Positions 1 through 64,000 of a stretch of DNA of 64,000 bases are shown piece after piece. The notes under the pieces were generated by a model. The model saw only the letters and a list, made by a program, of their open reading frames with translations. It was not told the DNA's origin and did no database searches. Source of the stretch: Candidatus Omnitrophota bacterium (GTDB lineage Bacteria; Omnitrophota; Gorgyraeia; Zapsychrales; Zapsychraceae); the NCBI GenBank assembly GCA_023247445.1, contig JAHFGL010000004.1, positions 72,968-136,967 of the forward strand. The letters run 5' to 3'. The position numbers and the translations under genes are program-made. Numbering within the stretch: position 1 is the stretch's first letter; the number at the start of each line of letters is the position of its first letter.

Positions 1-2
1 AC

Positions 3-3000
3 CAGCCCATCAAATTAATCGACGCATTGCTTTACTTGGCGGTTACTCAGAAGAAACAAGAGGCGTTGGATCACTTGATAAGTATTGTTCGTTCAAGAGA
101 TCAAATTAAAGGTGTTGATGAAAAAGTTAAAGAGCGAATTGTAACAGAATTAACAAAGATTAATGATCCTTCCAAAGAATTACTATCAGCTCTTATGAGC
201 ATTTTAGCGGATGACACTGTTTCAAGCGAATTGCGGTTACCTTGTGTAAGAACTCTTCATAAAGTTTATAGTCGAAATCCAAAGCAGTTGACATTAGGTT
301 TATATTTTATGGTTTATGATAATTATTCAACGGATAAGCACGATATTTCAGTAGGGCTTTATTCTGCTGAAGTCCTGGCGCGATACAATCAAATGGAACA
401 ACAAGGCGAGCTAGAATTACGCAGAATGCTTATTGATCGAAATTTTACAGCCGTTAAAGCAGCGCTCGCGCAAAACCGTTTTACGCCCGAAGCAGTGGCC
501 CAGGCTATTTTGTTGAATAACTTAAATAACATTGTTGTACAGACAACCGGATTGATTGAAGATGTCAAGAAGGCCGACGTAAAAAATCGTAAAGGACTTA
601 TGGATGGGATGGTATCTATTCGTGACAAATTGCAGGGAATTGTCAGGCCATTTAGTTTAACCGATTGGGAGAGTAGTTTGACTAGTTGTGGGATTAGCGG
701 TCTTAATTTAAACCAATTTGGGTTTCGATCAGTTGGGAATGGGGTCATTATCCCAACGGTCTTTGATGTTTTGTTATCGACTTACCGTGGATCTGCCGAA
801 GTCGATAGTATACATAACACCTATTTAACACATGCTATTACAACAGCCATTATCCATTATGCCAATAAGGGAGGCGAAAATGCACGTTCTGATGGTGCGG
901 AAGGATTCAACGCCTTTCATGAATTTGATCAGGGGGCTCTTAATTTGTTGGGAGAGAATAATCGACGTAAGGATGATCACGTCACATTAGCTTTTAGTTA
1001 TCCTAATGATAAACCCATGCCTGAATACACTCGCAAGCGAACGATGCTTCTAAGAGACAGAACGATCATGGAGATTTTACTTCAACTAGGTCAATGGCAA
1101 GCTAAGGAACGAAAAGCGAAACAAAATATTTTCAAACTTTTGAAACTTCTCACGGAAGGCAAAGTCGCTAAACAGAAGTTAGATGAATTAATCAATGTTT
1201 TCAAAGCACAGCTTGATATCTTGCGTTCGCAGTGCGGTTTAAATAAAGCCTATTTTGATTTTCTCTTTGGATATATCAATGATAGTTTTTTTGATAATTT
1301 AAGAAAAGCGTATCAACCTCAAAGGGATAATGGAGAGATTTTACATAGATTATTACAATCGGCAATGACCGGCTTTCATGTTGTTAAGAAATCTCCTCGA
1401 CAAGGAATTAGAGAGGTCACTGATAAACATTCCTGGATTGACAGCCATATTATGTTGGGACGAAAACATCGCGCGCCGCTAACACTATTAACTTATTTAG
1501 GGAATGAAGAATATATTAGAAAATACACTTATGATGATGTCGATTTAAGCGACAAGATGGATTTTTCCGTTCCTGTAGTAGCTGTGCCTGCTGTAGCAAC
1601 TCTTGCTAGAGCGCCTTTGGTTGGCCCTGATTTAGCGGCAGCTACTGTTGCCGCACAACCCAACGCAGATAAAACGATTGATTTATTTTTTGCTGGCCGT
1701 GTCACGGAAGATAAGGGTGCCAGCGATTTTCTCCTCGTGCTAAGTGATATCCAAGCAAAATATAAAGCGAACGGCATAACAGTCAGAGGTCATTTCCTGG
1801 GAGCGGTCGAGGACTCGTTTAAACAACAATTACAAAATCTTGCGTTTGCCAATAATATTACACATTTAGAATTTCATGGGCCCTACTCACCGGAAGATTT
1901 TGTTTTGACCCTTAATCGACTTAATCGACCCAATTGTATTTTTGTTCATACGCTAGGATTGGTTACTAAAGAAGTTATGGCGATGGGATTTCCGATTGTT
2001 TCAAGAGATACGATGGCTGATCGTGGGACCTATAAAGTTGCGGAAAATCAGTATCGACAAGCGATTGAAGATTTGATTGATCATCCAGAAAAGCGTGAAG
2101 CGTTAACCGCTTATGCCCGACAGGAGGCCGAACGTTTATATGGTTCACGGCAGTGGTTGCAAACGATGTTTGATGTGGTTGAACGCGTAACTGGTCGAAA
2201 AGTTAATGATCGTTTCCGCGCGAGTTTTAGTTTTTCTGGATTTGGTTACGGCAAGCATGGAGTCAATGAATACTATAATAAATTCTTTAGATACTTAGCG
2301 AAGCTCCAAGGGGTCCAATCGGAGGTGGCTGTTGTGAGTATGCAGCAAAGACAATTTATGCAAGCTCAATTTCCGTCGTCAATGTTTGTTGATGGCGTTT
2401 TTGAGCAAAGTCAGTTGCAGGAGGTTAATACTTATCAACATATCGGAACGCATAAAAAAGGAACAGTTCCTTCAGATGCGGTTATTCGTCAGCAATTTTT
2501 ACCTGCGCTCACAAGATTAATTAAGGCTATTCAATCCGTTGATCTTGATGCTAAAAATATATTTAAGGTGACGAATCAATCTTCTCAAATGACGCAAGAG
2601 GCGCTAGAGGCCATGGTGCAGATGCAGGAATATTTTGTTAAAGGGGGTTATGATGTAGAAAAAACAATGTTGCATCCTCTCGTGGAGGAGGTTATGAAAA
2701 ATATTTTTCCAGGGAGCGATGGTAAATTTAAAGGTCTTCAAGCGAACATGGTTTCATTTGATAAGAGAGATAAACCGTTAGACCACTTCTCCAAATTAAT
2801 TACTTTGATGTATATGTTGGCGCAGCCGATGCCTGATGGCAAAGATGTCAGTTTCACGATGCAATTATTTCCCCCCATTCTTGATATTGTTCATCATAGG
2901 CAGGGCGGCCCGCCCGTCATTTATGTTGAGCATACTCGTCTGGGATATAATGAAAGAGCTGTCATCAAAAGTATTGACGATGGAAAATATCCAGGACACG

Positions 3001-4580
3001 TTAAACAATTTATGAAACAGTATGTGGCTTTGATGAAGATGATTATGGTACATCATGTGGATGGATATATTAATCCTTGGGATGGTAATGCGATGACGGA
3101 AACTTATGGTGGATTTTTTAGAGGCCAATCTTTTTATTTGCCCCATGCCGTTGATACGGAATTTTATCAATATGCCTCAAGTGGGCAGACAAATACTGCA
3201 ATAGCGGAATCATCGGCTCAAGATTTTATCAGCGTCAAAGATGGATTGGTGCCGCAAACTGACGAACGTACTCAGCGAGCAGAATTGTTAGGAATTGTTC
3301 AATCGAGTTTAACTACTTCTGTTGGCTCAAGAGGACGGGTTCTTGCTCAAGGCTCGGTGGGGCGCAACACCGATTTGCCGGGGAAATTTGATTTGGATTT
3401 GTTAGGAGTTTTCAAAAACAGTTTTAATCCGACACAGGAGGGAGAAAAAATAATCGCTGCTTTAAAGAGTAAATTTGAAGAACGAGGATATACCATTAAC
3501 AACATTAAACAGAGACCACATAATAGTCATCAATGGTTGATTTCATTTATTGTCTATGAAAAGAGTGGTCGGCCATTAACTAAAGTGGAGATTACCCTTC
3601 GGCAAGAAGGAAAGGTTTATCCTGATCTATTTAACGCTCAGATGAATCAAATTCAAGAACAATTTTCTCTGGCTGGTCAAGAAGCGACTCTTTCAGACAT
3701 ACGTTTTATGAAACATTTGTTACAAGAAGGGATTGAATCTTACAAATGGTTTCATGGAGGGTTAAGTGGGATTGGGGCGGAGCAGCTTATTATTCAGTCC
3801 GGCGGAGTGGAACAAAATGGATGGAAGATTAATGGACAAGGGTCTTTTGCTAAAGCCATGAAGTTGATCTACTCCATTGGATATGATCAACAGAATAAAA
3901 CGATTCGTCCTGTTAGCGAAGTGATCAATTCTTTTCAAATTTATAATATGGATGGAAGTAATCTGATGCAAAGTCTAAACGATTGGAGTTGGCGTCGTTT
4001 GGTTCATGCGGCGCGAGTTTACACAGAGGGCAAGGCGCAAGGCACCACATTTAGTGATCCTGAGGCATTAAGGTATAACTTGTCCGACGCTATTAAATAT
4101 CGAAAAGGATTCTTTAGAGGTTACGAATTAGAAATGGAAAATCATATAGGCGATTCTTTAGCTAACAGTAGTTTTGTGTTCGAAAGAGTTGGAGCTAATC
4201 GATATTACGTTTTTGTTACAGATCAGGCTGAGGCGCGAAGGTTTGAGCAAGGAGAGTTTTCTCAGTCTATTAAAAATACAGCTGATCAGGCTTTGTTAAC
4301 TAAAGCGGGATCAGCGGCTATCGATGAGGCAACTGGAACGGCTCCTGTTGGTGCAGATATTGATAGAAAAGGGGGTATCGATTTTGATATCAACAAGATC
4401 GATTTGTTTATCCAGAATGATGGAGCGCCGATTCAGTTTGAATTTGATCCTGCCCAATTGAAAGATTTTGAAGTCGATGGTTTTACTCCGCTTATTATCA
4501 AAATCGAACCCATTCCCAGCCTTCCTTTATTTTTGGGTTCTTTAAACCCGGAAGAGCAGCAAACGGCACTTATTAATTAA
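3..4580 (+). CDS. Very large multidomain protein, 5'-truncated at the window edge. It contains an internal GT-B (GT4-like) glycosyltransferase domain. Overall function unknown.
   Basis: The reading frame is open from position 3 with no upstream stop. The TTG at 27 has no RBS, so the gene probably continues off-window. Residues around aa 560-720 (IDLFFAGRVTEDKG...GFPIVSRD...) resemble the C-terminal half of GT4 glycosyltransferases. The rest is helical repeat-like sequence with no recognisable family. Confidence 0.55.
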   Translation, partial: QPIKLIDALLYLAVTQKKQEALDHLISIVRSRDQIKGVDEKVKERIVTELTKINDPSKELLSALMSILADDTVSSELRLPCVRTLHKVYSRNPKQLTLGLYFMVYDNYSTDKHDISVGLYSAEVLARYNQMEQQGELELRRMLIDRNFTAVKAALAQNRFTPEAVAQAILLNNLNNIVVQTTGLIEDVKKADVKNRKGLMDGMVSIRDKLQGIVRPFSLTDWESSLTSCGISGLNLNQFGFRSVGNGVIIPTVFDVLLSTYRGSAEVDSIHNTYLTHAITTAIIHYANKGGENARSDGAEGFNAFHEFDQGALNLLGENNRRKDDHVTLAFSYPNDKPMPEYTRKRTMLLRDRTIMEILLQLGQWQAKERKAKQNIFKLLKLLTEGKVAKQKLDELINVFKAQLDILRSQCGLNKAYFDFLFGYINDSFFDNLRKAYQPQRDNGEILHRLLQSAMTGFHVVKKSPRQGIREVTDKHSWIDSHIMLGRKHRAPLTLLTYLGNEEYIRKYTYDDVDLSDKMDFSVPVVAVPAVATLARAPLVGPDLAAATVAAQPNADKTIDLFFAGRVTEDKGASDFLLVLSDIQAKYKANGITVRGHFLGAVEDSFKQQLQNLAFANNITHLEFHGPYSPEDFVLTLNRLNRPNCIFVHTLGLVTKEVMAMGFPIVSRDTMADRGTYKVAENQYRQAIEDLIDHPEKREALTAYARQEAERLYGSRQWLQTMFDVVERVTGRKVNDRFRASFSFSGFGYGKHGVNEYYNKFFRYLAKLQGVQSEVAVVSMQQRQFMQAQFPSSMFVDGVFEQSQLQEVNTYQHIGTHKKGTVPSDAVIRQQFLPALTRLIKAIQSVDLDAKNIFKVTNQSSQMTQEALEAMVQMQEYFVKGGYDVEKTMLHPLVEEVMKNIFPGSDGKFKGLQANMVSFDKRDKPLDHFSKLITLMYMLAQPMPDGKDVSFTMQLFPPILDIVHHRQGGPPVIYVEHTRLGYNERAVIKSIDDGKYPGHVKQFMKQYVALMKMIMVHHVDGYINPWDGNAMTETYGGFFRGQSFYLPHAVDTEFYQYASSGQTNTAIAESSAQDFISVKDGLVPQTDERTQRAELLGIVQSSLTTSVGSRGRVLAQGSVGRNTDLPGKFDLDLLGVFKNSFNPTQEGEKIIAALKSKFEERGYTINNIKQRPHNSHQWLISFIVYEKSGRPLTKVEITLRQEGKVYPDLFNAQMNQIQEQFSLAGQEATLSDIRFMKHLLQEGIESYKWFHGGLSGIGAEQLIIQSGGVEQNGWKINGQGSFAKAMKLIYSIGYDQQNKTIRPVSEVINSFQIYNMDGSNLMQSLNDWSWRRLVHAARVYTEGKAQGTTFSDPEALRYNLSDAIKYRKGFFRGYELEMENHIGDSLANSSFVFERVGANRYYVFVTDQAEARRFEQGEFSQSIKNTADQALLTKAGSAAIDEATGTAPVGADIDRKGGIDFDINKIDLFIQNDGAPIQFEFDPAQLKDFEVDGFTPLIIKIEPIPSLPLFLGSLNPEEQQTALIN

Positions 4581-4781
4581 GTCATTTCTGGAGTATGATC
4601 GACGGCGCATATCCCGTTATCATTAACATCCAATCCGCCCCAAATTTTCTTATGCTGCTGGGAATCAATCAACAGGAGAAAGAAGACAGTTTAAGTTTAG
4701 TACACTAACCCCCTTAGCCTGTCCTAGTTTGTTCTAGTCTGTCCTCTTGCGCAATATTATATATGATGTTAAAGTTTGCCC

Positions 4782-5495
4782 ATGAACATTAAAAGAATTC
4801 TCCTGTTTTTAAGCATTATAAGTTTAGTTGTTATTCCTCTTCATCAAGCCGAGGCGTTGGTCAACGGCGGTTTTGAGTCGGGGTTCACAGGCTGGACGAC
4901 AGCCGGGGACGTGACGATTGACACCTCTTTATTTGGCAGCGGCCCAACGGCAGGTTTACAAGAAGCCCGTCTTAAAACCAATGGCCCAACAGAACAAACC
5001 CTCAGTCAGTTACAATCATTCTTTTCATTACCCGCAGGAACATTAAATGGTTTAGGTAATGGTAATGTTGATGAAGGTTCCGCTATTAAACAGACCTTTG
5101 CAGCCAATGCTGGTGATGTCTTATCATTTGATTGGAATTTTTTAACCAGACAAACAACCCCCGATGTTCTTAATGATTTTGCTTATGTTGTTTTAAATGG
5201 CCAGGCGATAACCTTAGCCAATACACATTCGACGTTTTTCCCGACAGCCACAACTTATTTTCACGAAACGCATTTTCAAACCTACACTTATAATATTCCA
5301 ACAACAGGTAATTTTACGCTTGGATTTTCGGTCGTTGACGTTGGCATCCCTGGCAATCATGGCAGAATAATTTCAGCTCTTGAGCTTGATAATATTCAAC
5401 TCGTAACCCCTTCATCGCCCGTCCCTGAACCAGCAACGGTTCTTTTGCTGGGAAGTAGCTTTCTTGGCATGATGGGTTTTAGAAGAAAATCATAA
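4782..5495 (+). CDS. PEP-CTERM domain protein, a putative exosortase substrate and secreted protein.
   Basis: N-terminal signal peptide (MNIKRILLFLSIISLVVIPLHQAEA). The C-terminus is PVPEPATVLLLGSSFLGMMGFRRKS, which is a PEP motif plus a TM helix and an Arg-rich tail. This is the canonical PEP-CTERM sorting signal. An ATG at 4782 is preferred over the TTG at 4776. Confidence 0.75.
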   Translation: MNIKRILLFLSIISLVVIPLHQAEALVNGGFESGFTGWTTAGDVTIDTSLFGSGPTAGLQEARLKTNGPTEQTLSQLQSFFSLPAGTLNGLGNGNVDEGSAIKQTFAANAGDVLSFDWNFLTRQTTPDVLNDFAYVVLNGQAITLANTHSTFFPTATTYFHETHFQTYTYNIPTTGNFTLGFSVVDVGIPGNHGRIISALELDNIQLVTPSSPVPEPATVLLLGSSFLGMMGFRRKS

Positions 5496-5602
5496 GAACC
5501 GCTCGATTTATTTTTTCCCATCCAGAATTTTTTATATGTCCCGCATGTTTGTCTCGATTAAATAATTGACAACCCCATCTATTTGACTTATCTTAAACAT
5601 TC

Positions 5603-8600
5603 ATGAAACTTCCATTATTAAATCATCCGCTGCACGAGCTTTTGAAAAAACGTATCCTAATTTTAGATGGCGCGATGGGGACGATGATTCAAAAATATAA
5701 GCTTGATGAAGCGGCCTATCGCGGAAAAGAATTTGCCAATTACCATCGAGATTTAAAAGGCAATAACGATCTTCTTTCCTTGACGCAACCGCAAATTATC
5801 GAAGCCATCCATAGAGAATATTTAGACGCTGGTGCGGATATTATTGAGACCAATACCTTTAATTCCAATTCGGTCAGCATGGCGGATTATGGAATGGAGG
5901 ATCAGGTGTACGCGCTTAATCTTGCGTCGGCAAAAATCGCTAAAATGAGCGCGCAGGAATTTTCTAAAAAGAATCCAGCCAAGCCACGCTTTGTCGCTGG
6001 GGCCATTGGTCCAACCACCAAAACTTCATCGCTTTCCCCGGATGTGAATGATCCTGGCTTTCGCGCGATTAATTTCGATCAGCTAGTGACTTCTTACACT
6101 GAACAACTACGCGGACTTATCGACGGCGGAGTTGATCTTCTTCTTATTGAAACAATTTTTGATACGCTCAATGCCAAGGCCGCGATTTTTGCCATTCAAT
6201 CGTATTTTGAAAAGATTGGAAAAGAACTTCCCATTATGATTTCCGGAACAATCACGGATTTAAGCGGCCGCACACTTTCCGGTCAAACAACTGAAGCCTT
6301 TTGGATTTCCGTTTCCCACGCGAATCCGCTGATGATGGGTCTTAACTGTGCGCTGGGCGCTAAAGATATGCGTCCGTATGTCGAGGAATTATCGCGCGTC
6401 GTTCCTTGTTATGTCAGCTGCTATCCCAACGCGGGATTGCCAAATGCCTTTGGCGAATACGATCAAGGGCCGGAAGAAATGGCGAGCCTGGTGAAAGAAT
6501 TTGCGCAAAGTGGACTCATCAATGTTTTGGGCGGATGCTGTGGAACAACGCCGGATCACATTCGGGTTATTGCCCAGGCGGTTGAAGGCATTGCCCCTCG
6601 ACAAATTAAAGATATTCCGGTTCAAACGTGTTTTAGCGGATTGGAACCTCTCATTGTCCGCGCTAATAGTAATTTTATAAATATTGGCGAGCGAACCAAC
6701 GTTACAGGATCAAAGCAATTTGCGCGATTAATTTTAGCTGGCGATTATGACACGGCGCTATCGATTGCCCGTCAACAAGTAGAGAGTGGCGCACAGGTTA
6801 TTGATATTAATATGGACGAAGCGATGCTTGATTCGCAGGCCGCGATGGTGAAATTCTTAAATCTAATTGCCGCAGAGCCAGACATCTCGCGTGTGCCGGT
6901 TATGATTGACTCCTCGAAATGGTCAGTTATTGAAGCAGGATTAAAATGCGTCCAAGGCAAATCGATCGTCAATTCCATTAGCATGAAAGAAGGCGAGGCG
7001 GCCTTTAAAGAGCAGGCCAAAAAAGTTCTGCGTTATGGCGCGGCGGCTGTCGTTATGGCCTTTGATGAAAAAGGACAGGCCGATACAATCGATCGTAAAG
7101 TGGAGATTTGTACGCGCGCTTACAAAATTTTGACGCAAGAGATTGGATTTGCGCCACAGGATATTATTTTTGATCCCAATATTTTTGCGATTGCAACGGG
7201 AATCGAAGAACATAATAATTACGCCGTTGATTTTATTGAAGCCACGCGGATTATTAAACAAACATTACCGCATTGTTTGGTCAGCGGCGGCGTCAGTAAC
7301 GTCTCATTTTCGTTTCGCGGCAATGATGTCGTGCGTGAGGCAATGCATTCGGCCTTTTTGTATCACGCGATTAAAGCCGGCATGACGATGGGCATTGTCA
7401 ACGCTGGGATGATTGCCGTCTACGATGAAATTCCTAAGGATTTATTAAAACTGGTGGAAGATGTTATTTTAAATCGTCGACCAGAGGCGACCGAGAGACT
7501 CGTTACTTTTGCCGAAACGGTTAAAGCCAAGGGTAAAAAGGTTGAAGAGGATTTAGTTTGGCGCAAAGAGCCGGTTGAAAAACGTCTAGCCCATTCGTTA
7601 GTTAAAGGCATTGTTGAATTTATTGACGAAGATGTGGAAGAGGCGCGTCAGAAAACCAAGCGGCCGCTGGACATCATCGAGGGACCGCTCATGGATGGGA
7701 TGAACATTGTCGGCGATTTGTTTGGCGCCGGAAAAATGTTTTTACCTCAAGTTGTCAAAAGCGCTCGCGTTATGAAAAAAGCGGTTGCGTATCTAACTCC
7801 TTTTATTGAGAAAGAAAAGTCCGGCGATGCCCATCAATTTATTGGCACGATTGTCATGGCAACCGTCAAAGGCGATGTCCATGATATTGGCAAAAATATC
7901 GTCGGCGTTGTCTTGGGTTGTAATAATTTTAAAGTGATTGATTTGGGCGTTATGGTTTCGTGCGACAAAATTTTAAAGGCAGCGCAAGATGAAAAGGCGG
8001 ATATCATCGGATTAAGCGGACTCATCACACCATCCTTGGATGAAATGGTTCATGTTGCCTCAGAAATAGAGCGACAGAAAATCAATCTTCCCTTATTAAT
8101 TGGTGGAGCGACAACTTCGATTAATCATACCGCGGTTAAGATTGAGCCAGCGTATCATGGGATGACGGTGTACGTTAAAGATGCGTCGCGTAGTGTCGGC
8201 ATTGCGCGCAGTTTAATGGATCCGAAATTAAAAGCCGAGTTAAATGATAAGACCAAAAAAGATTATGCGCAGTTGCGTGAAGATCATCTCACACGCCAGC
8301 ATCAAAAACGTTTTCTGTCCATCGCAGAGGCTAGAAAGCGTGGACTAAAAACTGATTGGACCAAGCGGCAGATTACAAAACCAACATTTTTGGGCGTTCG
8401 CACGTTTAAAGATTTTGATTTTAAGGAACTTGTTGAGCGAATTGATTGGACACCATTTTTTATCACGTGGGAGTTAAAAGGAAAATATCCGAAGATCCTG
8501 ACGGATCCGAGCCTTGGCAAAGAGGCGACCAAACTATTTGCCGATGCCCAGACGATGCTCGCTGAAATTATTGCGCGAAAATCCTTTAAAGCCCATGGAA

Positions 8601-9289
8601 CAATTGGATTTTTTGCGGCCAATAGTATTGGTGATGATATCGAGGTTTATCTGGATGATCGCCGGTCAAAAGTTTTAACAACGCTTCATACAATAAGGGA
8701 GCAAACCGAAAAGCGCGAAGGCAATCAACCTTATTATGCTTTGTCAGATTTCATTGCGCCCAAAGAAACAGGCGTTAAAGATTATATCGGATTTTTTGCC
8801 GTCACAACTGGCTTTGGCGTAGATGAGTTGGCAAAAATTTATGAGAAGCAGCACGATGATTATAAAAGTATTATGGTCAAAGCGCTCGCTGATCGTTTGG
8901 CGGAGGCGTTTGCGGAACGGCTTCATGAGCAGGTGCGCAAAAAATATTGGGGATATGTTCCCAATGAGGATTTAACGAATGAAGAATTAATCGAATGTAA
9001 ATATCAGGGAATCCGCCCAGCGCCGGGTTATCCCGCCTGTCCAGATCATACGGAGAAGCCATCCTTATTTAAGTTAATTGATGCCGAAAAAAATACTGGC
9101 ATCTTGCTGACGGAATCCTTTGCGATGTTGCCCGCGGCTTCTGTCTGCGGCGTTTATTTTTCTCATCCGCAATCAAAATATTTTTGGATTGATAAAATCA
9201 ATAAAGATCAAGTCATCGACTACGCCGCGCGAAAGAAAATGGATATAAAGCTAGTCGAAAAATGGCTTGGACCGAATTTGGGGTATTAG
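5603..9289 (+). CDS. metH: Cobalamin-dependent methionine synthase (5-methyltetrahydrofolate-homocysteine methyltransferase).
   Basis: 1228 aa. The canonical MetH N-terminus ([18 protein letters not shown]) marks the Hcy-binding domain. It is followed by the pterin-binding, B12-binding ([12 protein letters not shown]) and AdoMet-activation domains. Confidence 0.95.
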
Positions 9290-9375
9290 TCGTAGTTCCT
9301 AGTCTTAAGTAGCATTCGATTTTAAAAGAAACTTATAGTATATTTAAAGCAAAGCGACGAATAGAAAGGGTGCGT

Positions 9376-9690
9376 ATGACAAAGATAATTCATTTTAAGG
9401 ACAAAGATGGTAGAAGTTTTATTTTATCACCAATTGGATATGAACATATTCAACGCGAACATTGTATAGATGATCCTGTCAAATTTATAAAAGATACTCT
9501 TTTAGAGCCGTTCGCGATTGTTGAAGACAAATCAAAACATGACCGTTGGATATATCATAAGGATTATAAGCGAGGTCTTTATAAAGTTGTTGTTGTGAGT
9601 TTAGCGGATAATCGAATTAAGACGGCTTTTATTAGTGATTCAATTAAGGGAGGGAAAATTGTATGGCTAAAGAAAAAATGGATCAATTAA
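9376..9690 (+). CDS. Small hypothetical protein. It may be the DUF4258-like partner of the downstream DUF2283 gene.
   Basis: ATG at 9376 preceded by GAAAGGG. The product is about 104 aa. Its 3' end overlaps the next small gene, as is typical of two-gene toxin-antitoxin-like cassettes. Confidence 0.45.
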   Translation: MTKIIHFKDKDGRSFILSPIGYEHIQREHCIDDPVKFIKDTLLEPFAIVEDKSKHDRWIYHKDYKRGLYKVVVVSLADNRIKTAFISDSIKGGKIVWLKKKWIN

Positions 9691-9920
9691 CAGTTTCTTA
9701 TGATAAAGGGGCAGATGTTCTTTATATCACCGAGGGAAAACGTCGCCAAACCATTGGCGAATTGATGGATGATGGTGTTATTGTTCGCCGTGACCCTAAG
9801 ACTAAGAAAATTGTTGGGTTCACTATTGTAGATTTTATAGAACACTTTACAAATGCAAAGCCTCAGCGGATACCCCTTAAGGCAAGATTCTCTTCGTTGC
9901 AGCTTGTCAGTCACCATTAA
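9663..9920 (+). CDS. DUF2283-family small protein.
   Basis: 85 aa. The YDKGADVLYI motif near the N-terminus is characteristic of DUF2283. It overlaps the upstream small ORF. Confidence 0.5.
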   Translation: MAKEKMDQLTVSYDKGADVLYITEGKRRQTIGELMDDGVIVRRDPKTKKIVGFTIVDFIEHFTNAKPQRIPLKARFSSLQLVSHH

Positions 9921-9996
9921 AGATGTTTTGAATTTGAATTCGGGCACTAACGCCCGAATTAGGTTAGTAGATAAACGCGAAAATAATTTTGTCTTA

Positions 9997-11139
9997 ATGG
10001 TAAGAAAACAAAAAATTATCTCATCCTGTAAAATTCCGCTGATTTTTCTATCTTTAACTTTTTTGACCGCCTGTCGCGCCTATTCCGATGACACGCCTGA
10101 TTTGAGGCAGCCAAATGATAATGAAATTCTTTATCATTACGCGGCGGTGAGCGTTAATGAGCCAGAACTTTGTGCAAAAATTTCTCCGAATGCTTATTTG
10201 TCCGCTGGTTGGACTCAAAAAGGGTATCAGATTAGCCTCGAGCGTTCAGAATGTTATTATGATGTAGCAATCCGATTTGCCAGAGAAGATCTGTGTGAGA
10301 AAGTTAAACCAATTAATCAAGGTTCTCTGGATGGGAGTCAGTATTCTCCATCACCTTGCCGAGAAAAAATTCGAAAAAACGGCCCTGACGATAGTAGTGG
10401 TAATGATCTCCCGAGTAATGACAAGCTTGTAACAATTTTTTCTCAAATGGGATATACTCCCGCGGTTGTGATTGAACAGAAGTTAACCCGCAATCCGTTG
10501 AATCTTTTTGACGTCTATGCAAAATTGGGTGAAGAGAAAGATATTCTTGAGCGTATTAAGGCCGTGACAGATTCTCCCGACATGAATCGTGTAACAATCG
10601 AACAGCTTGAAATACTTTATGATCTTGCCGCCCACAAAACAAATGATGTTCATTGGTGTGAAAAAATTCGTGAGGATGTCTTACGCCCAGATTCGCATTA
10701 TGGAGAGAACACAAGTCATGAGTTTTCGCGAGATTGGTGTATTTTTGAAGTGGCGTGTAATGCGAAGGATACTTCTTTGTGTCAATCTATGCCCGAACGA
10801 CCGCGGATTAAGGATAGGTTTTTTACTTTGAAAGAATCTTGCGCGCATCAGATTACTGAATCTTTAAAATTTAAAGATAATAAATCTCATTATGGATATT
10901 TTCTCCCACGGGATGAAGAGATAATTGCTTCTATTCTTAAGATCCTCAATTATCCTTTGCCTGATTTTAAAGATCTTTCTCAGGATGAAATTCACAAGAT
11001 CTATTCTGATTTTTTGCTTGAGCTCACATACCCAGAAAAGGACGATTCTTTTAATCCTCCAAGTTTCTTATATAAGGAGATATATAAAACTGCCCGAGAA
11101 GAATTTATTAGACGAGTTAAAACATTACCTGATTTTTAA
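9997..11139 (+). CDS. Cys-rich putative lipoprotein, function unknown.
   Basis: ATG at 9997 is in frame with the listed ORF and gives [26 protein letters not shown]. This is a signal peptide with a lipobox-like LTAC. There are many Cys residues in the mature part and no recognisable catalytic motifs. Confidence 0.5.
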
Positions 11140-11171
11140 TAGATACGTTGGTTAGCTACAGGGGAACTACG

Positions 11172-11585
11172 ATGACTACAGATCGATATAAAAAAGGTTG
11201 GGCAACGCTTGGGAAGATTAATAGTGACGCCGGCAAGCGGATTATGAAGTCGCTAAAGGATATCAGTCCCGACATGGCGCGGCTTGTTATTGAGTTTCCG
11301 TATGGTGATATTTATTCACGTCCACAGTTGGATTTAAAAACACGAGAGCTTGTCACAATCGCATCTTTAACAACGCTTGGCTTTGCCGCGCATGAATTAA
11401 AAGCCCATGTCAATAATGCCTTAAACGCTGGTTGTAGCAAAGAAGAAATCGTTGAAGTCATTATGCAGATGAGCATTTACGCTGGTTTTCCTGCTTCCTT
11501 AAATGCGCTTTTTGTCGCCGCTGATGTCTTTGCCAAAATAAAATCAAAGAAAAAGAATGGAAGAAAATCTAAAAGAGGGCATTGA
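11172..11585 (+). CDS. Carboxymuconolactone decarboxylase (AhpD-like) family protein.
   Basis: ATG at 11172 with an AGGGGAA RBS. The sequence (...[28 protein letters not shown]...[20 protein letters not shown]) fits the CMD/AhpD-like fold. Confidence 0.7.
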
Positions 11586-11730
11586 TTATTACATCGATGA
11601 ATGTGGGCGATGGGTCTTTACCCGCGAATATCATTTAAAGCGCGGATTTTGTTGTGAGAATGGTTGCAAGCATTGTCCTTTTGGTGCTACCGATAAATTA
11701 CATCGTAAAGAAAATGAGAGTGAAGAATGA
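11557..11730 (+). CDS. Unlisted small Cys-rich protein of 57 aa, a CxxC/CC zinc-ribbon-like hypothetical.
   Basis: It is not in the ORF track because it is under 60 aa. Translation is [57 protein letters not shown]. It has six Cys residues in a C..CC..C.HC pattern, overlaps the end of the CMD gene, and its stop overlaps the next ATG (ATGA). Confidence 0.5.
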
Positions 11731-12482
11731 AGAAAGCTATCTTTAATTGGAGCGGCGGGAAAGATTCATCGCTTACGCTTTATGACGTCCTACAAAAAAA
11801 GGAATTTGATATTCAGTGCCTTTTAACATCCGTAAACACCCAATACCGTCGTATTTCAATGCATGGGGTACGCGAGGAATTGTTAGAAGCTCAGGCGAAA
11901 AGTATTGGAATCCCGCTACATAAGTTAATGGTCCCCGAAATGCCTTCGATGGAAGATTACAATAATCTCATGTCTAAAACATTAAAGCCGTTTGTTAAGA
12001 ATGGCGTTGAGCATTCCATTTTTGGTGATATTTTCCTGGAAGATTTAAAGCTTTATCGCGAAGAGCAGTTGGCTAAAGTAAACATGAAGGGTGTTTTTCC
12101 TATTTGGAAGAAAGATACAACAAAACTCGTAAGAGATTTTATTGATTTAGGTTTCAAAGCCGTTTTGGTTTGTGTTAATGAGCGTTTCCTAGATCAATCT
12201 TTTGCTGGACGCGCAATTGATAAAAGTTTTTTAAAGGATTTGCCTAAGAATGTCGATCCGTGTGGCGAGAATGGTGAGTATCATTCCTTTGTTTATGACG
12301 GCCCGATCTTTAAAAAGCCAATTGCTTTTAAAAAAGGAGAGGTTGTTTATCGAAATTATAAACCCGTTGCCTGCTCACCCAATACTTCCTCGAATGATCA
12401 GTACTCTGCGAATAGTTCCATGCAGAATGTTGACACAGGTTTTTGGTATTGTGATTTGTTATCTAACTCGAATAATAGCTGA
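11727..12482 (+). CDS. PP-loop ATP-pyrophosphatase of the MJ0570/Dph6-related family (annotated as diphthine-ammonia ligase-like in bacteria).
   Basis: An SGGKDS PP-loop at the N-terminus (IFNWSGGKDSSLTLY). Length and layout match the MJ0570-type ATP-binding domain. Confidence 0.65.
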   Translation: MKKAIFNWSGGKDSSLTLYDVLQKKEFDIQCLLTSVNTQYRRISMHGVREELLEAQAKSIGIPLHKLMVPEMPSMEDYNNLMSKTLKPFVKNGVEHSIFGDIFLEDLKLYREEQLAKVNMKGVFPIWKKDTTKLVRDFIDLGFKAVLVCVNERFLDQSFAGRAIDKSFLKDLPKNVDPCGENGEYHSFVYDGPIFKKPIAFKKGEVVYRNYKPVACSPNTSSNDQYSANSSMQNVDTGFWYCDLLSNSNNS

Positions 12483-12509
12483 TAATTAAGTGCCTAAGAA
12501 AATAATTAC

Positions 12510-12538
12510 TTGACTTCTTATGGGAAGTTTTCTATATT
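12510..12538 (+). promoter_or_regulatory. Putative sigma70-type promoter for the riboswitch-btuB operon.
   Basis: TTGACT at 12510-12515, a 17-nt spacer, then TATATT at 12533-12538, directly upstream of the riboswitch-like leader. Confidence 0.4.
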
Positions 12539-12574
12539 AGCAAAGTTTCTTACTGCTCTTTTGGATGAATAAAA

Positions 12575-12720
12575 TTTTCTATGTGGTCTCTCATAAGTTT
12601 TTGGGGAGTTAAAAGGAAATCCTGTACCAGTCAGGAACGGTCCCGCCGCTGTATCTAGGGAAGTCAAGCCTAGGAGTCAGAATACTGCCATATAGTTAGT
12701 CAATTAACTGCGCGCGACAG
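12575..12720 (+). promoter_or_regulatory. Cobalamin (adenosylcobalamin) riboswitch aptamer, Rfam RF00174-like.
   Basis: The leader contains ...AAAAGGAAATCCTG...AGTCAGGAACGGTCCCGCCGCTGTA...AGTCAGAATACTGCC.... This matches the conserved B12-element core (GGTCCCGCC(A/G)CTGT B12 box and the AGTCAG..CTGCC 3' strand). It sits directly upstream of the btuB/btuF/btuD/btuC-like genes, which is the classical genomic context. Confidence 0.7.
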
Positions 12721-12763
12721 TGTTAATTGAATATATATTAGGGAACAAGAATCAGGGTGCATT

Positions 12764-12801
12764 CCCAATCGAAAATAACTTCGATTGGGATTTTTTATTT
12801 T
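12764..12801 (+). terminator. Intrinsic terminator that acts as the riboswitch expression platform.
   Basis: A perfect 9-bp stem, CCCAATCGA (12764-12772) paired with TCGATTGGG (12781-12789), with an 8-nt loop. It is followed by ATTTTTTATTTT and lies immediately before the AAGGAGG RBS and GTG start of the receptor gene. Confidence 0.75.
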
Positions 12802-12814
12802 AAGGAGGATTAAA

Positions 12815-14800
12815 GTGAAGAAGATTATTTGTATTGTTTTTTGTTTGTTGTTAATGAGTGTGGCTACAGTTAAAGCAGAAGAGGCCGCTGAAGATTTAGG
12901 TAATATTGTTATTACTGCCAGCCGCATGGCGCAATACGATTATAAGGTGGCGGGGAATGTGACCGTCCTTGACCGTAAATATATCGAGGCCTCTAACGCA
13001 CAGAACATTCCCGATCTACTCAAGCAGGGATTGGGCGTGCATGTGGTTGATAACAGTTCCACTAAAACAACCACGATTGATATTCGCGGATTTGGTGACA
13101 CTGCTTCGCGAAACGTTTTAGTTTTAGTCAACGACCGTATTTTAAATACCGTTGATATCTCCAGTCCTGACTTAACCCAAATTCCACTGAGCTCTGTTGA
13201 ACGGATTGAAATTATCCGTGGAGCAGGATCTGTTCTTTACGGAGATCGGGCGGTTGGTGGAATTGTGAATATCATTACTAAAAAAGGAACAGGGCCTTTA
13301 ACGGGACGTTTCGGAACTTATTTTGGCAGTTACGATCGCCGGGCAACCGATGTGGAAGTCTCTGGATCTAAGAATAAACTCGGATATTATTTTTACTCAA
13401 AATACAATGATGATCATGGTTATCGTCAAAATAGCGATGTCCTTTCCAAAGATTTTAAAACTCGCCTTGATTACGATTGGTTGCAAAAGATCAAAGTGGA
13501 TGTGGACTACTCCTATCACGAAGATCAATATGGGTTCCCAGGTGGACTCAGTGGGGCTAATTTATCTGCCATGGGCCCACGGGCTACTACGACACCGAAT
13601 AATTTTGCAAGAAGCAAGGATAGCAGTTTAAAAACAGGTTTTGCCATTACTCCTTGGTTGCAAGATATTTATTATGGTCAATTTGTTCTTGATCTTTATT
13701 TACGAGACCGTGATGTGTTTGATAGTTTTTCTGGATTTGATACCGGCCGTGGCACACGAACAACGGGTATCACCGGTAAATATGTTTTTGATCATACGAT
13801 TTTTGATAAGCAATTTAATTTTGTCACAGGTGTCGATATTTATGATCATGAAACAGATATCCAGGGAAGCGGCAGCAATACCGATGATCTGACGATATCA
13901 AGAACAGATTTTGGTGTTTTTGGTTTTGCAGAATATGAAGCCCTAAAAAATCTTTTTGTTAATGGCGGCGGTCGTTACTATCAAGCTAAATATGCCTTTA
14001 GCCAACGTAACGGTGTAGCTGTCGATGAGAGGCAAAAGCCCGACGTTTTGGTTTATATGGGCGGATTAAAGTATGAATATGCGAAGGGTTCTAATGTGCA
14101 TGCTAGCGTACAACGAACATTTCGTTTCTTAGCGACCGATGAATGGTATAGTTCTTTCTCGGGAACTCTTAACACGGATTTAAAGCAACAAAAAGGGATC
14201 CAGTATGAAGTCGGTCTTAAACATAATTTTGCTGATAAGGTTACTTTTACGGTGACTCCTTATTGGATTGATAATCAGGATGAAATTTATTTTGATCCAA
14301 GCAACTTTGTCAATACAAATTATGATCGAACCATAAGACGGGGAGTTGAAATTGGACAAGAAACTAAGCTTTCAAAATTGATGCCTATCCCTTTTGTAGA
14401 TGAATTAAATTTCATCACCAATTATAATTTGCAAAAAGCCCAATTTAAGGGAGGGGCTAATGATAAAAAAGATATTCCACTGGTTCCACATCAACAGTTT
14501 AGCGGAGGATTTTTAACAAGATTCTTAGACCATTATAATTACTCCGTGATGGGCAACTATGTTGGCGCGCAGTTTGCTATTAACGATTTAGGCAACGTTA
14601 GTCCAAAGATTGAGCCATATTTTACTCTGGATACTAAACTCAGTTATGAATTGCCTAATTGGGAAGTTTATGGTGCAATTAATAATATTTTTAATCAACA
14701 ATATTCATCCACGGTTGTTTATTCGACCGGTAGCGGGGCACAAAGTTTTTATCCATCCCCTGGACGTAATTTTAACGTAGGGGTTAATGTGAAGTTTTAA
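12815..14800 (+). CDS. btuB: TonB-dependent outer-membrane receptor, a BtuB-like cobalamin/corrinoid receptor.
   Basis: GTG at 12815 with a strong AAGGAGG RBS. Features are a signal peptide, a TonB-box-like NIVITASR, a plug domain and a C-terminal beta-barrel ending in an aromatic residue (VKF). It lies behind the cobalamin riboswitch. Confidence 0.85.
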   Translation: MKKIICIVFCLLLMSVATVKAEEAAEDLGNIVITASRMAQYDYKVAGNVTVLDRKYIEASNAQNIPDLLKQGLGVHVVDNSSTKTTTIDIRGFGDTASRNVLVLVNDRILNTVDISSPDLTQIPLSSVERIEIIRGAGSVLYGDRAVGGIVNIITKKGTGPLTGRFGTYFGSYDRRATDVEVSGSKNKLGYYFYSKYNDDHGYRQNSDVLSKDFKTRLDYDWLQKIKVDVDYSYHEDQYGFPGGLSGANLSAMGPRATTTPNNFARSKDSSLKTGFAITPWLQDIYYGQFVLDLYLRDRDVFDSFSGFDTGRGTRTTGITGKYVFDHTIFDKQFNFVTGVDIYDHETDIQGSGSNTDDLTISRTDFGVFGFAEYEALKNLFVNGGGRYYQAKYAFSQRNGVAVDERQKPDVLVYMGGLKYEYAKGSNVHASVQRTFRFLATDEWYSSFSGTLNTDLKQQKGIQYEVGLKHNFADKVTFTVTPYWIDNQDEIYFDPSNFVNTNYDRTIRRGVEIGQETKLSKLMPIPFVDELNFITNYNLQKAQFKGGANDKKDIPLVPHQQFSGGFLTRFLDHYNYSVMGNYVGAQFAINDLGNVSPKIEPYFTLDTKLSYELPNWEVYGAINNIFNQQYSSTVVYSTGSGAQSFYPSPGRNFNVGVNVKF

Positions 14801-14818
14801 GTTAGGACAGAAATAAAA

Positions 14819-15724
14819 ATGATGAAGAAGATTGTTGGGATATTGCTGTGCTTGATTCTATTTGGATTCGGGAATCTGCCTGCGATAGCCCAACAATCTT
14901 CGGTTGTTCCTTTCCCAAAATATCAACGTATTATTTCTCTTGCTCCTTCGGGTACCGAAATTCTCTTCGCCCTTGGGTTAGGGGATCAAGTCGTCGGTGT
15001 AACCCGCTATTGCCGTTTCCCTCCAGAGGCTCAACAAAAAACAATCATTGGAACATTTTTGGATACTAATTTTGAATTAGTCTATCGGCTTAATCCAGAT
15101 TTGGTTGTTTTACTTAATACCGAAATGGGCCCTAAATTAAAGTTGGAACAAATGGGGTTTAATGTCTTGATGCTTGAGACAAATAAAGTAAGCGACGTCA
15201 TTGAGGCGATTACCAGAATCGGTTCGTATTGTGATCGCAAGGCACAAGCCACCGAGATTACGGATCGCATCAAGGAAAGAATTCAGGATATCCAATCTAA
15301 AACGAAGAGTTCATCGCGCCCTCGTGTGTTGGTGACCTTTGCCCGGACGCTAGGTGAAGGGAATATTAATAATGTTTATGTGGCTGGGACAAAATCTTTT
15401 TTTCATGATATTATCACAATCGCTGGCGGTCAAAATGCGTATAATGGATTAGAGGCCATTGCTAGTCCCGTTGTTTCCGCCGAAGGGGTTTTACAGATGA
15501 ATCCCGATGTTATTATCGAAGTTCTGTCAGATTTAAAAGAAACAAATTTAAATCCAGCTGAGGTGATCAAAGATTGGGATACCTTGCCTGAACTTAAAGC
15601 TTATCAAAATAAACAAATTTATATTTTCACCGATGATTATTTAGGTATTTCTGGCCCGCGCATTACGCAAACCTTGGATCGCATCGCCCGATCTATCCAT
15701 CCTGAAATCAAATGGGATCCTTAA
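14819..15724 (+). CDS. btuF: ABC transporter periplasmic substrate-binding protein of the BtuF/FecB cluster (cobalamin/siderophore type).
   Basis: Signal peptide, then ISLAPSGTEILFALGLGDQVVGVTRYC, typical of the BtuF/FhuD class III binding proteins. Confidence 0.8.
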   Translation: MMKKIVGILLCLILFGFGNLPAIAQQSSVVPFPKYQRIISLAPSGTEILFALGLGDQVVGVTRYCRFPPEAQQKTIIGTFLDTNFELVYRLNPDLVVLLNTEMGPKLKLEQMGFNVLMLETNKVSDVIEAITRIGSYCDRKAQATEITDRIKERIQDIQSKTKSSSRPRVLVTFARTLGEGNINNVYVAGTKSFFHDIITIAGGQNAYNGLEAIASPVVSAEGVLQMNPDVIIEVLSDLKETNLNPAEVIKDWDTLPELKAYQNKQIYIFTDDYLGISGPRITQTLDRIARSIHPEIKWDP

Positions 15725-16515
15725 AGATGAAAAAAAACATCGTTACGATTCAGGGATTTTCTTTCTCTTACGATCAAAAGAAAGTTTTAGATCAGATTAC
15801 TTGCTTCATTGACGAAGGAGATTATGTCTCGATTATTGGCCCCAATGGCGCGGGTAAATCAACTTTACTCAAATGTTTAAATCGTATTCTTACGAGTCAA
15901 GAAGGTGAAATTCATTTATTTGGTCAAAAGCTGTCGGGCTATAAACAAAAAGAGCTAGGAAGATTGATTGGATATGTGCCGCAAGGCCGTGAACAACTTT
16001 TTCCGTACACAGTTTATGAATTTGTGATGATGGGCCGCTATGCGTATGTTCCGGCTTTTTCTTATACCACCGCCGAAGATCATCGGGCTGTGGAACAAGC
16101 TCTTTCGATGACAGGCATTATGGATTTAGCAAAGCGCCCTGTAAATGCCTTAAGCGGCGGTGAACGGCAAAAGGTTTATCTGGCCGGAGCTTTAGCGCAA
16201 GAACCGAAAATTCTTTTATTAGATGAGCCGACAACCCATTTAGATCCTAAGCATCAAGTGGAGATTCAAAAGATGATTTGGGATATTTCATCGCAATGCG
16301 GTATGACGGTTATTCATGTGACGCATGACCTGCAGCATCTATGTCTTGGGCCGCAGAAAATTTTAGCCTTAAAAGAGGGGCGTTTAATATTTTCTGGACC
16401 GTCTGAGGAGATATTAACACCGGCTAATTTAAAAACAATTTTTGGAACAGCATTTGTTTTTCTTCCATTTCCATCCAGCGGCAAGAAATTCATCGTTGCC
16501 GAAGCCATGCTATGA
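15712..16515 (+). CDS. btuD: ABC transporter ATP-binding protein, BtuD/FecE-like.
   Basis: Walker A (GPNGAGKST), the ABC signature (LSGGERQKV) and Walker B (ILLLDEPT). An alternative start at 15727 (MKKNIV) is also possible. Confidence 0.85.
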   Translation: MGSLKMKKNIVTIQGFSFSYDQKKVLDQITCFIDEGDYVSIIGPNGAGKSTLLKCLNRILTSQEGEIHLFGQKLSGYKQKELGRLIGYVPQGREQLFPYTVYEFVMMGRYAYVPAFSYTTAEDHRAVEQALSMTGIMDLAKRPVNALSGGERQKVYLAGALAQEPKILLLDEPTTHLDPKHQVEIQKMIWDISSQCGMTVIHVTHDLQHLCLGPQKILALKEGRLIFSGPSEEILTPANLKTIFGTAFVFLPFPSSGKKFIVAEAML

Positions 16516-17534
16516 AAATAATTGTGTTAGATAAAAAGAATAAATTGGCGATATTGTTAATTTTACTTCTGGGATCATTAGTTGTGATCTTCACCTCGCC
16601 ATTTGCAGGCTCAAAATTGATTTCATTAAATAACATTTTTAGCCTTGAACCGGGGAGCAGTGATTTTAAAATATTTTGGGTCATCAGGATTCCGCGTGTC
16701 TTATTGGCTTATATGGTGGGTGCGATTTTGGCGCTTAGCGGAATGGTTTTTCAAGCGGTTTTTCGCAATCCCTTAGTATGTCCATTTACCCTCGGGGTTT
16801 CATCCGGGGCTTCTTTTGGTGCAGCGATTTACATTGCCTTAGGATTTTCATTTACCCTTTTGGGAATTTCAGGGATTTCTTTCTTCTCGTTTTTAGGAGC
16901 AGTTTTTGCCATTGCCATCGTTTGGTATTTATCGAGAATGAAACAAGGTTCATCTGTTGCTAAAATGCTTTTAGCTGGGATCGCTGTGAGCTTTTTCTTT
17001 TTAAGTATCATTATGTTTATTCAGTTTATCAGTGGGGTTATCCAATCACTGCGAATCTCCCGATGGCTGATGGGAGGGATCTACGCATTTGGATATGATA
17101 CGCTTATTCAGGCCAGCATTATCGCTTTCCTGGGACTTTTTATTATTTGGTATTTTTCTCATGATTTAAATTTATTTACAACCGGTGAAGAGTTAGCCAT
17201 AAGCCGTGGCGTTGATGTCAAATTGACAGTAACAATTTTATTTTTCTTAATATCGATTATGATTGGCGGGATTGTGGCCATTTGCGGACCCATTGGCTTT
17301 GTTGGGATCATTGCGCCGCATATTTGTCGTCTCTGGATTGGTCCTGACCATCGATATTTAACCCCAGCAACATTTTTATTCGGCGGTTTATTTTTAGCCC
17401 TGTGCGACACTTTAGCCCGCAGCTTACTGCCACCTACAGAAATTCCCGTGGGTGTTATTACCGCCATTTTGGGTGGACCATTCTTTCTGTGGCTCCTACA
17501 CGCCAAATTTTCCGATTCGAGTATTTCTTTGTAA
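16512..17534 (+). CDS. btuC: FecCD-family ABC permease, BtuC-like.
   Basis: About 9-10 TM segments with FecCD hallmarks (IRIPRVLLAYMVGA, GxxxAxxGxI). The ATGA overlap with btuD indicates translational coupling. Confidence 0.85.
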   Translation: MKIIVLDKKNKLAILLILLLGSLVVIFTSPFAGSKLISLNNIFSLEPGSSDFKIFWVIRIPRVLLAYMVGAILALSGMVFQAVFRNPLVCPFTLGVSSGASFGAAIYIALGFSFTLLGISGISFFSFLGAVFAIAIVWYLSRMKQGSSVAKMLLAGIAVSFFFLSIIMFIQFISGVIQSLRISRWLMGGIYAFGYDTLIQASIIAFLGLFIIWYFSHDLNLFTTGEELAISRGVDVKLTVTILFFLISIMIGGIVAICGPIGFVGIIAPHICRLWIGPDHRYLTPATFLFGGLFLALCDTLARSLLPPTEIPVGVITAILGGPFFLWLLHAKFSDSSISL

Positions 17535-17578
17535 TACAAACACAAATTCTTTTCGTTTTATAAAATTATAAATAATAA

Positions 17579-17606
17579 TTGTGATCGTAACAAAAAATCG
17601 TATTAT
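17579..17606 (+). promoter_or_regulatory. Putative sigma70 promoter giving a near-leaderless transcript.
   Basis: TTGTGA at 17579-84, a 16-nt spacer, then TATTAT at 17601-06. This is only 6 nt upstream of the ATG at 17613. Confidence 0.3.
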
Positions 17607-17612
17607 ATAACT

Positions 17613-18974
17613 ATGCATCCATTAGAAAAACGTAACCTTCTGCAGCCAGACCTGCGATCAATTAATTCCTTAGATGAGTATAAAGCTATCGGCGGCCTTG
17701 TCGGACTTACCCGCGCACGGACAATGAATCCTAAAGACGTGATTGCTGAAGTTAAGAAATCTAGCTTGCGTGGACGAGGTGGGGCGGGATTTCCAACGGC
17801 GATTAAATGGGAAACTGTATCCAATGCGCCCGACGCTAAGAAATATTTGGTCTGCAATTTTGCCGAAGGCGAACCTGGAACATACAAAGACCGCTATTTT
17901 TTAAATAAAAATCCTTATATCGTTTTGGAGGGGATGCTCATTGCCGCGTATGCCATTGGCGCCAAACAGGCGATCATTGGAACGAAAGAAAAGTTTAAGA
18001 AAATTGGTTTAGTCCAGCGCTTGCAACAAGCGATTAAAGAATATGAAGACGCTGGCGTTTGTCCAAAAGGATATTTGCGATTAGTTTTAGGCCCCGATGC
18101 CTATTTATTTGGAGAAGAGAAGGCGCTTCTTGAAGTCATTGATGGCCGCACGCCGATGCCGCGATTTTTTCCGCCATTTTTAGTTGGGGTGGGCGTTGGT
18201 CCAACTGAAACCAATCCTACCGTCGTTAATAATGCGGAATCGTTAAGTCACGTGGCGAATATTTTAGCCAAGGGCCCGGATTGGTTTAAGTCGATGGGCG
18301 ATCAAGATACGCCAGGAACAGTTATTTTGACTTTAACCGGAGATTTAAAACGCCCGGGGATGTATGAAGTGGCAACGGGTCTAACCGTTCGTCAGATGCT
18401 TTACGATTTAGCCGGAGGCCCAGCAACGGATAAACCAATTAAAGCCGTTTTTTCTGGGGTTGCCAATCGTGTCATGACGCCTGATCAATTTGATTTAAAT
18501 GTTAATTTTGGGACGCTACGCACCAACGGCGTTGGACTTGGTTCTGCTGGATTTATGGTTTATGACGAGAGTCGCTGCATGGTTCAGGTCGCTCATATGT
18601 TTTCACATTTTTTGGCGTTTTCTTCTTGCGGTCAATGTGTTCCTTGTAATATGGGAACGCGGGTTATCACCGAGCATCTTAAGAAATTATTAGATCAGAC
18701 CGGCTCACCAGAAGATCGAGATGCGATCCTTTCTGAGACAGCCCGTTGTACCAATCAAACCCGATGCTTTTTACCTCAGCAAGAATCTATTTTAATTAGC
18801 AGCATTATTAAGAAATTTCCTGCCGAATTTACGGCCCATGCCAATCATAGCTGTTCGCTCAGCCATGCACCGCTCGTCATTCCTAAAGTAGAAAATTTTG
18901 ACGACCAATCCGGGCAATTTACATTTGAAAAGTATCCAATTGAGTTTCAAGAACCGCAATTAAGTCCGTTCTAA
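17613..18974 (+). CDS. NuoF-like FMN/NADH-binding iron-sulfur flavoprotein (51-kDa subunit family), present as an orphan.
   Basis: The SLRGRGGAGFPTAIKWE glycine-rich FMN/NADH site, an EGEPGTYKDR motif and the 4Fe-4S motif SSCGQCVPCNMGT. No nuoE or other nuo genes are adjacent. Confidence 0.75.
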   Translation: MHPLEKRNLLQPDLRSINSLDEYKAIGGLVGLTRARTMNPKDVIAEVKKSSLRGRGGAGFPTAIKWETVSNAPDAKKYLVCNFAEGEPGTYKDRYFLNKNPYIVLEGMLIAAYAIGAKQAIIGTKEKFKKIGLVQRLQQAIKEYEDAGVCPKGYLRLVLGPDAYLFGEEKALLEVIDGRTPMPRFFPPFLVGVGVGPTETNPTVVNNAESLSHVANILAKGPDWFKSMGDQDTPGTVILTLTGDLKRPGMYEVATGLTVRQMLYDLAGGPATDKPIKAVFSGVANRVMTPDQFDLNVNFGTLRTNGVGLGSAGFMVYDESRCMVQVAHMFSHFLAFSSCGQCVPCNMGTRVITEHLKKLLDQTGSPEDRDAILSETARCTNQTRCFLPQQESILISSIIKKFPAEFTAHANHSCSLSHAPLVIPKVENFDDQSGQFTFEKYPIEFQEPQLSPF

Positions 18975-18982
18975 CATCTTTT

Positions 18983-20182
18983 ATGTTCTCTCCAGATATA
19001 AACAAGAGCATAAATACCCAAAATAATAAACAAATCTGTGAGCGAATAGCCGCTGGTATTTTTATTGTTTGTCTTATCATTGGCTTTGCCTTGGCCACCT
19101 TACTGTCCGCTGGTGGTGATGAAGTCGTTTCGCTACGCAATATTTTACGATCTAGTTATCTGAAAATTTTTCTTGGCCAATTAACGATGGAGTCAAATAA
19201 TTTCCCCGGTTTTTATTTAATTCAAAAGTTGATTTGTGATATTTCTGGATATCCTTTCAAAGAACATTTGGAAACTCTCTATTGGGGGTGGGCCTTTCGC
19301 GATCTCCCCGCTTCTTTGATTTTGAGAATTTTTCCGAATGTTTGCATTTCTTTAGCCTTTAGCTTTATGTTTTACTTTTTTTCGCGATATTATTCATGGT
19401 GGACCGCAATTTATTCTTTATTTTTAGCCGGGACCTCTTATATGACGTGGATCTATTGGGCCGATGGCCGTCCTTACGCCGTCTGGTATTTCTTAACAAC
19501 AGCTCAATTCTTTACTTTCTTGCGTTTAGTGGAAGACAAAGAAAATAGAAAGTTATGGCAGTGGCTTGTGATAATTAATATTTCATTATGTTTTACCGTA
19601 GTTTTTAGTGTGCTTCAGGTTTTTTTGATATCTTTTTTGTTGTGGCTTATGGTCAGCCGCCAGTGGCATCGCTATATAATGGTTACCGTAATCCCCACTA
19701 TCATTTGTTATCTTTATATTCTGCCAATTCCTAAAAGTTTTAGTACTTTCTTTTTTGATGATAAACCGCCAGAATTGATAAGTTCAGGTTTTTCCAAAGA
19801 AAGATTGTTAATTTTGTTTGTGTTTGGACTAATTCTTTTGTATGTCGGAGTTCAAAAGAAGACGAAAATTTTTGATAGAAAATTACTGTTGGCATCTTTT
19901 CCCGCGCTTATGGTTACCATGTTAACGTTATTATCGGCTATTTTACTGCTCTTTACGTTTATGTTACGTCCCGGGCCGCATGCCCCGGTTGTGAATCGAT
20001 ATATGGTTTTCTTGACGCCAGTGGCGGTTATTGGAACAACCATCTTTTCATATCACTTGATAAAGTCGCTTCGAAACAATAAAACCATACAAATAATGGC
20101 CATCTTAATTTTGGCTGGCTTAATGATCGGTCGTATTCCAGCAACGATCAGTCTTATCAGTACACATTATTTTACTAATTAG
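18983..20182 (+). CDS. Polytopic membrane protein, function unknown. It may be a GT-C-like glycosyltransferase fold.
   Basis: About 10 predicted TM helices, rich in aromatic residues, no soluble domain. Confidence 0.4.
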   Translation: MFSPDINKSINTQNNKQICERIAAGIFIVCLIIGFALATLLSAGGDEVVSLRNILRSSYLKIFLGQLTMESNNFPGFYLIQKLICDISGYPFKEHLETLYWGWAFRDLPASLILRIFPNVCISLAFSFMFYFFSRYYSWWTAIYSLFLAGTSYMTWIYWADGRPYAVWYFLTTAQFFTFLRLVEDKENRKLWQWLVIINISLCFTVVFSVLQVFLISFLLWLMVSRQWHRYIMVTVIPTIICYLYILPIPKSFSTFFFDDKPPELISSGFSKERLLILFVFGLILLYVGVQKKTKIFDRKLLLASFPALMVTMLTLLSAILLLFTFMLRPGPHAPVVNRYMVFLTPVAVIGTTIFSYHLIKSLRNNKTIQIMAILILAGLMIGRIPATISLISTHYFTN

Positions 20183-20193
20183 AAGGGGGGGAT

Positions 20194-20871
20194 ATGAACC
20201 TTACGGGAAGTTTTCTTGATTACTTTATTGTCTTTGGCAGTGGGGTGTTGGTCAGTTTTACGCCTTGTGTCTATCCTGTTATGCCTTTGACGGCCAGCTT
20301 TATTGGGGGCATTAATACAAAAGGAACAAAGCTTAACGGACTTTTTCTTTCCTTAATATATGTTTTTGGGATGGCGATTGTTTATTGTTCTTTTGCTGTC
20401 TTTGCCGCTTTGACTGGGAAGGTTTTCGGCCAAATCCAAAACAATCCGATTATTTACCTTATTGTCGCCAATGTTCTTATCCTTTCCGCCTTGGCGATGT
20501 TTGATATTATTCCGTTACCAACCCTTGGTTTTTCTACGCATCATAAAATTAAATCAAAAAATTTATGGGCGGTCGTTCTTTTTGGCATGGCCTCAGGACT
20601 TGTGGTTGGTCCTTGCACAGCCCCTGTTTTAGGGACATTACTTTTTTATGTGGCTTCTAAACAGAATATTTGGCATGGGATAAGCCTTTTGTTTGTTTTT
20701 TCCTATGGAGTGGGGGCTTCTCTAATACTATTAGGAACTTTTAGCGGGATGATTGCTAATTTACCGAAGTCTGGGCTGTGGCTTGTGCGGGTAAAGCAGT
20801 TTTGTGGGGTGATTTTATTAATAGCTGCTGAGTATTTTTTAATCAAATCGGGATCTTTGTGGTTATTTTAG
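20194..20871 (+). CDS. ccdA: Cytochrome c-type biogenesis / thiol-disulfide transporter CcdA (DsbD transmembrane domain family).
   Basis: Two conserved Cys in TM helices (FTPCVYPV and VVGPCTAP), six TM segments and a GGGGGG-type RBS. Confidence 0.8.
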   Translation: MNLTGSFLDYFIVFGSGVLVSFTPCVYPVMPLTASFIGGINTKGTKLNGLFLSLIYVFGMAIVYCSFAVFAALTGKVFGQIQNNPIIYLIVANVLILSALAMFDIIPLPTLGFSTHHKIKSKNLWAVVLFGMASGLVVGPCTAPVLGTLLFYVASKQNIWHGISLLFVFSYGVGASLILLGTFSGMIANLPKSGLWLVRVKQFCGVILLIAAEYFLIKSGSLWLF

Positions 20872-20915
20872 GGGTGTTAAAGAATTAAAAAAAATAATGT
20901 GATATTTTAAAAGAT

Positions 20916-20924
20916 TGGTATAAT
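20916..20924 (+). promoter_or_regulatory. Extended -10 promoter element (TGgTATAAT).
   Basis: TGGTATAAT lies about 100 nt upstream of the Met-rich protein gene. Confidence 0.35.
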
Positions 20925-21023
20925 TACCGTTAATCTAAATTGGCCTTAGAAAATAACGTCAACTAAACCAAGTTGGCCAAACAATTTACAATTTTAACAA
21001 GTATTAACGAAAGGACAGAACAA

Positions 21024-21320
21024 ATGAAAAAAGTCAGTATGTTAACCATCGCCCTAATGCTTATCTTAGGCACAACAACCTTTGTTAAAGCCGAGGGTGA
21101 TGAAAAGGCCGTTGCTGCCCAGGGAGCTTATACAGATGAAGGTTATGCTGTTGGGCAAGATGCCATGATGGATGCAGGGGCAGAGATGATGAATGGTACC
21201 GAAGAAAACATGATGGAAGGTATGGAAGAGAATATGAATGCCATGGAAGAAAACATGAATGCCATGATGGAAGATAACGCAGGAATGAATGACGGCATGA
21301 TGAAGGAAAGTGGTTATTAA
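21024..21320 (+). CDS. Secreted methionine-rich low-complexity protein, a putative periplasmic Cu(I)/metal-binding protein.
   Basis: ATG at 21024 with an AAGGACAG RBS. A signal peptide (MKKVSMLTIALMLILGTTTFVKA) is followed by MEENMNAM-type Met/Glu/Asn repeats (about 25% Met). Confidence 0.55.
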   Translation: MKKVSMLTIALMLILGTTTFVKAEGDEKAVAAQGAYTDEGYAVGQDAMMDAGAEMMNGTEENMMEGMEENMNAMEENMNAMMEDNAGMNDGMMKESGY

Positions 21321-21345
21321 TTTTCAAATTTAAGGAGCGAGGTAT

Positions 21346-21945
21346 ATGCGATTTAGAAAACAATTATTAAGCCTGGCAGCATCTTTCTTGGTTGTTGGGT
21401 TTTTAGCACAACCTCTCTTGGCTGCGGATAAATATGAGATTGATTCCGTCCATTCCAATATAGGCTTTTCTGTTAAACATTTAATGGTTAGTACAGTATT
21501 AGGCCATTTTAATGACTATACAGGGGCCATCGAGTTTGATAAGAGCGATGATGCTGCCTTTAAAGCTGATGTGACGATTCAAACTCAGAGTATTGACACC
21601 AACAATGAGAATCGAGATAAGCATCTTCGTAATGCGGATTTTTTTGATGCTGAGAAATATCCAACGATAACTTTCCAAAGCAAAAAACTTACGGCCGCAG
21701 GTGATGGTTATGAAATTGTAGGGGATCTTACGATGCATGGTGTAACAAAAGAGATCACCATCCCTGTAACTATTGCTGGGCCTGTTAAAGGTCCTTCAGG
21801 TGCTGACGTCATTGGTCTTTCAGGAACGACCACGATTAATCGACAAGATTTTGGTATTTCCTGGAATAAAGGTTTGGATAGTGGTGGACTTGTTGTTGAA
21901 GATAACGTTAAGCTTATTATTGATATAGAAGCACATAAAAAGTAG
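21346..21945 (+). CDS. YceI-family periplasmic polyisoprenoid-binding protein.
   Basis: A signal peptide plus YEIDSVHSNIGFSVKHLMVSTVLGHF, which is the YceI lipocalin-like signature. Confidence 0.8.
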   Translation: MRFRKQLLSLAASFLVVGFLAQPLLAADKYEIDSVHSNIGFSVKHLMVSTVLGHFNDYTGAIEFDKSDDAAFKADVTIQTQSIDTNNENRDKHLRNADFFDAEKYPTITFQSKKLTAAGDGYEIVGDLTMHGVTKEITIPVTIAGPVKGPSGADVIGLSGTTTINRQDFGISWNKGLDSGGLVVEDNVKLIIDIEAHKK

Positions 21946-21963
21946 TTTGATCTTTTATTGACT

Positions 21964-21998
21964 AAAGGCAGCCTTCAAAAGAGGCTGCCTTTTTTATT
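21964..21998 (+). terminator. Rho-independent terminator.
   Basis: GGCAGCCttcaaaagaGGCTGCC followed by TTTTTTATT, immediately after the YceI stop. Confidence 0.7.
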
Positions 21999-22479
21999 GA
22001 GCGCGAAAAGAAACTGGCGTAAGCTCGTGGATGAAGCGCCTCCGAGATTACAAAGATCGAGGACAAACGTAGCTTGTAATACAAGACGGTCAGAATGCCA
22101 CGTCCGTAATGGCGTGGAAATTTACTTTTAAACCCTTATTATAGAGAAATTTTGTAGTTTTCAGGTAGCGGTTTCTTTTATACAAGATGAAATTGCTTTA
22201 TCGACGACAATTAGATTAAAAAGTAGATTTATTGGTTTAATAAAAATCATGAAAATTCTTTAGATTTTATATTACGACAGAAAATAGATTGTATACTTAG
22301 GATGTAGATAAAATTTGAGGAAAATCCTAATTTTTAGGAGCCCTGTGAAGTTACAGGGGGGCAAACCTAGGGAAACCTAGGGACCCACGCGCCACGTAGG
22401 GCGCGTGGCCATGAAATTACGTTAAGTTCATGGGCAAAGCCAAAAGGATCCTTCGGGATGGCCAGGCTACCGAATCAAA

Positions 22480-25400
22480 ATGAATATTTTTAGATTAAAC
22501 TTAGATAAAAGTAAAAACAAATTACTAAGCCAGAATAGCTTTAGCCGTGCTATCCTGGCATCTTTTTTGGTGACGAAGATTAGAAGAAACATTTTCTTAC
22601 TGTTTTACTTCTTATCCTTGACCCATGGGGCTTTAGCTTTGCCTATTGAGCCTTTGGAAGATAAGACTGTGAGCTGCCAGGCGAATCAACAGCCGTTTTA
22701 TGGACAATGTATGGATACGCTCAAAATTTTTGGCCAGCGTAGTATTAAAGAAATTGTTCCTGATTTAACAACGGGCCGCTCGCAAGGGACGCATGGCCCA
22801 GGAGTCCTTGTTGATCGAAGAAAACGCCCTAATATATTTTATGTTTTTGATACAGGGAATAATCGTGTTTTAGGGTTTCGTTCTTTAGGACAATGTGCCT
22901 TAAGCCAGCAATATTGTACGAATAATACCGACTGTCCACAGAGTGGTGATCAATGTCTTCTTGATCTTAGGGAAGCTGATCTAGTTTTTGGTCAACCAGA
23001 TAGGAGATCTTCAAGCTGTAATGGCGACAGTAATTTAGGGTATTTTAAAAAGCCGTCAAAAGAAAGTTTGTGTTTGATGGATATTCCAACTAATACCAAT
23101 TTTGCTGAACAGTGGACGCATATTAATTTTGATGTTGATCAAAAGGGTAATCTCTATATTCCAGATGTCTATAATAACCGTGTGTTACGTTACAATGAAC
23201 CTTTTTGCCAGGGAAGTAGTTGTCCTTCGGGTGCTGGAGATACGATAGCTGATATGGTTTGGGGACAAAACGACTTTAATTTTAATGAACGTAATCGACC
23301 AGTTTCTCTGACAACATTAGAATTGTCACAGCGATTAGGATCTTCACGCGGAGTGTCTATTGATCTTGCCGGAAACCTTTGGATCGCGGATATCCATAAT
23401 CATCGCGTTCTGCGGTTTGCTTTTAATTCAAAAGAACCAAATTTAGTTATAGGACAAAAGGATTTTTATTCCAGGTCATCAGAATGCCGTTTAGACAATT
23501 TAACGCTAGATAAACTTTGTCGTCCTACATTAGCTAAAATAAATCCGAATGATAATCGTTTGTATGTTATTGATGAAATTGATTTTGAAGGATTCCGCGC
23601 TCGAATCCTTGTTTATGATCCGCCTTTTACGACGGGAAAACCAGCATCTCGTGTTATTGTTCCCGAGGATCCTTCCTCTGAAAGTTATTTTACAGCTAGC
23701 ACATTAATGTTTAATACATTTTATAAAGAGGGAAGCTGTCAAGCAGTGGAAATGATTGTCAGCGAACACTCAAGAGTTGATGGCCCACAAAAGACGTTAA
23801 TGCTTAATAAAGATGGAGAATTTATCAATTATTTCGGATTGCAAAGTTCATGGCCGTCAGGAAATATGGGGTTAGATAATGATAAAAATGTGTATGTTAA
23901 TTTGGAAACAGATTTAATGAATACGGTATGGCGTTATTATTTAGATGGAAGTGAAGGATCTTGTAAAACTAATCTGCTGGATAACTTTTTTGGAAATAAT
24001 GAAAAAAGCCAGCGAACAATTCATGGCTCTATAGGAATCGCTATTCATGAAGGGAATTTAATTGTTAATGATAAAAAGAGGACGTTAGTTTGGGAAAATT
24101 ATAAAAACAAAATGGATTTTGGGAGTCCCGCGGATCAAGTTGTTGCCACTCAATCAACGGGTCGTGCTCATTTTGCTATTGATGATCAAAATAGATTTTG
24201 GACAACCAATGAAACGGGACAATTAGCGGTGTATCAACTTCCTTTAACAAAGGATAGTGTTCCTTTAAATGCAGATGTTAAGCTTAGAGATTTTTATACT
24301 ACTTCCGGCCCTACTTTTTATAAGGATCCGATAGATTCTACTAAAAATGCTCTTTTTATTCCTGTTGGACGGAGAATATATCGTATACGAGATTATAATA
24401 ATTTTCAGGACAGACTTCTTGAGGATGTTTATTTTGGTGGGGATCCTAGACAAGATGGGTGCAGCACGCTACACCCAATGTTCTTATGTAATCCACTCTC
24501 AGTTGAATTTGATAAGTTGGGAAATATGTATGTCCTTGATAGTAATTATGAATGTCATGGAAATAATAGTATTGTGGTCTATCCTAATTCGCAAGTTAGG
24601 GGTCCTATAGGTCCTATGGAAGCTCATAAAATTTTTATCAGAGATTCTTTTTATAAACCCAAAAGTTGTGATAGGGCTCCGCAGGGAATATCCGTTCCTG
24701 TGGCCATTGCTTTTAATGATAAGAATAATATGGTTGTTGGCAGAGATGGTTATGGCAATGATCAATTTGGCAAAAGACCAGAAGTTCGTCCTTTGGAACA
24801 ACTCGCCTTTTATAAAAATCCTTTAGAACAATACGCGGATGGCAGTTATGTCATGGGTCAAAATCCAGACGCGTTTATACGCTATCCAATGGGGGCTTCA
24901 GGGAGCATGGTCTTTAACGACAATGGACATCTTGTCATCCAGGATCATACTTGGAGCAGGGTCTCTGTGATTGATATCTTTGAGAAAGGTAGCGCGGGAA
25001 AGTACAAGTGGTTAATTCCCGTTAAACGAGATGATGATGGCGACGGCATCATTAATTTTGATGATAATTGTCCGTATATTGCCAATAATAACCAAAGCGA
25101 TGTTGATATAGATGGTAAAGGCGATGTCTGTGATAACGTCTTTGTTCCAGTCAAAAGCCAATATGATACAACTTTTAGAACATTCGTAAGATTTAGGTTA
25201 AATGTCATTAATCCCGACTTCCCGCATAGTTTATTTTTTAAAAAATCTGGAGATGAATATGGTACTTTAGATGAAAAAACAGGAATGTTTCAACTGGTTT
25301 TTGGTGATAATCCCCCCACGCAAAAAATTTTTAACTTTCGGTTTGAGATTACTGATGGACATCAGTTAAATGTTTCTCAAAATGTAACAGTTAACTATCA

Positions 25401-26772
25401 TTCAACATTGCCTTATTTTAATGTAATACAAAATTCAGACGCTATCGTTGGGCAGGCACATACTTTAAAGGTCGGAACCAACCGACAAAATGCTTTTTTA
25501 TCTCCTAAGGACGAGGATCTTTTGCCAGGGGCTACGAGAATTGTCGATCCCACTGAGATGACCATCAATTGGATCCCTACAAGTGTTCCTGCGGTTAACC
25601 CAATTGTTATGTTTAGAGTACTTAGTGAGAGCAAAGAGACAATAGAGTTCCCTGTTGAAATTAAATTTGCCAGGCCCCAATTAAGTAATTTGGAATATTC
25701 ATATCACGCGGTTTTAGACAGAAAGCTTCATATCCCATTATATGTTATTAATCGAGATGTGAATTATCCGGTTACGTTTTCAATGGAGGGAGCCCCACAA
25801 GGCGCAACGCTTAACGCACAGACGGGTGTCTTTGAGTTTACGCCCACATGGCAGGATTTAGGTAAAGAATATGTAATAACCTTTAATGCTAAAGATAATC
25901 ATAAAATTAATGATTATAAATTCTCTGTTATCAGAGTTGATTATGATATGCCTCCTCAAATGCAACTTACAGGAAGCACAACAGCTATTGTCTCGCAGCC
26001 TATGCAGTTTACGGTTCATATTTATGATTCAGATAATCTGGAAGATTTAAAGATTTTAGCTCCAACAGCGGAGAATCTGCCACCGGGAGCAACATTGACA
26101 ATAGTCAAATCAAGTGATCATTATCGTATGGTTGTGGATTGGACTCCAAGAGAATATTCTACGAATACTTTTGAGATTCCTTTTCGTGCCAATGACGGGC
26201 ATATGGACGTAGAAAAAATAGTTAAGGTTCGATTTGCCGCCGCGCCTAAAATTACTCCGATTGAAACTAGGGAATATGTACTCGGCAACATTAAGAAAAT
26301 TCCATTTATAGCTAGGGATGTTAATGATGATATAACAGAATTTTCAGTTGAGGCTTTTAATCCGCAAAGTAATTTAAGTCTTACATTAACTGACGTTATA
26401 CAGCCTATTAACAATCTAATTTTTACTCATGAATTCAAATGGAAACCGCCCAGTGGAGGTTTGTGGAAGATAATCATTACAGCTAAAGATAAAACAAACC
26501 TAACAACTAAGTCAGAGTTTTATCTTCAACAAACAGGCTGTTTTATCGCAACAGCCGCTTATGGATCAGCGATGGTTAACGAGGTGGGGGTTTTGCGCAA
26601 TTTGCGTGATGACGTGCTATTAAAATTCAAAGCAGGCAGGAATTTTGTAAGTTGGTATTATCAAACAAGTCCTCCGGTTGCTGAAGAATTAGCTAAACAT
26701 CAAAAGCTTCGCTTAGTTATTCGGGCGACTTTAATGCCGCTAATTAAGGTAAGCTTGTGGTTACAAAATTAA
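22480..26772 (+). CDS. Giant surface/extracellular protein with NHL repeats, thrombospondin type-3 Ca-binding repeats, Ig/cadherin-like domains and a conserved C-terminal anchoring-type motif.
   Basis: 1430 aa. NHL-like propeller blades (NNRVLRY, HNHRVLRF). A TSP3 repeat (DDDGDGIINFDDNCPYIANNNQSDVDIDGKGDVCDN). Repeated roughly 100-aa beta-rich modules. The C-terminal TGCFIATAAYGS...LRNLRDDVL... motif plus a hydrophobic tail suggests a C-terminal sorting/anchor domain. Confidence 0.7.
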   Translation: MNIFRLNLDKSKNKLLSQNSFSRAILASFLVTKIRRNIFLLFYFLSLTHGALALPIEPLEDKTVSCQANQQPFYGQCMDTLKIFGQRSIKEIVPDLTTGRSQGTHGPGVLVDRRKRPNIFYVFDTGNNRVLGFRSLGQCALSQQYCTNNTDCPQSGDQCLLDLREADLVFGQPDRRSSSCNGDSNLGYFKKPSKESLCLMDIPTNTNFAEQWTHINFDVDQKGNLYIPDVYNNRVLRYNEPFCQGSSCPSGAGDTIADMVWGQNDFNFNERNRPVSLTTLELSQRLGSSRGVSIDLAGNLWIADIHNHRVLRFAFNSKEPNLVIGQKDFYSRSSECRLDNLTLDKLCRPTLAKINPNDNRLYVIDEIDFEGFRARILVYDPPFTTGKPASRVIVPEDPSSESYFTASTLMFNTFYKEGSCQAVEMIVSEHSRVDGPQKTLMLNKDGEFINYFGLQSSWPSGNMGLDNDKNVYVNLETDLMNTVWRYYLDGSEGSCKTNLLDNFFGNNEKSQRTIHGSIGIAIHEGNLIVNDKKRTLVWENYKNKMDFGSPADQVVATQSTGRAHFAIDDQNRFWTTNETGQLAVYQLPLTKDSVPLNADVKLRDFYTTSGPTFYKDPIDSTKNALFIPVGRRIYRIRDYNNFQDRLLEDVYFGGDPRQDGCSTLHPMFLCNPLSVEFDKLGNMYVLDSNYECHGNNSIVVYPNSQVRGPIGPMEAHKIFIRDSFYKPKSCDRAPQGISVPVAIAFNDKNNMVVGRDGYGNDQFGKRPEVRPLEQLAFYKNPLEQYADGSYVMGQNPDAFIRYPMGASGSMVFNDNGHLVIQDHTWSRVSVIDIFEKGSAGKYKWLIPVKRDDDGDGIINFDDNCPYIANNNQSDVDIDGKGDVCDNVFVPVKSQYDTTFRTFVRFRLNVINPDFPHSLFFKKSGDEYGTLDEKTGMFQLVFGDNPPTQKIFNFRFEITDGHQLNVSQNVTVNYHSTLPYFNVIQNSDAIVGQAHTLKVGTNRQNAFLSPKDEDLLPGATRIVDPTEMTINWIPTSVPAVNPIVMFRVLSESKETIEFPVEIKFARPQLSNLEYSYHAVLDRKLHIPLYVINRDVNYPVTFSMEGAPQGATLNAQTGVFEFTPTWQDLGKEYVITFNAKDNHKINDYKFSVIRVDYDMPPQMQLTGSTTAIVSQPMQFTVHIYDSDNLEDLKILAPTAENLPPGATLTIVKSSDHYRMVVDWTPREYSTNTFEIPFRANDGHMDVEKIVKVRFAAAPKITPIETREYVLGNIKKIPFIARDVNDDITEFSVEAFNPQSNLSLTLTDVIQPINNLIFTHEFKWKPPSGGLWKIIITAKDKTNLTTKSEFYLQQTGCFIATAAYGSAMVNEVGVLRNLRDDVLLKFKAGRNFVSWYYQTSPPVAEELAKHQKLRLVIRATLMPLIKVSLWLQN

Positions 26773-26980
26773 CAATAAATATTTATTACTCCCCGAAGGG
26801 ACAGAATGCCACGGGCTTGCCCGTGGATGAATGTTGAGAAGCCGATATAATAGAATGAGCGGGATGGAAAATTGATTTTATGGTCATGGAGTATATCGGA
26901 CGCAATATTATATCGTTTGGACAGCAAAATATCGGTGACCAATCCTGAATCCTGGGATAGTAAGTTATTGAGAATATCTT

Positions 26981-27604
26981 ATGATGTTATCAAAACGATT
27001 TAGCAAAGTCATTATTCCACTAGTTGCGTTCTTTTTATTGTTCCCGTGCGTTATCTTTGCCCAGCAGAAATACACAGTTGATCCTACCCAGTCGACCATT
27101 GAAGGTTCCATTAAATATACCTTGATTGGAAGATATAAGGCTCATTTCGAAGAATTCACCGGAGGTATTCATTTTGATCCCCAGAATCTTACGAAGACTT
27201 CGGTTGTCTTAAAGGTTAAAACAAAAAGCATTAAATCAAGATTTCCTAAGCTGGATCGTATGGTTCTTTCTCCACGGTTACTTAATGCCCATGAATTTCC
27301 AGAAATGATATTTGAAAGCAAGTCGATTGAAGAAAGAAATGGGAAATATTATGTTACGGGAATTTTTAATTTACGCGGGATTAAAAAAGAGATGACGTTG
27401 CCTTTTTCTATTGAAGGACCATTTATTGATAAAAAGGGGCGGGGATATTTGATCGCCAGCGGTAAATGGTTAATTAATCGTAAAGCCTTTAATTTTGTTT
27501 GGAATAAGTTTCTTGATAAGGGAGGGATTATTGTTGGCAATACGATTACCCTTGACTGGAAAATGATGGCTTTTAGAGAGAATCCTGGGCCAAAGAAGAA
27601 GTAA
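26981..27604 (+). CDS. YceI-family protein, second paralog.
   Basis: Signal peptide plus VDPTQSTIEGSIKYTLIGRYKAHFEEFTGGIHFDP, the YceI signature. Confidence 0.75.
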   Translation: MMLSKRFSKVIIPLVAFFLLFPCVIFAQQKYTVDPTQSTIEGSIKYTLIGRYKAHFEEFTGGIHFDPQNLTKTSVVLKVKTKSIKSRFPKLDRMVLSPRLLNAHEFPEMIFESKSIEERNGKYYVTGIFNLRGIKKEMTLPFSIEGPFIDKKGRGYLIASGKWLINRKAFNFVWNKFLDKGGIIVGNTITLDWKMMAFRENPGPKKK

Positions 27605-28477
27605 CTATATCCGCACTTCTTTTAGAACAGACTTGCAGGGTTCAAGTTTATTAAGGCAGTAGAAGTGAAGACCTGGCGCCCCGCCTTTTAGAAGATCACG
27701 ACATTGCTTAATCGCAAATTCTGTTCCAGCTTTAACCACGGCTTCTTTGTCATTTTGGATGGGTTCAAAGATTCTTTTTATTTCTTCAGTGATCGTTGTT
27801 CCGCAAAGACTGGTAAAGCGTAGTAGAGCCTGGTAATCGGTGATAGGAAGAACTCCAGGGATGACAGGATTTGTAACGCCGAGACTGCGTAGGCGTTTAA
27901 CATAGTCAAAGTAATCTTGGTTGTTAAAGAAAAGCTGGGTGATAACAAAATCGGCACCGTTATCAACTTTTATTTTTAGATACTCCGCGTCTTTACTACG
28001 ATCTTTACATAAGACATGTCCTTCAGGAAAACCCGCGACACCAATTCCAAAATAATCTTTAAAATTTAGACGAATAAAAGCGCAGAGTTCGCTGCTATAT
28101 TTAAAATTATCATTGGTTGGTTGCCAATTAGGATCGCTTTGAGGTGGATCACCGCGTAAGGCCAGGACATTTTGTATCCCGCGCGATTTTATATCTTCCA
28201 ATATTCTTTTCATATCATCTTTGGTGTTTAAAACACAGGTCAAGTGAGCTAAGCCCACCGTATGATTTTTATTTTGGATATGCTCAACGATATCAAAGGT
28301 TTTGTCGCGACTGCCGCCACCGGCGCCATAAGTGCAGGAGATAAAGTCAGGCTTTAACTTACAGAGTTCATCAATGGTCACAAGAATATTTTGATAACCC
28401 TGGTCTGTCTTTGGAGGGAAAAGTTCAAACGAATAGGATCGCTGTTTGGTCTTAAAAATATCTGCTATTTTTTTCAT
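27605..28477 (-). CDS. metF: 5,10-methylenetetrahydrofolate reductase.
   Basis: SFELFPPKT...TYGAGGGSRDKT are the hallmark MetF motifs. It functionally partners with metH in this window. Confidence 0.9.
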   Translation of the reverse strand: MKKIADIFKTKQRSYSFELFPPKTDQGYQNILVTIDELCKLKPDFISCTYGAGGGSRDKTFDIVEHIQNKNHTVGLAHLTCVLNTKDDMKRILEDIKSRGIQNVLALRGDPPQSDPNWQPTNDNFKYSSELCAFIRLNFKDYFGIGVAGFPEGHVLCKDRSKDAEYLKIKVDNGADFVITQLFFNNQDYFDYVKRLRSLGVTNPVIPGVLPITDYQALLRFTSLCGTTITEEIKRIFEPIQNDKEAVVKAGTEFAIKQCRDLLKGGAPGLHFYCLNKLEPCKSVLKEVRI

Positions 28478-28566
28478 TTTTTTCCTTAATTTGGTAATAT
28501 AAACTATTCAATAATATAGAAAGTAATGTCAAATTAATCAAATAATTTTATTGTAATATCTACCTT

Positions 28567-29625
28567 ATGAAAATCGCCTTAATCACCGGATCATTAGGCT
28601 TGATCGGATCAGAATCGGCAGAATTCTTTGCTGACCAAGGATTTAAAATTGTGGGCATCGACAATGATATGCGCCGCTATTTCTTTGGCAAAGAAGCGTC
28701 AACGGCTTGGAATAAGAAACGGCTTAAAAATAACATCAAAGATTACATCCACAACGATATTGATATCCGCAACATTGCGCAACTAGAAAGAGTTTTTAAG
28801 AAATATACCAAAGATATTAGCGTGGTGATTCATACGGCTGCTCAACCTTCTCACGATTGGGCCGCCAAGGAGCCACAGACCGATTTCACGATTAATGCCA
28901 ACGGCACGCTTAATTTATTGGAATTAACTAGGCAGCATTGCCCCAAAGCCGTTTTTATTTTCACCAGCACAAATAAAGTTTATGGCGATCGACCCAATAC
29001 GTTGCCCTTGGTTGAACAAAAACAGCGGTGGGATATTTCCAGTCGACATCCTTTTTATAACGGCATTGATGAATCGATGAGTATCGATAACTCGAAACAT
29101 TCTCTTTTTGGCGCTTCTAAAGTTGCCGCGGACATTCTTGTCCAAGAGTATGGACGATATTTTGGAATGAACACGGTTTCATTTCGAGGTGGATGTTTGA
29201 CGGGCCCACATCATTCACCGGCTGTCCTACATGGCTTTTTAGCTTATTTGATGAAATGTTGTTTGACCAAAACCCCATACACGATCTTTGGTTATAAAGG
29301 AAAGCAGGTTAGGGACAATATTCACAGCCATGATTTGGTTACAGCATTTTATGCTTTCTATAAGAATCCGCGAAAAGGGGAAGTTTATAATATCGGTGGT
29401 GGCCGGGAAAATAGCTGTTCAATTATCGAGGCCATCAGTTTGTGTCAGAAAATTTCTGGCAATAAATTAAATTATCGCGTTGTAGAAAAGAATAGAATTG
29501 GTGATCACATATGGTATATTACTGCTCTTAAAAAATTCAAAAGCCATTATCCAGCGTGGCGGTTGAAATATGATTTAGAAGAGACTTTAGGCCAAATTTA
29601 TAACAACCTTATTAAACGAGCTTAA
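28567..29625 (+). CDS. NAD-dependent nucleotide-sugar epimerase/dehydratase (extended SDR).
   Basis: N-terminal Rossmann [10 protein letters not shown] and the catalytic YxxxK ([11 protein letters not shown]). Overall similar to the CDP-paratose 2-epimerase/UDP-sugar epimerase class. Confidence 0.7.
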
Positions 29626-29628
29626 TTT

Positions 29629-30393
29629 ATGATTAATGGTAAGAAAATTATTGTTGTTCTTCCTGCCTATAATGCTGAGAAGACGCTAGAAAAAACTTAC
29701 GAAGAGATCCCCAAAGGTGTGGTTGATGAGGTTATTTTAGTTGATGATTCCTCCAAAGATCAGACCGCCCAAGTTGCTAAGAAAATTGGCATTCACACTG
29801 TTGTTCATCAAAAGAATTTAGGGTATGGAGGGAATCAAAAGACCTGTTACACAGAAGCGCTTAAGCGCGGGGCTGATATTGTGGTTATGCTTCACCCCGA
29901 TTATCAATATCCTCCTAAACTGGTGACCCCCATGGCGGCTTTAATTGCGGAAGGAATGTTTGATGTTGTTTTGGGTTCTAGGATTTTAGGTGGTTACTCA
30001 TTAAAAGGTGGTATGCCATTCTATAAATATGTAGCGAATCGTTTTTTAACTGCGTTTGAGAATATTCTTACCGGGCAGAAATTATCAGAATATCATACGG
30101 GGTACCGGGCGTTTTCAAGAGATGTGCTGCTTTCCATTCCTCTTTTAGAGAATTCAGATGATTTTATTTTTGATAACGAGATCCTAACCCAAATCTTTTA
30201 TTTTAATTATCGCGTTGGGGAAGTTACGTCGCCATGCAATTACAATAAAGATTGTTCTTCAATTAATTTTAAACGAAGCTCGATTTATGGATTGGGCGTT
30301 CTTTCTAACAGCGTAAAATATTTTCTGCAAAAAAGAAGGTTGAAGAGCTATCCTCTTTACGACGATAGAAATGGACGTAAGATCGTTATTTAA
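29629..30393 (+). CDS. GT2 glycosyltransferase, a polyprenyl-phosphate sugar synthase (DPM1/GtrB/ArnC-like).
   Basis: [13 protein letters not shown]...[11 protein letters not shown] and a DxD-type region. The 254-aa size is typical of GtrB-like enzymes. Confidence 0.8.
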
Positions 30394-31834
30394 CTCTTTT
30401 GGTTAATTTTTGTTCGAAGTAAAAAGCAATAGCGATTAGATAAAAAGGGACAATCGTAAAAAGGTAGCGCGGGATTATCTGGATCAGAGAATATAATCCA
30501 ACAAAAATCCCAATTAAAACCAGCATAAAGAAGTATATCTGAACGATTTCACTCTCCGCAGACTTGACATCAAAAATAAATTTCCTTTTCCGCCAAACAA
30601 ACCCAGCAAGATAGATCATTGACCAGATTGTAATAATAGATATGGTGAATCTCAGGCCATTTTTAAATATGGCGTTATCAAACAATCCTTCAAGCCAACT
30701 GGGATAAGTAACTGATCCAATCTTTGTCGATTCCCAAAAAAACATTTTAAGACTTTCGAGAAAAGTAAAGAATATATAAGGGATAGGACTCTTTAAAACT
30801 CTATCGACCGCAGCAGAGTTTAAGTGGCTTTCGAGTTCTGTTCGCGGAACTCCTTCATCAAGCAAGGCCATGCATTTACGATAACCAAACCCATCCGCGG
30901 AGGCGATCGACCAATAATAACAATCATCTTTGTGATCGGCCATTGATGGACAAAGACCTTCTCCTGGTATATAAGCGATGGCAGCTTTTAATTTAGTCAT
31001 GGAAAAGGGAATAGTTCGTCGGGCACTATTGGCATAGAGTAAATAACCACGATCCGCAAAATTAAAAAAACCATTGTATTTTTTGTTAAGAGATTTAAAA
31101 GAAAACATAAATAGTCCAAGAAGAATTAGAAAAGTTGTTATAAAAACAAAACTATTTAAAGTCACTCTATAATTTTTTTTAAAAAGAGATCGCATGAGAA
31201 GGATGATAAACGGAAAAAGAAGTGCAACCGCGATATAGCCAAAGATGGCTTTCACACACGTAATAAGAATAAAAAGAAAAGTTAATAAAGCCGCCTGTAA
31301 AAAAGCTTTTCCAATGGAGCATTGTTCAAACATGCGCCAGGTTTTTAAGATCACAAAAATGATGGCTAAAATCAGGGGATAAGTAATGATTTCAGAGTAT
31401 AGGCTAAAGGTTGAATTAATGAGCGCCGGAGAGAACCCTATATAGAGAATAGTTGTACTTATGATCCAAGGCGTAATATTTAATCTTCTTAAAAGTCGAT
31501 AGGTCAGAAACTGGGTTAGTAATAAAAAAGCAATTTGGATGATTGTTTGGATTTTTAGATAAGAGAAAGATGTCCAGCTAGCGATTTTCATCGATAGCGT
31601 AATCAAAAGCGGATAAAGTGGTTCGCGGGCTGGGCCATTTTGAAAATAGCCAACGAGTCCGTGCTCATAAATAATTTTCCCTAAACGTTCATACTCCAGG
31701 GCATCATTGGTAACTTGTATGGAACTAAAAAAGAAAAGATAGGTGGTGTAGAGAAGGGTCGTTAAGAAAGGAATTATGAATATAAGTTTTGTTTGGTTGG
31801 GCGATATTGTGCGTCCATTCATTGCCCCCATCAT
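30386..31834 (-). CDS. GT-C fold membrane glycosyltransferase (ArnT/PMT, GT39/GT83-like).
   Basis: 482 aa and polytopic. The conserved N-terminal region [34 protein letters not shown] matches the aminoarabinose/mannosyl transferase-like family. It is paralogous to the product of 32745..34178. Confidence 0.65.
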
Positions 31835-31858
31835 AGCGTAAAATGAAAAGAATTCAAG

Positions 31859-32575
31859 TTAGGAGAGAAAATTATACCTTAAAATACAATAAATCGCGTG
31901 AAGACCATCTTTCCAGCTAATTTTCTTACCTTGCTGGTATGTCCGTCCGCTATAGGAAACACCAACCTCATAGATTCGACAGTTTAGTTTTGCTACTTTT
32001 GCTGTAATCTCAGGTTCAAAACCAAAACGGTTTTCTTGTATGTCAATTTGTTTGATAATCTCTTTGCGGAAAACTTTATAACATGATTCCATGTCGGTTA
32101 AATTGATATTTGTACACATGTTAGAAAGAAGGGTTAAGAATTTATTTCCCACCATATGCCAGAAATAAAGGACACGATGTTCTTTCCCGCCAATAAAGCG
32201 TGAGCCATATACGACATCGGCCTTGCCATCTAAGAGAGGTTTAATGAGAACAGGATATTCGCTGGGATCATATTCTAAATCAGCATCTTGGATAATGATG
32301 ATATCGCCGGTCGCCGCTTTAAATCCACTGCGTAGCGCAGCCCCTTTGCCCATGTTTTGTTCATGGTAGATGATTTTAGCCACGGTGCCTTCGAGTTTTG
32401 TTTTTAATATATCCCGCGTTCCATCGGTTGAATAATCATCAATGATGATGATTTCGCGATGAGGGATGTCAGCGGCCTGGACGCGTTTAACGATTTCTAG
32501 AATGTATTCTTTTTCGTTAAAGCAAGGGATGACGATCGAAATAAGGACGTTACTAACTTTTTGGGAACCCTGCAC
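31859..32575 (-). CDS. GT2 glycosyltransferase, a polyprenyl-phosphate sugar synthase (GtrB/ArnC-like).
   Basis: [14 protein letters not shown]...[12 protein letters not shown]...[11 protein letters not shown] are classic GT2 motifs. Confidence 0.8.
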
Positions 32576-32744
32576 TCACATTCTCCACATAAAATTTATA
32601 CAAGACTAAACAAAAACATCACTAATCTAAAACTATTTTTAGATAAAGTAAAGTTAAATATTTTTTGTCATTGATTTTGAAATAGGGAAGACGCCAATTG
32701 TATTCTTCTGATTTTTCATTAAAATAGGGTTTAATAATAATTCT

Positions 32745-34178
32745 ATGAATATAAGAAATCACATGCCCAAATCCCGCGCCAAAATTGCTATTTTTGTATC
32801 CTTTGCCCTATGCTTGCTTTATTGGGGATACTTGTTTAAAACAGCTCGAATGGAAATCATTTTTGACGCCATTAGTTATGAAAATTCGGGGCAGTTGCTT
32901 TATAAACAAGGATGGCTTGAATATTTTAGAACAGGTCCTAATCGCGAACCGTTATACCCATTTCTCATCTCAATATCGATGCGGCTGGCGGATGTTTTTC
33001 TGGTGCCTTATCAATCTATTCAGATTTTTCTACAGCTTATTATTTTATTTATTACTCAGCTTTTAACACTGAACATCCTTAAAAAGTTAAAGGTCAGTTC
33101 CCTAATTGAAGTCTTAACCATTTTATATATTGGTTTCTCTCCCGCGCTTGTTAATTCAGCATTTAGCTTGTTTTCAGAAATTGCCACGTATCCGTTTGTT
33201 TTATTAATTATCCTAACAGGGGTAAGATCGTGGTCACTACTTCTTACGGGCAGCAACATGAGTCGGTGCATTCGCAGTGGTTTTTTATTAGGAATACTGT
33301 TTATTTTAGCTACCTGTACCAAGGTTACATTTCAGTACATTCTGTTATTTTTCCTAATCCCCTATATTTATTTAATGTTTGATGCTTTCTTAAATAAAAA
33401 TAAGGAACGTCTGTTTAAGGTCATCATTTTTTTAGTTATTTTTAGTGCCACATTTTTTTCCTTCCTCATCACATATAAATCATTAAATAGAATATATAAT
33501 GGCCACTACACCTTTACTGATCGTGGGCCGTACCTTTTGTATGGAAATACCGCCAAGCGCCTACAGGAATTGACGCCACGTAAGATTCTTACCTGCGCCG
33601 CATATACATTGGGCGAGGGACTTTGTTATTCTCTTTTTGATAAAAAGGATTGCGACGTTTGGAATCTTTGGCGAGTTGAAACACTCGGGGCTTTTAAAAG
33701 ACAAGAGGCCGATAAAACTTATCTGCCGGCGGATGTTGATGCTCAGATTATGAAAAGTGCTATTAGCGAGGCCCTTAAGAATCCTTTGCAATATGTTTTT
33801 ATTACATCCATTGAGTCTTTTAAAATATTCTTTTGGGAATCAACTAGAATCGGATGTGTTACTTATCCTGCGTGGCTTTCGACAATTTACAACATGTCAT
33901 TTTTTAAGAATTTCTTAAGATTAATTCTGTCGGCCCTATCATTTATTTCGATTGTGTATGTTGTAAAGTATATTGTTTCTCGGCGAAAACTATTGATAAG
34001 CCCTACAGGTGAAGAACAGGAGAGTGTTCGGATTTTCTTTTTTATAATGGTTCTAATGGCAGGATTTTTATTTATACACTTATTCTTTTTTCTTGTTACC
34101 CGCTATATTTTCCCCATCGTCCCGTTATTTCTTATTTGCATCGCCGTTAGCTTCCAAAAACTTGTTATTAAGAAATAG
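32745..34178 (+). CDS. GT-C fold membrane glycosyltransferase (ArnT/PMT-like), a paralog of 30386..31834.
   Basis: 477 aa and polytopic. DAISYENSGQLLYKQGWLEYFRTGPNREPLYPFLISISMR aligns with the paralog's N-terminal loop. Confidence 0.65.
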   Translation: MNIRNHMPKSRAKIAIFVSFALCLLYWGYLFKTARMEIIFDAISYENSGQLLYKQGWLEYFRTGPNREPLYPFLISISMRLADVFLVPYQSIQIFLQLIILFITQLLTLNILKKLKVSSLIEVLTILYIGFSPALVNSAFSLFSEIATYPFVLLIILTGVRSWSLLLTGSNMSRCIRSGFLLGILFILATCTKVTFQYILLFFLIPYIYLMFDAFLNKNKERLFKVIIFLVIFSATFFSFLITYKSLNRIYNGHYTFTDRGPYLLYGNTAKRLQELTPRKILTCAAYTLGEGLCYSLFDKKDCDVWNLWRVETLGAFKRQEADKTYLPADVDAQIMKSAISEALKNPLQYVFITSIESFKIFFWESTRIGCVTYPAWLSTIYNMSFFKNFLRLILSALSFISIVYVVKYIVSRRKLLISPTGEEQESVRIFFFIMVLMAGFLFIHLFFFLVTRYIFPIVPLFLICIAVSFQKLVIKK

Positions 34179-34180
34179 AT

Positions 34181-34801
34181 TTAACGAAAGGGAACCCGGG
34201 GGTTGGTTTTAAATCTTTCTTCTAACGCACGTGTTAGGACGGGTTTATTATTAACTTTTTTTAGATGCTGAAGTTGTTCTTTCGCTTTGGGAATATTGCC
34301 AAGCTTGATGTAATTAATACCCATCTCATAATAGGCTTCGGTAAAAAGATCGCTATGTTTGACGGTTTCCTCAAATAAGTTAATGGCCTTAAGATATTCA
34401 CCTTTTTGGGTGTAATCCAGCCCCAGTTGGTAAGCCGCTGTTGCATAATCAACATCGCGTCTGTAATCTTTTTTGACAAGATGTACCTTGTCGGGATCTT
34501 GGCCTAGGTTAACGAATTCTTGAAAATACGCTAATTTTTGCTGATCATCGCCCATTTTTCCATAAAGCACGCCTAATTCGTAATATGTCTGATTATAAGA
34601 CGGATTATGGTGCAACGCTTTTTTGTATAATTGTATGGCCCTAGGATAGTCATTCTTTTGTTCATATTTTTGGGCTAATGTACCATAAAGCTTTGCGTAG
34701 GTAGGGATGGGGATAAAAAGCTCAATTAATCGTAAGAGAAGTAGGCCAGCTACGGCGGCGATGATAATTCTGGGTTGCAGGTTGGATATTTTCATGTCCA
34801 T
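34181..34801 (-). CDS. Membrane-anchored TPR-repeat protein.
   Basis: An N-terminal TM helix followed by several 34-aa TPR-like repeats (AIQLYKKALHHNPSYNQTYYELGVLYGKMG...). Confidence 0.65.
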   Translation of the reverse strand: MDMKISNLQPRIIIAAVAGLLLLRLIELFIPIPTYAKLYGTLAQKYEQKNDYPRAIQLYKKALHHNPSYNQTYYELGVLYGKMGDDQQKLAYFQEFVNLGQDPDKVHLVKKDYRRDVDYATAAYQLGLDYTQKGEYLKAINLFEETVKHSDLFTEAYYEMGINYIKLGNIPKAKEQLQHLKKVNNKPVLTRALEERFKTNPRVPFR

Positions 34802-34927
34802 TGAAAAGCCATTGTAATATTAAAATTTATGGGTATCAATGAAATTGTTGTGCATGTATCTAACCCCTTGAGGTTTCGGATGTTTCTTTTCTGTTAAAAT
34901 TGAGATAAATTTTCATCGATTGATTGC

Positions 34928-34955
34928 TTGACAATTGAAGGTTCTTTTCTATAAT
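34928..34955 (+). promoter_or_regulatory. Near-consensus sigma70 promoter.
   Basis: TTGACA at 34928-33, a 16-nt spacer, then TATAAT at 34950-55. It lies inside the 5' part of the listed ORF 34935.., which argues that the real start is the downstream ATG at 34983. Confidence 0.55.
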
Positions 34956-34982
34956 GATGTTCATAAACTGAACATCACTGCC

Positions 34983-35567
34983 ATGCCACAAGAAACCCTA
35001 AACGAAAGAGAATTTGAACTTGTTAATATCATTGGCGCCAAGCTCGGCTCCAATCAGCGCGATTTGTCGCGCATTATGGATCTTTCTTTAGGGATGATCA
35101 ACATGCTCGTCCGCCGAATGATCGCCAAAGGCTATATCCGCATCAACCAGCTTAGTAAACGTAAAGTCGAATATCTCCTAACAACAAAAGGTTTTAGTGA
35201 AAAGACGCGTAAATCTGTTAAGTATACGCTTAAGACTATTGATTCCATTAGTCGTATCAAAATTCGACTTAAAGATGTTTTAAAGGAAGTTGTTCACAAA
35301 GACCAAATCAAAGAATTTATTATTTTAGGGAAGTCAGATTTTGCCTTTATTGTTGAAATGGTTTTAAGAGAATTAGATACACAGAATTATAAGATTTTGC
35401 ATGTTGAGGAGCCGCCATCCAAACAAAATGGGGCTTTACTTTTAATTTGTCGGGAAGGCTATGACGCGCTTAAAGGAGATCATGTGGTTAATGTGATCCA
35501 TGAGCTTGCGAAAGATTATCATTTCGCTGAATTTAAAACAGAAGGGGCTGGTAAAGGTGCAAGTTAA
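34983..35567 (+). CDS. Putative winged-helix (MarR/HTH-like) transcriptional regulator.
   Basis: The N-terminal EFELVNIIGAKLGSNQRDLSRIMDLSLGMINMLVRRMIAKGYIRI is a wHTH-like segment. The start is reassigned downstream of the consensus promoter. Confidence 0.45.
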   Translation: MPQETLNEREFELVNIIGAKLGSNQRDLSRIMDLSLGMINMLVRRMIAKGYIRINQLSKRKVEYLLTTKGFSEKTRKSVKYTLKTIDSISRIKIRLKDVLKEVVHKDQIKEFIILGKSDFAFIVEMVLRELDTQNYKILHVEEPPSKQNGALLLICREGYDALKGDHVVNVIHELAKDYHFAEFKTEGAGKGAS

Positions 35568-37362
35568 AAAGAGATTTGAAGATCTCAAGATTTTATTATT
35601 TTTCTTTCGCGAGCACAAGATAAGTGCTGGTTATGTTTTTTTGATGATGGTCCTTTCTAGTGTTTTTGAATCCGTTAATGTGGCGGCCCTTTATCCTGTC
35701 ATTAATTATGGTCTAAAGATGGATGGCGGCGGGCAAGGGCTCAAATGGCTTGAATTTGTGCTACATTCGTTCCGCTTTAATAATTTGTTTTTAGGATCTT
35801 GTTTACTTTTAATAGCGATTACGATGGTGGCTACTTCGTTAAAGATTTATTATCACTACTTGTCTAATAAGCTCATTATGCGGATCATTGCCGAGAATCA
35901 GAATAGTATTTTTCAGAAGCTCGCCTCTATGGAATATAAATATTTTGTTAAAAGTCAGCAAGGAAAGCTTATTTATGCCTCAACGGTTGCTCCAATAGGG
36001 ATTTCTTCTAATATTTTTTCTGCAGTCCGAAGTGCCAACTCTTTTGTCACCATTTTATTTTTGGCAACATTGATGATGTTTTTAACCTGGCAAGGCATGG
36101 TCTTTGTTATTGTTCTTGGAATTTTTTATATTTTCTTTGTCAGAAAAATTCTTAATCATTTTGTTCGTCAATTTTCACATTTAAGTGTCGAGGAAGATGA
36201 GAAAAAGAATATTATTCTCAATGAATTTATTAGTGGTATTAAGTCGATTAAGGCCTTTCATGTGGAATCTCTTTGGCAGGAGAGATTTTCTCAATCCGTT
36301 TTGCGCAGTGCCCAGTTTCGTTTTCAAGTTGTGCTTGGGCATGTTCTTCCTGACAGTTTTCTTAAGTTTATTTTTTTTAGCGGGATCGGTCTTATGGGAT
36401 TAGCGCTGGGCTTCTCTAATACAGGCAACATGATGAGTTTACTTCCGGCCTTGGGAACCTTTGCCATTGTCGCTAGCCGGATCATTCCCTATATCAACCT
36501 TTTTGGTAACGATATTGTTGCGGTCGCCCGTTACATGCCAGATATGAAAATTGTTTATGATCTTTTACACGAACAGATGGCAGAAAATTGGACAGGAACA
36601 AAAGCCCTCGGTCATTTCCAGAATAAGATTCAATTTCGAGATGTTTGGTTTAAATATGATGGGGCAGCAAATTTTTTATTTAAGGGACTAAACTTCTCGA
36701 TTGAAAAGGGAAAAGTCACCGCGGTTGTCGGACCATCAGGCGCTGGAAAATCTACGATTATTAATCTTCTTCTTAGCCTATTTTCAGTCGCAAAAGGAGA
36801 GATTTTATTGGATGGAATAAATATTAAAGAGTTTAGTCGTGAGTCTTATTTGCAAAAAGTTGGCTATATTTCGCAAGAGACATTTATTTTTAATGGCACG
36901 ATTCGCGATAATATTTGTTTTGGACTTAGTTATTCAGATGAAGAGATAATCGCCGCGGCTCAACTCGCCAATGCGCATGAATTTATTTTAGCTGCCGAGA
37001 AAGGGTATGACACGATTGTCGGTGATGCCGGGATTAAGCTTTCCGGTGGACAACGCCAGCGTCTCGCGATTGCTCGCGCCATGCTTCGCCGTCCAGAAAT
37101 TCTCATTTTGGATGAGGCAACGAGCTCTCTAGATAATGTTAGCGAACGACAAGTTCAACAAGCCATTAATAATATTGCTCATCGCACAACCGTTTTTCTT
37201 GTGGCTCATCGCCTTTCAACGGTTCAGAACGCTGATAAAATTGTTGTCTTAGAACATGGTCAGATTGCGGAAGAGGGAACGCATGAGCAATTGATAAAGA
37301 ATCGCCGGGCATATTTTCAACTTTATACAACGACGCAAATAGGGGATGAAATAAAAATATGA
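35557..37362 (+). CDS. ABC exporter with fused TMD-NBD, MsbA/lipid-glycan flippase-like.
   Basis: Six TM helices followed by an NBD with Walker A (GPSGAGKST), the signature LSGGQRQRLAIARA and Walker B (ILILDEAT). A GTG at 35557 is chosen as the start so that TM1 is retained. Confidence 0.8.
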   Translation: MQVKKRFEDLKILLFFFREHKISAGYVFLMMVLSSVFESVNVAALYPVINYGLKMDGGGQGLKWLEFVLHSFRFNNLFLGSCLLLIAITMVATSLKIYYHYLSNKLIMRIIAENQNSIFQKLASMEYKYFVKSQQGKLIYASTVAPIGISSNIFSAVRSANSFVTILFLATLMMFLTWQGMVFVIVLGIFYIFFVRKILNHFVRQFSHLSVEEDEKKNIILNEFISGIKSIKAFHVESLWQERFSQSVLRSAQFRFQVVLGHVLPDSFLKFIFFSGIGLMGLALGFSNTGNMMSLLPALGTFAIVASRIIPYINLFGNDIVAVARYMPDMKIVYDLLHEQMAENWTGTKALGHFQNKIQFRDVWFKYDGAANFLFKGLNFSIEKGKVTAVVGPSGAGKSTIINLLLSLFSVAKGEILLDGINIKEFSRESYLQKVGYISQETFIFNGTIRDNICFGLSYSDEEIIAAAQLANAHEFILAAEKGYDTIVGDAGIKLSGGQRQRLAIARAMLRRPEILILDEATSSLDNVSERQVQQAINNIAHRTTVFLVAHRLSTVQNADKIVVLEHGQIAEEGTHEQLIKNRRAYFQLYTTTQIGDEIKI

Positions 37363-38333
37363 AAACAGTGCTTATTACGGGAGCTGGAGGTTTTATTGGT
37401 TCTCATCTGACGGAATTATGTGTTGCGCGCGGACTTAAAGTCAGGGCCTTTGTTCGATATAACTCAATGAACAAGCGCGGCTGGTTAGAAGATTCAAAAT
37501 ATAAGGATGATATTGAATTTATATCGGGAGATATTAGGGATTATGATTCTGTTGTTAAAGCGATGAAAGGCTCTGAGGAGGTTTATCATCTGGCTGCTTT
37601 AATTGGGATTCCGTATTCCTATGTTTCGCCGCTGGCCTATATTAAAACGAATGTCGAGGGAACTTACAATGTGCTTGAGGCGGCCAAGGAACTTAATTTG
37701 AAAAAGATTTTAGTGACATCAACAAGTGAGACTTATGGAACAGCCCAATATGTTCCTATCGATGAAAAACATCCGGCCAATGGTCAATCTCCGTATGCGG
37801 CCACTAAGGTGGCGGCTGATCAATTAGCGCAAAGTTATTATTTATCGTTTGGCCTACCGGTTAAGATTATCCGTCCATTTAATACCTTTGGCCCACGCCA
37901 ATCGGCGCGCGCAATTATTCCCACGATTATCACTCAACTTCTAAACGATAAAAAACAACTGCGTTTAGGCAATACAAATCCTACACGCGATTTTACATTT
38001 GTTAAAGATACGGCGAGCGCATTTCTTGAAGTGGCCAAAGCCAAGGGTTTATATGCGGATGTGGTCAATGTTGGGATGAATGAAGAGATCTCGATTAAAG
38101 ATTTAGCGTACCTTATTGGAAAAATTTTAAAGAAACCTGTCGATATTGCAGAAGACAAGCAGAGAGTTCGGCGTAAGGGCACGGAAGTCGAGAGACTTCG
38201 TTGTCAAAACGCCAAGATTAGAAAAATGACAAATTGGAAACCGCGCTACAGCTTGGAAAAAGGTCTTGTTGAGACGATTGCGTTTATGAAAGATCAATTG
38301 AGTTTATATAAAGCAGATATTTATAACATTTAA
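37359..38333 (+). CDS. NAD-dependent epimerase/dehydratase, a candidate nucleotide-sugar 4,6-dehydratase (LegB/RmlB-like).
   Basis: ITGAGGFIGSHL Rossmann motif, TSTSETYG and YAATKVAADQL (YxxxK). It is the first gene of the nonulosonic acid cluster. Confidence 0.65.
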   Translation: MKTVLITGAGGFIGSHLTELCVARGLKVRAFVRYNSMNKRGWLEDSKYKDDIEFISGDIRDYDSVVKAMKGSEEVYHLAALIGIPYSYVSPLAYIKTNVEGTYNVLEAAKELNLKKILVTSTSETYGTAQYVPIDEKHPANGQSPYAATKVAADQLAQSYYLSFGLPVKIIRPFNTFGPRQSARAIIPTIITQLLNDKKQLRLGNTNPTRDFTFVKDTASAFLEVAKAKGLYADVVNVGMNEEISIKDLAYLIGKILKKPVDIAEDKQRVRRKGTEVERLRCQNAKIRKMTNWKPRYSLEKGLVETIAFMKDQLSLYKADIYNI

Positions 38334-38348
38334 TTAATTGTTTGGAGC

Positions 38349-39302
38349 ATGATGAAGAAAAAGAAAATTTTATTATTTGGATCAGGGTATATGGCCAATG
38401 AATATCTTAAGGTTCTTAAGGCCTTATCATGTGATGTTTTTATTATTGGACGCAACAGACAGAAAGTGAAAGCTTTGGCTGATTCCTATGGTTTTAAGGG
38501 TTGTGGCGGAGGCACCAGTGGGCTCAAGAATGTGGATTGCGGAGATTTTGATTGGGTCATTAATGCTGTTCCGGTGGATAAGTTGTTTGAAGTTACTTCA
38601 GCGTGCGTACAACATGGATTATCCAATATTTTGATTGAGAAGCCAGGGGCATTAAATCTCAATGAATTAAATGCATTAAAAAAGAAAGAAAAAAAAGGCA
38701 TCAATATTAGAGTTGCGTGCAACCGAAGATTCTATGGTTCGGTTCAGGCTCTTCGTGAACGGATTAAAGAAGATGGCGGCATCGTTGGATGCTTTTTTGA
38801 TTTTACGGATAGAGAAAAAGATATTTTCGAAGCGGCGAAGGGAAGTTCCTTTGTTGATCGGTGGGGCTGGGCTAATTCCATGCATGTGATTGACTTGGCA
38901 TTTCATTTGATTGGATTGCCGCAGCAGATAAAGACGTTTCGGGATGCTGGCTGGAAATTTCATCCTACAGGAAATGTTTTTACTGGCAGTGGACGCAGTG
39001 AAAAAAGTTTGTTTAGTTATTATTCGACATGGTCCGGAGGCGGCCGTTGGGCTGTTGAGATTTCAACACCAGAAGGCCGGTACAAACTTTCTCCGTTAGA
39101 AAAGTTGGCTTTTTGTAAGAAAAATCAGTTTAATTGGGAAGAAAAAGAATTTGCGATGGAACATGATACGCAATTTAAGCCCGGGCTTTATAAAATGGTT
39201 AACGAAGTCATATTAAATAACCGGCCAAATACGTTACCAACCTTGGATGAACAAATTAGACTTTATAAGGTTACTCAGAAAATTTTTGGTTATGAAAATT
39301 AA
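38349..39302 (+). CDS. Gfo/Idh/MocA-family oxidoreductase.
   Basis: An N-terminal Rossmann fold and the family's EKP motif (ILIEKPGA). Confidence 0.6.
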   Translation: MMKKKKILLFGSGYMANEYLKVLKALSCDVFIIGRNRQKVKALADSYGFKGCGGGTSGLKNVDCGDFDWVINAVPVDKLFEVTSACVQHGLSNILIEKPGALNLNELNALKKKEKKGINIRVACNRRFYGSVQALRERIKEDGGIVGCFFDFTDREKDIFEAAKGSSFVDRWGWANSMHVIDLAFHLIGLPQQIKTFRDAGWKFHPTGNVFTGSGRSEKSLFSYYSTWSGGGRWAVEISTPEGRYKLSPLEKLAFCKKNQFNWEEKEFAMEHDTQFKPGLYKMVNEVILNNRPNTLPTLDEQIRLYKVTQKIFGYEN

Positions 39303-40236
39303 TATCGTCATCATAGGTTTGGGCAATATTGGCAAACGACATTTGCAGGCAGTCAGCCGACTTTCCTATTGTTCTGAAATTCTAGGTTATGTTCTTAACT
39401 TGGAAGACAAGAAGGTGATTGCTGAGTTTTGTCAGAAAAATAATATTTCGACAGAAAATTTAAGATTGGTCACAAATTTTGATGATACCCTTAAGGCAAT
39501 TACAGAACGCACGATTGTGATCGTTTCCACAACCGCCAAAGGTCGGGTCAAAATCATAGAGCAGGTTTTAAAACATCGACCGTTAGCGATTATTGCCGAG
39601 AAACCCTTATGCCAAAATCCATCGGAATATGAACATTTGATCAATTTAGTTAAGGAATATAATATTCCAATCTACGGCAATTTTCCTAAACATATGTACC
39701 CTGTTTACCAGAAAATAAATCATTTGTTGAAGGCGGGTTCGATTACATCCTTTAATGCCATAACCTGGGGCGGGATGGCGTGCGCTGGTATCCATGCATT
39801 GGAACTGATGACTTGGCTTTTAGCTGTCAAAGATTACAAAATATTAAAAGCCGTTTGCCATAAAGAGTTTGCTTCCAAACGAGATGGGTTTATGGACTTT
39901 GCCGCTGATTTAGTTTTAGAAGTCAATGGCGGAATTGTCTGTTCATTGTCGGCATCGGAAGATAAAAAGTTAGAAATTTATGACATCGCCTCAGAAGAAA
40001 AAAAATATAGTGTTTGTGAATCTTCTGGAAAAATACTTGAGGTTAATAATAACGCAGAGTTCTTGGTTTCTGATCTTGAGATTCTTCATGTTAGTCAAAT
40101 TACTGACCAGATTGTTGATGATATTGTCAAAGGGGGCAAGGTCAGGCTTCCCGATGTTTATGAGTCCTATACTGCGCATAAGATATTATTTGAGTGCATG
40201 AAGTTATGTAATTTGGAGAGGCTTAATATCACATGA
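39292..40236 (+). CDS. Gfo/Idh/MocA-family oxidoreductase.
   Basis: MKINIVIIGLGNIGKRH Rossmann motif and IIAEKPLC (EKP motif). Start set at the ATG at 39292, which overlaps the upstream stop. Confidence 0.6.
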   Translation: MKINIVIIGLGNIGKRHLQAVSRLSYCSEILGYVLNLEDKKVIAEFCQKNNISTENLRLVTNFDDTLKAITERTIVIVSTTAKGRVKIIEQVLKHRPLAIIAEKPLCQNPSEYEHLINLVKEYNIPIYGNFPKHMYPVYQKINHLLKAGSITSFNAITWGGMACAGIHALELMTWLLAVKDYKILKAVCHKEFASKRDGFMDFAADLVLEVNGGIVCSLSASEDKKLEIYDIASEEKKYSVCESSGKILEVNNNAEFLVSDLEILHVSQITDQIVDDIVKGGKVRLPDVYESYTAHKILFECMKLCNLERLNIT

Positions 40237-41339
40237 AATGTTCAGTTGTTTTTGATGCCCCCAATATTGGTCGAGAAGAGAAAACTTCTTTGGTGCGTAT
40301 CATAAATACGGGATATGTTTCAACGGCTGGACATTGTGTGGCTGAGTTTGAAGAGAAATTTGCTGGATATTTTGGAATTAAAAAATCCGTTGCTGTCCAA
40401 AGTGGCACGGCAGCCATTCATATTGCTCTTTGTGAATTAGGAATTGGTCCAGGCGATGAGGTGATTGTCCCGGTTATGACATTTGTAGCGACGGTTAACC
40501 CGATTATCTATAACTATGCCAAACCTGTTTTTGTTGATGTTGATCCGGCCACATGGAACATTGATAGTTGTGCCATTGAAAATCATATAAGCAAAAAAAC
40601 AAAAGCCATTTTGCCGGTACATCTTTACGGAAATCCTTGCGCGATGGATCGTATTTTATCGATTGCTCGTAAACATAAATTATATGTTATTGAAGATGCG
40701 GCGGAGAGTTTGGGGGCAACATATAAAGGACGCTACACCGGAATCTTCGGAGATATTGGATGTTTTAGTTTTAATGGCAATAAAATTATTACCACCGGTA
40801 GCGGCGGAATGGTGGTTGGCCAAAACGCAAAACGGTTACAGCACATTAAATTTCTCGTGAATCAAGCCAAAGATCCCAAGAATAGTTTTTTTCACCCAGA
40901 GGTTGGTTACAACTATCGGATGACGAACCTTCAGGCCGCTTTAGGATTGGCCCAGATGGATAAGTTGAATGATTTTTTAGCAAAGAAAAGAAACTTTAAT
41001 AAATTGTACAGAAAATATTTATCAACTATCGATGGCATCGCTTTTCAAGAGAATTTGCCGACAGCAGAAAGTTCCTGGTGGTTAACGGGCATTGTTTTAA
41101 ATAAAACCAAAGATATTACGCGTATCCAACGAAAATTAATGGAGCAAGGCATTCCAACGCGCCGAAATTTTATGCCGATCACTGACTTTCCAGCCTATAA
41201 AAAATATAAAAAAGGCCGGTATCCTCAGGCGCAGTACATTTATAAACATGGTTTATGTTTGCCGGGTTCGACATTAAATTCTTTTAAGAATATTGAACAT
41301 GTTTGTCAGATATTAAAGAAAGTGGTTTCTAAGAATTAA
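40233..41339 (+). CDS. DegT/DnrJ/EryC1 family PLP-dependent sugar aminotransferase (LegC/PseC-like).
   Basis: 368 aa. The ...SGTAAIHIAL..., FSFNGNKIITTGSGGMV region contains the Lys that binds PLP. This is the aminotransferase class of nonulosonic acid pathways. Confidence 0.85.
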   Translation: MKCSVVFDAPNIGREEKTSLVRIINTGYVSTAGHCVAEFEEKFAGYFGIKKSVAVQSGTAAIHIALCELGIGPGDEVIVPVMTFVATVNPIIYNYAKPVFVDVDPATWNIDSCAIENHISKKTKAILPVHLYGNPCAMDRILSIARKHKLYVIEDAAESLGATYKGRYTGIFGDIGCFSFNGNKIITTGSGGMVVGQNAKRLQHIKFLVNQAKDPKNSFFHPEVGYNYRMTNLQAALGLAQMDKLNDFLAKKRNFNKLYRKYLSTIDGIAFQENLPTAESSWWLTGIVLNKTKDITRIQRKLMEQGIPTRRNFMPITDFPAYKKYKKGRYPQAQYIYKHGLCLPGSTLNSFKNIEHVCQILKKVVSKN

Positions 41340-41978
41340 ATGAGACAAAAAGAAATTATTGTTATTGGCGGCGGTGGTCATGCCAAGGTTGTCATTAGCC
41401 TTTTGTTGGCGGATGACAATTATAAAGTGTTGGGCTATACCGATAAATCTGATCGTGGTCCAATTTTAGGTGTTAAATTTTTGGGCAATGATGAAATCCT
41501 GCCGAAACTTAAAAGTAAATATCCCAGACTTTCAGCCGCCATTGGCGTTGGAAAGGTCACGAAAGAAAATATCCGGATCGAGGTTAGAAAGAAAATATTA
41601 AAGAATGGTTTTGAGTTGCCCGTAATTATATCCAAGAAGGCATTGATTCATAAAGACGCTGTTATTGGCGAAGGTACGGTTATTAGTGATGGCGCCATTA
41701 TCCAAGTGGGGGCAAAAATAGGAGCATGCGCCATTATTAATACGGGAAGTATTGTTGAACACGATTGTGTTATTGGAGACTTTGTTCATGTGGCCAGCGG
41801 CGCGACAGTTTCTGGCGGCGTGACAATTGGTAAAAACACAATGGTTGGCGCGGGTTCCACCATTATTCAATATAAGAAAATTGGTCATGATTGTTTGATT
41901 GCCGCGGGAGCGGTTGTTGTTGATGATTGTCAATCAAATGGTTTCTATGCCGGCGTTCCGGCAGTTTTGAAAAAATAA
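41340..41978 (+). CDS. NeuD/PglD/LegH-family sugar N-acetyltransferase (hexapeptide repeats).
   Basis: IIVIGGGGHAKVV N-terminal Rossmann-like motif plus left-handed beta-helix hexapeptide repeats. Confidence 0.8.
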   Translation: MRQKEIIVIGGGGHAKVVISLLLADDNYKVLGYTDKSDRGPILGVKFLGNDEILPKLKSKYPRLSAAIGVGKVTKENIRIEVRKKILKNGFELPVIISKKALIHKDAVIGEGTVISDGAIIQVGAKIGACAIINTGSIVEHDCVIGDFVHVASGATVSGGVTIGKNTMVGAGSTIIQYKKIGHDCLIAAGAVVVDDCQSNGFYAGVPAVLKK

Positions 41979-41980
41979 AT

Positions 41981-42997
41981 ATGCGTAAGAAAGTTTTTAT
42001 TATTGCGGAAGCGGGCGTCAATCATAACGGAAAACTTCATTTGGCCAAACAATTGGTCAATAAGGCGAAGTTAACAGGTTGTGATGCGATAAAATTTCAG
42101 ATATTTCAAGCTGATGAAATAACTTCGTCTAAAGCGAATATTGCCGACTATCAGAAGAGAAACACCAAAGGTAAATTTCACAACCAAAAGGATATGCTTA
42201 AAGAGTTGGAGTTATCCCTTGATCAATTTAAAGAACTGAAGAATTATTGCCGTGAAAAAGATATTTTGTTTTTGGCAACGCCTTTTGATGATGCCAGCCT
42301 CGCTTGGCTTGTTAAACAGAATGCGCCTATTATTAAAGTTGCTTCGGGAGAAATTACCAATCATCCGTTTTTAGAAAAGATAGCGCGTAGTCATAAGGGA
42401 ATTATTTTATCGACAGGCATGTCGAATTTAAATGAAGTCAAGGAAGCGGTTCAAACAATTTTTAAGGCTGGCAATAAGAAATTATCTTTGCTTCATTGTG
42501 TGACGGAATATCCTGCGCCTTATGATCAGATGAATTTACGGGCGATGGCAACGCTTGAAAAGACTTTTAAACTACCCGTTGGCCTTTCTGATCATACACT
42601 GGGGTTTCATATGAGTTTGGCGGCGGTGGCGCTAGGTGCAACCATTATTGAAAAGCATATTACCCTTGATAAAAATTTACCAGGACCTGATCATCGGGCC
42701 TCGTTAGATCCAACGGAATTTAAGATGATGGTTAATGCGATTCGCGATATTGAAGGAGCGCTTGGTAGTGGGATTAAAAAACCATCCGCTTGTGAAGTAA
42801 AATATCGTGATGTGGTCAGAAAAAGTATTGTCTTAACCAGTGGCGTGACGCGCGGCGAAAAGGTCACTGAAAAGGTCATTGGGATCAAGCGTCCAGCCGG
42901 CGGCATTGAACCAAAATATTTTAATAGGATTGTTGGAAAGAATTTTAAGAAAAATATGCGCGCAGGAGATATTTTGCAGTGGGGGCATCTATCATAA
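41981..42997 (+). CDS. neuB: NeuB-family nonulosonic acid synthase (N-acetylneuraminate / legionaminic acid synthase, LegI-like).
   Basis: VFIIAEAGVNHNGKLHLAKQLVNKAKLTGCDAIKFQ is the NeuB TIM-barrel signature, with a C-terminal antifreeze-like domain. ATG at 41981. Confidence 0.9.
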   Translation: MRKKVFIIAEAGVNHNGKLHLAKQLVNKAKLTGCDAIKFQIFQADEITSSKANIADYQKRNTKGKFHNQKDMLKELELSLDQFKELKNYCREKDILFLATPFDDASLAWLVKQNAPIIKVASGEITNHPFLEKIARSHKGIILSTGMSNLNEVKEAVQTIFKAGNKKLSLLHCVTEYPAPYDQMNLRAMATLEKTFKLPVGLSDHTLGFHMSLAAVALGATIIEKHITLDKNLPGPDHRASLDPTEFKMMVNAIRDIEGALGSGIKKPSACEVKYRDVVRKSIVLTSGVTRGEKVTEKVIGIKRPAGGIEPKYFNRIVGKNFKKNMRAGDILQWGHLS

Positions 42998-44160
42998 AAA
43001 AAAAAAAGATTTGTGTGGCGACCGGCGCCCGTTCGGATTACGGCCATCTTTATAGTTTTCTTAAGGCGATTGCGGCGGATAAGGATTTAGAGCTTGCCAT
43101 TATCGCAACGGGAATGCATTTAGCGAAAGATCATGGCCTAACGTATCGAGAGATTATTAAGGATGGATTCAAAATTAAAGCCTTTGTTCCAATTCTTTTA
43201 TTTTCAAATTCGAAAAAAGGAGTTGTTCAATCGATCGCAGAAGCGTGTAAGGGATTTTCCAAAGCTTTAAGCAATTTAAAACCAGATATGCTGGTCATTC
43301 TAGGTGATCGATTTGAAATGCTGGGGGCCGCAATCGCTGCGTACATCTTAAGAATTCCGATTGTTCATATTCATGGTGGAGAAACAACAGAAGGCGTTAT
43401 TGATGAAGGCATTCGGCACGCGATTACCAAAATGGCGACCGTTCATTTTCCAGCAACGGAAGTTTATCGAAAAAGGATTATTCAAATGGGAGAAGATCCC
43501 AGCCGTGTTTTTAACTTTGGGGCACCTGGGTTAGATATTTTAAAAGAAATGGAATTCTTAAGCCGGGAAGAGATTGCTCAAAAAATCAATTTTGATTTAA
43601 GTGGCAAGGTCGCCATTGTTACCTTTCATCCCGTTGTAGACGATGGCAAATTATTATTAACCTATGTTGATCATCTGTGTAAGGCGCTTGATTCGTTTAA
43701 AATTAAAGTCGTGTTTACACAATCTAATGCGGATGCCCAAGGCAATCTTATTAATCAATATCTAAAGAATTTTGTTAAAAAGGATCCGGGGAAATATAAA
43801 TTTTATCCAAGCCTGGGATTTAAAATGTACATGAGCTGTTTAAAACATTTTGATGTGGTCGTTGGGAATTCTTCCAGCGGCTTTATTGAAGCGCCTTCCC
43901 TTGGGATTCCAGTTGTCAATATTGGCGATCGCCAAAAGGGTCGTGTGCGCTCTCAAAATATTATTGATACAGGCTATGATCTTAATTCGATCAAGCGGGC
44001 CATCAGTAAGGCTTTAATTCCAAAGAAGAGAAAATTTATCAATCCTTATCAAAAATATAGAGATGGCAAGACAGGTTATCGCATTAAAGAAAAGATAAAG
44101 ACATTTCGTTTTGGTGAAAATGTTCTTAAGAAAAGTTTTTATGATGTCGATTTTAAATAA
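42979..44160 (+). CDS. neuC: UDP/GDP-GlcNAc 2-epimerase, hydrolysing (NeuC/LegG-like).
   Basis: ICVATGARSDYGHL...AIIATGMHL...HIHGGE are NeuC-family motifs. Confidence 0.85.
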   Translation: MGASIIKKKKICVATGARSDYGHLYSFLKAIAADKDLELAIIATGMHLAKDHGLTYREIIKDGFKIKAFVPILLFSNSKKGVVQSIAEACKGFSKALSNLKPDMLVILGDRFEMLGAAIAAYILRIPIVHIHGGETTEGVIDEGIRHAITKMATVHFPATEVYRKRIIQMGEDPSRVFNFGAPGLDILKEMEFLSREEIAQKINFDLSGKVAIVTFHPVVDDGKLLLTYVDHLCKALDSFKIKVVFTQSNADAQGNLINQYLKNFVKKDPGKYKFYPSLGFKMYMSCLKHFDVVVGNSSSGFIEAPSLGIPVVNIGDRQKGRVRSQNIIDTGYDLNSIKRAISKALIPKKRKFINPYQKYRDGKTGYRIKEKIKTFRFGENVLKKSFYDVDFK

Positions 44161-44163
44161 GCT

Positions 44164-45234
44164 ATGAAAAAGAAAGTTAAATATCTATTAATCAAAGGAA
44201 ACTTTACCGTTAAGCAGGCCATGCGGCAGTTGGCGAAGGCGGGCGAGAAGATCCTGTTTGTCGTTGATGGCAAGGCAAAGCTCGTTGGCTCTTTAACCGA
44301 TGGCGATATCCGCCGATGGATTTTAGGCGGTGGACATTTATCTTCGGCGGTTGAAAATGCCTGTAATAAGAAACCGGTGTGTGTTCCTCTAGCGTATGAT
44401 GCCGAAGCGATTAAAAGCATGATGATTAGAAGAAAGATTCAGGTTATTCCTGTCGTTAATGAAGAGAAGGTTATTGAGGATGTCCTTTTATGGAATAATC
44501 TCTTTGGACAAGCAAGACAAATAACAAAGAGAAAGATATCAACGCCCGTTGTCATTATGGCGGGAGGACGAGGTACACGTTTGGATCCTTTCACCAGGGT
44601 TTTGCCTAAGCCGCTGATTCCGCTCGGTGATAAAACGATTATTGAATCAATCATGGAACGATTTTTTAAGCATGGCGTTTTAGAATTTCATTTATCGATT
44701 AACCATAAATCACAAATGATTAAGGCTTATTTTGCTGAGATAAAACTGCCGTATAAGATTCATATGGTTGAAGAAAATAAACCGCTGGGAACCGCTGGTA
44801 GTTTAAGATTTTTAAGGAATAAATTTAAAGATTCTTTAATGGTTTCTAATTGCGACATTATTGTGGAGACTGATTATCATGAACTCGAGACGTTTCATAA
44901 GTCCAAGGGCTATGATATCACGATCGTCGGATCATTTCGGCATTTTACGATTCCTTATGGGATCTGCGACATTGAAAACGGTGGAGAACTTCTTAATATA
45001 AAAGAAAAACCCGAATACGATTTCTTGGTCAATACGGGGATGTATGTTTTAAAGCAAAAGGTGCTAAACCTGATCCCGAAAAATGAGTTTTTTAATATGA
45101 CGGATTTAATTGAAAAGGTTAAGGCCAAAGGCGGCAAGGTTGGTGTGTTTCCTATTGATGAAAAATCCTGGATTGACGTCGGTCAACTGGAAGAATATCA
45201 CCGCGTGATTAGTTTGTTGGAGCGTAAGGAATGA
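44164..45234 (+). CDS. CBS-domain nucleotidyltransferase, PtmE-like sugar-1-phosphate guanylyl/nucleotidyltransferase.
   Basis: An N-terminal CBS pair (TDGDIRRWILGG) and a C-terminal NTP-transferase (VIMAGGRGTRLDPFTRVLPKPLIPL). The domain layout and position match C. jejuni ptmE (Cj1329). Confidence 0.75.
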   Translation: MKKKVKYLLIKGNFTVKQAMRQLAKAGEKILFVVDGKAKLVGSLTDGDIRRWILGGGHLSSAVENACNKKPVCVPLAYDAEAIKSMMIRRKIQVIPVVNEEKVIEDVLLWNNLFGQARQITKRKISTPVVIMAGGRGTRLDPFTRVLPKPLIPLGDKTIIESIMERFFKHGVLEFHLSINHKSQMIKAYFAEIKLPYKIHMVEENKPLGTAGSLRFLRNKFKDSLMVSNCDIIVETDYHELETFHKSKGYDITIVGSFRHFTIPYGICDIENGGELLNIKEKPEYDFLVNTGMYVLKQKVLNLIPKNEFFNMTDLIEKVKAKGGKVGVFPIDEKSWIDVGQLEEYHRVISLLERKE

Positions 45235-46175
45235 AGATTGTTATTTTTGGATTAGGTTCAATTGGTTTAAAACACGCGGGAGTACTAAGTGATAATTTTT
45301 CTCATCAGTTATATGCCTTTCGTTCCAATCGAACAGAGATGACGAATAAAGGTAACATTAAGAATATTTCTTCATGGAAAGAAGTAGATCAGATTAGTCC
45401 GGATATCGCTTTAATTTCGAACCCGACAGACTTGCATATTGCAACCGCGATCGAATGTGCGCGATGTGGAATGCATCTATTTATTGAAAAGCCGTTAGGA
45501 GCCAGCCTTAAAGATTTGGATAAATTATTAGCGGTTGTGAAAAAGAAGAAGCTAGCAACGTATGTGGCTTATCTTTTAAGGTTTCATCCAGTTGTTATGT
45601 ATGTGAAGAAAATTCTTTCAGCCAAAAAGTTTTTACATATGCGGGTTGTGACAAGTTCTTATTTGCCGTCATGGCGTGCTGGAACGGATTACCGTAGCGG
45701 TTATTCAGCTTCTCGCAAAAGAGGCGGCGGCGTTATCTTAGACCTGTCGCATGAACTTGATTATATTTCTTATATTACTGATGGCGTTAAAGATGTGTCA
45801 GCTCAATTTGAGAGACGAAGTGATCTAACAATCGATGCGGAAGATTTTGCAGATATCTTGGTCAAAACAAATAAAGGTCCAGCTAATTTACACATAAATT
45901 TTTTCAGTCACATCAATAAACGCCAGATCTCGGTTGATTTTAAAGATTCTTCCCTAACAGGTGATCTTTTAGAAAATAAAGTTTGTTGGTATAAAAAGGG
46001 TAAATTGCTTAAGACGGTTAAGTTCAAGGACGGTGTTCAAGATTGTCTGCTTAAGGAATGGAAATACTTTTTATCGAATTTAAACAAGCGTCGGATGATG
46101 AACAATGTGTTTGAGGCCACGGTGCTATTTAAAAAGATGCATGCGCTAAAGACAGGAAAGACAACTTATGCTTAA
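45231..46175 (+). CDS. Gfo/Idh/MocA-family oxidoreductase at the PtmF position.
   Basis: MKIVIFGLGSIGLKH and LFIEKPLG (EKP motif). Confidence 0.6.
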   Translation: MKIVIFGLGSIGLKHAGVLSDNFSHQLYAFRSNRTEMTNKGNIKNISSWKEVDQISPDIALISNPTDLHIATAIECARCGMHLFIEKPLGASLKDLDKLLAVVKKKKLATYVAYLLRFHPVVMYVKKILSAKKFLHMRVVTSSYLPSWRAGTDYRSGYSASRKRGGGVILDLSHELDYISYITDGVKDVSAQFERRSDLTIDAEDFADILVKTNKGPANLHINFFSHINKRQISVDFKDSSLTGDLLENKVCWYKKGKLLKTVKFKDGVQDCLLKEWKYFLSNLNKRRMMNNVFEATVLFKKMHALKTGKTTYA

Positions 46176-46878
46176 TATCCTTTTAACGATCGCGGCCCGT
46201 GGAGGGTCAAAGGGGGTTAAGAAAAAGAATATCAAACTTTTAGCGGGGCGCCCTTTAATTTCATATACGATTGCCCAGGCGAAAAGATGGGGAAAGGCCA
46301 AACATATTGTGGTCACGACCGATTCTTTAGAAATTGCTAAGGCGGCCAAGAAATTTGGCGCTGATGTTCCTTTCTTGCGGCCGAAAAATTTAGCGACTAG
46401 CACAGCATCTAAGGTCGATGTCATCAAACATGCGCTCATAGCCTCGGAAAATTATTATAAACAGAAGTTTGATGTTGTCGTGGACTTGGATGTAACGAGT
46501 CCGATAAGAACAGTTAAAGATTTAGATAACTGTTTAAAACTTTTTTTAAGAAAAAAACCGAATACTTTATTTAGTGTCGTTACGGCCAAGAAGAATCCTT
46601 ATTTTAATATGGTTGAAGAAAATAATGGCAAGGTTGTTTTATCTAAGCAATTGCCCGGCCGCATTGTTCGTCGGCAAGATGCACCCAAAGTTTATAGCAT
46701 GAACGCCTCGATTTATTTTTATGATCGTAAATATTTATTAACGGCAAAAGTTCCATCGCCTATTAATAATCGATGCTGCATGTATGAGATGGATGAGTTG
46801 TCCAGCGTTGATATCGATTCTGAACTTGATTTTAAATATATTGACCTATTGGTTAAGGAAAAATTGGTGCGCTTATGA
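46168..46878 (+). CDS. neuA: CMP-nonulosonic acid synthetase (acylneuraminate cytidylyltransferase; NeuA/LegF-like).
   Basis: ILLTIAARGGSKGVKKKNIKLLAGRPLISYTI is the CMP-NeuAc synthetase N-terminal signature. Size 236 aa. Confidence 0.85.
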   Translation: MLNILLTIAARGGSKGVKKKNIKLLAGRPLISYTIAQAKRWGKAKHIVVTTDSLEIAKAAKKFGADVPFLRPKNLATSTASKVDVIKHALIASENYYKQKFDVVVDLDVTSPIRTVKDLDNCLKLFLRKKPNTLFSVVTAKKNPYFNMVEENNGKVVLSKQLPGRIVRRQDAPKVYSMNASIYFYDRKYLLTAKVPSPINNRCCMYEMDELSSVDIDSELDFKYIDLLVKEKLVRL

Positions 46879-47669
46879 AAAATTATTCCCAAGATTTTAG
46901 TTTAGAAAACAAAGTCGCTTTCGTCTGTGGCGGCGCTGGTTTAATTGGTCGGGAAATTGCGATGGCGCTCGCTAATTTTGGCGCTAAGGTCATTGTCCTT
47001 GATGTCAATCGTACAAAGGCGATGAGTATCGTTAAAGAAATTCGGCATGCCGGTGGCAGTGCTCATTTTGAATTCTTTGACAGCACTAAACTAACCACAT
47101 TCGAGAAGAAGCTTGCTCAGTGGTACAAAAAATATTCAGGGATGGATGTTTGGGTCAATGTCACTTATCCACGCACATCCGATTGGGGACTTGCTGTTGA
47201 GAAACTAAAACTTGATTCATTTAAGAAAAATGTCGACATGCATTTAGTTTCGTATGTTTGGATGAGCCGTTGTGTGGGCTTGGCGATGAAGAAAAACAAA
47301 ATCAAAGGATCGATTATCAATTTTGGATCTATTTATGGCGTCCAGGCGAGTGACTTTACCGTTTATGAAGGCACCGATCTAACAATGCCCATGGCCTATG
47401 CCGCGATTAAGGCCGGGATTGTTAATTCCTCGCGTTATCTGGCTTCATATTTTGGTAAAGATGGAATCCGTTTTAATACGATTTGTCCCGGTGGCGTTAA
47501 AGATAATCAGCCATCGGCGTTTGTGAAAAAATATGAGCACAAGGTTCCGCTTAAACGAATGGCGGTGAAAGAAGAAATTCCTATGAGCGTTGTCTTTTTA
47601 GCCTCGAAGGCATCATCTTATATTACCGGTGAAACATTGATGGTAGATGGCGGATGGACAGTCGTTTAA
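46875..47669 (+). CDS. Short-chain dehydrogenase/reductase (SDR) at the PtmA position.
   Basis: VAFVCGGAGLIGREIA (TGxxxGIG-like) and YAAIKAG (YxxxK). Confidence 0.75.
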   Translation: MKNYSQDFSLENKVAFVCGGAGLIGREIAMALANFGAKVIVLDVNRTKAMSIVKEIRHAGGSAHFEFFDSTKLTTFEKKLAQWYKKYSGMDVWVNVTYPRTSDWGLAVEKLKLDSFKKNVDMHLVSYVWMSRCVGLAMKKNKIKGSIINFGSIYGVQASDFTVYEGTDLTMPMAYAAIKAGIVNSSRYLASYFGKDGIRFNTICPGGVKDNQPSAFVKKYEHKVPLKRMAVKEEIPMSVVFLASKASSYITGETLMVDGGWTVV

Positions 47670-47676
47670 ACAGATT

Positions 47677-48555
47677 ATGAAAAATATTAGAATCATTCCA
47701 CGCTTAGATATTAAAGGTCCCAATTTAGTTAAGGGAATTCATTTGGAGGGTTTGCGCGTTTTAGGAAAGCCCGAGCAGTATGCCAAATATTATTATGAAA
47801 CAGGGGCGGATGAATTAATTTATATGGATATCGTCGCGAGTTTGTATGGCCGTAACAGCTTGCTTAATATTATTGAAAAAACCGCGAGAGAAATTTTCAT
47901 TCCATTAACCGTTGGCGGTGGATTACGAACAATTGCTGATATTAACAATGTGTTAAGAGCCGGGGCTGATAAAGTTGCCATTAATACAGCCGCGATCCGT
48001 AATCCAGCTTTTATTAAAGAGGCCGCCAATCGTTTTGGATCATCAACGATTCTTATTTCCATTGAGGCGATCAAACAATCCGACGGACTTTATTATGCGT
48101 TTACAGATAACGGTAGAGAATATACGGGTAAGGAAGTTGTGGCATGGGCCAAAGAGGCCGCGTCCTTTGGCGCTGGCGAAATTCTTCTCACTTGCGTTGA
48201 TAACGAAGGTGCTGGATTTGGCTATGATAGTAATTTAGTTCGACAGGTCTCGGAAGCTGTTAACATTCCTGTCATTGCCTGCGGCGGCGCGGGGAAACCA
48301 GAAGATTTAGCAAAAGTTATTGGCGAAGGGAAAGCGGATGCGGTTTGTTTATCTTCGATGCTTCATTATGACTACATCGAACATCATAAGGTTGAGGGGG
48401 ATTTTTCAGCGGAAGGCAATATTGAATTCTTAAAAAGCCGGGAAATTTTTAAGAAGATAAAAAGTACAGATCTTAAAACAATAAAAACATTTTTATTTGA
48501 TGCGGGCATCTGTTGCCGTCATGAACTGAGTGCAAATTTAATGAGGGCGATTTAA
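47677..48555 (+). CDS. HisF-like cyclase subunit of a glutamine amidotransferase (WbuZ-like; acetamidino-sugar formation).
   Basis: MKNIRIIPRLDIKGPNLVKGIHLEG aligns to the HisF N-terminus (IIPCLDV..G.VVKG). It is paired with HisH-like and WbuX-like genes inside a glycan cluster. Confidence 0.75.
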   Translation: MKNIRIIPRLDIKGPNLVKGIHLEGLRVLGKPEQYAKYYYETGADELIYMDIVASLYGRNSLLNIIEKTAREIFIPLTVGGGLRTIADINNVLRAGADKVAINTAAIRNPAFIKEAANRFGSSTILISIEAIKQSDGLYYAFTDNGREYTGKEVVAWAKEAASFGAGEILLTCVDNEGAGFGYDSNLVRQVSEAVNIPVIACGGAGKPEDLAKVIGEGKADAVCLSSMLHYDYIEHHKVEGDFSAEGNIEFLKSREIFKKIKSTDLKTIKTFLFDAGICCRHELSANLMRAI

Positions 48556-49239
48556 GTGAAACCAAAAGTTGCAATCATCGATTTAAATATGGGAAATTTG
48601 TTCAGCATCAAGCAGGCCTGTGCGCATGTTGGGTTAGAAACTTTTATTACGTCGGATGCGCAAGAAATAAAAATGGCTGATGCTGTTATTTTGCCAGGGG
48701 TTGGCGCCTTTGGTAATGCGATGGAACATCTCAAAGAAAAAGATTTGATTAAGACGATTCATGAGGTGATTGCGCAAGGCAAACCTTTCTTTGGCATTTG
48801 TTTGGGAATGCAGATGCTTATGTCGGAAAGCGAAGAATTTGGTCGACACAAAGGTTTAGATATTATTCCAGGACGAGTTATTCGTTTTCCAAGTCGTGGG
48901 GCTAAAGAAAATGTTATCAAAGTTCCTCAGGTCGGCTGGAATCAGGTTTATCTGGCGGATCAATTTAAATTAAATCCTGAAAGAAGTTGTTGGAGTGATT
49001 TGGCCAATGGTGAGTATATGTATTTTGTGCATTCTTATTATGTTATTCCCCAGAATTCCAATGTCGTCGCGCTGGAAACAGTTTATGAAGATGTGAAGTA
49101 TTGTTCAGGATTGGTTAAGAACAATATTTTTGCGACACAATTTCATCCTGAAAAAAGCGCTGACAAGGGAATTAAGATTTATCAGAATTGGGCTAAGTTA
49201 GTTGAGAAGTCATTAATAAAAAGTATTCTGCTACGCTAA
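48556..49239 (+). CDS. HisH-like glutamine amidotransferase subunit (WbuY-like).
   Basis: VAIIDLNMGNLFSIKQAC..., a class I GATase with a Cys in GICLGMQ, and His/Glu near FHPEKS. Confidence 0.8.
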   Translation: MKPKVAIIDLNMGNLFSIKQACAHVGLETFITSDAQEIKMADAVILPGVGAFGNAMEHLKEKDLIKTIHEVIAQGKPFFGICLGMQMLMSESEEFGRHKGLDIIPGRVIRFPSRGAKENVIKVPQVGWNQVYLADQFKLNPERSCWSDLANGEYMYFVHSYYVIPQNSNVVALETVYEDVKYCSGLVKNNIFATQFHPEKSADKGIKIYQNWAKLVEKSLIKSILLR

Positions 49240-49318
49240 ATGCTTCCGCGTTAAGCTTCGCAGGAATTCCTACGAAGCTCAAACATGAAAATATTTGAGC
49301 GAAGTAGAAAGGAGTCGT

Positions 49319-50521
49319 ATGTTATTTCCTAATACAACATTAGATAAGTTTATTGGGCATCCCAACCGTCCCAAAGACATTACCTTTTGTACGAAATGCG
49401 TTGTCTCTAATCAGCGTCCACGGATTACTTTTAATAAAGATGGTGTTTGCAGCGCCTGTGGATTTGCCAATGAGAAACATCATGTCATCAATTGGAAAGA
49501 TCGTGAGGAACAGTTAGTGGCGCTTTTAGATAAATATCGTTCAAAAAATGGGGAATATGATTGTGTCGTTCCAGGAAGCGGGGGTAAAGACAGTAGCTAC
49601 ACCGCCCATCAACTAAAATATAAATATGGAATGCATCCTTTGACAGTTACCTGGGCTCCTTTTCTTTATACTGATATTGGTTGGCAGAATTATATTAATT
49701 TTAAAGATGCTGGATTTGAAAATCTATTATGTTTTCCAAACGGCATGATGCACCGCAAATTAGCGCGACTGGCTTTTGAGCTTTTAGGCGATGCGTGGGA
49801 ACCTTTTGCGTATGGTCAGAAAAGTTATGCCTTTCAGATTGCGGTTAAGTTTAATATTCCTTTAATTTTTTACGGAGAAAGTGGCGAAATTGAATATGGC
49901 GGTTCGTCTAAAAATAAAACCAAACCGTATGAAGACGTGGAGGATTGGAAGGATCTTTATTATAAAGGTTCGGGGTTGGATGATTTATTGGCTCACGGAC
50001 TTAAAGCCGGCCTTTTAACCGAAAAAGAAATTAAACAAACGTCGTTTGAGTTTTATAAACCGCCATCCGTTGAAAGTATTCGAAAACTCGGCATTCAGAT
50101 GCACTGGTTTTCGTATTATAAAAAATGGGTGCCGCAGGAAAATTATTATTACGCGACAGAACACACGGGATTTAAAGCCAATCCTGGGCGATCGGAAGGA
50201 ACCTATTCCAAATATGCAAGTTTAGATGATAAGACCGATGGCTTTCATTTTTATTTGGCGTATATTAAATTTGGGATTGCGCGCGCCACCTCAGATGCGG
50301 CGCATGAGATACGCGATGGTCATTTAACAAGAGAAGAAGGGGTTGCGTTGGTTCATCGTTATGATGGAGAATTTCCTCAGAAATATTTTAAAGAGTTTCT
50401 AGAGTATTTGAATATGACGGAAAAAGAATTCTGGGAAGTGATTGATTTTTACCGTTCTTTGTCTCCCCATGTGTGGCGTAGAAAAGATGGCCAATGGGAA
50501 TTAGTTAAAAAGGTTTCATAG
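49319..50521 (+). CDS. N-acetyl sugar amidotransferase (PP-loop; WbuX/PseA/WbpG-like).
   Basis: The DCVVPGSGGKDSSYTAHQL PP-loop. ATG at 49319 with an AAAGGAG RBS. It is the third member of the WbuX/Y/Z triad that makes acetamidino groups on amino sugars and nonulosonic acids. Confidence 0.75.
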   Translation: MLFPNTTLDKFIGHPNRPKDITFCTKCVVSNQRPRITFNKDGVCSACGFANEKHHVINWKDREEQLVALLDKYRSKNGEYDCVVPGSGGKDSSYTAHQLKYKYGMHPLTVTWAPFLYTDIGWQNYINFKDAGFENLLCFPNGMMHRKLARLAFELLGDAWEPFAYGQKSYAFQIAVKFNIPLIFYGESGEIEYGGSSKNKTKPYEDVEDWKDLYYKGSGLDDLLAHGLKAGLLTEKEIKQTSFEFYKPPSVESIRKLGIQMHWFSYYKKWVPQENYYYATEHTGFKANPGRSEGTYSKYASLDDKTDGFHFYLAYIKFGIARATSDAAHEIRDGHLTREEGVALVHRYDGEFPQKYFKEFLEYLNMTEKEFWEVIDFYRSLSPHVWRRKDGQWELVKKVS

Positions 50522-50685
50522 AGGGCTGAAACCTCTCTAAATTTCGTAGGTTACGGTAGGTTTTCTTATCGAGAAATGAAACGATTTTTAAGAAAAATAA
50601 CCTATGTTTTATGATGAAAAAATAGTACAATTAGGGTCAATAATTATATATAAAAGTATCAAATCTTATTTTAAGGGGTAGACCT

Positions 50686-52314
50686 ATGCAGAATAGGATC
50701 CAAGGTAAAAGAATTGATGGTGTTTTAGGTAATAATGAGCTGCGTGATTATTTGGCTAACAAAGAAGAGACCGCCGCCGTTGAGGTTGTCAAATCCAGTC
50801 AAGATCTCTATCAATACCAAAAACCTTTTACACGTCCAATCCAAACATTGCTCATTGCGCCGCCAATTACGATCCCGCGCAATATGCAAAAAAGGTGCAT
50901 TCCTCCTTTAGGGTTAAGTTATATTGCCGCCTCAATTGAAAAAGCTGGTTTAAATGTCAAGATGCTCGATGCCATGATTGAAGGTTATCATCATGATGAG
51001 TTTAATGGCAATCTTATGACCTATGGCCTTTCGATGCAGCAGTTAGAGGATCGACTTCGTCAAATGCCGGTCGCCCCCGATGTTATTGGTACATCGGTAT
51101 TATTCTCAACGGATTTACATAATCTTTATAACGTTGCTAAGGTGATCAAGAGAGTCTTTCCAGAAAGCATCATGATTGTTGGCGGACTTCATCCAACAAT
51201 TTATCCCAAAGAAATTTTTGAAATTGATGAGCAGATAAATGGAAAGAATCGCACCGTTGATTTTGTCATCCGCGGCGAAGGAGAAGTACGTTTTGTTGAG
51301 TTTATTAAGCTGATGCAAAAAGGCTTGATTGATCGAAAAGGCGATGGATTAGTTGGTTATCTTAATGGCGAGTTTTTCTGTAACCATCAAAAGGGAACAA
51401 TTGAAAATATCGATTCCTTACCTTTTCCCGCCTATCATTTACTTCCCATGGAAAAATATTTAAGTATCAATATCCCATTTTCACCGGTTCCGCAAGGAAA
51501 TCGCGTGGCCCAAATTCTAACTTCGCGGGGTTGCCCGATTGGATGCAGTTTTTGTGCGAGTACGAATATGTATAAAAGATATCGTCATCGTTCGGTTGAA
51601 AATATTATGCAGGAGATATTTCAGCTTAAAGAAAGATACGATATTGATGAAATTCAATTTGCCGACGATAATTTAACATTAAATCGTGAACATTCGATTC
51701 AGTTTTTTAATGAACTAAAAAAAGCTGGCCTAAAATGGTGTACGCCCAACGGGACCATGATCAATACGTTGACGCCGGATCTTTTGGATTTAATGGCTCA
51801 ATCGGGTTTGTATCAGATTACGTTGTCTGTTGATAGCGCTAATGCCAAGACCCTTAAAAACCTTCATCATAAACCGGTTAATTTAAACAGTATTCCGGGG
51901 CTTATTGCCAAAGCGAAAGAATATGGCATCTTTACGCATGGAACGCTTGTTGTCGGAATGCCAGGGGAAACAATTGATGATGTGAAAGAAGGTTTTGATT
52001 ATGTCAAAAGCAACTTGGGTTTTACCAGTATTTCAACATTTATCGCGGCCGCTATTCCCGGATCAGAGCTTTATCATCAATCATTAGACAAAGGATTAAT
52101 TACTCGAGAAGAGGCGCGGATGATTGATACGACAAAAAATAAAATTCATTTGTCGGAGATGAATCCAGAAGTTTTAGAAACCATGGTCATGGATTTTCAG
52201 GCAGAGTTTACGGAGATTGCTAAGAACCGTGATCCCGAAGAATATTATCGTAAATATAAAAAATTAATTGAATCAGGTCGATTAAAGGGCGCCTATGGGG
52301 GACGTTTAACATGA
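50686..52314 (+). CDS. Cobalamin-binding (class B) radical SAM enzyme, a putative radical methyltransferase.
   Basis: An N-terminal B12-binding Rossmann segment (CIPPLGLSYIAASIEKAGLNVKMLD). The radical SAM CxxxCxxC lies in ILTSRGCPIGCSFCAS. 542 aa. Confidence 0.75.
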   Translation: MQNRIQGKRIDGVLGNNELRDYLANKEETAAVEVVKSSQDLYQYQKPFTRPIQTLLIAPPITIPRNMQKRCIPPLGLSYIAASIEKAGLNVKMLDAMIEGYHHDEFNGNLMTYGLSMQQLEDRLRQMPVAPDVIGTSVLFSTDLHNLYNVAKVIKRVFPESIMIVGGLHPTIYPKEIFEIDEQINGKNRTVDFVIRGEGEVRFVEFIKLMQKGLIDRKGDGLVGYLNGEFFCNHQKGTIENIDSLPFPAYHLLPMEKYLSINIPFSPVPQGNRVAQILTSRGCPIGCSFCASTNMYKRYRHRSVENIMQEIFQLKERYDIDEIQFADDNLTLNREHSIQFFNELKKAGLKWCTPNGTMINTLTPDLLDLMAQSGLYQITLSVDSANAKTLKNLHHKPVNLNSIPGLIAKAKEYGIFTHGTLVVGMPGETIDDVKEGFDYVKSNLGFTSISTFIAAAIPGSELYHQSLDKGLITREEARMIDTTKNKIHLSEMNPEVLETMVMDFQAEFTEIAKNRDPEEYYRKYKKLIESGRLKGAYGGRLT

Positions 52315-53063
52315 GTTTGTCCATGGTCAGAGCGCAAAATTTAAAATTCGCTGAGAGTTTTGATGTTGTAAAAAAACATTTTATGCGGGAAGGATTTTAT
52401 TCGACCGCCATAACGGAATGCGTATATGATCTTATTACATATTATTTTGCGCCAATTATCCTTAAATTAAAATTGAGCTTAAATGACATTTCTCTTATAA
52501 GAATTGCTTTAGTTATTTCTTGTGTGTTATTTACAATTTTTGGTGGGCTTGAGGGTTGGCGGATAGGTTTTCTACTTTTCTTTATCGCTAATATTCTAGA
52601 TTATGTCGATGGGCGGGTTGCTCGGGCAACCAGTAAAGGGACTTATTTTGGTCACTTTATTGATGGATTAATTGATATCGCTTCTGAAACCATGATTCGC
52701 TTTGCGTTAGCTTGGGGAATCTATCATCAGTTTGGGTTTACCCCGTTATTTTGGTTAGGAATTCTAAGTATGATGTTAACATCATTTCATATTTTTCTTT
52801 ATGACCGTTATTCAGCTTTTGCCCGATGGATAAGCTCGACAAATAATATGAATATTTCCCCTGTTCTGCAGAGAAAAGGCCTTTTAAAACCTCAAAATGT
52901 AATGTGGGATTTAGAATGGTTATCTTTGTTTTTTTCTTTGGCTTTTTTTGTGCAAGCAATTTGGATCTATTTTATTTTAAGTCTGATTCACCAGGTGTTT
53001 TTTATTACCTATATTATAAACGGAGCCCATGACAACATGAGAGTTCCTAATGAGGCCCATTAA
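52311..53063 (+). CDS. CDP-alcohol phosphatidyltransferase family membrane protein.
   Basis: The diagnostic D-G-x2-A-R-x8-G-x3-D-x3-D motif is present as DYVDGRVARATSKGTYFGHFIDGLIDIASE, within a protein of about 6 TM helices. Confidence 0.7.
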   Translation: MSLSMVRAQNLKFAESFDVVKKHFMREGFYSTAITECVYDLITYYFAPIILKLKLSLNDISLIRIALVISCVLFTIFGGLEGWRIGFLLFFIANILDYVDGRVARATSKGTYFGHFIDGLIDIASETMIRFALAWGIYHQFGFTPLFWLGILSMMLTSFHIFLYDRYSAFARWISSTNNMNISPVLQRKGLLKPQNVMWDLEWLSLFFSLAFFVQAIWIYFILSLIHQVFFITYIINGAHDNMRVPNEAH

Positions 53064-53080
53064 AATTGTGAGAAGAAAAT

Positions 53081-54757
53081 ATGATAAAGACAAAAAAACT
53101 TCGTAAATTATTTAACGACAAAGAAGTCATTTATGTGATGGGTGCGCATAATGGATTAAGCGCCAAACTAGTCGAGCAAAGTGGTTATGATGCTGTTTGG
53201 GCCAGCGGGCTTGAGATATCAGCTTCTTACGCGGTTCCCGATGCCAATATTTTAACGATGACTCAGTACTTAGAAAAGTCATCAGAGATGAATGAAGCGG
53301 GATCTCTACCTATTGTCAGCGACTGTGATACGGGTTATGGAAATTCGAATAATGTTATTTATCTTGTTAAGAAATATGAATCCGCCGGAATTGCTGCTAT
53401 TTGTTTGGAAGATAAACTTTTTCCTAAGGTGAATAGTTTTATTGGTGGTCGGCAAGAGTTGGCCCCCATTGCAGAATTTGTCGGAAAGATCATGGCGGCA
53501 AAAAATACTCAACGTGATGAAAATTTTATGGTGATTGCTCGTGTTGAAGCTTTGATTGCGGGTTGGGGGGAACGCGAAGCTTTATTAAGAGCGGAAAAGT
53601 ATGTTGAAGCAGGCGCCGATGCGATTTTAATTCATTCGAAGAGAACGGATCCTGATGAGATTATCAGCTTTGCCAAGAAATGGGACAAACGTGCTCCTTT
53701 GGTTGTGGTTCCGACCACTTATCCCTCTTTAATGCAGAATTTTTCTGACACAGATTTATCTGGTTTAGGAATCAAAATGGTCATTTTTGCCAATCAAGGC
53801 ATTCGTGCTTCAATTAAAGCGATGGGAAAAATTATGTCAGATATGCGACAGTCTCGAGGGGCTGTTTCCGTTGAGAAAGAAGTCGCTACATTAAAAGAGG
53901 TTTTTGAATTGCAGGGAATGATCCAAATGAAAGATAGTGAAAAGAAATTCCTTAAATCTGAAAATAGTGATTTCAACGTGATTATTCTTGCGGCCGGAGC
54001 CCCTCAGCATGGAGATGATCTTGAGCCTTTGCTACGTGATCGTCCTGTCGCGCTTCTCGATATTAATGGCCAGTCGCTTATTAAACGTAACCTTGAAACA
54101 TTATCGCGATTTAGCGTCAATGAAGTTTGTGTTGTGACTGGTTATTGTAGTGAACAGTTTAATTTACCGGACGCAACTTTAATCCACAACCCAGATTACG
54201 AAGGTAAGAATGTTTTACATTCTATCGTCGCGGCTGAAGAGAAATTAAAAGGCAAGACACTACTGGCTTATGCGGATATTCTTTTTGATCGGGGCATTAT
54301 TGAAAAGCTTTTAAAGTGCGATGAAGACATTGTTTTGGTTGGTGATGCTACATTTAAGAAAGTGAATATGAATAACCGCCGAAAAGACTTTCTTGTGACC
54401 GATGAGATGCCCAAGATCACGTATCGCTCGATTGATCTTAATAAATTAAAATGTATCCGAAAAATTGGTGGTGATACTCTTCCTGAAGAAGCGCATTATG
54501 AATTTGTGGGATTGGCGCTTCTTAGTGATCGTGGGTCAAAGATATTTAAAGAAATGTATCACACCATGGCTAAAGAAAATAAGATGGAGATTCTTAACGA
54601 CAAAATTACAATTAACGATGTCTTTCAGGAAATTATTAATCGAAATATCCCCATATCAATGTTAGAGGTTAATTCGGGCTGGATTGAGATTCAGACATTT
54701 GAAAATTATAAAACAGCTTGTTATTTGCTTTCTCCACAGACAGAAGGAACCAGATGA
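53081..54757 (+). CDS. pepM: Phosphoenolpyruvate mutase (PepM) fused to a C-terminal nucleotidyltransferase domain.
   Basis: The N-terminal ~290 aa have the PepM-specific EDKLFPKVNS motif of the ICL/PEPM superfamily (distinct from isocitrate lyase), plus SDCDTGYG. The C-terminal ~250 aa (VIILAAGAPQHGDDLEPLL...) is an NTP-transferase fold. Confidence 0.8.
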   Translation: MIKTKKLRKLFNDKEVIYVMGAHNGLSAKLVEQSGYDAVWASGLEISASYAVPDANILTMTQYLEKSSEMNEAGSLPIVSDCDTGYGNSNNVIYLVKKYESAGIAAICLEDKLFPKVNSFIGGRQELAPIAEFVGKIMAAKNTQRDENFMVIARVEALIAGWGEREALLRAEKYVEAGADAILIHSKRTDPDEIISFAKKWDKRAPLVVVPTTYPSLMQNFSDTDLSGLGIKMVIFANQGIRASIKAMGKIMSDMRQSRGAVSVEKEVATLKEVFELQGMIQMKDSEKKFLKSENSDFNVIILAAGAPQHGDDLEPLLRDRPVALLDINGQSLIKRNLETLSRFSVNEVCVVTGYCSEQFNLPDATLIHNPDYEGKNVLHSIVAAEEKLKGKTLLAYADILFDRGIIEKLLKCDEDIVLVGDATFKKVNMNNRRKDFLVTDEMPKITYRSIDLNKLKCIRKIGGDTLPEEAHYEFVGLALLSDRGSKIFKEMYHTMAKENKMEILNDKITINDVFQEIINRNIPISMLEVNSGWIEIQTFENYKTACYLLSPQTEGTR

Positions 54758-55524
54758 TAAAAACTGTGATAACGGCTGTTATTCTAGCAGCGGGATTAGG
54801 GAGACGATTAAAAGAACTTGGGCACAATGCCCCGAAAGGATTTTTGAAGTTTGGGGAAAAGCCAATTATTGAAGAGTCCATTGAAAAGCTTCTTGAGTCA
54901 GGAATAACCCAGATTATTTTGGTCACAGGATTTTTAAGCGAGTTTTATGAAGATTTTGCTTCTAAGTATCCAGAAGTAAAAATTGTAAAAAATGAGCGAT
55001 ATGCGACTTCGGGAAGTATGTATTCCTTATTTTGTGCCCGCGCATTGATTAATAAAGATTTCTTGTTAGTTGAATCCGATCTTATTTACGAGCGATTAGC
55101 CTTAGAAACACTTTTGCAGTCTGTGAAAGAGAATTGTCTTTTGGTTTGTGGAGAAACAGAATTTGGTGATGAGGTTCATGTTGAGGTATTAAACGGCTGC
55201 GTCTCTAAGATTTCAAAAAAGAGAGAAGAGGTTAAGAACGTTTATGGAGAATTTATTGGGATTTCGAAAATTTCTTTTCCCATGTATCAAGTGATGCTAA
55301 GAGAATGCGAAAAATTATTTCAGAAGGATCTAAACATCGAATACGATACCGGATGTATTTCTGCTTTAGCCAATCAAGTTAAAGTTGGCGCCGAGAAAGT
55401 TGAAGATCTTCTCTGGTCAGAGATTGATAACAAAGAACAATGGCAACGGGTTCAAAAAATTATTTATCCCGCCATCCAAAGCAAAGATGGTCAGGCTCAG
55501 GTTGATTTAAGGAAAAAATGCTAA
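54754..55524 (+). CDS. LicC/PntC-like cytidylyltransferase (phosphonate / phospho-headgroup nucleotidyltransferase).
   Basis: VILAAGLGRRLKELGHNAPKGFLKFGEKPIIEESIE is the LicC-type CTP:phosphocholine/AEP cytidylyltransferase signature. ATGA overlap with pepM. Confidence 0.7.
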   Translation: MIKTVITAVILAAGLGRRLKELGHNAPKGFLKFGEKPIIEESIEKLLESGITQIILVTGFLSEFYEDFASKYPEVKIVKNERYATSGSMYSLFCARALINKDFLLVESDLIYERLALETLLQSVKENCLLVCGETEFGDEVHVEVLNGCVSKISKKREEVKNVYGEFIGISKISFPMYQVMLRECEKLFQKDLNIEYDTGCISALANQVKVGAEKVEDLLWSEIDNKEQWQRVQKIIYPAIQSKDGQAQVDLRKKC

Positions 55525-56681
55525 ACACAAAATTATTTGGTCAAGAATTAAAAACGTATGGATTTAACTTCTTTTCCGGCGTTCCATGTTCTTTTTTAAA
55601 AGACCTTATTAATTATGCGATTAATGATTTGCGTTATGTCGCGGCCGCTAACGAAGGCGATGCCGTTGCCATTGCGGCAGGCGCTTATCTTGGCGGCATT
55701 AAATCCGCGGTCCTCATGCAAAATTCTGGATTAACGAATGCGACCTCACCATTAACATCATTGGTTTATACTTTTAAGATTCCGATTTTGGGGTTTGTTA
55801 GTCTTCGGGGAGAAACAGGAATTACTGATGAACCGCAGCACGAACTTATGGGAACGATAACAACCAAGTTTTTAGATACAATGCAAATTCCATGGGCATT
55901 TCTTTCTGACCAAATCGAAGAAGCGCGAGAGCAATTAAAGCAGGCCAACGCTTTTATTGAAGAGAATAAGCCATTTTTCTTTGTTGTGCGCAAGGGAACC
56001 TTTGAGCAAGAATCTCTTAAAGCCCGGACGATCCCTTCTGTTAAAAATAATCGAAAGGTTTTAGAATCAAAATCTAGTCATCTTGTTAGCCGTAACGACG
56101 CTTTAACTGAGATTCATAAAATTAAGGATGACGACACTGTTTTTTTGGCAACGACGGGAGTAACGGGAAGAGAGCTTTATGAGATTGATGATGCGGAAAA
56201 TAATCTTTACATGGTTGGATCCATGGGATGTGTCAGTTCATTAGGATTAGGCCTGGCGCTGGCTACGCCGCAAAAAAAAGTTGTGGTCATTGATGGCGAT
56301 GGATCTTTACTCATGCGGATGGGAGCACTCGCGACTAACGCAGCGTATGGGCCAAAAAATTTATTGCATATTACTTTGGATAACGGGATTCATGATTCAA
56401 CGGGCGGACAAGACACCGCTTCTCTAAATCTGAGTTTTGTCGAAATTACGGCCGCCTGTGGTTATGATCAAGCCTTATATGCTCACGATCTTGATGAATT
56501 AAAAAAATATATCAATCAATGGAAAAGTAATCCGGCATTAACTTTTATTCATTTAAAGATTAAGAAAGGGACAAGAGAAGATTTGTCTCGTCCTAAAATT
56601 AAACCTTTTGAAGTTAAGAATCGGTTAATGAAATTTTTAATCAAGAAGAGTAACGTTTTGCATTCACAACATGCAAAATGA
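55518..56681 (+). CDS. ppd: Phosphonopyruvate decarboxylase (TPP-dependent).
   Basis: YGFNFFSGVPCSFLKDLINYA...VAAANEGDAVAIAAGAYLGG (N-terminal PYR domain) and GSMGCVSSLGLGLALA...IDGDGSLLM (TPP-binding GDG). It is directly downstream of pepM, as in all AEP pathways. Confidence 0.8.
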   Translation: MLNTKLFGQELKTYGFNFFSGVPCSFLKDLINYAINDLRYVAAANEGDAVAIAAGAYLGGIKSAVLMQNSGLTNATSPLTSLVYTFKIPILGFVSLRGETGITDEPQHELMGTITTKFLDTMQIPWAFLSDQIEEAREQLKQANAFIEENKPFFFVVRKGTFEQESLKARTIPSVKNNRKVLESKSSHLVSRNDALTEIHKIKDDDTVFLATTGVTGRELYEIDDAENNLYMVGSMGCVSSLGLGLALATPQKKVVVIDGDGSLLMRMGALATNAAYGPKNLLHITLDNGIHDSTGGQDTASLNLSFVEITAACGYDQALYAHDLDELKKYINQWKSNPALTFIHLKIKKGTREDLSRPKIKPFEVKNRLMKFLIKKSNVLHSQHAK

Positions 56682-58378
56682 AAGGAGATTTTATGGAGCA
56701 AGCTCCTGAAGTATCTTCAAAAATTCGCAATCCTGTTTTAGAAAAAAATATTCCCGAAGATAGTGGACTGCGTGAATATTTGGCTGGTAAGGAAGAGACG
56801 GGTTTTGTTAAAGCCTCTATCAGAACGACAAATCTTATCCGCACTCATGAAGGTAGCGATAACTGGCCACGAACACTTTTACTTATGCCTCCGATTACTT
56901 TGTCGGAAGGAACGGTTAAACGAGTTATTCCGCCGTTAGGCTTAGCTTATATTGGGGGATACTTAGAGTCACAAAATATTCCCTTTGATATTCTTGACTG
57001 CGTGGTTGAGGCCTTGCACGAAGAACGTTTGATTAGTGATAAAACATGGCAATATGGGATGTCGTATGATCAAATTCGGAAATATATCGAAAATTATAAA
57101 CCGGATATTTTGGGCCTTTCCATCATGTATTCGTCAGATCTACATGCCCTTTATGAGGTGGCTCAAATTGCCAAGGAAATTAATCCTAAGATAATAACGA
57201 TTGGGGGAGGGATTCATCTTTCAATTTACCCCAAAGAAGTTTTAAATGAAAGTTTGATTGATGGAAAGCCAACCCTGGATTATCTTATCCGTGGGGAAGG
57301 TGAAATCCGTCTCGCCGAGTTTATTAAAAATTATAAACAAGGACTGATAGATATTAATGCGGATGGTTTATGTGGTTGGAATAATGGCAAAATTTTTCTA
57401 AATCCTCAAGTTGAAACAATCAAAAATTTAGACGACATGCCTTTCCCCGCTTATCATCGATTGCCGATGGAAAAATATTTTGAGTGGAATGTTCCGTTTT
57501 CTCCATATCCTCGAGGGAAAAGAGTTATGCAACTTTATACCTCCCGCGGATGTCCGGTTGGCTGTACGTTTTGCGCCAGTACCAATTTCAATAAAGCTTA
57601 TCGTGGGCGTTCTCCAGAAAATATCATCAAGGAAATTAAATATTATCAGGAAGTCTACAATATTGATGAAATTCAATTTGCTGATGATAATTTAACTTTT
57701 GATCGAACGCGGTCCATGGAGTTCTTTGAACTCTTGAAAGATTGTAACCTCCCTTGGTGTACACCCAATGGAACGATGGTCAATACGTTGACAGAAGAAG
57801 TGCTGGAGAAAATGATTGCTTCAGGTCTTTATCAAGTCACCCTTTCTTTAGACAGTGGTAGTGTTAAGACCTTAAAGCAGTTTCATCGAAAGCCTGTAAA
57901 CCTACAAAAGGTCCCGGGGTTAATTGCTTATTTAAAACCTAGGGGTATTTTAAGTCATGGGACAATTGTTGTTGGGATGCCAGGAGAAACGATTGCGGAC
58001 ATTGAAGAAGGTTTTGATTATACCCGTAATTTAGCCTTAGACAGCGTCGCTGTTTTTATTGCTCAGGCCTTGCCAGGTTCTGAGCTTTATGAAAAGGCTA
58101 TCGCGAGTGGCACCATTGATCGTTTTAAGGCCCGCATCATTGATACGCAGCAAAATTTAATTAATCTTTCTGATGTTCCCCGGGAATATCTTGAAAGACG
58201 TGTGAGGGAATTTGTCGCTGAATTTAATCAGGTTGTTCGTAAAAACGATCCTGAAACTTTTGATAAGAAATACGCAAAGCATAAGGACCGTCTAAGACAA
58301 ATTTGTATTGGAATGGCTCATCATAATGTAGACGGCATACTTAAAGCCTATGAGTCATCGCCGGTAGAAACAGTTTAA
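56678..58378 (+). CDS. Cobalamin-binding (class B) radical SAM enzyme, a paralog of 50686..52314.
   Basis: VIPPLGLAYIGGYLESQNIPFDILD (B12 domain) and LYTSRGCPVGCTFCAS (CxxxCxxC). It is roughly 40-45% identical to the first copy along its length. Confidence 0.75.
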   Translation: MKGDFMEQAPEVSSKIRNPVLEKNIPEDSGLREYLAGKEETGFVKASIRTTNLIRTHEGSDNWPRTLLLMPPITLSEGTVKRVIPPLGLAYIGGYLESQNIPFDILDCVVEALHEERLISDKTWQYGMSYDQIRKYIENYKPDILGLSIMYSSDLHALYEVAQIAKEINPKIITIGGGIHLSIYPKEVLNESLIDGKPTLDYLIRGEGEIRLAEFIKNYKQGLIDINADGLCGWNNGKIFLNPQVETIKNLDDMPFPAYHRLPMEKYFEWNVPFSPYPRGKRVMQLYTSRGCPVGCTFCASTNFNKAYRGRSPENIIKEIKYYQEVYNIDEIQFADDNLTFDRTRSMEFFELLKDCNLPWCTPNGTMVNTLTEEVLEKMIASGLYQVTLSLDSGSVKTLKQFHRKPVNLQKVPGLIAYLKPRGILSHGTIVVGMPGETIADIEEGFDYTRNLALDSVAVFIAQALPGSELYEKAIASGTIDRFKARIIDTQQNLINLSDVPREYLERRVREFVAEFNQVVRKNDPETFDKKYAKHKDRLRQICIGMAHHNVDGILKAYESSPVETV

Positions 58379-58419
58379 AAAAGAAAATAAACAATATAGT
58401 TAAAAAGGGGGATTGAAGT

Positions 58420-59193
58420 ATGCTCAAAACAAATTATTTTACCAAGTCGGAGTTAGAAGCGTATGACAGGGATGGATTTATCCTTGTTAAAAACTTTTTT
58501 GATGCCGAGAAATTAAAACACGTTATTAAGATGGTGGATGAATTAATCGCGATGCCTGATAGGGTTGGATTCATTTGGAAGTTTTACGAAGATTTATCAT
58601 CAAATGGAGCAGGTAAAATTCTAGATCGTATTGAGAATTATACTTTTTTGGTTGATGGATGGAAGGGGCTTATCGCTGAAGGAGAATTGCGAGATCGTTC
58701 TTCGGAGCTTTTTGGTGAAGACGCAATTCTATTTAAGGATAAAATTAATTTTAAATATCCTGGTGGACGAGGATTTAAACCTCATCAAGATATGCATGGT
58801 GATTGGCAGATTTATGCCGAGAAATTTTTGACAGCATCAATTGCCTTAGATCGATGCACTATTGAAAATGGATGTCTTTATGTTTCCGCAGGTGATCATA
58901 AAAGAGGCCTTTTTGGAAAAATGTGGGAACCAATTCCTGATGAGTTATTAAAGAAAGAAAATATTAAGTGGATTCCATTAGAAATGGAAGCGGGAGATGT
59001 GGCCTTTTTTGATGCTTATACGCCTCATTATTCAGAGCGTAATTTAAGTAAAATCCGTCGAGCCATGATCCATTTAACTTATAATAATAAAACCGCTGGC
59101 GATTTTTATCAAAAGCATCTTGATGATAAAAGAGTGAACTATCCTCCGGATATCGAGCGAAAAGAAGGTAAAAGCTATGTTTATCGTGTCTAA
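58420..59193 (+). CDS. Phytanoyl-CoA dioxygenase (PhyH) family Fe(II)/2-oxoglutarate oxygenase.
   Basis: 257 aa. An HxD...H facial-triad arrangement (HQDMHGDW ... TPHYSERN) and a PhyH-like N-terminal region (DGFILVKNFF). Confidence 0.65.
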   Translation: MLKTNYFTKSELEAYDRDGFILVKNFFDAEKLKHVIKMVDELIAMPDRVGFIWKFYEDLSSNGAGKILDRIENYTFLVDGWKGLIAEGELRDRSSELFGEDAILFKDKINFKYPGGRGFKPHQDMHGDWQIYAEKFLTASIALDRCTIENGCLYVSAGDHKRGLFGKMWEPIPDELLKKENIKWIPLEMEAGDVAFFDAYTPHYSERNLSKIRRAMIHLTYNNKTAGDFYQKHLDDKRVNYPPDIERKEGKSYVYRV

Positions 59194-59208
59194 AACATAA
59201 CTTTTAAT

Positions 59209-60327
59209 ATGAAAGTAAGAAGAAACATACTTCTTAATCCCGGTCCAGCGACAACGAGTGATAGTGTTAAGAAGGCCCTCATCGTTGCGGATATTTGCCC
59301 GCGGGAAAAAGAATTCGTCAAGGTTGTTGATGGTGTCCGTCTAGATTTAGTCAAGATAGTTAAAGGCGATGGGCAGTATGCCTGTATTCTCTTGGCTGGA
59401 TCTGGAACGGCCGCCATGGATGCCTGCATTAATTCAGTTGCCCCACCCAAAAGTAGGATTGCGATTATCAACAATGGTGCCTATGGTAAGCGCTTAATTG
59501 ACATTGCAAAGTCTTATTCTCTAGATTATGTCGAAATACAATCAGCTTGGGAAAAGCCGCTCGATCCAAGTGTCGTTGAAGCAGTGCTTAAAAATGATCC
59601 ATCAATACGTTGTTTAGCGATGGTCCATCATGAGACAACAACCGGCCTGTTGAATCCATTAAAAGAGGTGGGAGCGATTGCGAAAAATTATAATTGCACA
59701 TTTATTGTCGATGCCATTTCTAGTTTTGCGGGTATTCCAATTGACATAAAAAAATGTCATGTCGATTTTTTGATATCGACCGCTAATAAGTGCATTCAGG
59801 GAATGCCTGGACTGGCTTTTATTATCTGCCACCAACCGGAATTAGCAAAGATTAGAAATTATCCTCGCCGTTCTTTTTATTTAAGTTTGTTTGATGAATA
59901 TAGTTATTATCAAAAAACAGGAGAGACGCGCTTTACCCCTCCGGTACAGGTGGTATATGCCCTGCGGCAGGCGATTAAGGAATATTCAAAGGAAGGCGCC
60001 ACGGGGCGTTATAAGCGTTATACGGCCAATTGGAAGGTCTTGCGCGATGGATTAGAGAGGATGGGATTTAAGTTTTTATTAAGGAAAGAAGATGAGTCAC
60101 ATATTTTAATGACCATGATGGAGCCGAATCATCCCAAATATAATTTTGATAAAATGCATGATCTTTTGTACAAGAAAGGTTTTACGATTTATCCCGGGAA
60201 GATTGGCCAGCTCAAAACATTTCGATTAGCGAATATGGGGGACATTAACCCAGCAGATATTAAACGTTTTTTACAAGAGTTAAAGAATGTATTAAAGAAA
60301 ATGGAAGTTTATTTAAAGAATGACTAA
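59209..60327 (+). CDS. 2-aminoethylphosphonate:pyruvate aminotransferase (class V aminotransferase; PhnW/AepZ-like).
   Basis: ILLNPGPATTSDSVKKAL...ACILLAGSGTAAMDA...STANKCIQGMPGLAFI places the PLP Lys in the xNKC motif. It belongs to the serine-pyruvate/AEP transaminase family and sits in the cluster with pepM and ppd. Confidence 0.75.
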   Translation: MKVRRNILLNPGPATTSDSVKKALIVADICPREKEFVKVVDGVRLDLVKIVKGDGQYACILLAGSGTAAMDACINSVAPPKSRIAIINNGAYGKRLIDIAKSYSLDYVEIQSAWEKPLDPSVVEAVLKNDPSIRCLAMVHHETTTGLLNPLKEVGAIAKNYNCTFIVDAISSFAGIPIDIKKCHVDFLISTANKCIQGMPGLAFIICHQPELAKIRNYPRRSFYLSLFDEYSYYQKTGETRFTPPVQVVYALRQAIKEYSKEGATGRYKRYTANWKVLRDGLERMGFKFLLRKEDESHILMTMMEPNHPKYNFDKMHDLLYKKGFTIYPGKIGQLKTFRLANMGDINPADIKRFLQELKNVLKKMEVYLKND

Positions 60328-62425
60328 GGATCAAAATAAAAATGAGTCTCCCTATGTGTGCTGGGTTGATCACGTAAGTTTTTTAGCTCTGGCCAGAATC
60401 CTTTTCTTAAGGCTACAGTATCCTTTCACAGCCATCCGTTACATCACGATCAGTCTCCAGGTTAAGAAAATCGTCGAGCGTTTCTTAAAATCACTCAAAT
60501 TTGAAAATGTGTATTTATTCGCGAATAATGTATCTCCTCACGAAGAGATGGCGATTACCAATAAGACATATGACGATACGGTTTCTTTCATCGATCAAGT
60601 CATCAAACCTTCAGAATCTGTTACGCCAATGCTTAGTTTTATTGACGAGCGTTACAACAAAGAAACAATTGATTTCTTTATGAAGCAAGAAATTGCCTTT
60701 GAGATCGATGTCCCTTTAAGGCTTTTTAACTGTATTATTTTTCAAAGTCAAAAGACCAGAGGAACAGCAGCATCTAAAAATATCGTTCTTATCAAAGATA
60801 ATTATTGGATAGATTATTTTAGGTCTTTTTATGCTTCACATGTTATCCAGGTGAGTGCGTATCCAAATATTAAAGAATTTATCAACAAAATTTATGTTTT
60901 CTTTAAATTAATCGTTGAGATTTTTTTAAATGGAATTCTTTTAGTGTTGGGTAAGAAAATAAATGATCAGGAGTTTAATGCCTCGGCTAAAATTGCTGTC
61001 TTACATGCGCAAGGAGTAAATCTAGAGAAAAAGACTGATTATTTCTGGTTTCCCGGTTCTGGCATAAATTCAGAGCAGATTCTTCTGTACTTTAAATATC
61101 CTACCAGACCACCCAGTCCAGAGGTTTTAGAGTTTGTGAATCGTAATAAAATTCCTTGGATTAACCTTTTGCCATGGAAAATTGGACATAAGAAATTATT
61201 GGGCGCAACGGCAGAATTCAATCGTTTCCCTGACAAGGGGTATCTTAAATTATTAATGCAGACACTCAAAACAAGCATCCGGATATTGTTTTTTTGTTTA
61301 ATCAATCGCCGACGAAAACTGTTTGGTTTTTGGAAATTTTTAACAGCGCTGTTGGCCACGATCAATTTTTTTGAAGCTTTTTTTAAGACTTACAATATCA
61401 AAGTCCATTTTGCCATGCATGATGGAGGGCGTGATATGGTGGCGGCCAATATTGCCATTGAGGTCGTTGGTGGAATTGATTTGTGCACGCACTGGTCTAG
61501 TTATGACACTACGATGTTAACGATGGGCAAAAGTCACGATGTTTGTTTTACCTGGGGCCCTTTTTTTACTAAGCATTTTTTTAGTAAGCCCTACTATTCA
61601 TTTAAAAATTTTGTTTATAGTGGCTATCTTTTTGATCGATCATTTGAATCATGTCAGAAAAAATCTAAGAAATATCGGCAACAACTTTTAAATGAAGGGG
61701 CAGAGTTTATTATTTGTCTATTTGACCAAAATAATCCCATCGAACGGCCTTTATGGAATCAGGAAGTTGAGAAATTATATCGTCGTCTCCTTGAGCTTGT
61801 CATTAAAGATAAAAAGTTGGGTCTTATTATCAAACCTAAAAAAATAAATCCAAAGGTCAAGCTATCGGCGATTGCTTCATTACTTCAAGAAGCTGAAACG
61901 ACCAAACGGTGTTTTGTTTTGATGGGAGATACTTTCCCTAATGAGGCCTCGCAAGCTTCTGATTTAGCTATCGGAGTATCGGTTGCCAGTACACCAACCG
62001 TCGAGGCTGCTTTGGCTGGGGCGAAGTGCATTACCTTTGATTTGGAAAGTCATTACGAGCATCCGTTTTATAAAGAGGGTCATCATAAGATTGTTTTTGA
62101 TGATTTGGATGAAATGTTTGAAACCATCGCCCGTTTTCGTTTAGAGCCATTATCTAGAAAAGGATTTGGCGATTATTCTTTTATTCTGCCTGAGATTGAT
62201 CCTTTCCGTGATCATAAAGCCTCAGAACGTATTGGGATTTATATCCGTGTTTTGCTGGAAGAGTTTGTTAAAGGGCATAATAAAGCAAGGGTTATCAACG
62301 TTGCCAACGAGTTTTATCGCCGTCAATATGGTCAAGATAAAGTGCTTGAGAGAAGCTTAAGCAGTGATGCAACGAGTGTTGAAAACATGGTGGATTCAAT
62401 TGTGTTGTCCAAAAGAGGAATTTAA
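60320..62425 (+). CDS. Large hypothetical protein of 701 aa, a candidate glycosyl/phospho(no)transferase.
   Basis: No firm motif. The C-terminal third (GDTFPNEASQASDLAIGVSVASTPTVEAALAGAKCITFD) looks like the last Rossmann unit of GT-B or TagF/KpsC-type transferases. It is translationally coupled to the AEP transaminase. Confidence 0.35.
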   Translation: MTKDQNKNESPYVCWVDHVSFLALARILFLRLQYPFTAIRYITISLQVKKIVERFLKSLKFENVYLFANNVSPHEEMAITNKTYDDTVSFIDQVIKPSESVTPMLSFIDERYNKETIDFFMKQEIAFEIDVPLRLFNCIIFQSQKTRGTAASKNIVLIKDNYWIDYFRSFYASHVIQVSAYPNIKEFINKIYVFFKLIVEIFLNGILLVLGKKINDQEFNASAKIAVLHAQGVNLEKKTDYFWFPGSGINSEQILLYFKYPTRPPSPEVLEFVNRNKIPWINLLPWKIGHKKLLGATAEFNRFPDKGYLKLLMQTLKTSIRILFFCLINRRRKLFGFWKFLTALLATINFFEAFFKTYNIKVHFAMHDGGRDMVAANIAIEVVGGIDLCTHWSSYDTTMLTMGKSHDVCFTWGPFFTKHFFSKPYYSFKNFVYSGYLFDRSFESCQKKSKKYRQQLLNEGAEFIICLFDQNNPIERPLWNQEVEKLYRRLLELVIKDKKLGLIIKPKKINPKVKLSAIASLLQEAETTKRCFVLMGDTFPNEASQASDLAIGVSVASTPTVEAALAGAKCITFDLESHYEHPFYKEGHHKIVFDDLDEMFETIARFRLEPLSRKGFGDYSFILPEIDPFRDHKASERIGIYIRVLLEEFVKGHNKARVINVANEFYRRQYGQDKVLERSLSSDATSVENMVDSIVLSKRGI

Positions 62426-62427
62426 TC

Positions 62428-63519
62428 GTGCAAGTCAAAGATGATGCGGCATTATTAAAGATGATGATGGAGGATTTGAAAAAAGCGCCGGAGCTTTATC
62501 GACCAACCAATTATTGGCAATGTTATGAAGAAAAATTTGCTGCTGAATTATTTAAGGTTGGGTTACATGATTTTCGTCGTCGAAATAATTCCGTTCTTTC
62601 GAGCTTCGCTGGAACAGATTTAGCCGAGAAATATGCAATTGATCTTTTGGCGAGCCGGTTATTTAACAATCGCTATACACGTCTGATTCCGTTTTGGCAT
62701 AAATTTCTTTCTTTTTGGAATTCTATACTTAACAAGCTTCTGCCCATTACAACACCATATAACATAACAACCGAGGATATTCAGCACTTGGCGTATTCGG
62801 TTGCCCGTTTAAAGGCTGAGAAGACAAACGCAAAACCTATTGATCAATTTGACACCTCATTAGCGGGTAATCCCGAAGATGTTTTTGTTATTAATGACAA
62901 GGCGTATACAACGCATCACTTTGATTACTATCTTAATTACGTCTACTGCACCAAATTTCTTGATTTTAGCAAAGTTAAATTGTTTGTAGAGTTAGGCAGC
63001 GGCGCTGGACGGCAGATTGAGGTTTTAAAGAAACTATATCCGCAGATGACATTTTGTCTTTATGACATTCCACCACAGATTTATGTTTGTGAACAATATT
63101 TGAGTTCGGTTTTTCCTGGGCAGGTGGTTTCTTATCGTCAGACACGAGGGATGAAAACAGTCCCATCGGGTGACGGAAAGATTTATATCTTTGGCAGCTG
63201 GGATTTTGAAATGGTTAAGAATATGCCGGTTGATCTATTCTGGAATTGTGCCAGCTTTCAAGAAATGGAACCGGAGATTGTGGCAAATTATCTTTCCTTC
63301 GTGAATAAAAGCGCGGCCAATGTGTTTTTATTAGAGGCCACCCGTGGCCAACATGTGGCCAAGCAAAAAGGTGAGCCAGGGGTTCTGCGTAAGACAACAT
63401 TTGATGATTACAAACAAGGGCTTAAGGATTTTAAGTTAGTTGATTTGTCGCCTGTTGTTTCAATCCCAAAGATGCATTCAGAAAACGATCACAGCATATC
63501 TTTCTGGAAAAAAAGTTAA
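62428..63519 (+). CDS. Hypothetical protein with a putative class I SAM-methyltransferase fold.
   Basis: A glycine-rich VELGSGAGRQIEVLKKLYPQMTFCLYDIPPQI resembles an AdoMet-binding motif I/II. Otherwise unknown. Confidence 0.35.
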   Translation: MQVKDDAALLKMMMEDLKKAPELYRPTNYWQCYEEKFAAELFKVGLHDFRRRNNSVLSSFAGTDLAEKYAIDLLASRLFNNRYTRLIPFWHKFLSFWNSILNKLLPITTPYNITTEDIQHLAYSVARLKAEKTNAKPIDQFDTSLAGNPEDVFVINDKAYTTHHFDYYLNYVYCTKFLDFSKVKLFVELGSGAGRQIEVLKKLYPQMTFCLYDIPPQIYVCEQYLSSVFPGQVVSYRQTRGMKTVPSGDGKIYIFGSWDFEMVKNMPVDLFWNCASFQEMEPEIVANYLSFVNKSAANVFLLEATRGQHVAKQKGEPGVLRKTTFDDYKQGLKDFKLVDLSPVVSIPKMHSENDHSISFWKKS

Positions 63520-63520
63520 T

Positions 63521-64000
63521 ATGAAGATTGTCCTTTTAGAATTTATTGATGAAGCCAAGGCCTTGATGGACAGCTATGGGAGAGATTTCTTTACCCAAAA
63601 AGATATCAAAGTCATTTGTCTTCATCCGAAGGTGCATGCGTATTTTAAAAAAGAAGGGATTGAGGCGCTTGATACAATTCCATTTTTAAGTAATGAAGCT
63701 CAGCATCGGATTATTCGTAAGAGTGAAGATCTTACGTTGAAATTAATGGCTGAACTAAATTTGGTCGATGGATTTAATATCCGCCAAGGATATCGAGAGG
63801 TTTGCATCCATCACCTGCGTTTATATCTGAATCATTTTCTTTGGATATTAGAAGTTCTAAACGGCGTTCGCGAAAAATATAAGATTGAACAAGTGTATGC
63901 GTGTGTGCCAAGTAACCGTCAATCGATGTATTTACGAAAAGGATATATTCAGAAAACAGAACGGTTTTTAGGGTTACTCGCCAAAGATTTTTGTGACAAG
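63521..64000 (+). CDS. Hypothetical protein, 3'-partial and not in the ORF track.
   Basis: ATG at 63521, 1 nt after the previous stop. The frame is open for 160 codons to the window end (MKIVLLEFIDEAKALMDSYGRDFF...). Confidence 0.45.
   Translation, partial: MKIVLLEFIDEAKALMDSYGRDFFTQKDIKVICLHPKVHAYFKKEGIEALDTIPFLSNEAQHRIIRKSEDLTLKLMAELNLVDGFNIRQGYREVCIHHLRLYLNHFLWILEVLNGVREKYKIEQVYACVPSNRQSMYLRKGYIQKTERFLGLLAKDFCDK

Follow-up and report, generated by a model that had tools for sequence, protein, structure and literature searches.

A phosphonate gene cluster of a Candidatus Omnitrophota bacterium encodes two related B12-binding radical SAM proteins, rSAM1 and rSAM2, which flank the phosphonate core genes, fall into different branches of the catalogued family NF038361 and recur as a pair elsewhere. 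By analogy with Fom3, and with a probability of roughly one half, we propose that both are class B radical SAM enzymes that C-methylate a CMP-activated 2-aminoethylphosphonate (AEP) head group, each at a different step.

Two B12-binding radical SAM proteins in a phosphonate gene cluster

The following features of the window (the whole stretch of DNA analysed, 64,000 nucleotides) are relevant here:

12567-12706, + strand: cobalamin riboswitch (RF00174, 56.7 bits)
12785-17534, + strand: B12-uptake-like operon with TonB receptor, BtuF-like protein (Peripla_BP_2), ABC ATPase (ABC_tran) and FecCD permease
37359-50521, + strand: legionaminic/pseudaminic-type nonulosonic acid genes (Pfam)
50686-52314, + strand: rSAM1, 542 aa, B12-binding and radical SAM domains (PF02310, PF04055), group A of NF038361
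52311-53063, + strand: CDP-alcohol phosphotransferase, membrane protein of 250 aa (PF01066, 40.4 bits)
53081-54757, + strand: PEP mutase fused to a C-terminal NTP_transf_3 nucleotidyltransferase, 558 aa (PF13714, PF12804)
54718-55524, + strand: second nucleotidyltransferase, NT2, 268 aa (PF12804 and PF00483; the TTG start is uncertain)
55518-56681, + strand: phosphonopyruvate decarboxylase, 387 aa (TIGR03297, 424.4 bits, cut-off 312.5)
56678-58378, + strand: rSAM2, 566 aa, B12-binding and radical SAM domains (PF02310, PF04055), clade B (subclade B1) of NF038361
58420-59193, + strand: PhyH-family Fe(II)/2-oxoglutarate dioxygenase, 257 aa (PF05721, 93.1 bits)
59209-60327, + strand: AEP transaminase, 372 aa (TIGR03301, 445.8 bits, cut-off 360.8)
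60320-62425, + strand: conserved protein, 701 aa, with a 40% identical homologue at the same position in locus L020
62428-63519, + strand: NanM-like putative sugar O-methyltransferase, 363 aa (TIGR04371, 228.6 bits, cut-off 44)

Both rSAM proteins have a B12-binding domain (PF02310; 62.8 bits for rSAM1 and 69.0 bits for rSAM2, cut-off 32.1) and, C-terminal to it, a radical SAM domain (PF04055; 84.1 and 75.2 bits). The cysteines of the [4Fe-4S] motif CxxxCxxC (C283-x3-C287-x2-C290 in rSAM1, CPIGCSFC, residues 283-290; C292-x3-C296-x2-C299 in rSAM2, CPVGCTFC, residues 292-299) are invariant in all 147 aligned sequences, outgroups included. The two proteins are 51% identical over 509 residues (BLASTP, E = 0), a similarity far exceeding chance, and their alignment shows the common motifs IPPLGL(S/A)YI, TSRGCP(I/V)GC(S/T)FCAST and HGT(L/I)VVGMPGETI. 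An earlier note on this DNA had described two mutually related B12-domain radical SAM proteins that bracket the phosphonate core genes, and this description is borne out by the domains, motifs and identity as well as by the gene order: rSAM1 is 5' of the PEP mutase fusion and rSAM2 is 3' of the decarboxylase gene. These four genes belong to a single co-directional block, in which the stop of rSAM1 overlaps the start of the phosphotransferase gene by 4 nucleotides, and the stop of the decarboxylase gene overlaps the start of rSAM2, also by 4 nucleotides.

With all open reading frames between 35500 and 63519 annotated, the only enzymes encoded there that act on the phosphonate skeleton are PEP mutase, the decarboxylase and AEP transaminase. 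The PEP mutase fusion matches PF13714 at residues 7-255 (181.6 bits) and PF12804 at residues 301-418, and reaches 318.1 bits with TIGR02320, just under the cut-off of 319.55. Among NCBIfam models, NT2 matches an inositol-1-phosphate cytidylyltransferase domain best (89 bits) and the Sden_1164 family weakly. The cluster has two NTP_transf_3 domains, which would be companion nucleotidyltransferases for the supply of a CMP-phosphonate, with putative cytidylyl specificity. The CDP-alcohol phosphotransferase has four hydrophobic segments and weak NCBIfam matches to archaetidylinositol-phosphate, PIP and DIPP synthases; we propose that it transfers a phosphonyl head group from a CMP conjugate to an acceptor hydroxyl. 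The rSAM-then-transferase adjacency is also found in four other loci (L002, L020, L082 and L089). The PhyH dioxygenase comes closest to the NCBIfam model of methylphosphonate hydroxylase (139 bits, under the cut-off of 500), and we propose that it hydroxylates the carbon adjoining phosphorus. Sequence searches of Pfam, NCBIfam and the PDB gave no match for the 701-aa protein.

The nonulosonic acid block encodes a 4,6-dehydratase, a DegT aminotransferase, a PglD-like acetyltransferase, NeuB, a 2-epimerase, a CBS-nucleotidyltransferase, a CMP-sugar synthetase, HisF/HisH and an N-acetyl sugar amidotransferase (49295-50521, matching PDB 8wex with E 3.6e-104). In L020 and L089, too, this block lies 5' of the phosphonate genes.

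Family assignment and predicted chemistry

In an NCBIfam HMM search, both proteins match nearly the whole NF038361 model with scores above its curated equivalog cut-off of 575 bits (597.5 bits for rSAM1, 764.9 bits for rSAM2). The family is already catalogued, as Sden_1168 family B12-binding radical SAM P-methyltransferase, with an activity that is a prediction: a literature search found no paper testing any of its members. Family-specific features are an N-terminal segment of about 60 residues with invariant L31, Y34, L35, K38, E40 and T41, and an invariant WCTPNG motif. The cobalamin-binding elements SxL (S-D-L, 153-155) and GG (177-178) are invariant in 25 diverse members, which disposes of the objection that the cobalamin-binding residues might be lacking. 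Motif inspection of the alignment found no DxHxxG in family members; class B radical SAM methylases usually lack this motif too. A search of plasmid records returned no close relative: all matches had at most 28% identity and none was annotated as Fom3.

The earlier note had expected radical methyl transfer to either carbon or phosphorus. PhpK is a B12 radical SAM enzyme able to methylate phosphorus, and the product name of NF038361 suggests the same for rSAM1 and rSAM2: they would place a P-CH3 on an H-phosphinate, as PhpK/BcpD do, resulting in a phosphinate head group. However, although PhpK/BcpD likewise combine B12 binding with a radical SAM domain and belong to phosphonate/phosphinate pathways, rSAM1 and rSAM2 score only 92.6 and 93.8 bits with the corresponding model (TIGR04479, cut-off 600), which is less than with the HpnJ and BchE models. 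Moreover, none of the phosphinothricin-type P-H phosphinate steps is found among the annotated open reading frames (35500-63519), and these steps are missing from the Shewanella and Streptomyces clusters of the family too. Methylation on phosphorus is therefore very improbable.

A second alternative is that one or both enzymes do not methylate at all and instead act on a phosphonate or sugar by dehydration (like AprD4) or by rearrangement or ring chemistry (like OxsB, HpnJ or BchE), with cobalamin absent or used differently. Two findings point this way and count against our proposal: the top HMMs outside NF038361 are HpnJ and BchE, neither of which is a methylase, and AprD4, a diol dehydratase that does not methylate, is the top PDB match by sequence (E 4.3e-15) as well as by fold (E 1.6e-20). 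The AlphaFold model of rSAM2 (mean pLDDT 87.4) has its best Foldseek matches to AprD4, CysS, TokK, TsrM, OxsB and MgmA, with E values of about 1e-20 to 3e-16 and query-normalised TM-scores of 0.56-0.62 against the solved cobalamin radical SAM enzymes and AprD4. All six have the three-part fold of the window proteins, with cobalamin bound in the structures of TokK, TsrM, OxsB and CysS, but sequence identities are just 15-20% and the N-terminal segment and WCTPNG are features of NF038361. The methylases CysS, TokK, TsrM and MgmA fit the fold about equally well (E about 1e-20 to 1e-17), and methylases are indistinguishable from AprD4- or OxsB-type enzymes by fold and sequence. Still, the scores for rSAM1 and rSAM2 are far under the family cut-offs for BchE (141.1 and 129.5 bits, cut-off 481), HpnJ (141.1 and 158.4 bits, cut-off 578) and AprD4 (67.8 and 63.0 bits, cut-off 500), so that the profile search the earlier note had suggested assigns them to NF038361 and to none of these non-methylating subfamilies. 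In addition, the similarity to AprD4 is restricted to the radical SAM core and the C-terminal part (query residues 276-525 in the PDB sequence match, 240-540 in the HMM match), whereas the N-terminal domain is a good match to PF02310 and has retained SxL and GG. We consider a non-methylating function unlikely, if the least unlikely of the alternatives.

It had also been argued that two such enzymes would demand much B12, in keeping with a riboswitch-controlled B12 uptake operon in the same window. The riboswitch-led operon is indeed present, but its link to the phosphonate cluster is weak, as it lies 33 kb 5' of rSAM1 and immediately follows metH (5603-9289), the gene of a B12-dependent methionine synthase. 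The argument is further weakened by the syntenic locus L020, which lacks the second paralogue, though it has a distant B12-binding radical SAM protein.

Paralogy and recurrence of the pair

Sequence comparison indicates that rSAM1 and rSAM2 are old paralogues from separate branches of NF038361. A neighbour-joining tree places rSAM1 in group A; bootstrap values are 100% for A and B together, 53-99.5% for clade B and 97% for subclade B1. For group A as a clade the value is only 38-71%, which counts against our proposal. One copy each of group A and clade B is found in the window and in three other metagenomic loci (L082, L084 and L089), one of which repeats the gene order of the window; at least three other loci thus keep both copies. 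rSAM1 is 78% and 67% identical to its same-position homologues in L089 and L020, respectively, while the copies of L082 and L084 are about 55-62% identical to those of the window. Other loci have the same core genes with a single type, group A in L020 and clade B in L090. L020 is closely syntenic with the window and lacks both rSAM2 and the PhyH dioxygenase; its distant B12-binding radical SAM protein is of a different kind.

The two proteins could be redundant isozymes that catalyse one and the same methylation. Only three positions cleanly separate group A from clade B at a conservation of at least 90%, which also counts against our proposal, as the active sites of rSAM1 and rSAM2 may be nearly identical, and the clusters that manage with one copy, of either type, alongside these core genes are in line with redundancy. 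However, the two types separated long ago, and the pair consists always of one of each type and is kept in four separate loci, even in L082 and L084 with their diverged copies. Furthermore, subclade B1 unites the clade B partners of every two-copy locus with that of the single-copy locus L090. We regard redundancy as improbable: the 51% identity, the deep split and the presence of one of each type in all four loci argue for distinct roles of the two copies.

Gene neighbourhoods, proposed pathway and known systems

Among 33 other family loci, with genes within 10 kb considered, a nucleotidyltransferase is the commonest neighbour (about 28 loci), followed by PEP mutase (about 20 loci), phosphonopyruvate decarboxylase and AEP transaminase; 10 of the 33 have a CDP-alcohol or LicD phosphotransferase. 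In P0103, a CTP_transf_like domain (residues 11-131) and a group A enzyme form a single protein, with LicD next to it, and the PEP mutase of L082 is fused to CTP_transf_like, an arrangement that presumably resembles Fom1. In some loci (L004, L005, L019, L021, L084 and L091), PEP mutase is absent from the surrounding 10 kb, indicating that NF038361 is not strictly tied to phosphonates; this, too, counts against our proposal.

These neighbourhoods also bear on whether the target is a sugar. The cluster lies directly 3' of the legionaminic/pseudaminic-type genes and 5' of a sugar O-methyltransferase gene, and L018, L019 and L021, which encode group A members, are glycan loci that lack PEP mutase within 10 kb; the enzymes could therefore methylate a nonulosonic acid or another glycan sugar, as GenK/GenD1 do with theirs, and their position among phosphonate genes would be incidental. 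This is hardly probable: clade B members of Streptomyces, Kitasatospora, Shewanella and Sulfotelmatobacter are encoded in PepM-Ppd-(AEPT)-rSAM clusters, with no nonulosonic acid genes seen in the two examples that were annotated, and the most constant partners are LicC/PntC- or TagD-type nucleotidyltransferases and head-group phosphotransferases. The cytidylyltransferase fusion P0103 also speaks against it.

It is the nucleotidyltransferase-rich neighbourhoods with phosphonate genes, together with this fusion, that favour a Fom3-like logic with methylation of carbon. PEP mutase, the decarboxylase and the transaminase would produce AEP, which one of the two nucleotidyltransferases would convert to CMP-AEP. 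Each radical SAM enzyme would then use a 5'-deoxyadenosyl radical to abstract a hydrogen and place the methyl group of methylcobalamin on one of the carbons of the activated two-carbon head group. rSAM1 and rSAM2 would catalyse separate steps, methylating different carbons or acting one after the other. The PhyH dioxygenase would add a hydroxyl, and the CDP-alcohol phosphotransferase would attach the finished head group to a hydroxyl of the nonulosonic-acid surface glycan encoded upstream. More tentatively, and with less confidence than in the pathway itself, the product may be a head group so far unreported in nature: an aminoalkylphosphonate C-methylated twice or at two carbons, probably hydroxylated, on an acetamidino legionaminic/pseudaminic-type glycan. 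NF038361 might then comprise general C-methylases of CMP/CDP-activated 2-aminoethyl phosphonates or phosphates, with position-specialised branches. If so, its curated name 'P-methyltransferase' would be wrong.

The type member of the family, Sden_1168 of Shewanella denitrificans OS217 (P0063), is 51% identical to rSAM2, and its locus shares with the window the neighbourhood of PEP mutase, decarboxylase, AEP transaminase and nucleotidyltransferase. However, a single rSAM copy is present in the Shewanella and Streptomyces clusters, while the window has two, one per branch, within a surface-glycan locus; the single-copy clusters also have a flavoprotein of about 745 aa, an AA_kinase, a thymidylate-kinase-like protein, PNPOx and a sulfatase, and look like small-molecule pathways.

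PntC-type pathways use Ppm, Ppd and a transaminase to produce AEP, which is then cytidylylated and transferred to surface glycans by phosphotransferases, for instance LicD, and they often have the PEP mutase fused to a nucleotidyltransferase (Rice et al. 2019, PMC6697681); the words 'radical', 'methyltransferase' and 'Fom3' do not occur in the text of that paper. The window differs by having a dioxygenase and the two B12 radical SAM enzymes in addition, and its phosphotransferase is of the CDP-alcohol type.

The likeness to Fom3 is one of gene context. Fom3 of the Streptomyces fosfomycin pathway is a class B enzyme encoded in a PEP mutase/decarboxylase/cytidylyltransferase cluster and C-methylates a CMP-activated two-carbon phosphonate, cytidylyl-2-hydroxyethylphosphonate (PMC8158854). 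The window has the same ingredients, including the PEP mutase-nucleotidyltransferase fusion, but an AEP transaminase in place of the alcohol dehydrogenase, so that the expected substrate is amino and not hydroxy, and two methylase paralogues instead of one. The CMP conjugate, which is hydrolysed in the Fom3 pathway, is here probably transferred to a glycan.

Gene content of the phosphonate cluster and its surroundings

The two B12-binding radical SAM proteins, rSAM1 (542 amino acids) and rSAM2 (566 amino acids), are encoded within a cluster of ten close-packed or overlapping ORFs on the + strand (50686-63519).

Genes of the phosphonate cluster and of the region directly upstream (window positions, strand, annotation by Pfam and NCBIfam)
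35500-50521, +, ABC exporter and full legionaminic/pseudaminic-type nonulosonic acid gene set, directly upstream of rSAM1
50686-52314, +, rSAM1 (B12-binding and Radical_SAM domains)
52311-53063, +, CDP-alcohol phosphotransferase
53081-54757, +, PEP mutase with fused NTP_transf_3 nucleotidyltransferase
54718-55524, +, second nucleotidyltransferase (NT2)
55518-56681, +, phosphonopyruvate decarboxylase (TIGR03297, 424 bits)
56678-58378, +, rSAM2 (B12-binding and Radical_SAM domains)
58420-59193, +, PhyH-family dioxygenase
59209-60327, +, 2-aminoethylphosphonate (AEP) transaminase (TIGR03301, 446 bits)
60320-62425, +, 701-aa protein (no match in Pfam, NCBIfam or PDB sequences; one predicted hydrophobic segment)
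62428-63519, +, NanM-like sugar O-methyltransferase

The earlier note had described two related B12 radical SAM genes and quoted their motifs, and this is correct: the proteins are 51% identical over 509 residues and have the CxxxCxxC motif at C283/287/290 (rSAM1) and C292/296/299 (rSAM2). The 701-aa protein has a homologue of 40% identity in the related locus L020, likewise encoded directly after the AEP transaminase, and may be the missing glycosyl- or phosphonyl-transferase. The only evidence for co-transcription of the cluster is the overlaps between stop and start codons: a promoter and terminator scan of positions 48500-64000 returned counts at the level of shuffled sequence (45 versus 44.5 and 14 versus 12.2) and thus does not inform the operon limits.

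The nonulosonic acid set comprises a dehydratase, a DegT aminotransferase, a PglD-like acetyltransferase, NeuB, a 2-epimerase, a CBS-nucleotidyltransferase, a CMP-sugar synthetase, HisF/HisH and an N-acetyl sugar amidotransferase; as it lies directly upstream, the phosphonate genes belong to a surface-glycan locus. The HisF/HisH-like and amidotransferase genes (47647-50521; the amidotransferase matches PDB 8wex, E 3.6e-104) suggest that the nonulosonic acid bears an acetamidino group. Two large ORFs are found further upstream: a 1430-aa protein (22480-26772) whose C-terminal sorting domain is of the CFI-box-CTERM type (NF041770, 87 bits), which is otherwise unmatched in the NCBIfam scan and may be a surface protein and candidate glycan carrier, and a 1517-aa ORF (27-4580), in which nothing is recognisable apart from a weak glycosyltransferase domain of group 1 (residues 545-699).

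The earlier note had connected the expected B12 demand of the two enzymes with a riboswitch-controlled uptake operon in the same window. Riboswitch (12567-12706) and TonB receptor/BtuFCD-like operon are real, but they are located 33 kb upstream, directly after metH, and there is no basis for linking them to the radical SAM genes. The B12-dependent methionine synthase gene metH (5603-9289) has all five Pfam domains, with riboswitch and uptake-like operon (12567-17534) just downstream, and metF is found on the minus strand (27605-28477). Methionine synthesis explains the operon more simply than the phosphonate cluster does.

Family assignment, fold and the two branches

Both proteins pass the equivalog cut-off (575 bits) of NF038361, the NCBIfam family of B12-binding radical SAM "P-methyltransferases" with the type member Sden_1168 of Shewanella denitrificans OS217: rSAM1 scores 597.5 and rSAM2 764.9 bits. 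All other B12 radical SAM models remain far under their cut-offs (bits for rSAM1/rSAM2): HpnJ (141/158, cut-off 578), BchE (141/130, cut-off 481), the PhpK family (93/94, cut-off 600) and AprD4 (68/63, cut-off 500). The possibility raised in the earlier note that a profile search would assign them to a non-methylating subfamily was thus not borne out, the HpnJ, BchE and AprD4 models all being far below cut-off.

The curated family name implies methylation of phosphorus. PhpK, of the one known P-methyltransferase family, requires an H-phosphinate, the product of a long dedicated pathway; functions of this pathway were found neither among the annotated ORFs of the window nor in the Shewanella and Streptomyces clusters, and the PhpK model shows no particular affinity for rSAM1 or rSAM2. 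Together, this makes the curated name doubtful and P-methylation highly improbable.

Of the classical cobalamin signature, SxL (S153-D154-L155 in rSAM2) and GG (177-178) are invariant among 25 diverse members, and the third element, the DxHxxG histidine-ligand motif, is absent. The confident AlphaFold model of rSAM2 (mean pLDDT 87.4) matches CysS, TokK, TsrM, MgmA, OxsB and AprD4 in Foldseek searches (E about 1e-20 to 3e-16). The predicted fold confirms the enzyme class and does not separate methylases from the rarer non-methylating members. AprD4, a cobalamin-independent dehydratase, is the top PDB match, and among the models of other families HpnJ and BchE score best; for these reasons a non-methylating radical reaction, unlikely as it is given the low profile scores, retains a real chance.

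Searching for related proteins at E ≤ 1e-30 gave 1253 matches, a total that may include other B12 radical SAM families; the best 120 of these include Streptomyces, Kitasatospora, Shewanella denitrificans, Sorangium and Burkholderia, with Sden_1168 being 51% identical to rSAM2, and related genome loci add SUP05, SAR116 and Planctomycetes. When a neighbour-joining tree is constructed from 147 sequences and rooted with B12 radical SAM proteins of 24-37% identity, the family falls into two: group A contains rSAM1 and sequences from Planctomycetes, Verrucomicrobia and a MAG labelled as cyanobacterial, and clade B contains rSAM2, Sden_1168 and the actinomycete sequences. The family as a whole has a bootstrap value of 100%; that of B varies with the sampling between 53 and 99.5%, the subclade B1 around rSAM2 has 97%, and A has only 38-71%, so that A could be a grade and not a clade. 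rSAM1 and rSAM2 are old paralogues. Only three positions differ between A and B at ≥90% conservation: F/Y and T/S in the SxL region and F/L at 416/425.

Loci with one and with both paralogues

Three other loci have one gene of each type, so that the presence of both copies in orthologous clusters, a check that the earlier note had proposed, is found and argues against simple redundancy. L089 has the gene order of the window with nonulosonic acid genes upstream, and its two radical SAM proteins share 78% and 81% identity with those of the window. In L082, the clade B copy is beside the transaminase and the group A copy beside the CDP-alcohol transferase, and the PEP mutase carries a fused CTP_transf_like domain. 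L084 (1037-9845) has a convergent A/B pair, accompanied by genes for TauD, for a nucleotidyltransferase and for an APH-type kinase. A fixed partner for each paralogue (CDP-alcohol transferase for A, transaminase for B) was considered and rejected: in L002 the direct neighbour of a clade B gene is a CDP-alcohol transferase, and such a transferase is at most two genes away from the clade B copy in L090 and L091.

Single copies occur with either type. L090 has the same core genes with the clade B copy only. L020 has group A only; its synteny with the window extends from PglD to the 701-aa protein, but rSAM2 and PhyH are absent. Instead, L020 has a class I methyltransferase and a B12 radical SAM gene of a distant, third type, which suggests interchangeable tailoring modules. 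This weakens the idea that a cluster with one methylase merely received rSAM2 and PhyH as a plain accessory insertion. A Planctomycetales MAG has the closest syntenic locus (40-68% protein identity).

Distant B12-binding radical SAM genes with less than 25% identity to those of the window are present in L020 (14767-16536), L019 (8015-9991), L082 (1635-3452) and L028 (969-2375 and 2412-3938), within the same PEP mutase/glycan clusters of Planctomycetes. Those of L019 and L020 and the two of L028 are 26-34% identical to each other, and in L028 a single PEP mutase is surrounded by at least four genes for B12 radical SAM proteins.

The clusters of Shewanella denitrificans (L086, 281-13216), source of the type member, and Streptomyces albus (L088) encode a NAD_binding_9 flavoprotein of about 745 amino acids, an AA_kinase, a thymidylate-kinase-like protein, PNPOx and a sulfatase, a set conserved in Sorangium, Sulfotelmatobacter and Longimicrobiaceae; this looks like an undescribed small-molecule phosphonate pathway. 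The idea that the Streptomyces members belong to the dehydrofosmidomycin pathway was dropped: a paper on that pathway never mentions cobalamin, describes N-trimethyl-AEP and the dioxygenase DfmD, and uses "radical" only for substrate radicals and lysine 2,3-aminomutase. Action of the family on a sugar rather than on the phosphonate is hard to reconcile with the clusters of Shewanella and the actinomycetes, as the two annotated examples show no nonulosonic acid genes; we consider it improbable.

Proposed substrate and comparison with known phosphonate pathways

Of 33 other family loci (up to 10 kb or to the contig end; BLAST to Pfam-annotated references), about 28 have a neighbouring nucleotidyltransferase, about 20 a PEP mutase and 10 a phosphotransferase of the CDP-alcohol or LicD type, the loci being phylogenetically non-independent. 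The group A member P0103 has an N-terminal CTP_transf_like fusion and is adjoined by LicD, and in L018 a stand-alone CTP_transf_like gene is directly 5' of the radical SAM gene. Fom3 methylates C2 of cytidylyl-2-hydroxyethylphosphonate (PMC8158854), and AEP destined for surface glycans is known to be activated as the cytidylyl conjugate (PMC6697681). The most economical reading of the gene neighbourhoods is that the NF038361 family would work on a nucleotide-activated head group, following the logic of Fom3. While the substrate of Fom3 is a hydroxy compound, the window cluster makes AEP, and the likely substrate is therefore the CMP conjugate, CMP-AEP. The PhyH protein would hydroxylate the carbon adjacent to phosphorus, which fits its nearest model, that of a methylphosphonate hydroxylase (below threshold at 139 bits). 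The CDP-alcohol phosphotransferase and NT2, which resemble cytidylyltransferase/phosphotransferase pairs of inositol-phosphate pathways, would pass the finished head group to an acceptor hydroxyl. We infer the methyl transfer, its target atom and regiochemistry, and the order of steps.

Some family members have no nearby PEP mutase and are accompanied by LicA-like kinases (L084, L091) or phosphosulfolactate synthase genes (L005) instead. In L091 (6390-13522) a nucleotidyltransferase, an APH (LicA-like) kinase and a CDP-alcohol transferase are beside the family member, and neither this stretch nor that of L084 (1037-9845) contains a PEP mutase or decarboxylase, which hints at phosphate-ester head groups, for example CDP-ethanolamine. 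L005 (9971-16974; SAR116 cluster bacterium) has a clade B homologue, 56% identical to rSAM2, whose flanking genes are two for ComA (phosphosulfolactate synthase), one for a class I methyltransferase and one for a TctA transporter. Phosphonate genes are absent within 10 kb, and a sulfonate analogue may be the substrate of this homologue. The family may thus also handle phosphate-ester or sulfonate analogues.

No experimental study of NF038361 was found in the searchable full-text literature; the nearest mention is of Campylobacter ppm-ppd genes with flanking radical SAM genes (PMC8942020). As the family is catalogued and the window proteins are clear members, they are not a new kind of enzyme; the recurrent A/B pairing within an AEP/nonulosonic acid glycan locus seems not to have been reported before. 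CMP-AEP, SAM and cobalamin are accessible, making the question of methylation directly testable, and the clusters with two paralogues are a natural experiment on how such enzymes choose their site. If CMP-AEP is methylated, the curated annotation, now spreading to genomes, would need correcting, and there would be branched species among the surface and dissolved organic phosphonates, not considered by current 31P NMR and degradation-gene surveys.

To our knowledge, B12-dependent radical SAM methylases of phosphonate pathways are known only from fosfomycin and phosphinothricin. Those pathways lead to small-molecule antibiotics or herbicides, and the members of NF038361 described here are found in the much commoner pathway of cell-surface AEP tailoring. 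The family is large, and its taxonomic range is wide, with Streptomyces and Shewanella as well as SUP05, SAR116 and Planctomycetes among the carriers.

Follow-up and report, generated by a model that had tools for sequence, protein, structure and literature searches.

Our analysis of a 64,000-nucleotide stretch of DNA from a Candidatus Omnitrophota bacterium (hereafter the window) suggests that a CDP-alcohol phosphotransferase (CDP-AP) encoded there more probably decorates a glycan of the cell surface with a phosphonate than synthesises a membrane phosphonolipid. By its sequence, this integral-membrane protein of 250 aa (52311..53063, + strand; hereafter the transferase) belongs to a rare, previously undescribed and uncharacterised CDP-AP clade that is tied to surface-polysaccharide loci for nonulosonic acids (NulO) and acetamidino sugars. 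Nonulosonic acids are nine-carbon, sialic-acid-like sugars. An earlier note on this DNA had proposed the gene product as a candidate phosphonolipid synthase; what stands of that proposal is an intact CDP-AP set in a predicted CMP-phosphonate pathway and distinct from PgsA and PssA, whereas a diacylglycerol acceptor fits less well than a sugar or glycan.

Motif, fold and nearest relatives of the transferase

The reading frame of the transferase opens with ATG and fills 52311..53063 (+) exactly, with no overlapping rival frame of at least 80 aa on either strand. Its translation carries the catalytic motif D97-x2-D100-G101-x2-A104-R105-x8-G114-x3-D118-x3-D122 (residues 97-122, DYVDGRVARATSKGTYFGHFIDGLID; 52599..52676, +), which is the complete D-x2-D-G-x2-A-R-x8-G-x3-D-x3-D signature, has the spacing reported in the earlier note (D-G-x2-A-R-x8-G-x3-D-x3-D) and fits the superfamily signature D-x2-D-G-x2-A-R-x7-12-G-x3-D-x3-D at all positions. 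The match to Pfam PF01066 (E 5e-10; 40.4 bits, gathering threshold 22) is far beyond chance. These motif positions are at least 90% conserved in family alignments, the last Asp excepted, and the nearest relative of the transferase, P0002, is without the fourth catalytic Asp. The transferase matches the clade profile over its full length, including a family-specific [FY]D[RK][YF]S-x3-RW block that here reads YDRYSAFARW (residues 164-173; 52800..52829, +) and is predicted to lie at the cytoplasmic end of a long helix. Four polar, family-specific residues of this block (D165, S168, R172 and W173) are placed by the model on the same cytoplasmic side as the catalytic site. The AlphaFold model (pLDDT 92, pTM 0.87) has a helical CDP-AP core, and Foldseek matched it with a probability of 1.00 to 4MND, 4O6M, 5D91 and 6H53 (TM-scores 0.5-0.74). 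Motif and model together indicate a catalytically intact CDP-AP that is a membrane protein with a six-helix core.

The nearest solved relatives, in both sequence and fold, are the archaeal enzymes IPCT-DIPPS and AF2299 (PDB 4MND and 4O6M). Among PDB sequences, the family profile found AF2299 at 4e-16 and IPCT-DIPPS at 6.5e-13, while in Foldseek IPCT-DIPPS (8e-5) and AF2299 (5e-4) took ranks 1-5 with the model, ahead of PIP synthases. Both enzymes have the catalytic motif and helical core in common with the transferase, and the alignment to AF2299 extends through the DRY/DKF block of the clade, but identity is only 13-18% and TM-scores are 0.5-0.6. An actual DIPP synthase can be rejected, as NF041135 gives the transferase 26.8 bits against an equivalog cut-off of 580. 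The transferase is also without the fused cytoplasmic domain of IPCT-DIPPS and is found in a surface-polysaccharide operon rather than in compatible-solute synthesis; its predicted donor is a CMP-phosphonate instead of CDP-inositol, and its predicted acceptor is a nonulosonic-acid-type sugar instead of inositol phosphate. However, the best match of a second nucleotidyltransferase of the window (NT2, below) is to the IPCT half, so that NT2 and the transferase appear to resemble a split, unfused IPCT-DIPPS. Where the CDP-alcohol donor of a CDP-AP is soluble, the acceptor is in most cases a lipid, as in the choline and ethanolamine phosphotransferases (CPT/EPT), which counts against a sugar acceptor here. 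DIPPS shows that a CDP-AP can work with a donor and an acceptor that are both soluble and polar, and DIPPS-type enzymes are the only such precedents known to us.

The eukaryotic CPT/EPT enzymes accept CMP-aminoethylphosphonate and make phosphonolipids, an analogy on which the earlier note drew. This analogy proved weak: CEPT1 and CHPT1 belong to the same superfamily as the transferase, but they match the family profile at only E 9e-5 and 2e-3 and the model at Foldseek E values of 0.25-0.6 (rmsd 10-13 Å), they have ~365-380 residues with extra transmembrane helices in place of 250 aa, and their acceptor is diacylglycerol. The idea of a bacterial phosphonolipid has already been published for Burkholderia-type 'Group 1' clusters (PMC8942020), whose CDP-OH transferase is found in Burkholderiales (Yu et al. 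2013; Li & Horsman 2022, PMC8942020). The Group 1 enzyme, an example of which is WP_041754879.1 of Mycetohabitans rhizoxinica, has the superfamily and motif in common with the transferase. It scored 54.8 bits against the clade profile over HMM positions 46-130, whereas family members score 234-278 bits over the full length; BLASTP to the transferase covers 53 aa and hhalign 82 columns. The Group 1 enzyme was rejected as an orthologue, since the similarity is confined to ~80 residues around the motif and the YDRYSAFARW block is missing.

A phosphonate module at the end of a sugar operon

The transferase gene and its neighbours all lie on the + strand. Its ATG overlaps the stop codon (ATGA) of the gene for a B12-binding radical SAM methyltransferase of the Sden_1168 family (rSAM1; 50686..52314; NF038361, 597 bits; CPIGCSFC cluster motif), a fusion gene for PEP mutase (PepM) begins 17 nt past its own stop codon, and no convincing terminator was found between the transferase and the flanking genes. 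On this evidence the transferase gene is translationally coupled between rSAM1 and the PepM-cytidylyltransferase fusion, and co-transcription with its neighbours is plausible. The neighbours named in the earlier note, a B12-radical SAM enzyme on one side and PepM on the other, are as described. The fusion (53081..54757) joins PepM to an NTP_transf_3 domain in the Ppm-PntC/Fom1 manner (PF13714 E 2e-53; PF12804 E 9e-10); its PepM part scores slightly under its own equivalog cut-off and has the diagnostic EDKLFPKVNS (EDK-x5-NS motif) at residue 110. NT2 (54718..55524) has as its best NCBIfam match NF041135, the IPCT half of IPCT/DIPPS (89 bits over positions 2-222, far under the cut-off). It is followed by phosphonopyruvate decarboxylase (Ppd; 55518..56681; TIGR03297, 424 bits against a cut-off of 312), a second Sden_1168-family B12-radical SAM methyltransferase (rSAM2; 56678..58378; NF038361, 765 bits; 51% identical to rSAM1), a phosphonate hydroxylase-like Fe(II)/2OG dioxygenase of the PhyH family (58420..59193; PF05721 E 4e-26; NF052437, 139 bits, under the cut-off) and a 2-aminoethylphosphonate (AEP) aminotransferase (59209..60327; TIGR03301, 446 bits against 361).

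The next gene (60320..62425, +) encodes a 701-aa protein of GT-B fold, a candidate NulO glycosyltransferase or a rival phosphotransferase, whose relatives carry PF27878 ('PFTS_polysacc'). Local Pfam and NCBIfam searches gave no match, with Pfam tried to E<=1, and thus none to Glyphos_transf, the TagF family. Foldseek returned TarL, with equally good matches to a polysialyltransferase and generic GT-B enzymes, and a conserved EHPFYK presumably resembles the HP motif of sialyltransferases. Members of this protein family always follow the AEP transaminase, in the window and in two other loci (L015 and L016). The window operon has no obvious NulO transferase elsewhere, a role that the 701-aa protein could fill; as a second candidate transferase in the same module, it also counts against assigning a glycan product to the CDP-AP. 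The module closes with a NanM-like putative sugar O-methyltransferase (62428..63519, +; TIGR04371, 229 bits against 44).

The published Group 1 core has seven functions, and the window shares all but one of them: a CDP-OH enzyme, the Ppm-PntC fusion, a second PntC, Ppd, the AEP transaminase and an Fe/2OG oxygenase. The presumed Group 1 donor is CMP-(hydroxy)AEP, and a like donor is presumed here. In contrast to Group 1, the window has two extra B12-radical SAM enzymes and a module joined to a NulO operon; a LysylPG-synthase-domain (HpnL-like) gene is absent among the scanned window ORFs and present in locus L014.

The phosphonate cluster of the earlier note is present, but the note had overlooked that its genes form, by gene order and annotation, the tail of a ~28-kb legionaminic-acid/acetamidino-sugar operon and that the relatives of the transferase stand in sugar loci, sometimes without PepM. 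The co-directional gene run is headed by a sigma-70-type promoter-like site (TTGACA-16-TATAAT; 34928..34955, +) matching the consensus at 12/12 positions, and by a putative HTH_24 winged-helix regulator (34935..35567, +; PF13412 E 1e-5) that probably starts 3' of its first listed TTG. An HTH_24 gene also lies 3' of the transferase in L009/L010. Next comes a fused ABC exporter of 620 aa (ABC_membrane plus ABC_tran; 35500..37362, +) with MsbA/PglK-like architecture, homologues of which adjoin clade members in L009, L011, L016 and L017. Its MsbA-like build would equally fit the flipping of a lipid product, a point that counts against a glycan reading. Early genes for nonulosonic-acid precursors follow at 37359..41339 (+; a 4,6-dehydratase, two GFO/IDH/MocA oxidoreductases and a DegT aminotransferase), and then a NulO core of legionaminic type (41340..47669, +; TIGR03570, TIGR03569 with 432 bits, TIGR03568 with 444 bits, TIGR03584 and NF050062). 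The core comprises a NeuD/PglD acetyltransferase, NeuB synthase, NeuC hydrolysing epimerase, a PtmE-like CBS plus NTP-transferase protein, a PtmF-like oxidoreductase, a CMP-NulO synthetase (CTP_transf_3) and a PtmA-like SDR. Between this core and rSAM1 lies an acetamidino trio (47647..50521, +) of HisF/WbuZ-like protein, HisH and WbuX N-acetyl sugar amidotransferase (TIGR03572, 274 bits; TIGR01855, 203 bits; TIGR03573, 357 bits), which is present again in every long related locus.

The clade in other loci

The clade is rare: at E<=1e-10, a set of 1.8 billion representatives yielded 83 clusters; a word-index search with the transferase gave 2 matches, and tblastn against the PLSDB plasmid collection, Burkholderia replicons included, gave none. 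Our sample of genomic contexts comprises ~10 distinct loci on metagenome contigs among ~1080 family matches, and eight are long enough to judge (the window, L001, L002, L004, L009, L011, L016 and L017). All eight have NeuB and/or WbuX-HisF/H sugar genes, CTP_transf_3 also being among the sugar genes that mark clade loci, and five have the fused ABC exporter; phospholipid genes were found in none of the eight. A small GT2 gene is found again in L011; the window and L017 have GT2 genes of other kinds.

In six clade loci, one of three pathways to a CMP-activated donor adjoins the transferase gene, the donor being an AEP-type phosphonate, a hydroxyethylphosphonate (HEP)-type phosphonate or a Campylobacter-type phosphoramidate. 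The AEP pathway of the window is found beside a clade member also in L016 and L007. The HEP-type pathway (PepM-Ppd-Fe-ADH) is found in L009/L010, which are ocean metagenome loci of ~26% G+C, one of them from TARA, with the protein on at least 24 contigs. Genes for a phosphoramidate donor are found in L002 and L004, namely PRK05849 (631 and 823 bits), a best match to gamma-glutamyl-CDP-amidate hydrolase, an APS-kinase-like gene and, adjoining the transferase, a nucleotidyltransferase homologous to those of the window, NT2 included; the pathway roles of such genes have been described (PMC11800397). The transferase is the sole uncharacterised gene common to all three donor types. Clade members also occur in NulO loci without PepM (L011-13 and L017/18), where no donor pathway was seen within 10 kb of the transferase; the donor of the clade is hence not always explained.

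Between loci, identity is 36-37% for the transferase but 70-77% for rSAM1 and PepM on either side of it; rSAM1 orthologues (70-73%) lie directly 5' of clade members in L007 and L008. A divergence of the transferase beyond that of rSAM1 and PepM would be expected if acceptors vary.

A proposed glycan acceptor and its rivals

Several systems place phosphorus-containing groups on surface glycans. In Campylobacter jejuni, Cj1415-Cj1418 make the donor of the methyl phosphoramidate MeOPN, and its attachment depends on Cj1421/Cj1422 (PMC11800397). The likeness lies in a cytoplasmic donor of cytidine-diphospho type from which a phosphorus group passes to capsule sugars, and in L002 and L004 relatives of the transferase stand directly 3' of Cj1416-18-like genes. 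However, a CDP-AP is not among the genes reported for the Campylobacter cluster (PMC11800397), and its donor is a phosphoramidate whereas that of the window is predicted to be a C-P phosphonate. The transferases earlier proposed for phosphonoglycans are LicD-like (PMC6697681, PMC9381506), and the TagF-like FtaD of C. difficile uses a CDP donor to place a phospho-amino acid on flagellin GlcNAc (bioRxiv 10.64898/2026.02.12.704994). In both types a small head group, activated with CDP or CMP, passes to a sugar hydroxyl of a surface glycoconjugate, the logic proposed here, but their folds are unrelated to the transferase and without the CDP-AP motif, and they are soluble or peripheral, whereas the transferase is a polytopic membrane protein. 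There is a precedent for tailoring a NulO while it is a CMP-sugar (bioRxiv 10.64898/2026.04.20.719630). On the other side, the literature searched yielded no example of a nonulosonic acid that is phosphonylated.

The explanation that we favour, at about an even chance, is that the transferase takes an aminoethylphosphonate-type group, activated with CMP, and places it on a sugar of legionaminic-acid type or on the glycan bearing that sugar. PepM, Ppd and the AEP transaminase would produce AEP. Hydroxylation or C-methylation of AEP may follow, through the PhyH dioxygenase and either or both of the B12-radical SAM enzymes, and one of the two cytidylyltransferase domains would then form a CMP-phosphonate, a phosphoric-phosphonic anhydride and so the chemical equivalent of a CDP-alcohol. 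At the cytoplasmic membrane face, the D-x2-DG-x2-AR...G-x3-D-x3-D metal site of the transferase would hold the cytidine nucleotide while an acceptor hydroxyl attacks the phosphonyl phosphorus and CMP leaves. The hydroxyl would most probably belong to the operon's own legionaminic-acid-type sugar, whether as CMP-sugar, free sugar or a sugar already on a lipid-linked glycan. The outcome would be a surface glycan that bears phosphonate and that the fused ABC transporter helps to export. Pathway logic and established CDP-AP chemistry lead us to infer strongly that the window should yield a CMP-activated phosphonate donor for the transferase; a sugar or glycan acceptor is more weakly indicated, by genomic context.

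The best-placed rival, which we nevertheless judge unlikely, is a phosphonolipid synthase that transfers the head group of CMP-AEP to diacylglycerol or ceramide. The product would be a membrane phosphonolipid like phosphatidylethanolamine (PE), which the ABC exporter might flip or which might serve as a periplasmic donor, as PE does for EptA-type enzymes. A soluble CDP-alcohol-type donor with a lipid acceptor is the canonical CDP-AP case, and the predicted membrane location, the overlap with the Group 1 core (PMC8942020) and the MsbA-like exporter within the operon are all consistent with it. However, the transferase is not a Group 1 orthologue, the LysylPG-synthase-domain partner is missing, and a characterised product is lacking for Group 1 itself (PMC8942020). 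Moreover, an EptA-like (sulfatase-fold) gene was not detected in the window, and the nearest solved relatives (AF2299 and DIPPS, then PIP synthases) have polyol phosphates as their acceptors, with CEPT1 and CHPT1 far removed. Because of this distance from Group 1 and CPT/EPT, and because all long clade loci are sugar loci without phospholipid genes, some without PepM, a sugar or glycan acceptor fits better than diacylglycerol.

A polyprenol-linked acceptor, the fallback of the earlier note, is possible, but it is improbable that the transferase phosphonylates polyprenol or builds a lipid primer or anchor for a NulO polymer before ABC-dependent export, with a lipid-linked phosphonate intermediate as its product instead of a final glycan decoration. 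The exporter in five loci, the GT2 genes of three, the modelled membrane location and the chemical feasibility of polyprenol as a CDP-AP acceptor would agree with such a role. Against it, we know of no CDP-AP that acts on polyprenol, the varied donors (AEP, HEP and phosphoramidate) look like decoration rather than a conserved anchor, and it is not obvious how an unchanging lipid acceptor would account for a transferase that diverges so much faster than the genes around it.

More doubtful again is that the 701-aa protein is the real CMP-phosphonate transferase, of TagF/TarL/FtaD type, and that the CDP-AP acts on the NulO or glycan with a different donor, for example CDP-diacylglycerol or CDP-glycerol. 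The constant position of its family after the AEP transaminase, its predicted GT-B fold with TarL among the matches and the action of FtaD on flagellin GlcNAc (bioRxiv 10.64898/2026.02.12.704994) argue for this, and a housekeeping donor would explain the donor-less loci (L011-13 and L017). But the HEP and phosphoramidate loci have the CDP-AP and no member of this family, the protein has no Pfam match to the TagF family and resembles polysialyltransferase and generic GT-B enzymes equally well, and it could instead be the NulO transferase that the operon otherwise lacks.

Finally, a housekeeping phospholipid synthase (PgsA, PssA or Pcs) located here by chance is effectively refuted, despite JGI automatic names of 'phosphatidylglycerophosphate synthase' for some relatives, by NCBIfam scores far under the cut-offs (pgsA 24.5 against 109.1; pssA 22 against 107; ClsA 19.8 against 240), and by the rarity of the clade, the translational coupling within a specialised operon and a transferase identity between otherwise similar operons that is very low for an essential conserved enzyme. 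On the sequence side, the close grouping with PgsA or PssA that the earlier note named as a refutation of its proposal is thus not seen.

Returning to the glycan reading, it can be extended, tentatively, to the clade as a whole, which would be a general transferase for phosphorus decoration of bacterial surface glycans. Its members would use whichever CMP-activated donor their locus makes (aminoethylphosphonate, hydroxyethylphosphonate, perhaps methylphosphonate, or phosphoramidate) to esterify NulO-containing glycans. As ocean metagenome members lie beside PepM-Ppd-Fe-ADH genes, the clade could form phosphonate esters of marine high-molecular-weight dissolved organic phosphorus; if so, this transferase family could be the step that creates them.

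The transferase gene and its operon

The gene at 52311-53063 (forward strand) is an ATG-initiated open reading frame of 250 aa, with no rival frame of at least 80 aa on either strand. The earlier note had read its product as a CDP-alcohol phosphotransferase (CDP-AP) from a motif, and the complete signature, DYVDGRVARATSKGTYFGHFIDGLID, is found at residues 97-122 with the spacing described; Pfam PF01066 is matched with 40.4 bits (threshold of 22). The neighbours had also been named correctly: upstream a B12-binding radical SAM protein (rSAM1, 50686-52314), whose stop codon overlaps the transferase ATG (ATGA), and downstream a fusion of PepM to a nucleotidyltransferase (NT), which carries the diagnostic EDKLFPKVNS motif. 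The description of the locus as a phosphonate cluster holds only in part: the phosphonate genes are present but form the tail of a much longer co-directional run of roughly 28.5 kb and about 26 genes.

At the head of this run is a perfect sigma-70 consensus (12/12; 34928-34955, forward strand), promoter-like by that consensus, followed by genes for an HTH_24 regulator and a fused ABC exporter. Next are the genes of a complete pathway of the legionaminic-acid type, which leads to a nonulosonic acid (NulO; a sialic-acid-like sugar with nine carbons) and comprises a dehydratase, DegT, NeuD, NeuB, NeuC, a PtmE-like CBS-NTP transferase, a PtmF-like protein, a CMP-NulO synthetase and a PtmA-like protein. 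After an acetamidino trio (HisF/HisH/WbuX) comes the phosphonate module, in the order rSAM1, transferase, PepM-NT, a second nucleotidyltransferase (NT2), phosphonopyruvate decarboxylase (Ppd), rSAM2 (56678-58378), a PhyH dioxygenase and AEP transaminase, and the run ends with a 701-aa protein without a family match (60320-62425) and a NanM-like sugar O-methyltransferase. Along the run, genes either overlap or have only a few bases between them, the sole sizeable gap being the 164 nt before rSAM1 (50522-50685), which hold a 9/12 promoter-like site (50588-50615). The location of this gap just ahead of the phosphonate module suggests that the module is a later addition to a NulO operon. Terminator-like sites were fewer than in shuffled sequence (11 versus 18.6).

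The PtmA-, PtmE- and PtmF-like genes prompted consideration of a flagellin-glycosylation island. This was rejected, as there are no flagellar or Maf genes in the 64 kb and the ABC exporter, GT2 enzymes and polytopic membrane proteins are typical of polysaccharide loci. Two polytopic membrane proteins without family matches, of 482 aa (30386-31834, reverse strand; at least 6 TM) and 477 aa (32745-34178, forward strand; at least 9 TM), are flanked by two GT2 genes just upstream of the operon and are candidates for a polymerase, ligase or flippase. The remainder of the window is ordinary Gram-negative chromosome, with genes for MetH (5603-9289), MTHFR and glycosyltransferases, and no tRNA genes were detected in the 64 kb; look-ups of sequence clusters gave no relative of MetH at 90% identity or above. 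A cobalamin riboswitch (RF00174; 56.7 bits; 12567-12706, forward strand) is located directly before a BtuB-like TonB-dependent receptor (12785-14800), and control of B12 uptake shares this neighbourhood with the two B12-dependent radical SAM genes. Two giant ORFs encode proteins of 1517 aa with a weak GT1 domain (27-4580) and of 1430 aa with NHL and He_PIG repeats (22480-26772), the latter probably a surface protein.

A CDP-alcohol phosphotransferase clade and its loci

A word-index search of 5.8 billion proteins returned only the transferase itself and one relative with 38% identity. Exhaustive HMMER searching of 1.84 billion representatives gave 1080 matches at E<=1e-3, of which 83 also passed E<=1e-10 and 17 passed E<=1e-30; most matches were full-length, at 240-260 aa. 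The signature of the clade is an extended one, DxxDGx[IV]ARxxxx[ST][ST][FY][FYW]G[KR][FY][IL]DGxxD, with a C-terminal [FY]D[RK][YF]S-x3-RW block; R172 and W173 are at least 90% conserved in both family alignments, as are D165 and S168 in the 44-sequence alignment. The pattern YDRYSAFxRWI, which matches the window, had no match in GTDB representative genomes, where automatic peptide patterns picked up 75 stretches, all spurious, which places the source genome and close relatives outside that set; pattern scans of viral contigs found no match.

The AlphaFold model of the transferase is confident (pLDDT, 92.3; pTM, 0.87). Foldseek against the PDB ranked IPCT-DIPPS first (8e-5), AF2299 second and PIP synthases third, with CHPT1 and CEPT1 appearing only at E>=0.25. 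The same order of solved relatives was obtained with the family profile against PDB sequences: AF2299 at 4e-16, DIPPS at 6.5e-13 and PIPS at about 5e-12, and more weakly PssA at 2e-5, CEPT1 at 9e-5 and PgsA at 1.5e-3. Helix boundaries and loop charges would put the polar block specific to the family on the cytoplasmic face, together with the catalytic motif.

Gene context was sampled by 12 look-ups and one metagenome pattern scan, yielding about ten metagenomic loci. The best parallel to the window is locus L016, which has NeuC, CTP_transf_3, two rSAMs, the transferase, PepM-NT, Ppd, NT and AEP transaminase, followed by a relative of the 701-aa protein, a fused ABC exporter and further CTP_transf_3 genes. 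Gene order in L007 (relative P0005) is that of the window, namely rSAM, transferase and PepM; L008 has a B12-rSAM, the transferase and a methyltransferase. In L001, a pseudaminic-type operon (PseC, CTP_transf_3, WbuX-like, PseG, PseH, NeuB) precedes the transferase, a 639-aa unknown, a B12-rSAM and a methyltransferase. Two ocean metagenome assemblies of 26% GC, L009 and L010 (the latter from TARA), carry CTP_transf_3, ABC, TauD, NT, CTP_transf_like-PepM, Ppd, Fe-ADH, the transferase and HTH_24, then NeuB, NeuC, WbuX-like, HisH and HisF (L009:2519-20780); this transferase, P0155, is on at least 24 contigs, and its phosphonate pathway is an HEP-type branch.

A third kind of donor pathway is found in L002 (4841-12401) and L003/L004 (L004:5733-12921). 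These loci have HisF, HisH and WbuX (58-61% identical to those of the window) and PglD, followed by a PPDK-like kinase, a Peptidase_C26 amidohydrolase, an NTP_transf_3 cytidylyltransferase and the transferase, plus methyltransferase and APS-kinase-like genes. The kinases exceed the PRK05849 equivalog cut-off of NCBIfam, the amidohydrolases match gamma-glutamyl-CDP-amidate hydrolase best, below its cut-off, and the cytidylyltransferase adjoining the transferase shows homology to each of the two NT domains in the window (E of 1e-16 to 1e-23). Cj1415-Cj1418 of Campylobacter jejuni, the same gene set, make the CDP-phosphoramidate donor for MeOPN decoration of the capsule (PMC11800397). As a family member directly follows the homologues of these genes, a CDP-AP may by analogy stand in for the Cj1421/Cj1422 MeOPN transferases in other bacteria.

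Intact family members are also present in NulO and acetamidino loci with a fused ABC exporter and GT2, between HisF and a 397-aa unknown (L011-L013:10001-10738) or after a deacetylase and formyltransferase in loci that add MBOAT (L017/L018:10001-10747); there, no PepM or phosphoramidate genes were found within 10 kb. Among the eight loci long enough to judge, all have sugar genes and none has phospholipid genes. A CMP-P-X donor pathway, of one of three chemistries, adjoins the transferase in six loci, and the fused ABC exporter is present in five. The clade appears, from gene content, to serve three different donor chemistries.

In a neighbour-joining tree, AEP/rSAM-associated members (motif DGRVAR) group together, phosphoramidate members branch beside them and a third group unites the HEP with the 'no donor' members. 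Comparison of the window with the L007, L008 and L016 operons gives just 35-37% identity for the transferase but 62-77% for the flanking rSAM1 and PepM; where rSAM1, and in L007 also PepM, reach 70-77%, the transferase stands at 36-37%. On these identities, it evolves much faster than its operon partners. Three copies are possibly inactive or repurposed: the closest relative, P0002 (L001:7176-7889), in which Asn replaces the fourth catalytic Asp; P0006 (L008:1491-2231), in which Leu replaces the motif Arg; and P0003, the third-best family match, a degenerate tandem duplicate beside a molybdopterin oxidoreductase, which was left out of our inference owing to its degeneracy and unrelated context.

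Donor, acceptor and alternative explanations

Strong family assignments point to synthesis of 2-AEP by PepM, Ppd and AEP transaminase and to two cytidylyltransferase domains that could make CMP-phosphonate; Ppd and AEP transaminase pass their equivalog cut-offs and PepM, with its diagnostic motif, is just under its own. As a phosphoric-phosphonic anhydride, CMP-phosphonate corresponds to a CDP-alcohol. CMP-NulO, a monophosphate diester without an anhydride bond for CDP-AP attack, was rejected on chemistry as an alternative donor. CMP-AEP is made by PntC-type enzymes (PMC6697681), and Fom3, a B12-rSAM, methylates a cytidylylated phosphonate (as cited in PMC9204698). Since no other CDP-AP is encoded in the module and relatives of the transferase accompany three different CMP-P-X pathways, we infer that this enzyme would use CMP-phosphonate, possibly after hydroxylation of the phosphonate by the PhyH enzyme and methylation by the rSAMs. 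The latter (rSAM1 and rSAM2) are 51% identical paralogues of the Sden_1168 family of B12-radical SAM methyltransferases, whose physiological substrate is undefined (PMC9204698). Similar rSAMs adjoin NulO genes in L001, L008 and L015, with no PepM visible, and enzymes of this type might therefore methylate the sugar skeleton rather than the phosphonate.

The acceptor is more tentative. Transfer of a CMP-activated phosphonate to a hydroxyl of a legionaminic-type sugar, or of a glycan carrying it, has in our estimation about an even chance of being correct. This acceptor is suggested by the invariable sugar context and absence of lipid genes, by kinship with DIPPS, AF2299 and PIPS, which bind polyol-phosphate acceptors, by a cluster of Arg, Trp, Asp and Ser residues, specific to the family, close to the active site and by the rapid divergence of the transferase relative to rSAM1 and PepM. 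All of this evidence is contextual, from about ten loci in which some members have no visible donor pathway. Other NulO tailoring steps have been shown at the CMP-sugar stage (2026 preprint, 10.64898/2026.04.20.719630), a precedent for a cytoplasmic-face reaction on a soluble sugar nucleotide.

That the enzyme is a true phosphonolipid synthase, as the earlier note proposed, is in keeping with the canonical chemistry for soluble CDP-alcohol donors and with the MsbA-like exporter in the locus, but is rendered unlikely by the genomic context and by the lack of orthology to the published bacterial enzyme. Clusters of Ppm-PntC, PntC, Ppd, AEPT, an oxygenase and CDP-OH have been classed as 'Group 1 phosphonolipids' (Burkholderiales_CDP-OH), with no product characterised so far (Li & Horsman 2022, PMC8942020), and are also present in Nostoc (PMC5987646). 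Taking the Mycetohabitans rhizoxinica pBRH01 core (L014) as reference, alignment of the Group 1 CDP-OH enzyme with the transferase extends no further than 53 residues in BLASTP and 82 columns in a profile comparison. That enzyme scores 54.8 bits on the family HMM, over positions 46-130, and is a distant outgroup in the neighbour-joining tree (13-20% identity); for family members in the context loci, the score is 234-278 bits along the entire model. The window lacks the Group 1 partner gene with a LysylPG-synthase domain, and tblastn of the transferase against PLSDB, which includes Burkholderia replicons bearing Group 1 clusters, gave no match. Identity with the Group 1 enzyme was rejected on the short alignments, low HMM score and missing partner gene. 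A polyprenol or anchor-lipid acceptor seems less probable again.

It is doubtful, to a slightly greater degree, that the 701-aa protein is the actual phosphonate transferase. Its family always directly follows AEP transaminase (window; L015:1164-3215; L016:10001-12067), and its model (pLDDT, 83) has a GT-B fold with TarL among the Foldseek matches, about equal with epimerases, generic GT-B enzymes and polysialyltransferase. Against this role, the family is not found in the HEP or phosphoramidate loci, and the protein has no Pfam match even at E<=1 and hence none to the TagF family. Its relatives are tagged PF27878 ('PFTS_polysacc') and share a conserved EHPFYK, with no local Pfam or NCBIfam match; no mutual relationship was detectable with the 639-, 504- and 397-aa unknowns beside family members, and none of the four has a PDB sequence match. 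A housekeeping synthase is very improbable, NCBIfam scores for PgsA, PssA and ClsA being 20-25 bits against cut-offs of 107-240.

Implications for surface phosphonates

The steps after C-P bond formation have been termed 'enigmatic' (Rice et al. 2019, PMC6697681), and ocean phosphonoglycoproteins have been inferred without the transferase being named (Acker et al. 2022, PMC8931226). The way in which bacteria fix nucleotide-activated phosphonates to their surfaces is an acknowledged gap. The general idea that a CDP-OH enzyme in a pepM cluster denotes a phosphonolipid is already published. Three points appear to be new: the existence of a distinct CDP-AP clade associated with loci for NulO and acetamidino sugars, the pairing of its members with donor pathways of the phosphonate and phosphoramidate kinds, and the implied role as a transferase for phosphorus decoration of glycans. 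In a literature search, no paper connected a CDP-AP with loci for O-antigen or NulO, or nonulosonic acids with phosphonates.

The clade provides a concrete candidate enzyme family for surface attachment, with a defined donor, CMP-phosphonate, and a short list of acceptors. Should diacylglycerol prove to be the acceptor, a bacterial phosphonolipid synthase other than the Group 1 type could be assigned for the first time. The L009/L010 locus may provide an enzymatic connection to the high-molecular-weight phosphonate esters of the ocean. Should the acceptor be legionaminic or pseudaminic acid, modified bacterial sugars of the sialic-acid-like kind would gain a new class, with consequences for phage receptors, for recognition by the immune system and for the question of where marine phosphonate esters come from.

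What the first reader, a model, noticed from the sequence alone, without database searches (positions are those of the whole stretch)
53081..55524. PepM with a C-terminal nucleotidyltransferase domain, followed by a second stand-alone LicC/PntC-like cytidylyltransferase
Two nucleotidyltransferase modules sit back to back. One is fused to the C-terminus of PEP mutase, which is the reverse of the Fom1 order. The other is a separate LicC-like gene joined by an ATGA overlap. Nucleotidyl activation of phosphonates is established: Fom1 makes CMP-HEP and PntC makes CMP-AEP. Two different NTases suggests two different substrates, for example a pathway intermediate and the final head group, or dual activation. 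That is unusual.
Basis: partly seen in the sequence, partly recalled or inferred. Interest (0 to 1): 0.6.

Follow-up and report, generated by a model that had tools for sequence, protein, structure and literature searches.

The report
PEP mutase with disabled cytidylyltransferase-like tail
The gene pair is real, but it is the commonest layout of bacterial phosphonate-making genes rather than an oddity, and only the separate gene keeps the residues a cytidylyltransferase needs, while the copy fused to PEP mutase has lost them yet is strongly conserved.

Summary
Observation confirmed. ORF 53081-54757 (558 aa) is a PEP mutase with a C-terminal LicC/PntC-fold domain. ORF 54754-55524 (256 aa) is a canonical PntC joined to it by an ATGA overlap. 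Both sit in one operon with Ppd, AEPT, a PhyH dioxygenase, a CDP-alcohol phosphotransferase and two B12-radical-SAM methyltransferases.

The layout is not unusual. Rice et al. 2019 found PF12804 fused to 33% of all PEP mutases and showed clusters that hold both a fused and a separate nucleotidyltransferase (NTase). I found at least 576 relatives in species-representative genomes, and the best 80 are all full-length fusions.

Under profile alignment the fused domain lacks the GxG(T/S)R...PK core: P308 replaces the second Gly, there is a 3-residue insertion, Arg becomes D313 and Lys becomes V323. It also lacks the Lys153 equivalent (L480) and one metal-binding Asp (Q538). The same losses occur across a monophyletic clade of 81 fusions that is under strong purifying selection (dN/dS about 0.07-0.15).

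Best reading: one working cytidylyltransferase (PntC), plus a PepM-tethered, catalytically disabled, probably nucleotide-binding domain with a regulatory or coupling role. That role is inferred. A non-canonical catalytic role is not excluded.

The parts
53081..54757 (+). Fusion gene, 558 aa: PEP mutase plus a C-terminal LicC/PntC-fold domain
   Evidence: ORF list. Pfam PF13714 plus PF12804. An identical protein, P0010, is in the public collection.
53081..53956 (+). PEP mutase domain (residues 1-292), with the Ppm-specific motif E110-D-K-L-F-P-K-V-N-S119
   Evidence: PDB 5unc 6.7e-93 and 1m1b 7.7e-79. TIGR02320 scores 318.1 bits against a cut-off of 319.55. The EDKxxxxxNS motif is read directly from the translation. 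The criterion for that motif comes from PMC6697681.
53975..54754 (+). NTase-like (LicC/PntC-fold) domain, residues 299-558, lacking the canonical catalytic residues
   Evidence: AF2 model with pLDDT 84.4. Foldseek top hits are 6pd1/6pd2/1jyk. hhalign against canonical relatives gives E 8e-62.
53987..54052 (+). Degenerate signature loop L303-AAGAPQHGDDLEPLLRDRPVA-324. P308 replaces the second Gly, Q309-G311 is an insertion, D313 sits at the catalytic Arg position, and V323 sits at the catalytic Lys position.
   Evidence: Alignments. The same pattern is seen in 120 close homologues and in 81 genome loci.
54680..54694 (+). W534-I-E536-I-Q538: the counterpart of the metal-binding 'W.EID' motif, with Gln in place of Asp (His in most relatives)
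   Evidence: The Asp position is His in 60, Gln in 8 and Asp in 11 of 81 fused domains, and Asp in 35 of 35 aligned separate NTases.
54754..55524 (+). Stand-alone PntC-type cytidylyltransferase, 256 aa, canonical G14-L-G-R-R18 ... P27-K28, K172, E107/D109, E223-I-D225
   Evidence: PDB 6pd1 5.5e-52 and LicC 1.5e-18. Pfam hits. Residues are read from the alignments.
54754..54757 (+). ATGA start/stop overlap that couples the fusion gene to pntC
   Evidence: Sequence.
55518..56681 (+). Phosphonopyruvate decarboxylase (Ppd)
   Evidence: TIGR03297 scores 424 bits against a cut-off of 312.5. TPP domains found.
56678..58378 (+). B12-binding radical SAM methyltransferase, Sden_1168 family
   Evidence: NF038361 scores 764.9 bits against a cut-off of 575. 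PF02310 plus PF04055.
58420..59193 (+). PhyH-family Fe(II)/2-oxoglutarate dioxygenase
   Evidence: PF05721 3.8e-26. Weak hit to the methylphosphonate hydroxylase model, 139 bits against a cut-off of 500.
59209..60327 (+). 2-aminoethylphosphonate aminotransferase (AEPT)
   Evidence: TIGR03301 scores 445.8 bits against a cut-off of 360.8.
52311..53063 (+). CDP-alcohol phosphotransferase family membrane protein, a candidate user of the CMP-phosphonate
   Evidence: PF01066 5.1e-10. Conserved next to the fusion gene in L086 and L089.
50686..52314 (+). Second B12-binding radical SAM methyltransferase, Sden_1168 family
   Evidence: NF038361 scores 597.5 bits against a cut-off of 575.
60320..62425 (+). 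701-aa protein of unknown family with a GT-B fold, conserved downstream of AEPT
   Evidence: No Pfam or NCBIfam hit. Only 12 homologues found. AF2 pLDDT 83. Foldseek hits GT-B transferases and epimerases, polysialyltransferase and TarL. A 702-aa counterpart occurs in L086.

Best explanation
The locus is an ordinary 2-aminoethylphosphonate (AEP) type 'phosphonyl tailoring' operon.

Proposed pathway: the PepM domain converts PEP to phosphonopyruvate. Ppd pulls that unfavourable equilibrium forward by decarboxylation to phosphonoacetaldehyde. AEPT makes AEP. The dioxygenase and the two B12-radical-SAM enzymes probably hydroxylate or methylate the phosphonate. The stand-alone PntC makes the CMP-phosphonate from CTP. 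A CDP-alcohol-type phosphotransferase, and possibly the GT-B protein, passes the head group to a lipid or to the neighbouring nonulosonic-acid glycan.

Only one canonical cytidylyltransferase acts on the phosphonate. The domain fused to PepM descends from a PntC/LicC-like enzyme and keeps the whole fold and the nucleotide-side scaffold (AAG, the first metal Asp D399, E536). It has lost every residue that was shown to be needed for cytidylyl transfer in Tde-PntC: Arg15 is D313, Lys25 is V323 and Lys153 is L480. It has also lost one metal Asp (Q538).

I therefore read the fused domain as a conserved pseudo-NTase. It most likely binds a cytidine nucleotide (CTP or the CMP-phosphonate product) and couples or regulates PepM with the downstream pathway, in the way the non-catalytic paralogue GMPPA senses GDP-mannose and controls GMPPB.

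Shown: domain identities, loss of the catalytic residues, conservation of that loss, purifying selection, and co-occurrence with a canonical NTase. Inferred: nucleotide binding, the regulatory or coupling role, and the order of the tailoring steps.
For: 1. The catalytic residues are missing under three independent alignments.

2. Rice et al. report that R15A, K25A and K153A cut Tde-PntC activity to below 10%, and that the equivalent Lys-to-Ala change abolishes FrbH and YgbP activity (PMC6697681).

3. Among 81 fused domains from phylogenetically very diverse genomes, the Arg position holds Arg in at most 2 (neither in a GxGxR context), the Lys position holds Lys in 9, and the Lys153 position holds Lys in 5. 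Among 58 separate NTases from the same loci, 57 have the Arg and 56 the Lys.

4. The whole-domain fold is retained. Its best structural matches are PntC and LicC.

5. The domain is not decaying. dN/dS is 0.065-0.15 in unsaturated pairs, close to the PepM domain's 0.05-0.13. Invariant residues lie at ligand-side positions.

6. A separate canonical NTase lies within 10 kb in 35 of 45 loci that have at least 5 kb of flank on both sides. In the window it is translationally coupled to the fusion gene.

7. The closest relatives (L086, L087, L089) keep fusion plus PntC plus Ppd, with AEPT also present in L086 and L087; L089 ends at the contig edge just after PntC, so Ppd and AEPT cannot be confirmed there.

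8. There is precedent for a non-catalytic NTase paralogue acting as a product sensor: GMPPA/GMPPB (PMC11228364). GMPPA/B structure 7d72 is among the fold hits.
Against: 1. Ten of 45 well-flanked loci have no canonical NTase within 10 kb, and no NTase Pfam family appears among the common families of their 86 neighbouring ORFs. In those genomes the fused domain may still carry out some nucleotidyl chemistry, or PntC lies elsewhere.

2. The lost Asp is replaced by a conserved His (60 of 81) rather than by random residues. That pattern looks like a gain of new chemistry as much as a loss.

3. Fusions that keep canonical or near-canonical residues (L081 Burkholderiales-type, L085) also have a second canonical NTase. 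The separate PntC is therefore not simply compensation for a dead domain.

4. No binding or activity data exist. Compensation by residues that are distant in sequence cannot be excluded from a model whose coordinates I could not inspect.
Confidence: 0.5

Rival explanations
1. Both modules are active NTases with different substrates, for example a pathway intermediate and the final head group, or dual activation.
For: Two NTase-fold modules are conserved together. In the Burkholderiales-type locus L081 and in L085, both the fused and the separate NTase keep canonical or near-canonical residues, so a two-enzyme logic probably existed ancestrally. Fom1 shows that a PepM-fused CyTase can be active (PMC6697681).
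Against: In this window and its clade the fused domain lacks the Arg15, Lys25 and Lys153 equivalents and one metal Asp. Single Ala substitutions at the three basic residues cut Tde-PntC activity to below 10%.
Confidence: 0.12
2. The fused domain is an enzyme with new chemistry on the old fold. It could use the CMP-phosphonate as donor (phosphonyl transfer to an acceptor hydroxyl) or hydrolyse it in the manner of FomD. The conserved His/Gln would act in acid-base catalysis, and the PPi-binding loop would no longer be needed.
For: The Asp is replaced by His (60 of 81) or Gln (8 of 81) in concert with loss of the PK Lys. Purifying selection is strong. D399 and E536, the metal ligands, are retained. 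Ten of 45 loci lack any other NTase nearby. The NTase fold is shared with GT-A transferases that use nucleotide-activated donors (general knowledge).
Against: The clusters already encode dedicated transferase candidates: CDP-OH_P_transf here, in L086 and in L089, and LicD in L087. There is no precedent for this chemistry in PF12804. If no CMP-phosphonate is made in the loci that lack a PntC, a CMP-phosphonate-using enzyme would have no substrate.
Confidence: 0.2
3. The fused domain is purely structural. It would be an oligomerisation or docking scaffold that holds PepM together with Ppd or PntC, with no ligand binding.
For: Catalytic residues are lost. The junction to the PepM C-terminal helix is very short, about 6 residues. 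The fusion is kept across many phyla.
Against: The invariant residues sit at former active-site positions (AAG, D399, E536, W534). That is unexpected for a mere scaffold. A conserved His at the former metal site also argues for a ligand.
Confidence: 0.1

Closest known systems
Ppm-PF12804 fusions with an additional PntC in phosphonyl-tailoring (Pnt) clusters (Rice et al. 2019, PMC6697681; 'Burkholderiales_CDP-OH' core in Li & Horsman 2022, PMC8942020)
   Same: PepM is fused to a MobA-like/LicC-like domain. A separate PntC, Ppd, AEPT, an Fe/2OG oxygenase and a CDP-alcohol phosphotransferase lie in one cluster.
   Different: In the accessible text and supplement, those papers treat the fused domain as an NTase and do not examine its catalytic motif. 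Here, and in a large clade, the fused domain lacks that motif. The Burkholderiales-type fusion I inspected (L081) is canonical. This cluster also carries two Sden_1168-family radical SAM enzymes and is embedded in a nonulosonic-acid locus.
Treponema denticola PntC (Tde1415, PDB 6PD1/6PD2) and S. pneumoniae LicC (1JYK)
   Same: The stand-alone gene matches Tde-PntC at 5.5e-52 and has all catalytic residues. The fused domain has the same fold.
   Different: Tde1415 is a PntC-AEPT fusion, whereas here PntC is free-standing. The residue at the Tde E196 position (an AEP-amine ligand) is Asp, as in LicC D192 (read). The fused domain lacks the R15, K25 and K153 equivalents.
Fom1 (CyTase-PepM, fosfomycin pathway)
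   Same: A PEP mutase fused to a nucleotidyltransferase-type module. The B12-radical-SAM methyltransferase in that pathway acts on a cytidylylated phosphonate (this last point is from my own knowledge of the Fom3 work).
   Different: The domain order is opposite. The Fom1 CyTase belongs to PF01467, a different family with no detectable similarity to either protein here (PMC6697681). The Fom1 CyTase is catalytically active.
Non-catalytic NTase paralogues that regulate a catalytic partner: GMPPA/GMPPB, and the ADP-glucose pyrophosphorylase large subunit
   Same: The NTase fold is retained, catalytic signature residues are altered, and the protein is paired with an active paralogue. GMPPA binds the product nucleotide-sugar and feeds back on GMPPB (PMC11228364). 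The AGPase analogy is from my own memory.
   Different: Here the degenerate module is fused to an upstream, unrelated enzyme (PepM) rather than forming a hetero-oligomer with its paralogue. Ligand binding and regulation are untested.

Membership tests
PEP mutase (Ppm/PepM) | Isocitrate-lyase/PEP-mutase superfamily fold with the Ppm-specific EDKxxxxxNS motif | tested here: met
   PF13714 2.4e-53. E110-DKLFPKVN-S119 is present. Motif criterion from PMC6697681. PDB PEP mutases 5unc and 1m1b match at 1e-79 to 1e-93.
PEP mutase (Ppm/PepM) | Passes the curated equivalog model TIGR02320 | tested here: inconclusive
   318.1 bits against a cut-off of 319.55, so 1.5 bits short. The phosphonopyruvate hydrolase model scores lower relative to its own cut-off (298 against 374).
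PEP mutase (Ppm/PepM) | Coupled to a phosphonopyruvate-consuming enzyme in the same cluster | tested here: met
   Ppd (TIGR03297, 424 bits against 312.5) lies two genes downstream.
PntC (phosphonate cytidylyltransferase), stand-alone gene 54754-55524 | GXG(T/S)RX4-8PK signature with the catalytic Arg and Lys | tested here: met
   G14-L-G-R-R18-x8-P27-K28.
PntC (phosphonate cytidylyltransferase), stand-alone gene 54754-55524 | Lys153 equivalent and metal ligands (xSD, W.EID) | tested here: met
   K172, D109 and E223/D225.
PntC (phosphonate cytidylyltransferase), stand-alone gene 54754-55524 | AEP-amine ligands Glu104 and Glu196 of Tde-PntC (Asp in LicC) | tested here: inconclusive
   The E104 position is Glu (E107). 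The E196 position is Asp, as in LicC (alignment, read).
PntC (phosphonate cytidylyltransferase), stand-alone gene 54754-55524 | Preference for AEP over phosphocholine with CTP | not testable with these tools
   Needs an enzyme assay.
PntC/LicC NTase, domain fused to PepM (residues 299-558) | LicC/PntC fold over the whole domain | tested here: met
   AF2 pLDDT 84. Foldseek 6pd1/6pd2/1jyk with E about 1e-14 and TM 0.70-0.74. hhalign probability 100%.
PntC/LicC NTase, domain fused to PepM (residues 299-558) | GXG(T/S)RX4-8PK signature | tested here: not met
   A-A-G306-A-P308-QHG-D-D313 ... P322-V323. The second Gly, the Arg and the Lys are all replaced. The same holds in the clade.
PntC/LicC NTase, domain fused to PepM (residues 299-558) | Lys153 equivalent and a complete metal site | tested here: not met
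   L480 sits at the Lys153 position. D399 and E536 are kept, but the 'EID' Asp is Q538.
Fom1-type CyTase (PF01467) | Cytidylyltransferase-like PF01467 domain, N-terminal to PepM | tested here: not met
   No PF01467 hit in either protein. The domain order is reversed.
Regulatory pseudo-NTase (GMPPA-like logic) | Fold kept, catalytic residues lost, under purifying selection, active paralogue alongside | tested here: met
   A canonical NTase lies within 10 kb in 35 of 45 well-flanked loci.
Regulatory pseudo-NTase (GMPPA-like logic) | Binds the product nucleotide and allosterically controls the partner enzyme | not testable with these tools
   Needs binding and kinetic experiments.

The most novel reading that the evidence does not exclude
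The most widespread 'nucleotidyltransferase' fused to PEP mutase is not a transferase at all. It would be a conserved pseudo-enzyme, or a neo-functionalised enzyme, that arose once from a PntC-like ancestor. It then lost Arg15, later Lys25 and Lys153, and swapped a metal Asp for His or Gln. It now senses CTP or the CMP-phosphonate to gate the committed, thermodynamically uphill PepM step. If so, the counts that underlie the 'predominance of nucleotidyl activation' would need re-reading, and phosphonate flux control would have a concrete, testable handle.
Probability: 0.35. Interest if true: 0.65.

Novelty: new member of a known kind. Interest (0 to 1): 0.38.

Why it matters
As stated, the finding is a further example of a published and very common architecture, so it does not change the picture of phosphonate biosynthesis.

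What could matter is the side result. In a large, phylogenetically broad clade spanning bacteria, CPR and archaea, the PepM-fused PF12804 domain has lost the residues that define cytidylyl transfer, yet it stays under strong selection. In the papers I could read, these domains are counted as NTases, and I found no analysis of their catalytic motif.

If the domain is a sensor or coupler, it would be the first regulatory element known for PepM, the enzyme that makes almost all biological C-P bonds. If it has new chemistry, it marks a missing step in cell-surface phosphonate tailoring.

The cluster itself is also a candidate source of an undescribed surface modification. It holds two SD_1168-type B12 radical SAM enzymes and sits inside a legionaminic-acid-type locus.

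Tried and rejected
1. The word-indexed search with the C-domain alone found only 9 proteins. The exhaustive search and the full-length search were needed instead.

2. A 38-sequence alignment was too diverse for the locus scan, so I used a 14-sequence one.

3. I tested the hypothesis that fusions with canonical residues lack a separate NTase. I rejected it, because L081 (fully canonical) and L085 (near-canonical) both have a second canonical NTase.

4. I looked for other NTase families (PF01467 and others) in the 9 loci without a canonical neighbour. None was among the top 25 families across 86 ORFs. Families hit by a single ORF were not listed, so this negative result is soft.

5. The source organism was not identified. 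The best match is 67% identical, from a Verrucomicrobiota MAG.

6. Literature searches for later work on the fused domain or on Sden_116x genes found nothing relevant. One search was badly framed.

7. PDB sequence searches for the radical SAM and PhyH proteins gave only distant hits.

8. The promoter and terminator scans gave no more sites than shuffled sequence.

9. I considered reading the fused domain as a decaying relic and rejected it because of the dN/dS values.
Full report
**1. What is there**

The + strand between about 35.5 kb and the end of the window is a run of tightly packed or overlapping genes.

- ORF 53081-54757 encodes a 558-aa protein.
- A longer TTG-started ORF from 54718 is listed mechanically. 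However, an independent contig carrying the identical proteins has a 256-aa gene call that starts at the ATG. The N-terminus MIKTVITAVILAAG also lines up with residue 4 of T. denticola PntC.

Domain assignments:

| Protein | Evidence |
|---|---|
| 558-aa, N-terminal half | PEP_mutase PF13714, residues 7-255, E 2.4e-53 |
| 558-aa, N-terminal half | PDB PEP mutases 5unc 6.7e-93, 1m1b 7.7e-79 |
| 558-aa, C-terminal half | NTP_transf_3 PF12804, residues 301-418, E 8.8e-10 |
| 558-aa, C-terminal 269 residues alone | LicC 1jyk 7e-8; PntC 6pd1 1.7e-4 |
| 256-aa | PF12804 and PF00483 |
| 256-aa | PntC-AEPT structure 6pd1, 5.5e-52 over residues 7-243 |

The N-terminal half carries the Ppm-specific motif E110-DKLFPKVN-S119. 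Rice et al. use this motif to separate true PEP mutases from other isocitrate-lyase superfamily members (PMC6697681).

**2. The neighbourhood**

| Coordinates | Assignment | Evidence |
|---|---|---|
| 50686-52314 | B12-binding radical SAM enzyme | NF038361 597 bits, cut-off 575 |
| 52311-53063 | CDP-alcohol phosphotransferase family protein | PF01066 |
| 55518-56681 | Phosphonopyruvate decarboxylase (Ppd) | TIGR03297 424 bits, cut-off 312.5 |
| 56678-58378 | B12-binding radical SAM enzyme | NF038361 765 bits, cut-off 575 |
| 58420-59193 | PhyH-type dioxygenase | PF05721 |
| 59209-60327 | AEP aminotransferase (AEPT) | TIGR03301 446 bits, cut-off 361 |

NF038361 is named 'Sden_1168 family B12-binding radical SAM P-methyltransferase'.

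Further upstream, 37359-50521 is a legionaminic-acid-type nonulosonic acid pathway. It includes a dehydratase, a DegT aminotransferase, a PglD-like acetyltransferase, NeuB, a hydrolysing 2-epimerase, a CBS-NTase, a CMP-sugar synthetase and a HisF/HisH-type amidotransferase.

The same union of nonulosonic-acid and phosphonate genes is syntenic in the two nearest genomes I could retrieve, L086 and L089. A third relative, L087, has LicD, the fusion, Ppd, PntC and AEPT inside an O-antigen/EPS locus.

This is a cell-surface phosphonate tailoring cluster of the kind described by Rice et al. 2019 and by Li & Horsman 2022.

**3. Is the architecture unusual? No.**

- Rice et al. found that 59.5% of 1485 bona fide Ppm sequences are fused to another domain. 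PF12804 is the commonest partner (33.0%). They state explicitly that the clusters in their Fig. [quoted passage not shown] That is nearly the gene set here.
- In my own searches, the full-length protein finds 3400 proteins at E <= 1e-10. The best 120 are all 536-587 aa long and cover 96-99% of the query.
- In one genome per GTDB species, at least 576 stretches encode relatives. The best 80 are all full-length fusions. They come from Omnitrophota, Chloroflexota, Planctomycetota, Desulfobacterota, Nitrospinota, CPR lineages and several archaeal groups.

**4. Is the fused domain a second nucleotidyltransferase?**

It does.

phmmer against LicC aligns ILAAGAPQHGDDLEPLLRDRPVAL with ILAAGL---GTRLRPLTENTPKAL.

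A profile-profile comparison set 21 fused domains against 25 canonical relatives including the window's PntC (hhalign probability 100%, E 8.4e-62, 249 columns). It aligns the consensus 'vIipAAG~P~nQeslepLLrd~PvamLDINGk' with 'aIILAAG~G---~RL~plT~n~PK~ll~i~GK'.

The resulting substitutions in the window protein are:

| Canonical feature | Fused domain | Note |
|---|---|---|
| Second Gly of GxG | P308 | |
| (none) | Q309-G311 | 3-residue insertion |
| Catalytic Arg (Tde-PntC Arg15) | D313 | |
| Catalytic Lys (Lys25) | V323 | |
| Lys153 | L480 | |
| 'W.EID' metal motif | W534-I-E-I-Q538 | Asp replaced by Gln |

Rice et al. report below 10% activity for the R15A, K25A and K153A variants of Tde-PntC. 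They also note that the equivalent Lys-to-Ala change abolishes FrbH and YgbP activity.

The stand-alone PntC has all of these residues: G14-L-G-R-R18, P27-K28, K172, D109 and E223-I-D225.

**5. This is a clade property, not a local defect**

I aligned every NTase-like domain found in the 80 genome loci and the window to an HMM built from 35 canonical stand-alone relatives.

| Position | 81 PepM-fused domains | 58 separate NTases in the same loci |
|---|---|---|
| Catalytic Arg | Arg in at most 2, neither in a GxGxR context | Arg in 57 |
| Catalytic Lys | Lys 9, Arg 4, hydrophobic or Thr in the rest | Lys in 56 |
| Lys153 position | Lys in 5 | Lys or Arg in 37 of 39 aligned |
| 'EID' Asp | His 60, Gln 8, Asp 11 | Asp in 35 of 35 aligned |
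| First metal Asp | kept in 80 | |
| 'EID' Glu | kept in 79 | |

The Lys and the Asp are lost together. All nine Lys-retaining fusions keep the Asp.

A crude neighbour-joining tree puts all 80 locus-derived fused domains, plus five further fused sequences, in one clade that contains no stand-alone NTase. The fully canonical fused forms (P0216, P0206, P0257) fall outside that clade, and the Lys-retaining forms sit next to the near-canonical P0154. This fits a stepwise loss after fusion, but an NJ tree at about 30% identity is weak evidence.

The domain is nevertheless well conserved:

- Mean pairwise identity is 36%, against 59% for the PepM domain.
- dN/dS is 0.065-0.15 in pairs with unsaturated dS, against 0.05-0.13 for PepM.
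- The AlphaFold model (pLDDT 84.4, pTM 0.86) is a complete LicC/PntC fold. Its best PDB matches are 6pd1/6pd2 and 1jyk.

**6. Does a canonical NTase always accompany it? Mostly.**

Among 45 loci with at least 5 kb on both sides of the fusion gene, 35 have a separate NTase with both the Arg and the Lys within 10 kb. Usually it lies 1-3.5 kb away.

Ten do not. A Pfam scan of 86 neighbouring ORFs from nine of them showed no NTase family among the 25 most frequent families.

I also tested the converse prediction, that fusions keeping canonical residues would lack a separate NTase. That prediction failed.

- The Burkholderiales-type locus L081 has a canonical fused domain (AASRGARL...PK, GVAK, DVD). 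It also has a canonical separate PF12804 gene.
- L085 is similar.

The two-module layout therefore predates the degeneration. For this window it does not.

**7. How it most likely works**

Shown or strongly supported by curated models: PepM, Ppd and AEPT make AEP, and the stand-alone PntC is the cytidylyltransferase.

Inferred: the PhyH dioxygenase and the two SD_1168-family radical SAM enzymes modify the phosphonate. By analogy with Fom3 they may act on the cytidylylated form (that analogy is my own knowledge). The CDP-alcohol phosphotransferase and/or the GT-B protein at 60320-62425 transfers the head group to a lipid or to the nonulosonic-acid glycan.

For the fused domain I commit to a non-catalytic, nucleotide-binding regulatory or coupling module tethered to PepM. 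Confidence in that specific role is about 0.4. Confidence that it is not a canonical cytidylyltransferase is about 0.75.

The logic:

- The residues that were lost are those that hold the PPi leaving group and stabilise the transition state.
- The residues that were kept line the nucleotide and metal side of the pocket.
- PepM catalyses the committed and thermodynamically unfavourable step, which is a natural point for feedback.
- An active paralogue is co-expressed.
- Non-catalytic NTase paralogues acting as product sensors are known. GMPPA binds GDP-mannose and inhibits GMPPB (PMC11228364).

The main rival is neo-functionalisation. It is suggested by the conserved Asp-to-His/Gln swap and by the ten loci that have no other NTase.

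**8. Comparison with what is known, and novelty**

The finding as written is a new member of a known kind.

- The stand-alone gene passes the sequence tests for PntC. One exception: the Tde-E196 position is Asp, as in LicC. That might mean a slightly larger head-group pocket, but this is speculative.
- The fused domain passes the fold test for the LicC/PntC family and fails its signature-motif test. I therefore do not file it as a cytidylyltransferase.
- It is unrelated to the Fom1 CyTase (PF01467).

In the literature available to me I found no analysis of the catalytic motif of Ppm-fused PF12804 domains. The alignment in Rice et al.'s supplement covers only stand-alone enzymes. Subscription-journal work may exist that I could not search.

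**9. Verdict**

- Observation: confirmed.
- Interpretation: partly supported. The architecture and the PntC assignment are right. 'Unusual' and 'two active NTases' are not supported.
- Interest: moderate to low for the finding as stated. It is somewhat higher for the side result, that a very widespread PepM-fused 'NTase' lacks the catalytic residues yet is strongly conserved.

Noticed in passing
window 12567-12706 (+), and 12785-17534: A cobalamin riboswitch (RF00174, 56.7 bits, E 2e-11) lies directly upstream of a TonB-dependent receptor, a periplasmic binding protein, an ABC ATPase and a FecCD permease, which together look like a BtuBFCD-type B12 uptake set. B12-dependent MetH is at 5603-9289. 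This fits a genome that feeds two B12-dependent radical SAM enzymes in the phosphonate operon.
   Followed up: partly
window 50686-52314 and 56678-58378: Two paralogous B12-binding radical SAM enzymes both pass the NCBIfam cut-off for the 'Sden_1168 family P-methyltransferase' (597 and 765 bits, cut-off 575). From memory, SD_1168 P-methylates demethylphosphinothricin derivatives in vitro (Allen & Wang 2014). The cluster might therefore make a methylated phosphonate or even a phosphinate (C-P-C) head group. No paper on Sden_116x was found in the library.
   Followed up: partly
window 37359-50521; L086 1-6616; L089 1-7577: The phosphonate genes are fused to a legionaminic-acid-type nonulosonic acid pathway (NeuB, hydrolysing 2-epimerase, CBS-NTase, CMP-sugar synthetase, DegT, PglD-like, HisF/HisH amidotransferase, N-acetyl-sugar amidotransferase-like ORF 49295-50521). 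The union is syntenic in two other genomes. This suggests a phosphonate-decorated nonulosonic-acid glycan.
   Followed up: partly
window 60320-62425: A 701-aa protein with no Pfam or NCBIfam hit and only 12 homologues among 5.8 billion proteins, conserved right after AEPT (702 aa in L086). The AF2 model (pLDDT 83) has a GT-B fold. Foldseek hits are UDP-GlcNAc 2-epimerases, GT-B glycosyltransferases, a CMP-sialic-acid polysialyltransferase (5wc6) and the CDP-ribitol polymerase TarL (8va1). It is a candidate transferase for the CMP-activated sugar or phosphonate.
   Followed up: partly
L081 7463-8245 and 10001-11662 (GCA_002938315.1): This is a Burkholderiales-type phosphonate locus lying next to hopanoid and squalene genes. 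Its PepM-fused NTase domain keeps all canonical catalytic residues. A second canonical PF12804 gene, PhyH, Ppd and three CDP-OH phosphotransferases are also present. In that clade two active NTases are plausible.
   Followed up: partly
L016, L017, L020, L024, L063-L065, L067, L069, L070: These PepM-fusion loci have degenerate fused domains but no canonical NTase within 10 kb. Several carry B12-radical-SAM genes, glycosyltransferases and Ppd instead. Whether a PntC lies elsewhere in these genomes is unknown.
   Followed up: partly
window 54754-55524 (PntC residue aligned to Tde-PntC E196): The stand-alone PntC has Glu at the Tde-E104 position but Asp at the Tde-E196 position, as in LicC D192. 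This may indicate room for a bulkier (methylated or hydroxylated) aminoalkylphosphonate.
   Followed up: no
window 4776-5495; 27-4580; 22480-26772: There is a PEP-CTERM-tagged protein and two very large proteins (1517 aa with a weak GT1 hit; 1430 aa with He_PIG/NHL repeats). These point to an exosortase-bearing Gram-negative organism, possibly of the PVC group. The closest fusion homologue in a named genome is from a Verrucomicrobiota MAG at 67% identity.
   Followed up: no
window 44164-45234 and 46168-46878: The window holds two further nucleotidyltransferases: a CBS-domain NTP_transferase and a CMP-nonulosonate synthetase-type CTP_transf_3. Both belong to the nonulosonic-acid pathway rather than to phosphonate activation. 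The window therefore holds four NTase-fold modules in 11 kb.
   Followed up: partly
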